Below, piece after piece: positions 1 to 48,359 of a stretch of 48,359 bases of DNA (positions within the stretch are counted from its first letter, which is position 1; every line of letters starts with the position of its first letter). This stretch comes from Octopus bimaculoides (Eukaryota), in the NCBI RefSeq assembly GCF_001194135.2, contig NC_069008.1, positions 11,872,170 through 11,920,528 of the forward strand, read 5' to 3'. The notes beneath the pieces were generated by a model. The model was not told the DNA's origin, did not search any database, and worked only from the letters and a program-made list of their open reading frames with translations. The position numbers and the translations under genes are program-made.

Positions 1-126
1 GTTATAATCACAACAGCAAGAAAGTATGTACATGATCACCTTCTTTTACGAAACTTCATTGACGTTCATATATTTATATTGATATACACATATATACGTG
101 TGTTTGGGTGTGTGTGTGTATATACA

Positions 127-217
127 TCTCTATATATAAAGATGATGCGTAGTCTAGACGGCGTTTTTAGATTTCATTATTCTCTTTAACCCGGGCAACG
201 CCGGGTATTTCTGCTAG
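127..217 (+). mobile_element. Miniature non-autonomous Helitron (~91 bp)
   Basis: 5' TC start (A|TCTCTATATATAAAG at 126/127), 3' hairpin ACCCGG-GCAACG-CCGGGT (189-206), then CTAG (214-217) followed by T. This gives the A^T insertion site with no TSD, the canonical Helitron signature. Confidence 0.7.
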
Positions 218-290
218 TCTTTGATATATTATTGTGTGTTCGACCGTGTGACACGTTTAAATAAAAGGAGTCCTCTGTTTCTTCCATTCG

Positions 291-2595
291 TCACCATATC
301 TCCTTTTTTAGTTCGCACGGTCGTTCCTTACAATTAGCAGCATTCCTAACCATGCGTGTAGTGCGTTGGTTTTTCTTCTCTGCAGCTCGTGCAGCAGCAG
401 TTGAGGCAGCATCAGCAGTTCGAAGTGTACGCTGGTGATCTGTTTGGAGTGTTCTTGAAGTGGCCGTACGTTCAGCATTTTGTGATCGTCTAATGTCAGT
501 TTCCAATGACGATTCATTTGCCCTTCTTGCTGATGATGTTGCAGCTTTCGCAGTTTTGCGTCCAATTGAAGAAGTCTTTCTTCGGGGCATGATCTAAAAG
601 AAGCATGATGAAATGCAGTCAGATACACTGTGAAGTATGAAATATTAATTGAAGGGTTAGTATGTAAGTGTAGATGAGTTGCAAACTTGCAACTGCTGTG
701 GTAATATGACAAAATATTACGGAGAATGTGCAAAATAAGATGATGTTAGTGTTATGACATGAAAATGAAAATGGAAACAGTTGTGAAAGGCAAGGCGAGA
801 GAAATGGTGAGAGCAAAGGAGAAAGTGGTAATGAATTGTGTTGGGAATGTTGTCGTTTGTGTGGACATGAATTTTGGGTGTTGTTTGTCAATGCATGGCT
901 GCTCTGTCATATAGATTGGATAGGGAAAGGGTTAATGAAAAAGCAATTGGATGAATTGCTTAGCTTTGTTTAGTGGTCCTCGTTAATGCCGTTGATGCTG
1001 CATGTGAGAGTAGGAATGGTTATAGGTAAGCTGGTAAGTCTGCAGATCCACATTAAGGAAGAAGCAAAAAATGTATCGTAAATTTTTTATGCGTGCAGTG
1101 GCACGCATTTCAATAAGGAAAACTGAAAAAGGTGGGAGTGTTTTCGCTCGGTATCAAGTACCCTGTTCCCCTATTCTTAATGTAAGAAATTGACTGAAGA
1201 AATGTAAAAGATTGCTCGGCGCCCGCATTAAGGAAGGAGTATGGAATTATTTTGAAAGAAGTGAAAATGTAAAAATTAAGAGTAGGGATAGAGAATTAAA
1301 AATGAAAGGTATTATTTTTGCTTAATTGGAATGTCCGTGATTGAAAACATACGAATCCGTTGGGAAAGAAAGAAATGTGTTGGGAGTTGATATGCAGGTG
1401 TACTTGTAATCATTAACAGATTTGGTTGGTATTTGTAACACGTCATGCTACCACTGAACAGGTATTTGCGAGAAGCCGTTGCGTGGTAGCAGCGCGTACT
1501 AGAAATAGCAGTGAAATCTTTCATATTGATGCAATTTACAAACAAAAAAAGGTTACGTATCGAAATCAGGAAAATGAATGAATGTGCTTTAGTTGATCAG
1601 TATTGCTTTGATAGGGCAATGTTGTGAAAGACAAGACGAGAGAAATGGTAAGAGGAAAGGAGAGAGTGATTAAGAATTGCGTTCCGAATGTTGTTTGCCT
1701 GGAAATAAATTCTGTCGTATTTATAAGAAAGCAGACAGTTAGAAGGATGAAGATATCAGTGATGCTATAGTGGTGTGGGGTCGTTTGAAGTCTCCGTACG
1801 CTAGGAAGGTTAGAGGTGACGTGGATGACAATATATTTCACTTGACAAGGTAGCATGTGGTTAATATCTGTTACCATTTTCCATTGTCCTGTAGTGAGAA
1901 GGAAGTTCTATTTCTCTGTGGTGGGAATGAAATGAGAATGAGATCTAAGGGAACAATGCTTTTGAGATTGCGGTTCAGTGGTGCTATAGTCGTGTGGGGT
2001 CGTTTGACCTCTCGGTGCGCCAGGAAGGTTAGAGCTGAAGTGGATGACAATATATTTCACTTGAGAAAGCAGCATCTGGTTAATGTCAGTGACCATCTTG
2101 CATTGTCTCATCGTGAGAAGTAAGTTTTATTTGCCTGTCGTGGTAATGAAATGAGAATGAGCTGTAAGGGGACAATGTTTTTGAGATTCCGGTTCGAATG
2201 TAAGGCAGGTCTGAAAGGGTTCCCAACAGTTATTAGTAGTAGTGGTAGAGAGTTTATGACGAATATGTATGTATGCATATACATGTGAGGTAATAGTTTC
2301 ACTATAAAAGTGAAAGTATTAAACTGAAAGTATCTCACATTTCAATAGAGGGATATTATTGTTTTACATCTGACACGTAATACTGAAATAGTGTAAGAGA
2401 TAAGAGATCACTGTGGGCTCGCATTAGGTGAGAAGTTGAACATTTTTTTTTGGGGGGGGGCATGACGTTGCACGGACCGTAAGTAAGGCATGTGTAAAAT
2501 TCGAATGAAATCGGTTGGGTAGTTCTCGAGTTTTAGGGATTCACACAGACAAACAGACAGACAGACACATTCTCATCTCTATATATATATATAGA
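291..2595 (-). mobile_element. Defective Helitron: 5' end plus RepHel N-terminal fragment
   Basis: Minus-strand start A|TCTATATATATATAGAGATGAG at 2595, then a (GTCT)n tract and CTCGAGAACTACCCAACCGATTTC, like insect Lep1-type Helitron 5' ends. ORF 291-590 (MPRRKTSSIGRK...RRANES...NAERTA) resembles the basic/helical RepHel N-terminus and is preceded by acceptor TTCTTTTAG. No Rep or helicase motifs seen. Confidence 0.6.
1757..2194. repeat. Tandem duplication, 2 x ~219 bp, diverged
   Basis: CAGTGATGCTATAGT at 1757 recurs as CAGTGGTGCTATAGT at 1976. The units align throughout (GGAAGGTTAGAG, GTGGATGACAATATATTTCACTTGA, AATGAAATGAGAATGAG, TTTGAGATT.CGGTTC). Confidence 0.85.
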
Positions 2596-2600
2596 TATAT

Positions 2601-2757
2601 ACGACGGGCTTCTTTCAGTTTCTGTCTACCAAGTCCACTCACAAGGCTTTGGTCGGCCCGAGGCTATAGCAGAAGACACTTGCCCAAGGTGCCACACAGT
2701 GAGACTAAACCCAGAACCATCTGGTCGAGAAACAAGCTACTTACCGCACAGCCACTC
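2601..2757 (-). mobile_element. tRNA-derived SINE family A, 5' half
   Basis: Reverse complement of the head seen intact at 36852-37015. The Helitron 5' end abuts its central (TA)n tract. Confidence 0.85.
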
Positions 2758-3702
2758 TTTTTTTATTATTATTATTATTATTTTAAATTGAAATTTTAGA
2801 AAAAACATCTTTCAGAATCGTAATGTCCGTATTTTTCTACGTAGAATTCCAAAAATACTTTTTGCAAAAAAGCGAAGAAAAAAATTGTTAGGAAAAGTTA
2901 AATTTTGAAATACCGATTTTTTTGTCAGAATCGGAATCTCCGTTAACAAAAAACATCGGAATCTGAAAAAAAAACTTTAAAAAAGTAGGTGGGATGCTTA
3001 TTGTTCACCTCCGCCAAACATATAACCGAGGGGGTTTTATCCACTTTCGTACTTTAACTTGGATGGTTTTCTTCGAGGAGGCTTTGTCCGAGGGGGTTTT
3101 GTCATAAGGTGTGGGGTCCAAGAAGTATATTGTCCTAGGGTGGTTTTGTCGGGATTCCACTGCTATCACCTCCATCTTTTTTAAGGGACCATATATTTGA
3201 ATCTCTCCTGGGACTTATGTACTCTGCTTAGTACTTCCATTCAAATTTAAATATACCCACCTATTACAATATAACTTTATATCACATTCTTTTATATTTT
3301 CAATTTAAAAAAATAAAAGTTTTATAATATAGATGTTTATTTATAATAATATCAGATCTCTGTTCTTCAACTTATTACTGTTGATGTTGCTTTGTCGCAG
3401 GTCAACCTTGGTGCAGGTGACCTATGATGAAATCCATTCCAATGTTGACCACTACATTTATATTCAAACAAGATATTTCAAGATTTATTTAATATTTCAT
3501 CTGTCCTTTTGTTCTTCAAACCCATTTCATGTATACACATGTATATTTGCAGATGTATGGGTGGTGGTGGTGGTGGTTTTAGTGGTATATTTGTGTGTAA
3601 ATAAACATACATGTTTACTTATACACACACAATGAATGAGTTTATCGGAAATTTTCCTGATTTATAATTCGTAATATGCTTGATTTCACATCGTCTTTCT
3701 AT

Positions 3703-3757
<55 letters not shown>

Positions 3758-3822
3758 CCCACCACCACCACCACCACCACCACTACCACTACCACCACTA
3801 CTACTATTACTACTACTTCTAC
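3703..3822. repeat. Compound (ACT)n/(ACC)n microsatellite
   Basis: Direct inspection. Confidence 0.95.
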
Positions 3823-4031
3823 TAAATTTATTGGCCAGGAAATACTGCAAGAAATATTTAGGACAATATAAGTATACTAGTACTTTCATGCATTACGCGA
3901 TCATCAGGTTTATGAAAGTATTAGTTCATGAATCCTCATGAATCTTCCTGTGTTTGTTTTTTTATTAACCTTTGAAATGGGGGCAACCTTTCTGCAGCAC
4001 CTTGTATGTCTGTGTTTGAGGGGAGAGGCAG

Positions 4032-4262
4032 CGCATGTATGTGTGTTTGTACGCCTACATCTTCCCCGCCAATAGGCAACCGGTGTTGGTCTGTTTACAT
4101 TCCCGTACACTATCGGTTTAGTAAATGTGACTGACAGAATAAGCGGCAGACTTAAATAAGACTTAAATAGTTATGTCCTGGTGTCGAAATGTCCAGCTAA
4201 TTCTTTCAAGGTAATGCTCCAGCATGGCTGCAGTCCACTCACTAAAAAACAAGTAATAGACA
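4032..4262 (+). mobile_element. SINE family A, diverged 3' half
   Basis: GGTGTTGGTCTGTTTACATTCCCGT...GTCCTGGTGTCGAAAT...TGCTCCAGCATGGCTGCAGTC matches the tail of the copy at 37060-37222. Confidence 0.7.
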
Positions 4263-4299
4263 ACATAAAAAAAAATAAAAGATACAGTCGTACATAAAC

Positions 4300-4985
4300 T
4301 GTTCAACTGTGGCATAAACTATAACATCTGCACCATCATTACTAGAGCCACAACCACACTACCATCGCAACTAACCACCACTTATACAGCAAAAATATAC
4401 CGCAACTACAACCTCAACATTAACACCACCACCACCACTGCAACAACAATTGCAACGTTAATACAACTACCACCAACCCCACTATTAACAGCACTATTTT
4501 TGTAGCTTCCTTCCTTCCAACAACAACAGCAACAACACCAACACACGTGTCACTACCAACACGCTACCACCACAATCACGCCACCACCATAGCAACATAA
4601 ACCATTGTAGCCAGCGACCATCACCCCCGCCACTACTACCACTATCACCAAAACAACCATTAACACTACCACTATCACTACCACCATCAAACCACCAATA
4701 CCACCAATACTATCATTGCAACATTCACATTAATATCAAAACTACTGTAACTATAACATGAACACAAACAATACTATTTCCACCACCACCACCAACATCA
4801 CCACCAACATCACCACCAAATCTACCCCCAACTCCAATACCAACATCATCACAACACCATCATACAACATCACTACGATCACCATACCAAAGGCTCCACA
4901 AAGCGGCCATCATTACTACTACTGCTACCACCACTGTCGACACCACCACCGGCACCAACAATAACGACAGCAACAACAACAATTG
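4300..4985. repeat. Cryptically simple ACC/AAC/ACT-rich low-complexity tract
   Basis: Degenerate trinucleotide repeats that yield only short Thr/His/Asn-rich ORFs. Confidence 0.8.
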
Positions 4986-5567
4986 GAAACGTCCGAGTGA
5001 CAATACAGATGTGTCTGAAGTGCGTTCAAGGATGTAAGTCAGTAAACAATGACATAGAAATCGAATGTAGCTCAACTTCAATTGAGAATTGTTTACACTA
5101 GACTCGATATAAGTAGACTCAATCGACTTTCGCGAACAGTTGAGACATCTCTGATAACTGAAGACATTGACTTTAATGAACAATTCAAATATTTGTGGAC
5201 ATTCGATGGTTGTTCAGTGGTAACAGTTGATAGCACAGAGAACAGTGAACAGACTTTAACAAATACAGTTGTTAGCATCATCTCTAACAAAGGTAAGTTT
5301 TGTTTCATTGTATTTTACAAAGGGTTGGAACATCAATATTGCTGTTCTCCTCTTAACTTTATCGGTGTACATTCCAGCACTGTAGCTGTAACTAGATCAG
5401 TTCAGTGATATTGTTTCTGTGGGTCTATGATTATCCGCGTGTCTTTGCTGTGTGTACATCAGATAACATTATACCGAGGGTGTTGTAGTATACGGTATAT
5501 ACGGATAGACTCCACACAACACACTATGGAACAGAGTATATATATATATCCAGATACAACTCGGCAC

Positions 5568-5826
5568 NNNNNNNNNNNNNNNNNNNNNNNNNNNNNNNNN
5601 NNNNNNNNNNNNNNNNNNNNNNNNNNNNNNNNNNNNNNNNNNNNNNNNNNNNNNNNNNNNNNNNNNNNNNNNNNNNNNNNNNNNNNNNNNNNNNNNNNNN
5701 NNNNNNNNNNNNNNNNNNNNNNNNNNNNNNNNNNNNNNNNNNNNNNNNNNNNNNNNNNNNNNNNNNNNNNNNNNNNNNNNNNNNNNNNNNNNNNNNNNNN
5801 NNNNNNNNNNNNNNNNNNNNNNNNNN
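5568..5826. other. Assembly gap
   Basis: Run of N. Other gaps lie at 6840-6849, 15974-16067 and 32452-32925. Confidence 1.
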
Positions 5827-5830
5827 AGTA

Positions 5831-6198
5831 TTGTTGTTGTTGGCACTCCGTCGCTTACGACGTCGAGGGTTCCAGTTGAACAGCCAGCTCATGAAATTAA
5901 CGTGCAAGTGGCTGAGCACTCCACAGGCACGTGTACCCTTAACGTAGTTCTCGGGGAGATTCAGCGTAACACAGTGTGACAAGGCTGACCCTTTAAATTA
6001 CAAGCACAACAGAAACAGGAAGTAAGAGTGAGAGAAAGTTGTGGTGGAAGAGTACAGCAGGGATCGCCACCATCCCCTCCCGGAGCCTTGTGGAACTTTA
6101 GGTGTTTTCGCTCAATAAACACTCACAACTCTGGGAATCGAAACTGCGATCCTATGACCGCGAGTTTGCTGCCCTAACCACTGGGCCATTGCGCCTCC
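5831..6198 (-). mobile_element. tRNA-derived SINE family C (probably octopus OR-type), full length
   Basis: Reverse complement has A-box TGGCCCAGTGG, a B-box-like GTTTCGATTCC and a (CAA)n tail. Collinear with 25881-26264. Confidence 0.85.
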
Positions 6199-7521
6199 AC
6201 TCATTTTATAGTATAGAGCAGGGATTTTCAACAACCATTCTTTATCTGTGTAGCTTTTGATTACTATTTTATTCTGGTGGAAAAGCCATTCAATATTTAA
6301 AAACTAGTTTTATAGATACTGTAACGGGTAAGATTCATTAGGTACACAATAATATGAAATGTCAGAGTCAGCAGTTGTGACAATAAAAAGTTGTTGTTAT
6401 AACGGCATGTTGCAGGATGCGAAAGATGAACAATGCATGGAGTTTTGAGTATTTATTTACCGTTACGTTGAAAAATACCTTACCTCGACGGGCAGGTTAT
6501 AACATTCGAGAGCATGTGAAAGAAAGACGTGGTAGAATTTTTCTTTGCATAGTTTGGCGTATACGAATCCACAGATAGCGATAGAATGATGTTGTAAGAG
6601 AACAGAATTAGAGCTAGTGAAAGTTGTAGGGTTGTGGGACATTGTCTCCCAGTTGCTGACAGTAGATTTCATTTCTCTCGCTGACCATTGTCTTAGTAGC
6701 TGCATTCCTTGTGATCATGATAATAGCAGCCTGTTCCCTAACTAATTGAGTCGTCACGAGCCGCCTTGCTCCGTTGTCGACAAGTGACCACTTGGTTTTT
6801 GCTTGGGGTTTCTTGTTTTTATAACTATCCAGAAGGATANNNNNNNNNNTTTGGCTATGGTGGATCGAATCCACTTCATGCTTGCAAGATCCACTACATG
6901 TATATATATAAACTCCACTCAGAATGTTTTACTCTATAACATAGAGTGTGTATAGAGCAGAGTTGGGGGAAACGTTTTATGTTCAAATAAAACATTAATG
7001 TTAACGATAAGGATCCAGTTCAGAAATTCAAACAACAATTAGTGTTATACCTATAATTTTAAAAGATACTATTATTTTGAAAACCACTAAACATTTTAAA
7101 AGGTGCAGAATTTCGGAATAGGTTACCCGCTCAATAACTTTTAATCATTTTTTGCAGTTTTATTTCGGATTTCTGTGTTTTAAGCACAACTGTAATAACC
7201 TTAAACAAGTAATACAAGGGTAGATAGCAAAATATAATGAGTTGGTTCTAAATTTGAAAATTAATTAAAAAGATAAGTTTATAAATATACTTTAACATAT
7301 TATATCTATATATTTTCGTTCAGAGATGTCAAGTAAATATATATTTGAACAAAAATATATTATTTAACCCGAAATACTTCGTTCATGATATTATTCTCGT
7401 TTTCAATCATCAACTATCAGTTACTAGAATTCCTATCAGTAATTTCATAATTAATAACTGATCCAAAATAATTTGTGCATTTATTCTTCCTTATATGCAA
7501 ATTCAAAATAAATATATACTC

Positions 7522-7896
7522 TTTTTACTGTTTACTCTTTTACTTGTTTCATGCAAATTGACCCCAGGACTTATTCTTTGGAAGCCTAGTACTTATTCTA
7601 TCGGTCTCTTTTGCCGGACCGCTATGTTACGGGGACATAAACACACCAGTATCGGTTGTCAAGCGATGTTGGTGGGGGGGACAAACACAGACATACAAAC
7701 ACATACACACATACATATATATATACATATATACGACAGGCTTCTTTCAGTTTCCGTCTACCAAATCCACACACAAGGCTTTGGTCGGCCCGAGGCTATA
7801 GTAGAAGACACTTGCCCAAGATGCCACGCAGTGGGTCTGAACCCGGGACCATGTGGTTGGTAAGCAAGCTACTTACCACACAGCCACTCCTACGCC
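7522..7896 (-). mobile_element. SINE family A, near full length
   Basis: Reverse complement aligns with 36852-37222 (tRNA-like head, central TA/CA microsatellite, tail). Confidence 0.9.
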
Positions 7897-7929
<33 letters not shown>

Positions 7930-8261
7930 GCTTGGAAATTGAAAAACAAAATATGTATGTGAAAAGGTTAATCCACAAAAATATATTCCATATTTTCCCC
8001 TCAAGCATTGTATAGCTTTCAGAAAACCACGCTTAGCCCTTTAGATAAAGGGCAGCTGTTGTTACTCTTTTTCTGGACTATTGGTCAATCCAATAATTAC
8101 CTTCGGTCAAATAACAGTCAAATAACATGCTTCACAAATCACAAAACGTATGCTTAACAACCGTAAAACTACATATCATCCTCGTTTAACGTCCGCTTTC
8201 CATGCTAGCATGGGTTGAGATAATCAATAATCAATAATGTAATACTACATTCACCCTGCAG

Positions 8262-8362
8262 CTCTCGCTCTCTCTCTCCTTCACTATGCATATGTCTATC
8301 TCTTTATCTCTCTCTCTCTCCTTCAGCATGTATGTCTCTCTCTCTCTCTCTCCTTCAGCATG

Positions 8363-8437
<75 letters not shown>

Positions 8438-8625
8438 CTATCTATTTCTCTCCCCTTCTCTCTCTCTATATATATATCTATCTCCCTATTTCTCTCTCTT
8501 CCTCTCTCTATCTATCTATTTCTCTCCCCTTCTCTCTCTCACTTTCTCTCTATATCTATCTATTTTCTCTCTCCCTCCCTCTCCCTCTCTCTCTCTCTCT
8601 TGTTCTCTCCTTCAGCATGTGAGTG
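8262..8625. repeat. Polypyrimidine compound microsatellite (CT)n/(CTAT)n
   Basis: Direct inspection; TCCTTCAGCATGT is repeated three times within it. Confidence 0.95.
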
Positions 8626-9236
8626 ATGTGTAATTATCTCCATTCTTTCTCTCTTGTATTCTATTATTCTTTCATTTCGTGTGCTTTCTCTACCTTTCTC
8701 ACAGCTGATTCTCATTACCCCTCACCTTTTTTTTATCTCTGTCTCTCTTTCTCATTCTTTCTATCCATCCATAAACACACCTGTTTTTCTCTGTACACAA
8801 TCCTTTATCTGGAAATCTAAAATCCAAAAAGCCCCAAACCAAACTTTTTTGTGAAGGGTGGTGCACATTAACGCAGGGGTTGTTCTGTGTGCAAACAGCT
8901 GACCACCGTGACCTGACTCACTCAGGTATGATGTGGCAACACTTGGCAGGTTAGCTGTCCCTTACTGCCAAACATCAGGTATGACTCGGCACACCCAGCG
9001 AGAAGATGTCCATTTGCTGTTTGCTGGCTTTTGTTCTGAAATAAAAAAAAAAATCCTGAAATTCAGAGCACAATTGTCCCCAATGGTTCTGGATTAAGGA
9101 TTGCATACCTGTACTATATTACCTTTATTCTTCCTCAGTATCTCATCCTTCTTCCTTTCTTCCTTTTTCTTTCTTTCTGCATATTCCAAGGGCTACAATG
9201 TTCCAGTTTACATCTACCTGTCCAGCTGTGACCACA

Positions 9237-9528
9237 ATGCTGATATTAACTTTTGCAATAACTCTGACCATTACTTTGGGCCAGGAAGATACGGAATCCG
9301 CCTTCCAATATTTAGGACCTGGCTATACCTATAAGTACATTGAACCATCACCAACAGAAAACTTCTACCCAAGCCAAAATGTAATGGAATGCGCCATGAA
9401 ATCTTTATACAGTGGCTCACGATTCTTCAGTTACCACAAAGTCAGTCGTCTTTGTAAGAATTACTCAGCAAGAAGAAAATTAACAATGTCCACTACACAG
9501 GACAGCAATGAGATATCTTTCTATAGAG
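9237..9528 (+). CDS. Coding exon 1: signal peptide + PAN/apple-like module
   Basis: MLILTFAITLTITLG-QE hydrophobic leader; SQNVMECAMK...RFFSYHKVSRLCKNYS resembles PAN (ECA..C...F.Y....C) but has only two Cys. Donor AGAG|GTAGGT at 9528/9529. A polypyrimidine acceptor CCAAG| at 9190/9191 lies upstream. Confidence 0.85.
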
Positions 9529-10126
9529 GTAGGTGAAGCAATATTATTATTATTATTGAGTGAGAGAGCAGCACATGCCATCTAAGTGACACTGGGATAC
9601 ATATATATGAAGCCCAATATATCCATCATGACTACCCGTCTGATAAGGGTACATCAGGTACATGGATCACAACCATTTGTGCATGACACGGTGATCCTAA
9701 ATCTAAATAAACAGCACATGATTTTGCAGGTGGGGCCCAGTTAGAATTTTCTTCATGTCGAGTAGCCCATCCCGCTCAAAAGGACCTTGGATAAAGTTTG
9801 TTTCAGGATAATGAACGAAACACCCATGTTTCCAGAGTTGAATTATTCAAACGCCAAAGAATTCCTCTCAACACATGGCTATGCTGCTCTCCCACTATTT
9901 CTGCTTGTGATCAGAGATGCACATATTGTCAGCCACCAAGGGACATACTCAACTGGTTAAAATCAAACAACTGACAAACAAATTTGTGGTATAGAGCAGA
10001 ATATTTGCTGTAGCCCATCAGCAAGTATCCCAAGACAAAACAAAGTACATGATAACACTTCCAATCAGTTAAGATCAGAAGCCATGAGAGCCACTGCCTG
10101 GTACTGCATCAGGGCATTTGTTATTA

Positions 10127-10172
<46 letters not shown>

Positions 10173-10390
10173 GGCAGTGAGCTAGCAGAATTGTTAGCAC
10201 GCTGGGCAAAATGCTTAGCACCATTTCACCCATTGCTACATTCTGAGTTCAAATTCTGCCAAGGTCGACTTTACCTTTCATCCATTCGGAGTCGATAAAT
10301 TAAGTACCAGTGAAACACTGGGGTTGATGTAATCAACAATTCCCCTCCCCACAAAATCCAGGCCTTGTGCCTACAGTAGAAAGGATTATG

Positions 10391-10422
<32 letters not shown>

Positions 10423-12148
10423 CATTATTTTATGTTTGACTTTGCTTTGCATTTGTACAAGTTGGCTCCAAGTCTCACCCAGAGACCTCAAGAGACAACA
10501 AGTTAGAAGTTCATGTTGGTGTTATACCTAGGGTGTCATATATTTGGTTTTGTACATAGTGTTGTTCTAGAGAATGTTTAAGAAACTATAAGAAAATTAT
10601 GAGTTTGTTTTAAAATTTGAGATTAAATAGACAATATTTTACGCAAAATATGGGCAGATCCCATGAGCACTATTGTTTGAATTTCTGCCATTTTGGGGTT
10701 TCCTGGTATGTGAGTTAGGTAGCAATCAGCCTCTTTTGCTATCATTTCTAGGGCAACTATGACAACAGGTATTGTTTTAGTTTTGAGGTTCCACATTTTG
10801 CTAATTTCTATTTCAAGATCTTTATACTTGCTCAGTTTTTGGTAAGTCTTGACAGATATGTTTATATCGAATGGAACAGTCATATCAATGAAGAGGCATG
10901 ATTTTTGTCTGAAGTCTTTCAATATTTGGCCTATTTGCATCTATCTTTCTGTCAGTTTGAATGGTGAAGTTCCAGAGGAGTGAGATGTGATCATTTTCAA
11001 GCACTGGGGGTGGTTTGTGTTCCCACCATTTTTTATCATAGGGCAAGTCCAAGTTTTTGCAAATTACCCAGTGAATACAATGTGCAGCTCTATCATGCCT
11101 GTTGAGATACTCTGTAGGCGCAAGAAAACTGCACATGGAGACAACATGATCAATGGTCTCATTTTGTTGTTGACATACATGACATATTGGGGAGCTGCCA
11201 TTCTTTAATATGTTGCCCTGGTAGTTCCTTGTAGGTAGGCATTGATCTTGGGCTGCTATGATAAACACTTCTGTTACTGATTTTAAGCCAGAAGACACTA
11301 ACCATTGATGGGTAAGGGCTTTGTCAACATCGGCATTATTCGCTCTCTTTGGGTATTTGCCATTGAGAGGGTTTTCTTGCCAGTTATCAGTTATAATATC
11401 TAAGGTAGCAGTTTTAGCACGGGTTTTCACATGCTTAGCTTTTTCTGTGTTTGTTTCTAGTACGTCTAATTCTGGAATTTGTTGTATTTAGAATTCACTT
11501 ATATATCCCTTTGCCTGTTTTGTTACTGAGTAAGATGCTTTCTTGCTTTCATGTTTTGAGACAAGTTTTAACATCCAATCCTCAGAGTTTTTCAGGTAGG
11601 TGTCTCAGCCAATTGTGGCAATCTTCATTGTTAATAACAGTTGTAAAAGTCCACGGCCTCCCTCTTTTCATGGCAGATAAAGTCGTTCTATATCCTCTTT
11701 GGGGTGGTGCATTCAGTGCATTGTCAACAGTTTTCGTATTTTTCTGTTAAGATTACATATTTCAGTAATTGACCAGTTAACGATATTGAAACTGTCAGTC
11801 ACGACTGATATGGCTAAAGCATTGATCGCTTCAATCTTGTTTCTTGCATTCAGCTCTGTGTTAAGTATTGCTCTCATCCTGAAATAACATTCTCTTCTGA
11901 TCCTTTCCCTCATCACTGAATGCTTGATATTGTCCCCTTCAATTACCCCTAGGTATTTGTAGCTCTCCGCTGGTTCTAACTCTTTTATGACATTTTGCTG
12001 GTCATGGTTAACGTTAGATGTTTCTGTCATATTTCCTTTGATAAAGGTAGCTTTTGCACATTTATCAAGGCCAAATTGCATCCTGATGTCATCACTGAAT
12101 TGTTTAACAATCGCTAGTAAGCCCTTGAGTTGTTGGTCATTTTTTATT

Positions 12149-12205
<57 letters not shown>

Positions 12206-15200
12206 ATTATTATTATTATTAAGGTGGTGAGCTGGCAGAATCGTTAGCATGCTGGGCAAAATGTTTAGCAGTACTTCATTTGTCTTCATGTTCTAAGTTC
12301 GAATTTTACCAAGGTCAACTTTGCTTTCATCCTTTTGGGGTCGATTAAATAAGTACCATCTCAGTACCGGGGTCGATGTAATCCACTTAACCCCTTCCTC
12401 AAATTTCAGGCCTTGTACCTAGAAAGGATTATTATTATTAAGGTGGTGAGCTGGCAAAATCATTAGCACACCAAGAAAAATGCTTTGCAGTATTTCACCT
12501 GTTGCAACGTTCTCAGTTCAAATTCCACCGAGGTTGACTTTGCCTTTCATCCTTTTGAGGGTCAGTAAAAATAAGTACCAGATGAAAATTGGAGTCGATG
12601 TAATCGACTTAGCCTCTCGCCCAAAACTGCTGCCCTTGTGGCAAAATATGAAACCATTATTATTTTTTTTTTTTTTGGTATAAAGCTGTTGGAATCAATT
12701 GGGTGTCGGAAAGATATGCCTTGCAGTATTTGTTTCAGTTCTTTAAGTTTTGAGTTCAAATCCTACTAAGATCAATGTTGTCTTTCCTTACTCCCATCAT
12801 TAACTAGTGGACATTAATGTCTCTAATCCTGGGGCCCATTGAGCTGCAGCCCAGTTTTCATGGCATATAAGTGACTGAGATCACAATATCCTCCCTGAAC
12901 GAGACACCTGTCTGTGTCACAGCTGATTGGAGTGAGGCATCGTGAAATGATGTGTTTTGCTCCAGAACACAACGCCCCACCATGTCCAGGAATCAAAACC
13001 ACAATCTAACATTTATGGGCACAACACCCTAACCACTATGCCAGGCAGCTTCATTTTCATCATTTCGGGGTTAATAATACAAAGTAGTAATCAAGCCTTG
13101 GAGATCGATGGTATCAACTAACTCAAACCCCTCAAAACTATTCACCTCCTGGCCAAATCAGAAAGTATTATATTATTACACTTGGGAACACAGAATTTCA
13201 TGCCTGAGATATTAGACCCTATTTTTAGGTAAATTTTGGTCGTTGGCTCTAAATATGTCATCAGTTTTTTTCCATTGATTCTAGTTAATGAAATATGTTA
13301 TACCCCTAATTGCTATGCATACAGCCAATAGGGTACAAGAACTAATGACTACAAAACATTATTGTTGCCTTTTGCCTTTTGAATTGAGAAAATACAAGAA
13401 AACTATGTTTATTTATGATTAAATTACATTCATAGAACCTGATAATAATGAAACAAGCGTAGAAAGTTATCATTGATACAATGTTGATTTACTCAGATGT
13501 CTCACAAAAGCACAGTTCTTAAGATTTTCTTGATGAAGTGTCCTGGTACAAGTGCGTTGAATCGTCCACCATCATATGAGTATCCCAGTGTTCCTGTGAT
13601 CTTTCTGCCATAGTTCTTAAATTTTGGTGGAACCATTCACTCTGTTCATTTAGGTCACCAAGATTGTCTGAGAAATGATCCAAGTTGCTGAGGAGGGGAA
13701 GCTCATATTACAGCCCCAAGTTGATGGAAAGAGAGAATGTTCTGCACTTGTTCAGGGTAGTTATCTGCTTCATGCCTCCAGAAAAATCTCTTACAACCAG
13801 AATGAATGAAAACTATGCATCTGCCTCAATATTGTTCATTGACTCTTGGAAATGTGGATCTTTCATGAGTACCCTTATTAGTGGCCTGACGAAAATACCT
13901 ACCTTCAGTTTTCCAGTTGGAATATTCTGCTTGTGTAGTCAAAACAGGTTCATTCTTTATTCAAAGCCTTCACATACTGTTTCATTAAACCTAGTTTGAT
14001 ATGCAATGATGGTAAAATGGTCTTATCTTTGTCAACCAAGGGCTCTGCAATCACAGACTTTTCTCTATCGACTGTTTTCACTTAAAGGTCATTGTTTTCT
14101 TGCTCACTGCTCATCCCGAGATCTACTATCCCGGAGACTAGTAAAGCAGAGATACTGGGTGCATCCACTCTTTTGACCCTGGTGAACATTCACCATCAGC
14201 CATCTGTGATAGTGGTATTATATCTTTAGTAAGACCAGGGTGATTATTTCCTGCTCCCCAGTTGTCTTAGATAAGTGGTCAATTAGGATTGATCCATATT
14301 TATTGCTATTGTGTAGAAACCCATATTTTAAGCTCTGCTCAGAAATGTCTATGAATAACTGCCATTGGTACATGCTTTTCATCAACAAACCTTGAATATC
14401 GAAGTAAAAATAATCCAAATTATTTTCCTCCGAGAAGAAGGGCATTAAATCCATTTCTTTATTGTGATACTACGTGATATTGGAACTGGTTGCAGTAAAT
14501 TCTTTTCTGTTAGCCTGGACAGCAACAATCCTGTTGATTTCTTCAAGGCATTTAGTTCTCTAATGTGGCTATTAAGCTCTGACTGACAAAAACCTCCTGC
14601 CAAGTTCCTTCATATCTGTTCCACTTTTTCCCACAAGAACTGTCTACAGCAGAATTAAAGGATTCATCTTCTTCAAGGAGCTCTTCCAGATGAGTGAATG
14701 ATGGGACACTTACTTTATCAGAGTGTACAACAGGTTGTTCTGCAGAGTCTAGGTCAGGATACGTCCATTTCTTCTAATTATGTCCATTAATAAACTTTAT
14801 GTTAAGCAAACAGAAGTAACAGCCATCACTGTAGTTTCTCTGTTCTCTCCAGAATATTGGTATGCCAAATTTTCAGACATTTTCTCTTGCCAGTAGTCCC
14901 CTGCTGCAGTTACTCACAACTTTTTCAAACAATGTGTGAAGCCCATGTTTTGACTTGGTCTCCCAGAATTAGAAATGAATTTTCTCCACTCCTTACATGT
15001 GTATTATTCACAGATATAGCAGAAAGAATCTGGATGGTTCAAAAGCTTTCTTTGTGAGGAAGTCATATCAAGACGTCATGAAAATGACAGAGGTAGATTT
15101 AGTTGATAGACTTGTGTAATACCAATATTCAAATTACTAACTATTAAAATTTTACATAGTGTTTCCACATGTGACAGAAATGTTTTCAGTGAAAAACAAA

Positions 15201-18200
15201 ATTACTATTACACAGCAGTTAAATGACAATCCTGTTTACTTTTGGCATTAACAGGGAACACAGCCTGTGACATGCTCGTGAGAAATATTAGAGCTGCTAG
15301 AAACAAATGAAAGTCATATTCTTATTCAATAGCGTGAACTCAAAATTACAATCTGAAGTATGAAAAGAAATGTTTAAAATTTACTTCATGTTGTTATTAA
15401 TATTTTCTGTATTTCAGTTGAGGATTGGATGAAAGTCTATGCCATATCAAGAGGCACTGGTTCAGATGTCCGTAACTCTTTTCTCGGTTATGGAACTCCT
15501 TCATCATGGAACGTAGACAAATGTAAAGATAACATTTGTCCTAACTTCTTCCGGCATCCCCTCTTAGACACCTGGGATTCTTTACAAATTGATGAGGTAT
15601 GTACAAACACACACACACACATACACACACAATACTTCAACACACTTGCATTCACGTTTTTTTTTTTTTTGCATGTTTCAGTCACTGAAAATAATAATAA
15701 TCCTTTCTACTAAAGGCACAAGGCCTGAAATCTTGGGGGAGAGGACTAGTCAATTTCATCAATTCCAGTATTTCATTGGTACTTAATTTATAGACCCTGA
15801 AAAAGATGAAAAGCAAAGTCAACTTTGGCAGAATTTGAACTCAGATTGTAGCGACAGGCAAAATACTGCTAAGCACTTCATTCAGCATGGTAACAATTCT
15901 GCTGGCTCTCTGCCTTACTGAAAATAATGATAAGAAAAGAAATTACAATGAAGGTGCATGGCTCTGTGGTGAGNNNNNNNNNNNNNNNNNNNNNNNNNNN
16001 NNNNNNNNNNNNNNNNNNNNNNNNNNNNNNNNNNNNNNNNNNNNNNNNNNNNNNNNNNNNNNNNNNNGTAGGAATGAGTTGTGACATCACTGGTGCCAAG
16101 CTGTATCAGCTTCTGCCTTTCCTTTGGATAACATCGGTAGCATGGAGAGGGGAGGCTAGTATGAGTAGGTGACTGTTGACCTTCCATAAAGAACATTGCC
16201 CTGACTTGTGCCTTGGAAGGAAACTTTCTTGGTGCAATCCCATGGTCATTCATGACCGAAGCGGGGTCTTTACTGAGCTGGGTCCATGCTGGGGTACCAA
16301 CTTGAAGGGTTTTAGTTGAGAAAATTGATTACACTACTTACTTTTTTTTTTTTTAAACTGGTACTTATTTTATCAAACATGCATGTAAACAAAGCAATAC
16401 CAGTTGTCAAGTGGTGCTTGACACACACAAACACAAAGGTAGCAAAAACACACATATATAATTATATGTGAAGGAATTTCATGCAGTTTCTCTAGACAAA
16501 TTCACTCACAAGGCATTGGTAAACCTGGAGTTATTGTAGAAGCCACTTGCCCAAGATTCCCGGCAGCAAAACTGAACATGAACCCATGTAGCTGAATTTC
16601 TAAACCATACATTTATGCTTGTGCCTTTAGTTGAAAATTTTTTATCCCCCCAATACACTGTGTAATCTAAAAGTATGGAACATACATACTGAAATGTGGA
16701 ACATACAGAACTGAAATTTTAGTATTATAAATATTGCCTTGATATCATATGGATTGATTTCCCCGTTAACCGACCACTTGGATATGTAATCTTAGATTTC
16801 CAAATAATGTCTTCTAATGAGGTCGACCAAAGTTGTAATGCTGTATTCACATGCGATGGGAAACTGGACAGTGTATTCTGTCAATGCCAGTGGTCCTTAA
16901 GGCTCTATTCTTGGACCAACTCTATTGTTCCTCTACATCAACAAATTTCTTGCCAATATAAATCAATTCATCAATGCTCATGTTGATGTTCCTGCTCTTT
17001 ATTCTAGTTTTTCTAGCAATCCCTCTAAGAAATGGGACAAAAAGTGACTAGTAACTTTCAGCTCTAGCAAGACCAAATTCCTGTCTTTCAGTAGGAATAG
17101 GAAGCTGGATCCCTATCTTCCTCCCATTTACATAGGTTACAGGCCAAAGGTAAGACAGTCAAACCACTTGAGGAAAGGTCTTCTTTGAAACTGTTTGGTC
17201 TTACTTTCTCATCTGACATTCTTATGGTTCTTAAATATAATCAGTTGGCAGGTATGCTTCCAGTCAACCGTCAGGAGATCTAGGGGTAGACCAGGAATGA
17301 GAGAGTGGGATAATATCCATAGTTTCAGTTGGTCTCACATAAGAATCCAGCAGGAAAGTGTGTTGACGATTGTTTCTGATCGGACCCTATTGAGCAGGTG
17401 CCTAAGGAAACAATTACAATCGTACAAATGGTGTGTGGTGAAAATGAACAGATGGCTGGAAAATTGTGATGCCTGTTCACAGTAGTGAGTAGCAGGGCTA
17501 TAGCATTTACAATAAACAAGGCATTTGATTCTCGAAGGCAATATCACAAAATTTCTCTTTCTTCTTCTGTATTATATATGAATATTATATTTTCAGGTGA
17601 AACTGGTATTATACAAAAATCAAACACCTGTCCTAAATATGGTCTTTAATGGACGAAATACAACAAGAAAAAACTGGTTTTCTTTTGAAAACCTGAAAAG
17701 TTCCCCATGGAATGACTTGAATCAAGGCATGGCCGAAGTATTCTCAATTAATGGAAATCAGTATGCTAATTTTATCACTTTATGTTATTTAATTGTGTTT
17801 CTTTATGTTCTGTGATCAAATGCCCCAGCTGTTAACTTTGGTTTTCATCCATCGGATACCAATATATAAAGTATCTCTCAACTCCTTTATTTAACCAAAT
17901 AAACTTTATGTTTTTGTTGTCCAAAACACCATATCATATTCAGAAATCATTTTTAATTATGGATTGTGGTACTATGCTCAAGTTCAACTTTGACTTTCAG
18001 CTTTCCATGGACAATATCATAAAGTACCAGTTTCTTCAACTACATGACAGCCACGTGACTTCTTTCAGAAATACAGAAAAAGGAAGTAAAATAAAACAAT
18101 TCAGTTGTTCCTAATGTTTAAAAGGAAAATTCCACTGAATTTTCGTCAAGTAGGTCATCCAGCTCGGGATAGGATGCAGAAGAACTGGGTCAGCATCAGA

Positions 18201-21084
18201 ATGTCAGGCACCACATACATCAAGGTGATCTGCACTAGTCTAACGGAATACAAGTTGGTGACAGGAGCAAAAATGAACCAGCTGGTCTATTTTGAAAGAT
18301 TTTCGAGCCTGCTGCTGCCATCGATAACTTCCAAGCACTTCTGACTGGCAGTGCTACCGAGGAGCACTGCCAGTTTGAGATGAACTCAACTGGGTACAAA
18401 AGTGCTGGAAGGTGTGACTGTCCAAGATATGCACAGAGTGACAAAACCATTCCGCATGCACTCGTGCACTGTCAGAGTATTACTAACTTGTGAAAATATG
18501 CTGAACAGCTGTTATCACGAGTGGTTCAAATCCATCTATCAGCCAAATCCATCATGAGGATCACCTCAGCCCTCACCTTTATCAAGGTAGGGCAGGCAGT
18601 GTTCCTCTGTCTAGTAGCTTTGGCGAAAGAGGTTGTGTGATGGATGAGGCTGAAATGATTCAGGAAAGACACCTTCGTCTTCGGTCAAGCTCTCATCATT
18701 TATGTTATCACTTTGTATATATAGTATACTTATGTAAACTCCATCACAAATTGTATTCTGTCCTTATGATGCCCCCCTTATCTATGCCCTTGTGGCTAAT
18801 AGAAAAATTATTATTATCATCATCATCATCATCATCGTCATTATTTCGGTTTTGTTCAGGTTCGGTCTTATTCCTGGTAAAATTTATGTGGATAGCGTGT
18901 TACTACTTGTAACCTTAGGCGCCCACAAGCTTCCAACAGTCATTCAAGTGCTTTGGCAGAATCATAAGCACACCAAGCAAAATGCTCGGTGGTATTTCAT
19001 TCATCTTTATGTTCTGACTTTGATTTTGCTTTTCATCCTTTCGGGGTCAATGAAATAAGTATCAGTTGAACACTGGAATCAATGGCATCAACTGTCCCCT
19101 CTCCCAGATTTCAGACCTTGTGCCTATAGTAGAAAGGATTATTATTATTATCTACTTTTAATCTGCATGTTTGTTACAGTCACTTGTCGAGACACACCCA
19201 GTGCCCTGGGGCGAGTGAAGGATAAGAGATGTTACAGTATGACTGAAAGCTTGGGGAGGGGAAGTAGCGAAACATCTTCATGTAATACAACACAGACATT
19301 TAAATTGATAGGGTTTTTCTAAGGATGTGGGCAGTACTTGTCAGCACAATCTTTCGGATTTCTCTGAGACATGGTTCTCCTGGGAACTTATCTAGATGTT
19401 TCTAACATCCCTTTTTGTTATCATACCTAGGTCACCTACAGTAAGAGGGACAGTTCTCGTTTTAAGATGTTACATCTTTTGTATTTCAATTTCCAGGTCC
19501 TTATATTTATTTAATTTGTCAAATTCCTCGACAGATATATTTTTATCAGTGGAAACACTTACATATATTAGTCTACAAATATTTTCTTCCCTACCTTTAA
19601 TAATTATGTCTGGTCGATTAGCCTGGATCATTCTGTCAGTGTTGACAGGAAAATCTCAGAGGATATTGACATTTTTACATTCAACAATTGGCTCAGGATG
19701 ATGTTCATATCAGTAAGCAGGAGTGCTGATTTTCTAGTGTTTACATATTTTCCAATGTAAATACTGTCCTACCCTATCATGGGGATTTTTGCATTTGTTT
19801 GGCGCCAGCAAAGGATATCACGAGATAAGATGGTCTATTGTTTCATCAAATGTGTTACAGAATCTGCATTTAGGGTCTGAACTGTTTTGAAGAACGTTAG
19901 ACTGGTAGTTTCTTGTGAGCAAGCTTTGATCTTGTGCTGTCAATATAAAACCTTCAGTCTCTGTTTTCAGTCTTGAACTTCTCAGCCACTGATGGGTTAT
20001 TTCTTGATCTACATTAACATTTCGACTTCGAAGTATATACTGTCCATGCAGAGACCTCTGGCTCCACTGCTCCTCAATTTGTTTCTGCCCATTCTTTTTT
20101 GCAGTTTGCTCGATCCATTTTGCTTGTTTTGTGGTAGTGGCTTCAGGTTCTTCAAATATTTCAGGATTAATGTCAAGTTCAATTGCGAATTTGCAAGCTT
20201 CCTTGACAATTGAATGTGATTTTTTGCTGCTTTCATGTCTGCACACAAGTGGCAGCATCTAGTCCTCTATACTAGATAAGTACCTGTTCATTGCTATTGT
20301 GGAGGTCTTACAGCACAGTTCTACCTGCATCATTCCTCTCCCCTCATTACTTCTAGGTAGGGACAGATGATCAGCATCTGCTTTTGAGTGGTGCATGTTC
20401 TTAGAAGTTAGTATTTTTCCTGTCTTCCTGTCCAGGCATTAGAGTTCTGTAAGATTCCAGTTAATGATGTTAAAACTATATTGGACTACTGGAAGTGCCA
20501 GGGTGTTAATGGCTTTGATGCGATTTTTAGAGTTCAGTTCAGATTTTAGTATGAGTCTTATTCTCCTGTAATGTTCCTTTCTTATTTTTTTCCTTCATGG
20601 TAGCATGTTGTATACCATTTCCTTCATTTATCTCCAGGTATTGGCAATTTTCTTGTCAGTCGAGCTCCTTGATGGTAGAGTCAGTATCTAATTTAATGGA
20701 AGATGTTTGCCTGAGCTTGCCTCTTACAAAAGTTGCTTTAGCACACTTATCAAGGCCAAAGTCCATCCTGATGTCATTAATGAATTCTTTAACATCTGTT
20801 AGCAACCCTGCTAGCTCTTCATTATTTCTAGCAAACAACTTCAGATTGTGTACATAAAACAAATGGTTTATTGTTGCATTGTAAACTTTGAACCCATACC
20901 TAGTGTTATTTAGTTCGTTTGAGAGTGGGATCAGTGCCATGCAAAAGAGCAAAATGGAAAGAGAGTCACCTTGAAAGATGCCTTGTTTGGTGTTGATGTT
21001 GTTAGTTTGGCTCATCCCATTACTATGGTTTAGAAGGAGATGTGTGTTCCACTTGGCCATGATACCTTGTAAGGATTATGACAA

Positions 21085-21147
<63 letters not shown>

Positions 21148-23904
21148 CATTATTACTACTTCTACTACTATTACTATTATTATTATTATTCAATTGATTT
21201 GCATTTTATTTTATCTTCCAACTGGGTCTCAGCCAGAGACCTTAAGACACGTGTATGTTAGATGGAGAGAAACTTCCAGAGAATGTGGGGCATTGACATC
21301 AACACAATTTTTTTAATCTCGTAGATTGTTGACTTCCCAGGGATCTGATCGAAAATTTGTCAGTACCTTTCTTGATCATTCTCAGGGCACCTACAACAAC
21401 AGGGGTGGTTTTGGTTTTTAATTGTCACGTCTTAGATATCTCAATCTCAAGCTCCTTATATTTCAACAGTTTTTCAAATTTCTTTGCTGAGATGTTTCTC
21501 TCAGTAGGCACAGTCATATCAATTAGCAGGCATGTTTTTTGTCTTAGGTCTTTGATGACGATGTCTGGTCTGTTAGTATTTATTTGTCTGTATGTATGTA
21601 TCCCATAATCCCATAGGATGATAACATTCTCTCTCTCAGTGACTGGCTCTGGATGATGTTCATACAAGTTCTTAAGGTGTGGGATTTCACAGTGACAGCA
21701 TATATTCCAGTGCAAGTATTGGCCAACTTGATCATGCCTGGTTTTATATTCTGTAGAGACAAGGACTGAGCAACCACCAACAACACGGTCTACACCCTCA
21801 AGTTTGTCATTGCAGAGTCTATACTTTGTGTTTACCTCATTGTCTGTGACATTAGCTTGATGATTCCAAATGAGGGGACTCTGATCTTGTGCCGCTAGGA
21901 TAAATCCTTCTTTTTTGGCTTTCAAACCAGCATTCTGTAACCACTGATGAGTTCTTCTCATATCTACATCAGTTTCCCCAGCTCATTTGGGGTATTGCTC
22001 ATGCAATGGTTTTTCTTTCCACAGTCTTGATATTACCTTCAAGCTTTTGTTTTACACCTTTTTGCTGCCTTAGTGGGTGGTGTGTCCTCCTTATCATCAT
22101 CATAATCAGGAAGGTTTAGCTCTCATCTGTATTAATATTCTTCCTTTGAGATTGAGTGCAGTTTCTTACTCTGTACATGTTGCCTTACCAGCTGCGTCAT
22201 CCAGTCGATGTTACTTTTGATGTACACTTGAAGTCCTATCATTGTCATTTTATAGAACATTTCAAGTTGGATTATCCCTCTACCACCTTCCTTTCATGAG
22301 AGATAAAGCCTGTGGACGTCTGATTTTGGGTGGTGCATCTTGTTTAGTGTCAGCAGTTTCCTGCTCTTTATGTCCATATGCTAGAGTTCACTCAGATTCC
22401 AATTAATGACATTAAGGTTATACTGGACAACTGGTACTGCCAAGGAGTTTATAGCTGCGATTCTATTCTGGGAGCTCAGTTCAGTATTCAGGACTATTCT
22501 GACACATCTATAATACTCTTTCATTGATCCATGTTGAATCCCTTTCCCTTCTTGTATCCCAAGATACTTATAAAAGCTTTGTTGGTCCAGGTCTTAGATA
22601 AATGTATCATGATCACTTTGGGTCATGGTATTAGCTGTCAGCTTACTATGTTTGAACGAAGCTTTTGCACACTTATCAAGGCCAAATTCCATATTGATGA
22701 CATCACTGAATTTTTTCAGTTACTAGTAGCCCTTTCAGGTCCTTATCATCTTTTGCATGTAATTTCAGATCATCCTTGTAGAGCAAGTGTGAGATGATCT
22801 TGTCCAATATTTTGTAATGGTAATTTGTACTATCCAGCATGTAGGACAAGGGAATTAGGGAAAAACAGAAGAGAGGGGAGGGTGAATTGGCCTTGAATAT
22901 TCTGTCACATATGAGCCTTTCTCATGGTTGAGAAACAATTTTGTGTTCCACAGTGCCATACTGTGCTGTAGAAAACATATTGCGAAAGGAGTGATCATGT
23001 ATATATTTAATGCCTTTAAGATTCAGCTTCTGCCGAGGTCGATTATGCTTATCATTCTTTCAGGCTCAATGAAGTAAGTACCAATCATGTACTGGGGTCA
23101 GTGTAGTAGACTTAGCCCTCTCCCACAAAATTTCAAGTCTTGTGCCAAAAGCAGAAAGGATTATGGTAATTGTTCAGTTTAGGGATATCAAAAAAGTAAA
23201 TAAAATCCAAGGGGGAGATAACTAGTAAAAAGACATAAGTCAACTTAAATACCGTAGTATGGTGACATGGCAAATTATAATTTTCGCATGTGTATAGATT
23301 CATAATTAGTCGATGCCATGCCAACCACTGAAGAATCTTGTCTCATGATTCAGCTAATTGGGTGATATTCCAAGATTCCTCCACATGCCATTCTGATCAA
23401 TTCCAAAGGAGCACAAATGTAATTTCAATCAAGAACAAAATAAGAATTTTTAACACTAACGTAAATGCGGTGTTATTGTGTGGGGCTGAGACATGGCAAA
23501 CAACAGTTAAGTCAAATAAGCAAATACAATCATTCATCAACAGGTGCTTGCATAGTATACTTAGAATTAGATGGCCCGAACACATAAGCAATATGGAGCT
23601 ATGGCAAAGAACAAATCAAGTTTCGATTAGGGAGCAAATATTTAAGAAAAAGTGGAAGTGGATTGGTAGCACAATTAGAAAGGACACACCAAATGTAGTG
23701 AAAAGTGCTTTACAGTGGAATCCGGATGGATATAGAAAGAGGGGTCGGCCTAAGAACTCGTAGCGTAGATCAACACAAAAGGAACTAGAGAAAGGGGGAC
23801 ATTCATGGCAGAGTATAAGTACAGAAGCCAAAAATTATGAAACATGGAATTCAGTTATAAGTAGCCTATACTCTGTGTTGGAGGGTTAAAGGCAAAAAAA
23901 AAAA

Positions 23905-23935
<31 letters not shown>

Positions 23936-26900
23936 CTATATTAATATTATTATCATCATGGCCATCAGCCTGGCAAGCCACACTTTTTATAAAGAAAAAA
24001 CACAAAATAGTTTTATTTACACTCTTCAATTTATATCAGCATGGAGAACAAGTTATTTGCTGTTGAGTGGTGAGTTTATTTTCCTGTTTTGTCCCCCAAT
24101 TTTGAGGGATAGGTCAATTGTTTTGGGTTTTTTTAAGCAAAGTTGTGTGCATTTTCCCCACCAACATGAAGAAAACACAAAACACGGAGATGCTTATATG
24201 TGTGAGAGAGGGAAAAAGTGAGGTGCGTCACCAAATGTCAATGAGAGTGAGAGTGCATGTGTGTGAAGTGACTTTGGTCTGAGAAAAAAACAGACTAGAG
24301 TTGTATTTTTGTCAGAAAAAAGGACAAAAAATGACAAGGGAGCCAATTTTTTCAAGAAGGATCACTTGGAAGATCTTTTGAAAAGCAAGGGCTCTGTTTT
24401 CAACAACATTATTCGAAGTGAAAGCATTAATTTCAAAAATGTAAGCGGTGAAAGCCCTTCCGTGAGTGAGGCAATGGATGAGTTAACTACATATAACAAC
24501 AACAGCAAGAACAACAACATCAGCAGCACTATCAACAACCACAATAACAAAGGTGACAACAGCAACAACAAAACCAACAACGGCAGCAACAACAGCAATG
24601 ACAAAGACTACAAAAGATCTGAGACACAAACTGGTAGAACGGCTTGGAACAGCTCTTCAAAACCTCCTTTGGCTGGAGCAGCCAAGTCATCTCATCAGAG
24701 AATACGATTCTCCAAAAAGGAACTTAAATATGCTAGACAGCTAGTCGAGAGGGAGAGAATAGCTGTAAAGTTAAATACCCCACCTGAGACAATCCAGGAT
24801 ACAATACATCGCACAGTGACGTACTTCACAATTGGGTTAAAGTCAAGGAGGGTGGAAAGAGCCACAGAGGCTCAAATACAACAAGCTTTAGATTCCATCT
24901 GGAATCTAAAGGAATATATACAGAGAGGAAGGGCTTATGGAATGGTGGATGTTTGATTCCACACCGAGGAAGAACCCAAACATCACTCTCTGAATCCCCT
25001 CAAAAGCAAAGAGCTGTCGCTAGTTCTTTACTACTGTGGTCAGGGACTGCCAAAATTATAATTCAGTAGATGCTGCCAGAAATAGCCTTTCCTTAGCTAA
25101 TTGCAACAGTGATGATAGACATTGAGAAAAACTTGAAAATCTTCGAAGCCTATCAGACAAAAAAGGAGAACCAGTCTGAGATAACCATAGAACTCATACA
25201 AACAACACAAAAGAATGTGGATCTCATCCCAGACCAGATCCTTCTTCCTGGGGGCAGCATAATTCCAGTCAGGGTAGATGGAAAAATAGCAAAGTGCCAC
25301 TTTGCTTTTCACCTAAGTATTTAAAAGCTGATTGCCCTAAACAAAACGAAAACAAGAGACGGGCACCTCTCCTCTCTACACCAACAATAGCCACCAGAAC
25401 TCCAGCAACAACAGCAGATTCAGCTGTAGTACCACTAACACCAACAAGCATACCAACACCGAGTTCACCCAAACACTTCTCAGCACCCAAAGATGTTCCA
25501 CTTCCCAATGCAGAGCAGGAGGACATCACAGCTGGAGAGACAGACTGCGATGAGGACTGGCAGTTAAAAACGATAAAATGTAAAAGAGACAGAAGGAGAA
25601 ATAAACAAATGGACAAACAACAACAACAACAATCCTCATCCACACAAAAAGTGGAAAGGAAAAAAAATCAAAACAACAAAACAAAATATGCCCAAAATGA
25701 ACACTACATTAACACCACCACCTGTGACACCTAAAAGACAAGCCATTCCACACATACAACCACAAAAACAATCATAACCACAACAACAACAACATCAAAC
25801 ATAAAGACAGCAACATTATGAACCACATGGCAATAAACTCAAAACAACGATGAATCAATGAAATATATAACAGACACAGTGGAGCCACAGTGGCCCAGTG
25901 GTTAGGGCAGCGGACTCGCGCTCATAGGATCGCGGTTTCGATTCCCAGACCGGGCGTTGTGAGTGTTTATTGAGCGAAACACCTAAAAAGCTCCACGAGG
26001 CTCCAGCAGGGGATGGTGGCGAACCCTGCTGTACTCTTTCACCACAACTTTCTTTCGCTCTTACTTCCTGTTTCTGTTGTGCCTGTAATTCAAAGGGTCA
26101 GCCTTGTCACACTGTGTCACGCTGAATATCCCCGAGAACTACGTTAAGGGTACACATGCCTGTGGAGTGCTTAGCCACTTCCACGTTAATTTCACGAGTA
26201 GGCTGTTCGGTTGATCGGATCAACTGGAACCCTCGACGTCGTAAGCGACGGAGTGCCAACAACAATAACAGGCACAATCATCACACCAAAAGATTTTGTC
26301 ACACCCACATTCTTCCTACCTGCACATATACAAATCATTCAAACAACACAAAACATATATGCATACTTAAATACCCAAACCCCACAGGAAATTGGAGATT
26401 TTTGAGGGAATATCACCAAAAGAAGTCTTGGAGATTTGCTGTTTGAAACACCCCCAAGACAATAGGAGGGACGAGCAATCCTACCCTCCAAACAAAACCA
26501 AATAAGTCTGCTTGAATGTATATGGCCTGGGGTCATCTTGTAAGCAGGGTCACCTGCTCAATGACCTCAGGGAACTGATGGAAAAAGCACCTGCCCCAAA
26601 AGTCAGGGCACCCATGGTTTTTATGGGATTTTTCCATGAGCAGCCCTTAAACGTCTCCTTCCTATTGAGGATTACACATTGTTGATCTCGTTTTGTAACT
26701 TTAGTCTTATTTACACACAAAACCCTCACAACTACACACACTCACACACATACATTTTTTTTTTGTTTTGTCCTCTGCTGTCCATAATGTTTTTCTTCAA
26801 TGTAAACCCTTATAGTTAATATGCGTGCAGTTTCAAGTAAAGATGATTTTTGCAATACTCTATAATTATTATTATTATTATTAATCTGTCAATAAAAACC

Positions 26901-27529
26901 TGTCTCAAGTTTGTACATCTTCCTCTTTCTGGCTTGCAGTTACAATCGTTTCTTTTATATTGGCGGGTATGGATCTTGTGCAACAGACTATGGTTGGTTT
27001 ACCATTCTGCAAATGGACCAGGCTTGTCAGTATGAAAGGAAACAATATCCTGCATTCATTTACTCTAATACTAGTTCAATGGTCAGATGGAGTGAGGGTA
27101 AGTAGATTTGTGTTTGACAAAATATCTGTGTGTGTTTTTGTGTCTTGTAGTAGTAGTAGAAGTAAGTGGTGGTAGTAGTAGTAGCAGCAGCAGTAGCAGT
27201 TGTAGTAGTGGTAGTAGTTGCTGTTGCTATTATTGCTTATGTTATTGTTGTTGTTATTGAAATTAATGTTCTTATATTCTCATTCGCCACTGCTGGGACG
27301 AGTTCCATCTCCCTCGGACGTATGCATTTTGTATTTTTAAAATACACATTCACATGAAACACCACTATTTTCTGGACTTATAACTGCAGTAAATTTTGCT
27401 TCCCACAATATATTTACATTAGTTATGATACATAAATGGCTATTGTAATTAATTTTATTGTTATTGTTATTTTCAGGACATGCAACAGCCGATTCTATGG
27501 CTGTATTTCTCCATATAAAACCAGAATAA
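9237..27529 (+). CDS. Five-exon gene for a secreted ~281-aa protein: signal peptide + PAN/apple-like module + unnamed C-terminal domain; join(9237..9528,15418..15596,17597..17760,26940..27097,27477..27529)
   Basis: All four introns are GT-AG with matching phases (1,0,2,1). The spliced CDS is 846 nt, an open frame ending in TAA. An alternative in-frame ATG at 9198 would add 13 aa. Confidence 0.88.
9559..10119. repeat. Unclassified interspersed repeat bounded by (ATT)n runs
   Basis: Non-coding block between ATT tracts at 9541-9558 and 10120-10170. I recognise it as an octopus-like repeat but cannot assign a class. Confidence 0.4.
10171..10385 (+). mobile_element. tRNA-derived SINE family B (Nin/Deu-domain-like core)
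   Basis: AAGG..GTGAGCTAGCAGAA head, GTCGACTTT.CCTTTCATCC...GTCGATAAATTAAGTACCAG core and AGAAAGG(ATT)n tail. Confidence 0.8.
10428..12143 (-). mobile_element. R4/Dong-like non-LTR retrotransposon, 5'-truncated, copy 1
   Basis: Frameshifted ORFs give FGLDKCAKATF, YKYLGV, AAQDQCLPTRNY, CHVC...HVVSMC (CCHC), RHD and restriction-like endonuclease NRP(N)I...FIDMTVP...K..KY. The 3' end runs into (TAA)n. Confidence 0.9.
12221..12790 (+). mobile_element. Tandem array of SINE family B copies (12221-12428, 12440-12655, partial ~12678-12790)
   Basis: Repeated AAGGTGGTGAGCTGGCA heads separated by (ATT)n. Confidence 0.85.
12795..13042 (-). mobile_element. Diverged tRNA-derived SINE (another family)
   Basis: Reverse complement starts GGCATAGTGGTTAGGGTGTTG...GATTCCTGGAC (A/B-box-like). 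Confidence 0.55.
13179..15191 (-). mobile_element. Decayed DNA transposon, CMC/Chapaev3-like transposase pseudogene
   Basis: Minus-strand translation from ATG ~15066 gives HPDSFCYIC, FGIPIFWREQRNYSDGCYFC, YPDLDSAEQPV, ILPSLHIKLGLMKQYVKAL and LDHFSDNLGDLNEQSEWFHQ, with many stops and frameshifts. CAC...GTG termini are tentative, and the superfamily is assigned from recalled motifs. Confidence 0.7.
15418..15596 (+). CDS. Coding exon 2 (VEDWMKVYAISRGTG...FRHPLLDTWDSLQIDE)
   Basis: Acceptor TATTTCAG| at 15417/15418 (phase 1); donor GAG|GTATGT at 15596/15597 (phase 0). Confidence 0.88.
15701..15916 (-). mobile_element. SINE family B
   Basis: Reverse complement of the 10171-10385 pattern, with an (AAT)n tail at 15691-15700. 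Confidence 0.8.
16880..17000 (+). mobile_element. Reverse-transcriptase remnant (CR1/L2/Jockey-like)
   Basis: Translates SGP*GSILGPTLLFLYIN, a decayed GVPQGSILGP.LF.LYIN RT motif. Extent uncertain. Confidence 0.45.
17597..17760 (+). CDS. Coding exon 3 (VKLVLYKNQ...NWFSFENLKSSPWNDL...FSINGN)
   Basis: Acceptor TTTTCAG| at 17596/17597 (phase 0); donor CA|GTATGC at 17760/17761 (phase 2). Confidence 0.88.
18945..19138 (+). mobile_element. SINE family B
   Basis: Same core and AGAAAGG(ATT)n tail. Confidence 0.75.
19151..21066 (-). mobile_element. R4/Dong-like LINE, 5'-truncated, copy 2
   Basis: QGIFQGDSLS, FGLDKCAKATF, TAQDQSLLTRNY, CRFC...DHLIS, ANRPDIII; frameshifted. Confidence 0.9.
21085..21190. 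repeat. (ATT)n microsatellite separating LINE copies 2 and 3
   Basis: Direct inspection. Confidence 0.95.
21191..22805 (-). mobile_element. R4/Dong-like LINE, 5'-truncated, copy 3
   Basis: HLLYKDDLKL (YxDD), EFGLDKCAK, AAQDQ, RHD, NRPDIVIKD...LIDMTVP...KYKELEIEI. The 3' UTR GTCTCAGCCAGAGACC resembles copy 1. Confidence 0.9.
23346..23895 (+). mobile_element. RTE-clade LINE 3' fragment
   Basis: KIRIFNTNVNAVLLCGAETW...CLHSILRIRWPEHISN.ELW...KWIG...WNPDGYRKRGRPK is the RTE ORF C-terminus; an A-run follows. Confidence 0.85.
24309..26898 (+). mobile_element. L1/Tx1-like element: decayed ORF1 plus first codons of ORF2
   Basis: A 215-aa open ORF1 N-terminus, then broken frames with VRVDGKIAKCHF(C)FSPKYLKADCP (CCHC-knuckle remnant) and a Pro/Thr-rich tail. 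CLNVYGL..K..HLLNDL at 26509-26570 resembles an APE endonuclease start. Boundaries uncertain. Confidence 0.6.
25881..26264 (+). mobile_element. SINE family C, full length, with 14-bp TSD
   Basis: A/B boxes and (CAA)n tail; TSD ATAACAGACACAGT (25867-25880) / ATAACAGGCACAAT (26265-26278), 2 mismatches. Confidence 0.9.
26940..27097 (+). CDS. Coding exon 4 (YNRFFYIGGYGSCATDYGWF...YPAFIYSNTSSMVRWSE)
   Basis: Acceptor CTTCCTCTTTCTGGCTTGCAG| at 26939/26940 (phase 2); donor GAGG|GTAAGT at 27097/27098 (phase 1). Confidence 0.9.
27477..27529 (+). CDS. Terminal coding exon 5 (GHATADSMAVFLHIKPE*)
   Basis: Acceptor TTATTTTCAG| at 27476/27477 (phase 1); TAA at 27527-27529. Confidence 0.8.
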
Positions 27530-28289
27530 GCAATTACGAAAAATAACTTCAAATAATCGGTACAACAGAGAGGATTGAAGTTCATATAGGAGAGAGATTC
27601 TCACCCAAGCCCTTAGGAAATATGAGATGACACTTGTACTCTCCAATTATAAGCCTTGTATCTAAATAAGAAACTTCCAAGATACATACCTCTGAATGAA
27701 TCATCAGTGATGTTTCTGAAATTTCAGTGGTTTACAGGATTTTTTTCAACATCAAACCCCTCACCCAGGAGATCCAGCTCAGATTCAACAAGTTCCAGCT
27801 TGGTTCCTGATAGCAGAAAACCATCGACCTTCCTTTATCATCCAACAATTACACTTATACATCACTCTAATTTATGTCTATTCATTTTCAAAGACTTTTC
27901 ATAAGCTTGTCCTAAACGTCTGTACCTGTTTACAGGCTTTTCGTTTGCTCTTGTTTCATATGTTCTCAATAATATAAGTTTCCTTTTCATAAGTTCCAGG
28001 TTATTCTGGTGGTTGAAAATATATTATTAATATTTAACATACATGGTGCATGTATGTTACATTAGAAACACAGGACGAGTAAAGGGTTAAACATAATGAG
28101 ATTTGTATTATATCACAATACTCTAGATGGTTCAATTAAAAATAAATAAAATAATTATAAATAAATTGAGTTTTATTTCATTTTCAGGTGTAGATGTACA
28201 TTGTAGGAAGTGTGAAACTTAATCAAATATTTCCTAGGTTTGGGAGACAAAGAAAAGGTTTGGAATTACTAAGTTTGTTGGAAACAATG

Positions 28290-28918
28290 TTGTTCACTCG
28301 ACATAAAGAATGGATACAAGGTATGATGTTGATTACTGATGTAATGAATCATCTACAAACTCTCAACTTGGCTCTGCAGGGAGAAGGATAAGATTATTTC
28401 TTATCTTACTCAGAAGGTTTTCAAAGAGAGATATTGTCAAGAAATTTCAGTCACTTTCCCAATCTCTGAAAAAGAGTAAATACATTCCCTGACATTAAAT
28501 TACAAGAGCTGCTTGATAATTTGCTAGCCAGGTTTGAATACCTGCAGAAGATGGAACCCTCCTTTATCTTTCTGGTAAACCCATTCAAATGTTGTTTTTT
28601 AGGTGTTATAACACCTGATGATTCATCCCAGAGCATGTATCTTAGAACTTTCTTATTTAGATACAAAGCATGAAATTGGAGAGTACAAGGCCTGAAATTA
28701 GTAGACGTTGCTATCAACCCTAATATTTGATTGCCATTTATTTTAATGATAAGCAAAGATTAATAGAATAATGTTATTGTTAACAGTAAATATCATTCTG
28801 AAAAGTGTAGTTTAAGTAAGATTTGGTTGCTATTTCTGGCAGGTCAAGAAACCACATAAATGTTTTGACTTTGTTGACTTTTTTGTTCTCGTCTCAGCAC
28901 TGAGTTGGGACTTCTGAT
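28290..28918 (+). mobile_element. hAT (SPIN/GTF2IRD2-like) transposase 3' fossil
   Basis: WIQGMMLITDVMNHLQTLNLALQG, RNFSHFPNL and RFEYLQKMEPSFIFLVNPF; frameshifted. Confidence 0.7.
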
Positions 28919-29030
28919 AGGTTAAAAATGGAGGCTTTCGTCAGCCACTGACCAGCTTATTACATTTGCAACAAGAAAGTACACATCCTAACATCTACAG
29001 CTGGAAATGGGACCTTGGAATTTTTTTTAT

Positions 29031-29245
29031 TTAACTTTATTGTTACTATATTTCTGTTGAAATACACTGCCTTTTATTTCAATTAATTCTGAAAAGAATG
29101 AAGCATTTAGTAAAATAACTTTATTTCGTTGTTGTTTGAAACATATTTTTACATGAAATTTTGACAGGTTTTAATTTAGAACACTTTATAATAGGGAGCT
29201 TTTATAGTAAGAGTCAAAGGCAGCTTCAGGTAAGTTCATATCAAA
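29031..29245. mobile_element. Diverged MITE-like repeat (partial second copy ~47756-47830)
   Basis: TATTTCTGTTGAAATACACTGCCTTT...TGAAAAGAAT resembles AAATTCCTGTTAAAACACACTACCTTT...TGAAAGAAT at ~47773. Confidence 0.45.
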
Positions 29246-30474
29246 CTTTGCCAGAGCAAAGCAGTCACCCAATCCAAAGCTGGGACCTAGTTGGATTGAC
29301 TAATTACAGTGAGAATACAGTATTGACATGAGAAATTAAACATTGTAAGTTATAAAAATCAGTATATAATAGATTATTGATCACAGAGAAATTTTGCACA
29401 CACACAACACACCTTCACAGACATAATGATTATTTTATAACACCAGAATATACAATATCAGAGACATTGCACAAGACAGTTACACTTTGCTTGCACATAG
29501 TCATGGATGTCATTATTGTTGATGTTTTTATTATTTAAATCCATCAAGTTTGCTCGACTAAAGGCGGTGCTCCAGCATGGCCGCAGTCAAATGACTGAAA
29601 CAAGTAAAAGAGTAAAGAGTAAGCAAAACTATGATTAAAAATATGCTAGCCATGGCCAGCCAGTTTTTTGGCATAGTATTTGTAAGCATACATTCTCCAT
29701 TGCATCAATCCATTTTTAAACGCTAGAGTATTATTGAAGGGACATTTGACTGCTGTTTCTGGTTGAATTAACAACCTGATGGACGCTTGCTAGTTGGTTT
29801 CAGCCAATTTCATTATAAAATTTTCTTCATCACTATACATTACAAAGTTTGTTTCTTTCTTTAGCAACGACTGAATAGCACAGTGACTTTGCCAAATCGT
29901 AATTGCTAGACTTACAAGAAATAGTTGCCACACCTAAATCATAGTAACTCTAACCACTTAGATAAGGAAACGATACATTTGATTATATAGTTATATGTCC
30001 CACTAAAAAGAGGAAATGGCCTAAGTTGGAATACTTTTGATTGCAGAATGTTCTCCAACTTATTCTAAAAGACATATAATATTCATCTTATATTATAAAG
30101 GGAAAGAAGAGGAAGAATCAAAATATATACCATGACTTGTATTTAGAAGAAGGGGTGGAGAATGAGTAAGTTATTGTTGAGAAAGAAATACAGTGCGAGG
30201 GAGAGATTGGACGGCAGATCGAGAAATTAATTTTTTGTAACTAAACACTTTAAAACTTCGGACACTGGTAGAATGTGTCATATAAAACCTTTTTTACTCT
30301 TAGTGGTGTTGAGGAAAGTTTCTATTTACGAAGTTATTTCGTGTTAAAGTTGTTGTGTTTCGGTAATTTCAACCAATCAATGACATGTATTCAGCTGAAT
30401 AAAATAATTTTGTTCCTGATTAGTAAAAAGAATACTTGTTTTGCAAATTCTATTATTCAAGTCTTTATCAATTA

Positions 30475-31385
30475 CTCTTACTCTTTCACTTGTTTCAGTC
30501 ATTTGACTGCAGCCATGCTGGAGCACCACCTTTAGTCGAGCAAATCAACCCCAGGATTTATTCTTTGTAAGCCTAGTACTTATTCTATCGGTCTCTTTTG
30601 CCGAACCGCTAAGTTACAAGGATGTAAACACACCAGCATCGGTTGTCAAGTGATGTTGGTGGGACAAACACAGACACACGAACACACATATATATATACA
30701 AGCAAATAATTCAAAATAATGAAGTGTTCGTATGAGAGAGTGGTCTGCCTGTCCATCAATGAAGTGAAATGGAAGTGAAAATGATAGGAAAATGAAAAAC
30801 TGAAACACAAATAATGAAGAGGTGTTTTACCTTTCAGTTGTTTTGTTAATTGGACTATGGCCATGCTGGAGCACTGCTTTGAAGGATTTTAGTTGCATCC
30901 ACTCCAGTCTTTTTTTTTTTTTCAGTTTGTTAGACTTCTAAGTTTGAGATAATGTCATTATAGATGCCAATTAGCATACCTCTGCATCTGTACTCTCCAC
31001 CCTCAAATTTGTTGCCTTGTAACCTCCAGAAAAATGGATATTTTTGTATGAAATTTCCAACATGGTGTAGAATTTGTTGTGAAACAAATTTTTGAATGAA
31101 TCGAGCCCCCACTGTACGTTTTCTTTTCAATCTGGTACTTGTTCTGTCAGTCACTTTTTGCTAAACCGCTAAGATTGAAAGACTTAAACAAACCAAAACT
31201 AGTTGTCAAGCAGTGATAGGGAACAAACACAAAGACGAAGACTCTCTCACATACATATGCACATATATAATGGGCTTTCACAGTTGCAATCTTCCGAATT
31301 CACTCCTAAGCCATTTGTTGGCTTAGGGCTATAGTAAAAGACATTTGCCCAAGTTGCTATGCAGTAGTACTGAAACTACACAGCC
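30475..31385 (-). mobile_element. Cluster of SINE family A fragments (30475-30700, ~30830-30900, ~31120-31385)
   Basis: TTCAGTCATTTGACTGCAGCCATGCTGGAGCACC and related segments. Confidence 0.75.
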
Positions 31386-31761
31386 AAAAAAAAATGGTAT
31401 AACCAAAAAATTAAAGGAACCCAAATCCAAATTGTTCAAATGGGCCACTTACTAATGCATTCCACTGCTTTTTGAACATTTTGTATTAATTATATTAATA
31501 TTTTATTCCTTAAAGAGTATTTCTGTAAGTATTAAGGACTTGCAATAATCTATAATGAAAGCATTACATATACCAAAATTGTAGACTCTACATCTTTAGT
31601 TATGGAGAAAGCTCACAGTTGATGGAAATAAATGAAATACAAAAAAAATAAATAAACAAACCCCTGGTATACAGTGTTCTTCTTTTTGAAAAACCCACAT
31701 ATGAACTGCAAAAAGAAGAGCACTGTATACCAGATTAAGTGCCAAGAAGGGACTTGTGTGA

Positions 31762-33272
<1,511 letters not shown>

Positions 33273-33649
33273 CTGTGTCATTGTTGAAGATAAGCTCCTG
33301 AGAAAGACAACACATGAAATGTACAGCTTCATTTTTGTTGATCAAATAATTTTTTGCCTTTTTCTTGTTAGTATATCTAATAATTTTCTTATTTTTTTAT
33401 ACTTGTGGAGTAATCTAGTAATTTTACCAACCCACAGTGAGAAATTATCATCAATATTTATAAATATTAATATTGATACAATTCTCTGCTTAGTGATTTT
33501 TGTTCACAAGAGTTTCTTGATCAAATTCATCTTTTCCTTTTTCATATTAGTATATCATGCAATTTTATGGATGATGCTTTACAATATTCATGAAATTTCT
33601 GTATACACCAACAGAAAAAACAACTCTTAATTTGATCAGCAAAATTTAA

Positions 33650-33869
33650 TCCTTTAGCATTCAAACTGGCTGTATCTGGCCCAAATATTCTACCCATTTT
33701 ATACTCAAACTGGCCAGAGCCAGCAACTCACACCTACCCTGCAATGTCATTCTAAAAACAAACAATTACATCCTTCACATGCTGAAGCTACAAGATAATA
33801 CCAGATAAATTTTTTTTAATGTGAATAAATAAGGATTACTTATGACAAAGTAATCTGAATGCTAAAGGG
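33650..33869. mobile_element. piggyBac-type MITE
   Basis: TTAA (33646-33649) | TCCTTTAGCATTC ... GAATGCTAAAGGG | TTAA (33870-33873). Confidence 0.8.
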
Positions 33870-34379
33870 TTAAGCAGTAGATGTCGCTGGGTTATGTTAA
33901 ATACAAATGTCAAAACTCATTCTTTGAAAACATATTTTACTCAACCATTAATGTATTCACACAGGAAAGGTATACCAGTGTTGTATCAGGATCAATACTG
34001 TTTTATATAACTACCACTGTATATTAGTGCTATAACTTATGTCTATGATATTTTTAATAAAAGCATTCCTTCAGAATACTTATGTATACACCTTCTGACA
34101 CACTTCCAGGATCAAGATACCATTGATTTATTTGATATTGTGCATCTGACCCATGCCAGCATAGGATATGAACACAAAAAGAGGGTGATGACGTGTGCAT
34201 AAATAGGTGAGAAACATATTGTTGGAAGGTATAACATCCCTATACAATTACAGTTATCACTGTTAGAAATAATAAACAAAGTTCAGAATATTATATTCCA
34301 TCATGTTATAATAAGTTATGTGGATGATATCTAACAAATATTTTCAATTTTTTATGCATTCTTTCAGGTGTCTTATGCA

Positions 34380-35215
34380 TATTCCGGTTTCATCTCATCT
34401 CATCTTCACCCTCTTATACCTGAGAGGGTCGCAGGGGCAGAGTCCTCAAGCACTCTTTCCATCAGGTCTTGTCAGAAGGAATTATCTCCCATTGATTCTG
34501 CTTGATCCCCAAGCAAGATTAGCCAAGTTCATAAATGTTATGCAGTCATCTTGCTGGTGGTCCTGTTTGTTAGATTTGCCTGAAAAAACTTCTGCAGCAA
34601 TTCTTTCCTGATACATTCTTACTACATGTATCTGGTATCAGAGCTGTGATCTCTAATCTCAACATTACTCCACAGACCCATCAGAGGAATCCCAACTTGG
34701 CCACTAGCATTTGTGATATTACTCTTTCAGTCATTAACCAAAATTCATTACCGTAAGGGCAGACATGAACATCGAATTGAAGATAGCAAGTTTGCTTTTT
34801 ACTCCCACCTCCCTTTTAATGATCAAATTCTGAAGCTGGCACCTTATTGCTCAAACTCCTGCAATTCTTGCACTTGATTCAGTCTTCTGGCTCCCATCAC
34901 TCCTGAAAACGACCCCAAGATACTTGAACTTCTCCACCGGCTTCAATGGACCTCCAGTCACATATACAATCTTCATGGCTCTGGTTTTCATTCCTGCTAG
35001 GCAGTACTCAACAGCAAACCTATCAAGTGCATGTTGGTGATTACTTTCCGACATTTTTAGTAGTGCCATGTCTACAAATTCCAGCCAACCAATACAACGC
35101 TCTCTGGTCTCAATACCATTTCTAACCTGGCTGTGCATGTCAATCCTGTCCGTAAATATTATGAAGAGTTCAACATCCACATTGAATGGTTGTGATTGGC
35201 TCCATTTATCCCAAT
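34380..35215 (-). mobile_element. RTE-clade LINE fragment
   Basis: Minus-strand LFIIFTDRI and PLKPVEKFKYLGVVFRSDGSQKTESSARIA motifs; decayed. Confidence 0.7.
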
Positions 35216-36415
35216 ACAAATACTAGGGCATTCGTATATTTCTATATCCCATCAAGGGAATGTCACTGATGTTTGTTTATATTTATATATATTTACCATG
35301 TCTTTTATCTGTGGCATGATTCCTGAATGTGAATTTGCAATTGTGTCAGTATCACTTTCAATTTAATATAAATGCAAATTGGATGGTATAATTTGTGAAT
35401 CTTCATCAATGTTTTAAAGTTTATTTTGCACTTTGTCTGAACTGCATGCCTGTATACGTTTACATGTTTTACAATTAGGAAAGGAAGGAAAATAAAATTT
35501 GTTCATGAAGCTTTCAAAAGGAAATTCGATATTTTTAATTGAAGAAATTTGATTGATAACTATTTGCATGGATGCACTCATACTTTGAAAAGAAATATAA
35601 GATTTTTACACAATGCAAATTCCAGCAAAATCTTAGAGGAAATAGCACTAATGTGGGTTGGCTATGTTTATTTCACTGCATCTAGTTAGTGTTTTGTCAT
35701 TTCAGCACTGAGGCCCAGAATCCTTAATTTTTACTTCATTATTTCCTCTTGGTGAATATTCTTCATAAGTCAGGGATTGAATGAAGTGGTTGAGAAATGT
35801 TTTGTAAAAGATATGGTGGTTGAGAAATATTTTAAGAAGGATATTGTTTTAATTGTATGTGGTAGATGAGAAATGTTACCACAACACTGGCATGAGACAG
35901 CACTACAGCATGTGTAGCTTTTGTGGTCTAGAATGTATTATTTTTCTATCTGAATAATGACAGTCTGTATTACAGCACCAATTGCCAAACTGTGGCTCTT
36001 TGATCATTAATATACATGGCTGATGGAATGTATTTAAGCTCAGATCTTTTTTATCACAATATTTAAATTAAATACAATTCAAGCTTTCCAATTATTTATT
36101 GGATATGAACTGATACCAGTATAGTGTTGTGGGAACAATGTTTCTTATTTTTGCAGGAAGGGAGAATGGCATTCCCCAACTATTTCAAATAAGACCAAAT
36201 ACATAATTGTAATGATTTTGTTAAAAAATATTCACCCTTGCTATTTTAGTATTGTGCTCTTTAACTTTCTCAGCATATTTCCCGTTCAAATTCTACCCAG
36301 GTAGATTCATATAATTGTATAAGAAAGAGTGTTATTAGCATGTAGAATGTTATTTTCATCACTCTCTTTCAAAACAAGCTCAAATGTGTCGCATACATTT
36401 GTAAATGACATTAAA

Positions 36416-36741
36416 TACTCTTTACTTGTTTCAGTCATTTGACTGCGGCCATGCTGGAGCACCACCTTTTAGTCGAGCAAATCGACCCCAGGACTTATTC
36501 TTTGGAAGCCTAGTACTTATTCTATCGGTCTCTTTTGCCGAACTGCTAAGTTACGGGGGATGTAAACACACCACCATCAGTTGTCAAGCAATGTTGGGGG
36601 GACAAACACAGACACACAAACACATACATATATATATATAGATATATACGACGGGTTTCTTTCAGTTTCCGTCTACCAAATCCACTCACAAGGCATTGGT
36701 CGGCCCAAGGCTATAGTAGAAGGCACTTGCCCAAGATGCCA
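36416..36741 (-). mobile_element. SINE family A, head-truncated
   Basis: Reverse complement of the adjacent copy. Confidence 0.9.
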
Positions 36742-36851
36742 AGATGGGAAAATTTATTTGATGTCGCTACTGTTGTTTATTTTTCAGTACTTGTTTTGGT
36801 TTGCTTTACACAATGACCGTTGTTGCATTAACTAAGAACAATATTGACATA

Positions 36852-37222
36852 GGCGCAGGATTGGCTGTGTGGTAAGTAGCTTGCTTACCAACCACATAGT
36901 CCCAGGTTCAGTCCCACTGAATGGCACCTTGGGCAAATGTCTTCTACTGTAGCCTCGGGCCAACCAAAGCCTTGTAAGTAGATTTGGTAGACAGAAACTA
37001 AAAGAAGCCTGTCATATATATATATATGTATCTGTGTTTGTCCCCCACCACCATCGCTTGACAACTAATGTTGGTGTGTTTACATCCCCATAACTTAGCA
37101 GTTTGGCAAAAAAGACCGATAGAATAAGTACTAGGCTTACAAAGAATAAGTCCTGGGGTCAATTTGTTCAACTAAAAGCAGTGCTCCAGCATGGCCACAG
37201 TCAAATGACTGAAATAAATAAG
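36852..37222 (+). mobile_element. SINE family A, full length
   Basis: GGCGCAGGATTGGCTGTGTGG (A-box-like), GGTTCAGTCCC (B-box-like), central TA microsatellite, AT-rich tail. Confidence 0.9.
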
Positions 37223-37589
37223 CAGTAAGTATTGACTCAATAATTACTTTACTTGATGATGGATCCCTGACCGTTCATAGAGCAATGAATAACAACCAAT
37301 TGTTAATGATAATGCTAGATCTGAGCGAGGCATTGTTCTTTAGTGCAAAGGGCAGGAATGGTAAGGAGGCAGAGGGTTACAGAATATCAGAAGACTGATG
37401 TTGTGGGTAAGAGGGTCAAACATTTGCATGCACAGAGAGAGGATGAAACTGGTTGCAGATAACTTTGCTACTCTAGCCTTGACTGCACTCTGGTCACATA
37501 CATTAGCACAGCTTAGTACAAGCTGTTTGACCGTTCATACCTAGTAGATACACTTTGGATACTAGGTTTGTTTCAAAATCTCTGGGGAA

Positions 37590-39310
37590 AATTTGTGAAG
37601 GAAGACAGCATCACCAAGTTGTAAAAAACAAAGATATGAAGATGAAAGCAGAAATTTTAAGCCAGAGTGGGAGAGAAAAATACAGTGATTGGAGCCAGTT
37701 TAATTGTATTGAGGAATATTGTTCATGCTAAACGCCCATATTCTGATGGGGAATTTGTTCAAAAGAATATAGCTGCAATTGTTGCAGCATTTGATTCAAA
37801 TAACATGAAACTTCAGTGACTAAAAGCTCAAACACCAGTTTCACACCACACTAAAGAATGCATACTCCTCAGATCAGGGAAAATGATTTTTGAAATTCCC
37901 TTGCATTCAACTGATGTACAAGACAACCCACAACCAGTGGCAGCTCATATATAGGCACTGCAGAACTGCAGCACCCGCTATTTCCACTCGATACTATCAA
38001 GTGGAAATGTTATCGATAACATTCAATGTAATGAGTCCTTTTTCTTTAATTCTTTCTTGTACATTGTATAATCCTTAAGCTTAATGTCAGTAGCTATCCC
38101 CTAGTTTATGAAAAAATAGAAAATCCTTGTATAGAACTGTGCACTTCACAGTTCCAGCGACACAGTGTTTGGCTGTTGTGCACATGCTCACATGTCTGAG
38201 ATAGGAAGCTTCACACTAGGGAGAGACAGCACTGACGTTCATGCAGTGCTGATAAAAGGTAGTGTTTCTTTTTGACTCCACGTGTTGTGCTTAAAAACGC
38301 GTTTATATTCTTGAATGTGATTAAGTGTAGAATTAGATTATTATCCTAATTCCAGCTTCAGTGTTGCTGCCAGGATTTGAAAAATAGGGTACACCCACCC
38401 CTTTATTTTGTGATTTAGTGAGAATTTTTGAAAAACAAGGGAAATTCGTGGTGGTTTTCAGTGAACAAATTAAACACACTACCTGACAGTGGCTAAAACG
38501 TGAACCAATTAAGTTTATATATAAATATTCTTTTTATATGTTTGTTTCCTTTTACACAATATTAAAACAACAGCTAAAAATTTTCTGAAGCAGCACCCAC
38601 CCTAATTTTATCTACAAGTTGCCACTGCCCACAACTGCCAGTTTTTTGTTTATATTTCTTCTGAGTTCATTGTAAAAGAAGAGATGTTGGATTTAGTGGA
38701 ATTAAAAGAAACAACTTGTGGTATTGACACAAAAAATGTGCTTGAGAGTACCTTAACAAATGCTGGTACTCTACTGAATAAGCTAGGTCGGTGTTGCAGC
38801 AGATGGCGCACTTGTAATGACTGGGAAAAATGCAGGATTAATTGTGCTTATGAAAAGCGATCCTAGCTTTCCAGAGTTTCTCCCTGTTCATTGTATTATT
38901 CATTGTGAACCCCTTGTAGCCAGATTCTTCAAGTATGAAGATGCAATGAATTCTGTATTCACAATTGTGAATTTCGTGTTTAAATAGGAAAACCCACCAA
39001 CAGTTCTGAAAATTTATTGAAGAACTGAAGCTTGTGAGTTGGTTATCGACCAGCGATATTTTGAGTAGGTTTGCGAATCTGTTGGAACCTATTATTACTT
39101 TTTTTAAAGAAAAACAAGAAAATTCTACCTTCAAATAGTAAGTGATGAACGTGCAACATTTGTTCATTACTGATATTATGAATCATCTATAAACTCGCGA
39201 CTTGTCTCTGCAAGGGGAAGGATAAGATTATTTCTGATCTTACTGAGACAGTTTTAAGCTTTCAGAGAGACAAATTGTCAAGGAATTTCAGTCACTTTCC
39301 CAATTTCAGA
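37590..39310 (+). mobile_element. hAT (SPIN/GTF2IRD2-like) transposase fossil interrupted by insertions
   Basis: KQRYEDESRNFKPEW, AKRPYSDGEFV, KEEMLDLVELKETTCG, DGALVMTGKNAG, HCIIH (hAT C-x2-H motif) and ITDIMNHL...LQG. Confidence 0.8.
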
Positions 39311-39692
39311 ATATGTAGGGCTTCATCTTTCTGATAAACATCACGAACATGTATGTCGTTTGTTTCTTCTCTTGTCTGTGTTTGCAGTTTTGTTTAAGTT
39401 TCGACTTCAGAATTAATTTTTAATAATGAGGAGAAACAAAGGCAGTCTAATAACTTGGATTTTAAAAAAAGGAATACAAAAATCTCAAACTTTGAGGATA
39501 TTATAGGGGGTGGGATTTAAATGTGTGTAAAATTGTATGAGATATAGTCGAACACAAAATCGGAAAAAAAAAAATTGGAAAAAGATTAACACGGTGTTAA
39601 AAGCCGCGCTTCCATCTGAACTTCTCCCTTTTACTTTACTGGTTTCTGTCATTAGATAGTGGCCATGCTGGAGCACTGCCCTGAATGTGTTT

Positions 39693-39827
39693 GATCGATA
39701 TCGCACGTCCGGAAATTTAAGCGAACTGCTTACCACAAGGTTTTCTGTCGAGCACACAGCCAAATCAATGGTAGCATGCGCGCATCTAGTGATTTGCATT
39801 GTAGCATCGACTACTCACGACCACCTA
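39693..39827 (-). mobile_element. Inverted, truncated second copy of the Merlin left end
   Basis: Reverse complement aligns with 40548-40700, with an ~18-bp indel. Confidence 0.85.
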
Positions 39828-40079
39828 TTTTTTGATCCACCCTAATTTTGTCAGGTCTAGTATATATTTGATCGATTCAAGATGCAGGACACAAACACGC
39901 ACAAATGTAAACAAGAGTGTATATTTTCGTGACTTTCAGCTCTCAGACATCAGAACTTTATCGGATGTAGCTCTTACGTTAAGTAAGTTTGGCCACCCTT
40001 GCTTATAGCATCTCTTGATTTTAAGTGGGACATGGTATAAATAATATAACAATAATGCCAGAGTACAAGGCAAGCATCG

Positions 40080-40252
40080 AACGATCAGTTGTTACGGTCC
40101 GAAATAAAAAGCGGAAGTGATATCCAAAAGTAAACAAAGAACCTGCGCGTGGATCCGTGAAATGGTTTTGGCGCCAGGAGCAGCAGGTTCGTACTTGTTT
40201 ATTCTGTTCAAGTTTCCTTGATGCAACCGAAAGTAGGAAGCTGTTATTCGAG
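40080..40252 (+). promoter_or_regulatory. Putative CpG-rich promoter and non-coding first exon
   Basis: Local CpG enrichment, ETS-type GCGGAAGTG (40111-40119), E2F-type TTTTGGCGCC (40166-40175) and a strong donor GAG|GTAAGA at 40252/40253. Confidence 0.45.
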
Positions 40253-40527
40253 GTAAGACTAAAATATATTCTACTGTAAACAATTTCGGAGAATAACGAG
40301 TAAAATATATCAGGAAATGTGAGAATCACTAGTGAAATGATAAGTCCGTTTGATGTTGTGTGACACAGGTAGCGAACCTGCAATGAGTGCAAGATAAGGT
40401 GGACATTTTATGGCAAGTATATCTAGGAGGAAATGAATAATATTGCTAATTTCATGCGACCTTGGTGTGTAAAAAGAGTAAGTGAAGTAGCAACCGAGGT
40501 ACTATTTCAGAAGAGTGGTCCCGGTGC

Positions 40528-41967
40528 GCGCACTCGTTCTTCCGCTCTAGGTAGTCGTGAGTAGTCGATGCTACAATGCAAATCGCTAAATGCGCACATG
40601 TTACCATTGATTTGGCTGTGCACTGAGCGGGAAAAATCATTTCTACGGAAAGCCTTGTGGTTAGCAGTTCGCTTAAATTTCTGGACGTACGATATTGGTC
40701 ATTGATTTTAAAAATGATTTACAATATATTACCATATATTGAAGATTACGATGCGGCATATTCATTTCTGAAGGAGAAGAAAGTTCTAAACAGTGTTGCT
40801 CCCCAATGTTCAATTTGCCAGAAGGAAATGACATTGATAAAGCAGAAGGAAGGGAAGATATTTCGTTGTCCCAAACATAAAGCTATAAAAGAGTCCATTA
40901 AGAAGTTTTCGTTTCTGGAAAATTCGAAATTGCGACTACAGGACTTTATTCTTCTCAGTTATCTCTGGTCCCAAAATATAGCCGTACATCCATCGTCCGA
41001 GATGACCGGTCTTTCAAAATCTACTGTTGTTCAATGGTATCAGTACATGAGGGACATTACAAGCAATTATCTTGTGCGTAACCCCTACCAAATTGGTGGA
41101 CTTGGGCACATCGTTGAAATAGACGAACCTAAGATGTGCAAGCAAAAGTGCAATAGAGGGAGAACGTCACAGGAGAGGTGGGTTTTTGGAGGATGGGACA
41201 GAAAAGACAAAAAAGGGTTTTTAGTCTTTGTACCTGACCATTCTTCTGAAACTCTTCTACCACTTTTTAGAAGATATATCAAACCAGGGACGATTATATA
41301 TTCGAATTGTTGGAGTGCGTACAACGGGATTAGTGAAATAGATGTGACACCAAAATACACTCATTTCAAAGTGAACCAAACCGAAAACTTTGTCGATCCT
41401 AATGTTCATACCGATTCGGTGAAATGCTATTGGAAAAACGCAAAACGACATTTTAAGCATATGATGGGGGAACAAACAGACATGATTGAATCATATTTGG
41501 ACGAATTTCTTTGGCGGGAACAATATGGCAAAACTGGAAATGAATGTTTTGAAAACATTTTCAAACATCTTTCAGAATGGTTCGCATTCAAGTAACATTT
41601 TATTTTATTGTTTGGTGGAAGATTTTATTCAATTGTGCCAAGAGTATACAATCTAATGTTGCGTGTCCATTTCTTTGTCCATATAACACATATTTTCTTT
41701 TGCATTTTGAACATTATACACTGCATTCTTCCAATATTAATTGACGACTCTCGGCATTTTCGAACGAATTGCAAGAACTGTGTGATATTCAATTTCTTTA
41801 TTTGTTATGAAAGCAAAAACATATTTCCTGAAATTGCAAATTATTTAAAATATAAAAATATAATTTTCAACAGAGAGAATTTATCAAAATAGAAAACAAA
41901 TGAAGTTTGAAGTTTAAAAATAATAGGATCGACCACTCACGACTAGCTAGCGCGGACGCGAGTACCC
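40528..41967 (+). mobile_element. Merlin (IS1595/ISXO2-like) DNA transposon
   Basis: Imperfect TIRs: core 40547-40573 vs reverse complement of 41924-41950, 24/27 identical, extending to ACTCG further out. They enclose a transposase ORF. No TSD found. Confidence 0.8.
40714..41595 (+). CDS. Merlin/IS1595-family transposase, 293 aa, open frame, probably catalytically inactive
   Basis: Zn-ribbon CSIC...FRCPKH, IGGLGHIVEIDE, NRGR, WVFGG, TLLPL...IKPGTII and YLDEFLWR. The usual SD.W and IE..W read SNCW and VKCYW. The ORF track start at 40657 is a non-ATG codon. Confidence 0.85.
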   Translation: MIYNILPYIEDYDAAYSFLKEKKVLNSVAPQCSICQKEMTLIKQKEGKIFRCPKHKAIKESIKKFSFLENSKLRLQDFILLSYLWSQNIAVHPSSEMTGLSKSTVVQWYQYMRDITSNYLVRNPYQIGGLGHIVEIDEPKMCKQKCNRGRTSQERWVFGGWDRKDKKGFLVFVPDHSSETLLPLFRRYIKPGTIIYSNCWSAYNGISEIDVTPKYTHFKVNQTENFVDPNVHTDSVKCYWKNAKRHFKHMMGEQTDMIESYLDEFLWREQYGKTGNECFENIFKHLSEWFAFK

Positions 41968-42725
41968 TTATACTCTGTGTTGTGTTTTCAAACGCATGGA
42001 TATAGGTGTCGAATTTGTTCCAATAACTTTCGAGTAATAGATAGATAGATAGAGAGACAGACAGACAGACATATAGCTCGCTCCGGCCAGTCATGGTATT
42101 AGCTGTCAGTAGCCAAAGAATCGACAGGCCAGCAACAGACAGATACTTCACTAGCAGTGAGCACTTTCACTTCTGACAGCTAATCTTCGGCTAATCTTTC
42201 AGCTAATCTTCGGTAGTTTTCGTCGCCTTTTTCTAGAGAGGATAAGGCATAGAGCAAGGTGGGACTGGGGAAAGGCAACAAAAACTGCCGGTGATTGCCA
42301 CTGTTTAAAAAAGCCATTACATACTGTTTAAAAAAAATCATTGGATGCTGTTTTTTTTAAAAAAAACATAAAAAGTGTGTCAAGTTACCATAACAGCTTT
42401 TATTTACTTTGTTTTAAAAAATTACTTGCGGGACAGCGGCTAAAAAACTTCCCTAACCCTAATTTATATACACAACTGGTACACGTGTGCTAATTACCCA
42501 CATTAACTTATGTAGGTTGAACTTAGTAAAATGGTGGAGGAAATAAAAAACCTAGTTTCTTGCAATATACACCAATTCATACATTTAAAGCAAAATTTTT
42601 TCAGGGGCTCTTGAAATACTGTTGTGAACCCCCACCCTTCAAATCTTATATGGACCCGAGTTGGGAACCACTGATGTAGGGTGATATAAATGTATAATTG
42701 ACTGGTCTTAGTGTTTAATAGAAGT

Positions 42726-42790
42726 GGAGGTGCAATGGCCCAGTGGTTAGGGCAGCGGACTCACGGTTATAGGATCGCCAACAACAGCAA
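42726..42790 (+). mobile_element. Internally deleted SINE family C (65 bp) with TSD
   Basis: Head 42726-42778 is joined directly to the CAACAACAGCAA tail; TAGTGTTTAATAGA is duplicated at 42709-42722 and 42791-42804. Confidence 0.85.
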
Positions 42791-43399
42791 TAGTGTTTAA
42801 TAGAGGCACTTCTACTTAGGCTATTTAGCCTGCTAGAAATAACTGCCAAATATCTCTGAAATCAAGCTGTACTATCTTAAAGAAATCATTTATTGGACAA
42901 CATTATTGCTGATATACAAAAAGCTAGGCTGGTCATGATTGGAACGCCTTTCACCCATATTTCTGTTTGACCAGGACTGATCTTGGACTAAACAACTAAG
43001 TTTACTCCAAACTATAAAAGGAAGGCCTCTCTAGAGTCGCTTAACTTACTAGAAATAGCAGCCAAGTGATCCTGAAGTCGTGCCTCTTAAGTGAACAGTA
43101 TTTTTCTTTGTTTATAAAATTATATATTGATTGGATGGCTACTGCTGGACTGCCTTTATCTTATTTTTGTAATTGTGCATATACACACTCTAAGTAAGTA
43201 GCAGCATATGAAGAGAAACGAAGTCCATTTTGTGTTTGTGTTTCTCATTTTCCTTACAGATGTGGTTGGGTGGTTAAGAAGTTTGCTTCCCAACCATATG
43301 GTTTAGGGTTCAGTCCCACTGTGTGGCGTCTTGGGCTAGTGTCAGCTCTGTAGCCTTGTGAGTGTATTTAGTAAACAGAAACTGAATGAAGCCTGTTGT

Positions 43400-43945
43400 C
43401 ATCATCATCCTCATTTAACTGCTGTTCTCCATGTTGGGTTGGGTTCAACAGTTTGACCAGAGCTGGTAAGGTCAAGGGTCACACAGGCTCCATTATCTGG
43501 TATGGTTTCTATGGCTGGACACCCTTCCTAATGCCATCCACTCCACAGAGTTTACTGGGTGCTTTTTATGTGGCACCAGCACCAAGATCAATTCTGCTGT
43601 GGCAGATGGGTCTTCTTGAGTACAGCAATGCACCAGGTATCTCGGTCCTTAATCATCTCCTTTGTAAGGCTCACTGTCTTCAGATCAGACTTCTATACTT
43701 CAGTGTGTGTGTGTGTATAGATCATCATCATCGTTTAAGATCTGCTTTCCATGCTAGCATGGGTTGGACGATTTGACTGAGGACTGGTGCAACCAGATGG
43801 CTACACCAGGCTCTAATCTGATTTGGCAGAGTTTCTACAGCTGGATGCCCTTCCTAACGCCAACCACTCCGAGAGTGTAGTGGGTGCTTTTACGTGCCAC
43901 CGGCACGAAGGCCAGTCAGGCAGTACTGGCAACGGCCACGCTCAT
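43400..43945 (-). mobile_element. Two related SINE-like repeats with (ATC)n ends (possibly RTE-tail family)
   Basis: CATCATC...TTTAA...TCCATG...GGGTTGG...GGATGCCCTTCCTAACGCCAACCACTCC motifs occur twice; there is a fragment at 8176-8217. Confidence 0.55.
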
Positions 43946-43954
43946 ATTTTTTTT

Positions 43955-44311
43955 TCTTTTACATGTTTCAATCATTTGATTGCAGCCATGCTGGAGCACC
44001 ACCTTTAGTCAAACAAATTAACCCCGGGACTTATTCTTTGTAAGCCTAGTACTTATTCTACCAGTTTCTTTTACCGAAGGGGACGTAAACACATCAACAT
44101 CAGTTGTCAAGTGGCGGTGGGGACATAAGCACAGACAAAAATACATACACACACACACTTATATATGACTGGCTTCTTTCAGTTTCCGTCTATCAAATCT
44201 ACTCACAAGGTTTTGGTCAGCCCAAGGCTATAGTAGAAGACACTTGCACAAGGTGCCACGCTGTGGGACTGAACCCGGAATTATGTAGTTGGGAAGCAAG
44301 CTTCCTGCCAC
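43955..44311 (-). mobile_element. SINE family A
   Basis: Collinear with 7522-7896. Confidence 0.85.
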
Positions 44312-44357
44312 CTTTGTGCCTATCTATATCTATATATATATGCATAAAAGCACCCAG

Positions 44358-44388
<31 letters not shown>

Positions 44389-45936
44389 CTAGGCTGCCCA
44401 TGACCTGCTGGGTCACCAATAGTTCAAAGTACCCGAAAAAAACTGCGTATTTCAGAAAATCATGGTCTGATTCACACAAGACCTGTTTTATTCCATTTGT
44501 ATTCACAGTTCAATGGTACCTTACTTTCAAAGCATTTTCCCATTATGTACTGGTTTGGCTGTATTAAATTACAGACAAGCACACAAGCAAGCAAGGACAG
44601 TTTTAGTAGTAGTAGTATATATAATACAAAGAATATATATGCATGTATACACACGTATATGTACATACTTACATCTACATGTGTATATAGATGCATATCA
44701 GGGTACAGGACGTTAAGACAATGAACTACAGACAACAACGAACACATAGGAAAACAGATAGCCACTTGGAATAAATCCTTCATCAGCTGCCTCTATTCTA
44801 ACTAGACGTTTCGTAGATAAGGCAGTGTATATATATATTTATATATATAACATCACAATTGGTTCCAGTTGACTGGTTGTAAGTCAGCCTATAGGCCTAC
44901 ATAGCTCTGTTCTATATTTTTACATTCTTAAGGGGCATTCTCAGGCAAAAGTCAAACCATTCTGTATTACACTGTTATATTGATGTTAGTCAAAAATTTT
45001 GGTGTCTCAAGCGGTCAGCTTATAAACATATACAAGGTTTCCTTGATGTCTCAAGATATTCATCCAACACTTGGGATAACCAGTGGTGATCAATAACCAA
45101 ACTTAGGGGAAGCATTTGTTAGCTGACTCCACCCATAGACAGGTTAATTTCTAAGAAATTAAACCCATTCGATTTCAACTGGACTATTTATTATTGCTCC
45201 TGGGAGCTGGTGTGCCAATCATCATAAAGTCAATTGGTTATAAGTCAACAACGACCTGTATATATATATGTTTGTGTGTGTGTGTGTTTTACTGTCTCCT
45301 TACCATAACATCATGTGGTAATTGTAAATGAGTGTCTCTGTCATGCAAGTAGTGCCCTTCATATCCACTTTTCCATGAAAACATGTCTGATCCTGAGAAA
45401 ATAGTACTTTACTTGGTGACTGGAAGTGCATCTGGCTGCAGAAAGTCTGCTTCAATACATTCTAACTCATGCAAGTATGAAAAAGTCTGAAAGAGAATTT
45501 ATAGTTTACAAATAAGTTGGTTTCACACAATTTTGATAACAAATTTAAAAAATGATATTCAGTTGTTCAGATTAATATTTATTTCAACAGTTTATTGTCC
45601 TAGAAATGTAGTAAAATATTCTTGTATCTCTACTGTTTGTGTTTGTTCTATATCTTACATTGTTATTTATTATTTCAGATTATCCAGTGACTGGTATCAA
45701 AGACTTATATCAGATGTATTATGAATATTCATCATCTGTTGAAGACCAAAGGAAAATGTTACATATTTTACTTACATAAAACATGTGTTGATTGTTAATC
45801 AGATCAAAATTTACTTGAGTATATTCTATAATTTCTAAAATTGGTCTATGGCAAATCCTCTTGCAACTGAAATAGCAATGTTTTTCTTCTACATTGTCTG
45901 GAATATTTCTAGAAGATGATTTTGTATTCTATTTAA

Positions 45937-46139
45937 CCCTTTAGCAACAAGATTACTCTGTCAAATGTAATTACTCATTTATTCCTGCATTATCCTGTAA
46001 CCTTGAGGTTTCGATGATGTGATTGTTTATATTCAAAATGACATTCTAGTGGGAGGTGTGAGATACCAGATCTGGCCAGTTTGATCATAAAGCAAGGAGA
46101 ATATTTTGGCTGGATATGGCCAGTTTAGATGCTAAAGGG
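45937..46139. mobile_element. piggyBac-type MITE, same family as 33650-33869, opposite orientation
   Basis: TTAA|CCCTTTAGCA ... ATGCTAAAGGG|TGAA; the internal GATTACTCTGTCAAATG resembles the reverse complement of the first copy. Confidence 0.75.
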
Positions 46140-46397
46140 TGAAACTTGGACGAATTTACAAAGGTGTTTGCAACATTTTGTGATGTCAACAGAGATCGCA
46201 ATTGATGGAAATATAACAGTTGAAATATTTATGAATAATAAACTATAAGGAAGGCAGAAAAGAAAAGTGTACCTATGATGTGATAAGGAAAAAATAATGA
46301 AAACCTAAATTATGTAAGAACTTTTAACGTTTCAATTTTCCAGAAGAGATGTCAAAAGTGAAAAGCAAATCATCACGTTGTTAGGATATCTGTAAAA

Positions 46398-47717
46398 ATG
46401 TTGTCATCTCTTGAATCTGACTTTATTAAGCACAAACGTATTCATACAGGAAAGAAGGCATACCACTGTGATATATGTGGCAAATCATTCTCTCAAAATA
46501 AAAACTTGACTACACACAAACATATTCATACAGGAAAGAAACCATATCATTGTGACATTTGTGGTAAATCATTCTCTCAAAACGGATATGTAGCTATTCA
46601 CAAACGTGTTCATACAGGAGAGAAGCCCTACCAGTGTGACACCTGTGGTAAATCATTCTCAGAAAATGGAGTCTTAACTAAGCACAAACGTATTCATACA
46701 GGAGAGAAACCATATCAGTGTGATGTCTGTGGTAAATCATTCTCTGAAAATGGAATTTTAAGTAAGCACAAACGTATTCACACTGTAGAAAAGCCATATT
46801 ATTGTGATATTTGTGGTAAATCATTCCCACAAAATAGTGGACTAACAGTTCACAGACGTATTCATACAGGTGAAAGACCGTATCACTGTGATGTCTGTGG
46901 TAAGTCATTCTCTAGAAGTAGTGACTTACCTAAACATATGCGCGTTCATACCGGAGAGAGGCCATTTCATTGTGATATCTGTGGTAAATCATTCTCTCAA
47001 ACTGGCATCTTGTCTAAACACAAACGTTCTCATACTGGAGAGAAACCATATCAGTGTGACATCTGTGGCAGTTCATTCTCTTGTGGATATACCTTAACTA
47101 GACACAAACGTATTCATAAAGGAGTGAAACCACATCACTGTGATATCTGTGGTACATCGTTTTCCCAAACGTATAACTTAGCTACTCACAAGCGTATTCA
47201 TACAGGAGAGAAACCATATCACTGTAATATCTGTGGTAAGTCATTCTCTCAGTGTAGTGTACTGACAACTCACAAGCGTATTCATACAGGAGAAAAGCCA
47301 TACCAGTGTTCTCTCTGTAGTGAATCATTCTCTGGAAATAGTGACTTAGCAAGACACAAGCTTATTCATACTGGAGAGAAACCATATCACTGTGATGCTT
47401 GTGATAAATCATTCTCTTATAGTCATTCCTTAACTGCACATAAACATATTCATACAGGAGAGAAGCCATATTGCTGTGATATCTGTGGTAAATCATTCTC
47501 TCAGATATATGCCTTAACTGCTCACAATCGTGTTCATACAGGAGAGAAACCATATAAGTGTGATATCTGCAATAAATCATTCTCTGAAGCTGGGCACTTA
47601 AATAGACATAAACGTATTCATACAGGAGAGAAGCCATATCACTGTGATGTCTGTGGTAGATCATTTTCTCAAAAATGTCACTTAACCAGACATGTGACTA
47701 TTCATACTAAATCATAA
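46398..47717 (+). CDS. C2H2 zinc-finger protein (ZNF-2), 439 aa, 15 complete fingers
   Basis: Uninterrupted 28-aa finger repeats with TGEKP-type linkers. It starts in the second half of a broken finger ([16 protein letters not shown]). Confidence 0.93.
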
Positions 47718-48359
47718 TTGTGTTAATAACAAGTTTGAATCTTTTTACTCACTTCTTAACCCTTTTGTTCCCAAATTCCTGTTAAAACACACTACCTTTG
47801 TTTTAATAAATTCTTTGAAAGAATATTATATCTTTTATAACAGTGTTATGTCTATCTCCCTATACTATATTTTTAATATAAATATTCTCGTAAAATACTC
47901 CAATATTCAATCTGGCATATTTCCACAAGGAAGAAACAATACTATTGATTTACTCATTTTTGAGCAAATAATGAGAAATGTATTCTCATAAATTATATAT
48001 ATATATATATGATGATGATGATGATGATCTTTTCTCCCGCCATGCCTCTGTCTACCCCTCCATCCTCTCTCTCCCCCTTCGTAGTTTTTCCTTTAAGGTC
48101 TTCAGGTTCTGGCTATATATAAATGAGAAACCCATTCTAAATTATCTAGCTGACGTACTATGACGAAATACCCAAGATGCAGATAAGATAGAGATTTTTA
48201 TTTATTTACGGCCTCAAACATCTCAATACCTTGCGCTTTCTTGTTTCTCTCCATGAAATTCAATTGAATTCAGTTGTTGTCTTAAATTCATGCTTATTCA
48301 TTTTCTAAGCTTCCTAAATTCATGCTACGTTATATTCTAATCACCCAGAATTCATTGCT

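What the first reader, a model, noticed from the sequence alone, without database searches (positions are those of the whole stretch)
9237..27529. Hidden five-exon gene for a secreted PAN-like + unnamed-domain protein
Seen: five exons spread over 18 kb of transposon debris splice in frame (phases 1,0,2,1) into 281 aa. The product has a signal peptide, a two-Cys PAN/apple-like module, and a ~185-aa domain with W.KV...RGTG, RHP.L..W, V.L.LY, WF...L.SSPW.DL, FSI.G, RFF...YG.C..D.GW, P.F.YS and AD..AVF. It carries sequons NYS, NQT, NTT and NTS. From recollection, similar unnamed domains occur in many uncharacterised mollusc and other marine-invertebrate proteins. Inference: an extracellular binding or lectin-like protein, possibly with a distant fibrinogen-like fold. 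This is the best candidate for undescribed host biology here.
Basis: partly seen in the sequence, partly recalled or inferred. Interest (0 to 1): 0.8.

Follow-up and report, generated by a model that had tools for sequence, protein, structure and literature searches.

The report
Octopus secreted PAN plus fibrinogen-like gene
A real five-exon Octopus bimaculoides gene, only half-annotated in public records, encodes a probably secreted protein with a degenerate PAN/apple module and a widespread but unnamed marine-invertebrate domain that looks like a very divergent, N-terminally shortened fibrinogen-related domain.

Summary
Five + strand exons (9198/9237-9528, 15418-15596, 17597-17760, 26940-27097, 27477-27529) have canonical AG/GT sites and phases 1,0,2,1. 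They splice to 281 aa, or 294 aa from the upstream ATG that the paralogs conserve. The N gap lies inside intron 2 and interrupts no coding sequence.

The window is Octopus bimaculoides. The public model LOC106873528 covers exons 1-3 only and reads through the exon 3 donor. A full-length paralog has the same exon sizes and phases, and about 12 paralogs align end to end with the five-exon product.

The N-terminal module is a degenerate PAN domain with two of the four core Cys. The C-terminal ~185-aa domain has no Pfam or PDB sequence match. It does define a large family: 1036 cluster representatives from molluscs, brachiopod, hemichordate, amphioxus, echinoderms, corals and some bacteria.

Coral and bacterial members carry the canonical fibrinogen A-subdomain motif (CDMTTDGGGWT) directly upstream of the domain and colinear with it. 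A confident AlphaFold model (pLDDT 91) finds fibrinogen-like domains as its best PDB matches, but weakly (TM 0.34-0.44).

Best reading: a secreted recognition protein built on a divergent, A-subdomain-less fibrinogen-related fold. Function and the exon 3-4 junction are untested by transcripts.

The parts
9198..9528 (+). It encodes the predicted signal peptide (MFQFTSTCPAVTTMLILTFAITLTITLG|QED, about 9198-9281) and the degenerate two-Cys PAN/apple-like module, with sequon NYS. It ends in phase 1 at donor AG|GTAGGT.
   Evidence: P0001 starts at 9198; paralog exon 1 is also 331 nt.
9529..15417 (+). Intron 1 (5.9 kb). It carries minus-strand reverse-transcriptase fragments (about 10623-12081) and microsatellites.
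   Evidence: zf-RVT hit for ORF 10885-11430 on the minus strand.
15418..15596 (+). Exon 2 (179 nt, ends in phase 0). This is the start of the C-terminal domain: W.KVYAISRGTGS strand, CKDNIC loop, NFFRHPLLDTW helix.
   Evidence: paralog exon 2 is also 179 nt.
15597..17596 (+). Intron 2. It contains the assembly gap at 15974-16067 (94 N). No coding sequence is affected.
17597..17760 (+). Exon 3 (164 nt, ends in phase 2): VKLVLYKNQT...NGRNTT...WFSFENLKSSPWNDL...FSINGN. The public model reads on past this donor (CA|GTATGC) to a stop at 17813-17815.
   Evidence: paralog exon 3 is also 164 nt.
17761..26939 (+). Intron 3 (9.2 kb, against 3.2 kb in paralog P0003). It is swollen by retroelement debris: RVT_1 and zf-RVT ORFs on the minus strand at 19470-21961, and other repeat-derived ORFs.
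26940..27097 (+). Exon 4 (158 nt, ends in phase 1): (H)YNRFFYIGGYGSCATDYGWFTILQMDQACQYERKQYPAFIYSNTSSMVRWSEG. It holds the conserved Cys pair C225/C241 and is the most variable exon among paralogs. It is not annotated in the public record.
27477..27529 (+). Exon 5 (53 nt with the TAA stop): (G)HATADSMAVFLHIKPE, the conserved last strand of the domain. It is not annotated in the public record.
   Evidence: paralog exon 5 is also 53 nt.

Best explanation
This is an intact five-exon Octopus bimaculoides gene on chromosome record CM046628.1, about 11.88 Mb. It is a divergent member (about 50% identity) of a PAN-plus-domain family with many copies in Octopus. Two copies adjoin each other in the one paralog locus examined, and nine O. 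bimaculoides members lie on the same chromosome record.

The product is most likely a secreted, N-glycosylated two-module protein. After a cleavable signal peptide comes a degenerate PAN/apple module held by a single disulfide. This is followed by a ~185-aa beta-rich domain from a large, unnamed family of extracellular domains found in marine invertebrates and some bacteria.

That domain is best understood as a highly divergent fibrinogen-related (FBG-like) domain that has lost the N-terminal half of subdomain A. It starts at the strand equivalent to the 'WTVIQRR' strand of fibrinogen-related domains. It keeps a Cys...D.GW...Cys loop where canonical domains have the P-subdomain disulfide, and it ends in an 'AD..AIFIR' strand equivalent to '..MKIRP'.

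Inferred mechanism: like ficolins, FREPs, tachylectin-5 and intelectins, it would act outside the cell as a recognition or binding module for glycans or other surface ligands. The exon 4-encoded loop region would be the diversified contact surface, and the PAN module would contribute a second protein or carbohydrate contact.

Shown: gene structure, family membership, PAN ancestry, distribution, domain partners and the fibrinogen A-subdomain link. Inferred: secretion, disulfides, ligand binding and the role of exon 4.
For: Gene model:
- Splice sites are canonical and the frame is continuous.
- Exon sizes and phases are identical to annotated paralog P0003.
- The product aligns end to end with about 12 paralogs and keeps all 40 family-invariant residues, including nine in exons 4-5.
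- Each of the five exons occurs only once in the window.

Family:
- 40 Octopus proteins hit at E<=1e-33.
- Two paralogs adjoin each other in locus L001.
- A profile search found 1036 representatives at E<=1e-3 and 626 at E<=1e-10.
- Sources are molluscs, Lingula, Ptychodera, Branchiostoma, crinoids, Acanthaster, corals, a Myxococcota bacterium and unnamed metagenome contigs.

Extracellular context: in other proteins the domain sits beside F5/8-C, SUEL lectin, C-type lectin, WSC, PAN, EGF, TSP1, VWD, kringle and ZP domains.

PAN ancestry: PAN_1 scores above gathering in homologs at the same position (31.5 and 29.4 bits against a 21.4 cut-off), and PAN_1/PAN_3 score weakly in the octopus paralogs.

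Fibrinogen link:
- (i) A domain-only AlphaFold model has pLDDT 91.4 and pTM 0.88. Its top 18 Foldseek PDB hits are all fibrinogen-like domains. The full-length model gave the same kind of list.
- (ii) Five of the top 150 homologs (coral Pocillopora P0152, Myxococcota P0081, and P0087, P0099 and P0118 from unnamed metagenome or assembly contigs) carry 'G.Y.IDP....V.CDMTTDGGGWT' directly upstream of the domain, and they align colinearly with the octopus domain from that W to the C-terminus.
- (iii) These units score above Pfam's Fibrinogen_C cut-off on profile positions 4-53. They also hit FIBCD1, angiopoietin-2, fibrinogen beta/gamma, ficolin and intelectin chains in the PDB, E 1e-7 and weaker.
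- (iv) hhalign of link-plus-family against a fibrinogen-domain alignment gives 95.9% probability (E 6e-9) over 57 columns. The match runs past GGGW into 'W.lvFr..G.g..Vyd.W', which pairs with 'WtvfqrR.dGs.vdF.r.W'.

Variable region: exon 4 is the most variable exon among paralogs, at 47% against 62-69%.
Against: - The octopus-type domain alone shows no profile-profile similarity to canonical fibrinogen-related domains (hhalign probability 0.1%).
- It has no Pfam hit even at E<=10 and no meaningful PDB profile hit: one sub-threshold match at E 0.81 to an unrelated lipoprotein.
- Foldseek matches are weak: best E 0.03, TM 0.34-0.44, none at E<=1e-3.
- The significant hhalign signal comes mainly from the A-subdomain of the link proteins. 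Homology of the B/P-like core therefore rests on colinearity, fold ranking and motif-level resemblance.
- The acidic Ca2+-site motif of canonical domains (D.D.D before the P-domain Cys) is absent; the sequence there is RFFYIGGYGSC.
- No ligand, expression or transcript data were reachable.
- The public gene model stops after exon 3, as do several paralog models. A short isoform, or non-use of exons 4-5, therefore cannot be excluded.
- The signal peptide was judged by eye.
Confidence: 0.62

Rival explanations
1. The gene model is right, but the C-terminal domain is an independent beta-rich fold with no common ancestry with fibrinogen-related domains. In corals and bacteria a fibrinogen/COLFI-type A-subdomain was simply fused in front of it.
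For: hhalign of the domain alone against fibrinogen-related domains is null. Foldseek TM-scores stay below 0.45. Sequence hits of the link proteins to fibrinogen-related domains stop at about residue 55. The same N-terminal piece also matches the collagen COLFI profile, so it occurs in front of different cores.
Against: The 'GGGWT..' strand of the A/B boundary is shared and colinear with the first strand of the octopus domain. The hhalign match extends about 18 columns into that domain. Among 350,542 PDB chains, the best 18 fold matches are all fibrinogen-like domains. In known structures the A-subdomain is not an autonomous module (established knowledge, recalled).
Confidence: 0.22
2. The locus is a decaying or truncated copy. 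Only exons 1-3 are expressed, as in the public 242-aa model, and exons 4-5 are stranded relics behind a 9.2-kb intron full of transposons.
For: The public annotation ends by read-through of the exon 3 donor. No full-length protein for this locus is in the 5.8-billion-cluster database. Intron 3 is three times longer than in the paralog and contains retroelement fragments. Several paralog models are truncated in the same way.
Against: Exons 4 and 5 are open and have canonical acceptor and donor sites in the right phases. They retain every family-invariant residue: C225, W231, C241, P249, Y253, S254, W262, D270 and F275. A protein stopping after exon 3 would lack half of a single compact domain. 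The repeated truncation of models looks like an annotation problem caused by long repeat-rich introns.
Confidence: 0.12
3. The protein is not a recognition molecule. It is instead a structural or matrix component (mucus, sucker or cuticle lining, egg coat), and the domain serves in self-assembly.
For: Relatives combine the domain with ZP, VWD, EGF, TSP1 and fibronectin type III matrix modules. Fibrinogen-related domains also mediate polymerisation, as in fibrin, tenascin and MFAP4 (established knowledge).
Against: Lectin-type partners are just as frequent: F5/8-C, SUEL, C-type lectin and WSC. The multi-copy family whose most variable exon encodes the P-loop-equivalent region fits diversified recognition better. 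No data discriminate between the two.
Confidence: 0.15

Closest known systems
Fibrinogen-related domain proteins (Pfam Fibrinogen_C PF00147: ficolins, FIBCD1, angiopoietins, tenascin, tachylectin-5A, mollusc FREPs)
   Same: They are extracellular. They are the best, and almost the only, fold matches. The order of strands and helices is the same from the 'W-T-V-I-Q-R-R' strand onward (my reading against recalled fibrinogen-domain structure). A Cys...GW...Cys loop sits where the P-subdomain disulfide lies, and the terminal strand resembles 'MKIRP'. Coral and bacterial homologs still carry the canonical A-subdomain. In invertebrates these domains are often multi-copy families used for recognition.
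   Different: The octopus domain has no detectable sequence similarity to the Fibrinogen_C profile. It lacks the first ~45 residues of subdomain A, including its disulfide. It lacks the acidic Ca2+ site. It is about 185 aa rather than about 220. TM-scores are only 0.34-0.44. It is combined with a PAN module rather than collagen, coiled-coil or IgSF stalks.
Intelectins / X-type lectins (e.g. human intelectin-1, Xenopus XEEL)
   Same: This is another lineage in which only the fibrinogen A-subdomain ('GGGWTLV') is recognisable by sequence and the rest has diverged. The link proteins hit intelectin-1 and XEEL in that segment. Intelectins are secreted glycan-binding proteins.
   Different: Intelectins keep the A-subdomain and have a larger, different core. 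Foldseek TM to intelectin-1 is only 0.29. No intelectin Ca2+ or diol-binding motifs are evident.
PAN/apple domain proteins (Pfam PAN_1, PAN_3, PAN_4)
   Same: The N-terminal module is homologous to bona fide PAN domains in more distant family members. A PAN plus this-domain architecture also occurs in the coral Pocillopora and the crinoid Antedon.
   Different: The window's copy does not reach any Pfam PAN threshold. It has lost the two inner core cysteines and keeps a single Cys pair, C52/C73.
Public gene model LOC106873528 (Octopus bimaculoides, 242 aa, 'uncharacterized protein')
   Same: Same locus, same start codon (9198) and the same exons 1-3.
   Different: It reads through the exon 3 donor and terminates in intron 3. 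It therefore lacks exons 4-5 (69 residues), which means the domain's Cys pair and its last four strands.

Membership tests
Unnamed PAN + ~185-aa domain family of Octopus (LOC106873068, LOC106872447, LOC118768521 etc.) | Full-length alignment and retention of family-invariant residues | tested here: met
   43-50% identity end to end to 13 paralogs, with 40 invariant columns all kept. E down to 1e-90 for paralogs.
Unnamed PAN + ~185-aa domain family of Octopus | Five-exon structure with phases 1,0,2,1 | tested here: met
   Window exons are 331/179/164/158/53 nt. Paralog P0003 exons are 331/179/164/164/53 nt, with the same phases.
Fibrinogen-related domain (Pfam PF00147 Fibrinogen_C) | Significant match to the family profile | tested here: not met
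   No Pfam hit at E<=10 for the window protein or for 40 domain homologs. hhalign of the domain against a fibrinogen-domain alignment gives probability 0.1%.
Fibrinogen-related domain (Pfam PF00147 Fibrinogen_C) | Subdomain A with 'C..SG.Y.I.P....V.CDM..GGGWT' and its disulfide | tested here: not met
   The octopus domain begins at the W of that motif, and a PAN module precedes it. The motif is present in coral and bacterial homologs of the same family.
Fibrinogen-related domain (Pfam PF00147 Fibrinogen_C) | B + P subdomain fold | tested here: inconclusive
   With a pLDDT 91 model, the top 18 Foldseek PDB hits are all fibrinogen-like domains. But E is 0.03-0.4 and TM 0.34-0.44.
Fibrinogen-related domain (Pfam PF00147 Fibrinogen_C) | P-subdomain disulfide loop 'C....GGWW...C' | tested here: inconclusive
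   The conserved C225-x5-GW-x9-C241 is present ('SCATDYGWFTILQMDQAC'). It pairs with the fibrinogen loop only in a low-confidence extended hhalign. The disulfide itself was not verified.
Fibrinogen-related domain (Pfam PF00147 Fibrinogen_C) | Ca2+ site 'D.D.D' preceding the P-loop Cys | tested here: not met
   The sequence before C225 is NRFFYIGGYGS, and the family consensus is RRFFIN..YGGC, with no acidic cluster. Positional equivalence rests on a low-confidence alignment.
PAN/apple domain (Pfam PF00024 and relatives) | Profile match above the gathering score | tested here: not met
   No hit for the window protein. Only 2 of 14 paralogs hit PAN_3 (best E 0.005) and 1 of 14 hits PAN_1 (E 0.17). 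Homologs P0092 (31.5 bits) and P0080 (29.4 bits) pass the 21.4-bit cut-off at the homologous position.
PAN/apple domain (Pfam PF00024 and relatives) | Four-Cys core C..C....C....C | tested here: not met
   Only the first and last Cys are kept (C52, C73). The inner pair is present in distant members (P0056, P0064, P0080, P0092) but replaced in the octopus copies.
Intelectin / X-type lectin | Intelectin core fold and A-subdomain | tested here: not met
   Foldseek TM to 4wmq is 0.29, at rank 24. There is no PDB sequence hit.
Secreted protein | Cleavable N-terminal signal peptide | not testable with these tools
   The hydrophobic stretch MLILTFAITLTITLG followed by QED is conserved in paralogs, and it is modelled as a helix in paralog residues 9-25. 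No signal-peptide predictor was available.

The most novel reading that the evidence does not exclude
The domain defines a third, so far unnamed lineage of the fibrinogen-related superfamily, alongside canonical FReDs and intelectins. It would be an 'A-less' B+P-type module that arose before the cnidarian-bilaterian split (or moved between animals and bacteria). It now forms a large repertoire of extracellular recognition domains in marine invertebrates. In octopus it would have expanded into a multi-copy family of secreted PAN-linked receptors whose exon 4 loop is diversified for ligand recognition, making it a new class of invertebrate pattern-recognition lectins.
Probability: 0.35. Interest if true: 0.65.

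Novelty: new variant of a known kind. Interest (0 to 1): 0.5.

Why it matters
There are three reasons.

- The public annotation of this locus, and apparently of several paralogs, is truncated. The five-exon model restores a complete domain.
- The C-terminal domain is a large 'dark' family. It has more than 1000 representative clusters at 50% identity and no Pfam model, and every member seen is labelled uncharacterized. It spreads over molluscs, brachiopods, hemichordates, cephalochordates, echinoderms, corals and some bacteria, often next to lectin modules. Tying it to the fibrinogen-related superfamily through the coral and bacterial intermediates gives it a testable functional frame, namely glycan or pattern recognition.
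- Fibrinogen-related proteins are central to mollusc immunity (FREPs). An additional cryptic branch, expanded in octopus, would enlarge the known recognition repertoire of cephalopods, whose immune receptors are poorly known.

Tried and rejected
- The spliced 281/294-aa protein could not be handed to the search of protein representatives, structure prediction or the look-up of encoding contigs. Paralogs P0003 and P0004 (50-53% identical) were modelled instead. No search for transcript-derived copies of the full protein was possible.
- The full-length AlphaFold model from 14 sequences was poor (pLDDT 58, PAN region below 50). It was replaced by a domain-only model from 54 diverse sequences.
- The PDB profile search with the domain gave only a chance-level hit to an S-layer lipoprotein (E 0.81).
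- Pfam DUF7922 appeared as a summed 32-bit hit over four repeats of amphioxus P0041. It was not reproduced on a single repeat or on 40 domain members, so it was dropped.
- The search for homologous proteins with the domain alignment returned little beyond Octopus. Taxonomy came from cluster look-ups instead.
- COLFI was considered as an alternative relative because the N-terminal piece of link protein P0087 also matches it. No collagen C-propeptide structure appears among the fold matches.
- Galectin and alginate-lyase jelly rolls appear in the Foldseek list only at probability <=0.1 and were rejected.
- Literature searches found nothing on these loci or on this domain.
- I considered that exons 4-5 might belong to another paralog copy. 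This was rejected because the window holds exactly one copy of each exon.
Full report
**What is there.** The window is Octopus bimaculoides genomic DNA. The spliced product matches LOC106873528 at 99% identity and a set of Octopus proteins at about 50%. The public gene sits on CM046628.1 at 11,881,367-11,889,984.

- The exons are 9237-9528, 15418-15596, 17597-17760, 26940-27097 and 27477-27529, on the + strand.
- All acceptors are pyrimidine tract + AG and all donors are GT.
- Phases are 1,0,2,1, giving 846 nt and 281 aa.
- The sequons are N75, N165, N178 and N255, and there are six cysteines.
- tblastn of all family proteins against the window finds exactly one copy of each exon, in order, and nothing else of this family.

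**The gap.** The N run at 15974-16067 lies within intron 2. Exons 2 and 3 are 179 and 164 nt, exactly as in a paralog. The protein alignment is continuous across that junction. The gap therefore affects only the intron length.

**Is the model right?** The public model (P0001, 242 aa) uses the ATG at 9198 and exons 1-3. It then reads through the exon 3 donor to a stop in intron 3. No gene is called over exons 4-5.

Three things favour the five-exon model.
- The full-length annotated paralog P0003 has exons of 331/179/164/164/53 nt with phases 1,0,2,1. From the ATG at 9198 the window gives 331/179/164/158/53 nt.
- The spliced protein aligns end to end with about 12 full-length paralogs. It keeps all 40 invariant positions, nine of them encoded by exons 4-5.
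- A product ending after exon 3 would cut a single compact domain in half.

The start is therefore probably 9198 (294 aa), not 9237. Transcript evidence could not be obtained, because the tools refuse a spliced query. The exon 3-4 junction across a 9.2-kb intron full of retroelement debris thus remains inferred. Several paralog models are truncated at the same place. I read this as an annotation artefact, but a short isoform is not excluded.

**The N-terminal module.** The window protein has no Pfam hit, and its paralogs give only weak PAN_1/PAN_3 hits. More distant proteins that match the whole-protein profile from its N-terminus show the classic PAN core C...C....C..F.Y....C. Aplysia P0092 and P0080 pass the PAN_1 gathering score at that position, with 31.5 and 29.4 bits against a 21.4 cut-off. 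The octopus copies keep only the outer two cysteines. 'Two-Cys PAN-like' is a fair description.

**The C-terminal domain.** There is no Pfam match for the window protein or for 40 diverse homologs, even at E<=10. There is no PDB sequence or profile match.

A profile search of 1.84 billion representatives finds 1036 proteins at E<=1e-3 and 626 at E<=1e-10. Those looked up come from:
- Octopus, Argonauta, Haliotis, Pomacea, Aplysia, Nucella, Pecten, Argopecten, Potamilus and a chiton;
- Lingula, Ptychodera and Branchiostoma;
- crinoids and Acanthaster;
- the corals Oculina and Pocillopora;
- a Myxococcota bacterium and several unnamed metagenome or assembly contigs.

Nearly all carry no functional name: they are labelled uncharacterized, hypothetical or unnamed, and a few have automatic '-like' names taken from other domains. 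In larger proteins the domain sits next to F5/8-C, SUEL lectin, C-type lectin, WSC, PAN, EGF, TSP1, VWD, kringle, fibronectin type III and ZP modules, sometimes in tandem copies. It is thus a mobile extracellular module.

**Relation to fibrinogen-related domains.** The evidence is mixed and should be kept in layers.

Against a relationship:
- hhalign of the domain alone against an alignment of five canonical domains is null.
- Foldseek scores are weak (E >= 0.03, TM 0.34-0.44).

For a relationship:
- With a confident domain model (pLDDT 91.4), the 18 best PDB matches are all fibrinogen-like domains: fibrinogen beta/gamma, ANGPTL3/6, FGL1 and MFAP4. Ficolins, angiopoietin-2 and fibrinogen alpha-EC follow lower in the list. 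The earlier full-length model gave the same kind of list.
- Five of the top 150 homologs carry the hallmark A-subdomain motif 'G.Y.IDP....V.CDMTTDGGGWT' immediately upstream. They are Myxococcota P0081, coral Pocillopora P0152, and P0087, P0099 and P0118 from unnamed contigs.
- These units align colinearly with the octopus domain from that tryptophan to the C-terminus.
- They pass Pfam's Fibrinogen_C cut-off, but only on profile positions 4-53.
- In the same segment they hit FIBCD1, angiopoietin-2, fibrinogen, ficolin and intelectin chains.
- hhalign of link-plus-family against canonical domains gives 95.9% probability (E 6e-9) over 57 columns. The match runs into the octopus-type segment, pairing 'W.lvFr..G.g..Vyd.W' with 'WtvfqrR.dGs.vdF.r.W'.
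- At low stringency the alignment also pairs the Cys...GW...Cys loop with the P-subdomain disulfide loop, and the last strand with 'MKI(R)P'. This is low-confidence.

I conclude that the domain is most likely a very divergent fibrinogen-related fold that has lost the N-terminal half of subdomain A. The situation parallels the intelectins, where only subdomain A stays recognisable. It is not a member of Pfam Fibrinogen_C, and it lacks the canonical acidic Ca2+ motif.

**How it probably works.** This section is inference. A signal peptide (MFQF...TLTITLG|QED, read by eye) sends the protein outside the cell. There are four sequons, and three Cys pairs are available for disulfides. The fibrinogen-like module would bind a ligand, with the PAN module as a second contact.

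Among paralogs, exon 4 is clearly the most variable exon (47% mean identity against 62-69%). It encodes the Cys-loop region that corresponds to the ligand-binding P subdomain. This fits a diversified recognition surface in a multi-copy family: about 15 proteins listed from O. bimaculoides and about 20 from O. sinensis, two copies adjoining in locus L001, and nine O. bimaculoides members on the same chromosome record. A structural or matrix role is the main functional rival.

**Novelty.** The locus is already in the databases, but truncated and unnamed. The domain family has no Pfam model, and I found no literature on it. The link to the fibrinogen superfamily via coral and bacterial intermediates appears to be new, though a description outside the searchable library cannot be excluded. 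I rate it a new variant of a known kind and of moderate interest.

Noticed in passing
window 10623-12081 (-) and 19470-21961 (-): Broken reverse-transcriptase ORFs (Pfam RVT_1 and zf-RVT at sub-threshold scores) lie on the opposite strand inside introns 1 and 3.
   Followed up: partly
window 46398-47717 (+): An uninterrupted 439-aa ORF made almost wholly of C2H2 zinc fingers (13 or more fingers; zf-C2H2 E 1e-73). It is probably a single-exon member of the large octopus C2H2 expansion.
   Followed up: partly
window 40657-41595 (+): A 312-aa ORF with an ISXO2/IS1595-like DDE transposase domain (E 6e-14, above the Pfam cut-off). It looks like a DNA-transposon remnant or a domesticated copy.
   Followed up: no
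window 26105-26233 (+) and 5862-5957 (-); also L001 4157-4243 and 16897-17055: A dispersed repeat encodes '..CSVDRINWNPRRRKRRSANNNN..'. It recurs near family genes and has been incorporated into at least one predicted family protein (P0036), a likely mis-annotation.
   Followed up: no
Paralog models P0016, P0017, P0020, P0021, P0025 (public Octopus annotations): Several paralog gene models stop right after exon 3, like the model for this locus. This is either a systematic annotation failure across long repeat-rich introns or a real short isoform class.
   Followed up: no
window 26940-27097 (exon 4) compared with paralogs: Exon 4 is the most variable exon of the family (47% mean paralog-paralog identity against 62-69% for the other exons). 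It is a candidate for a diversified ligand-contact region.
   Followed up: partly
P0081 (Myxococcota, 2194 aa), and P0087, P0099, P0118 from unnamed metagenome or assembly contigs: Large surface-type proteins carry two or three tandem units of fibrinogen A-subdomain plus this domain. P0081 also has eight TIG repeats. This raises the question of transfer between animals and bacteria.
   Followed up: partly
window 5568-5826, 6840-6849, 32452-32925: There are three further assembly gaps outside the gene. ORFs listed across them (e.g. 31831-32988) are artefacts of the N runs.
   Followed up: no
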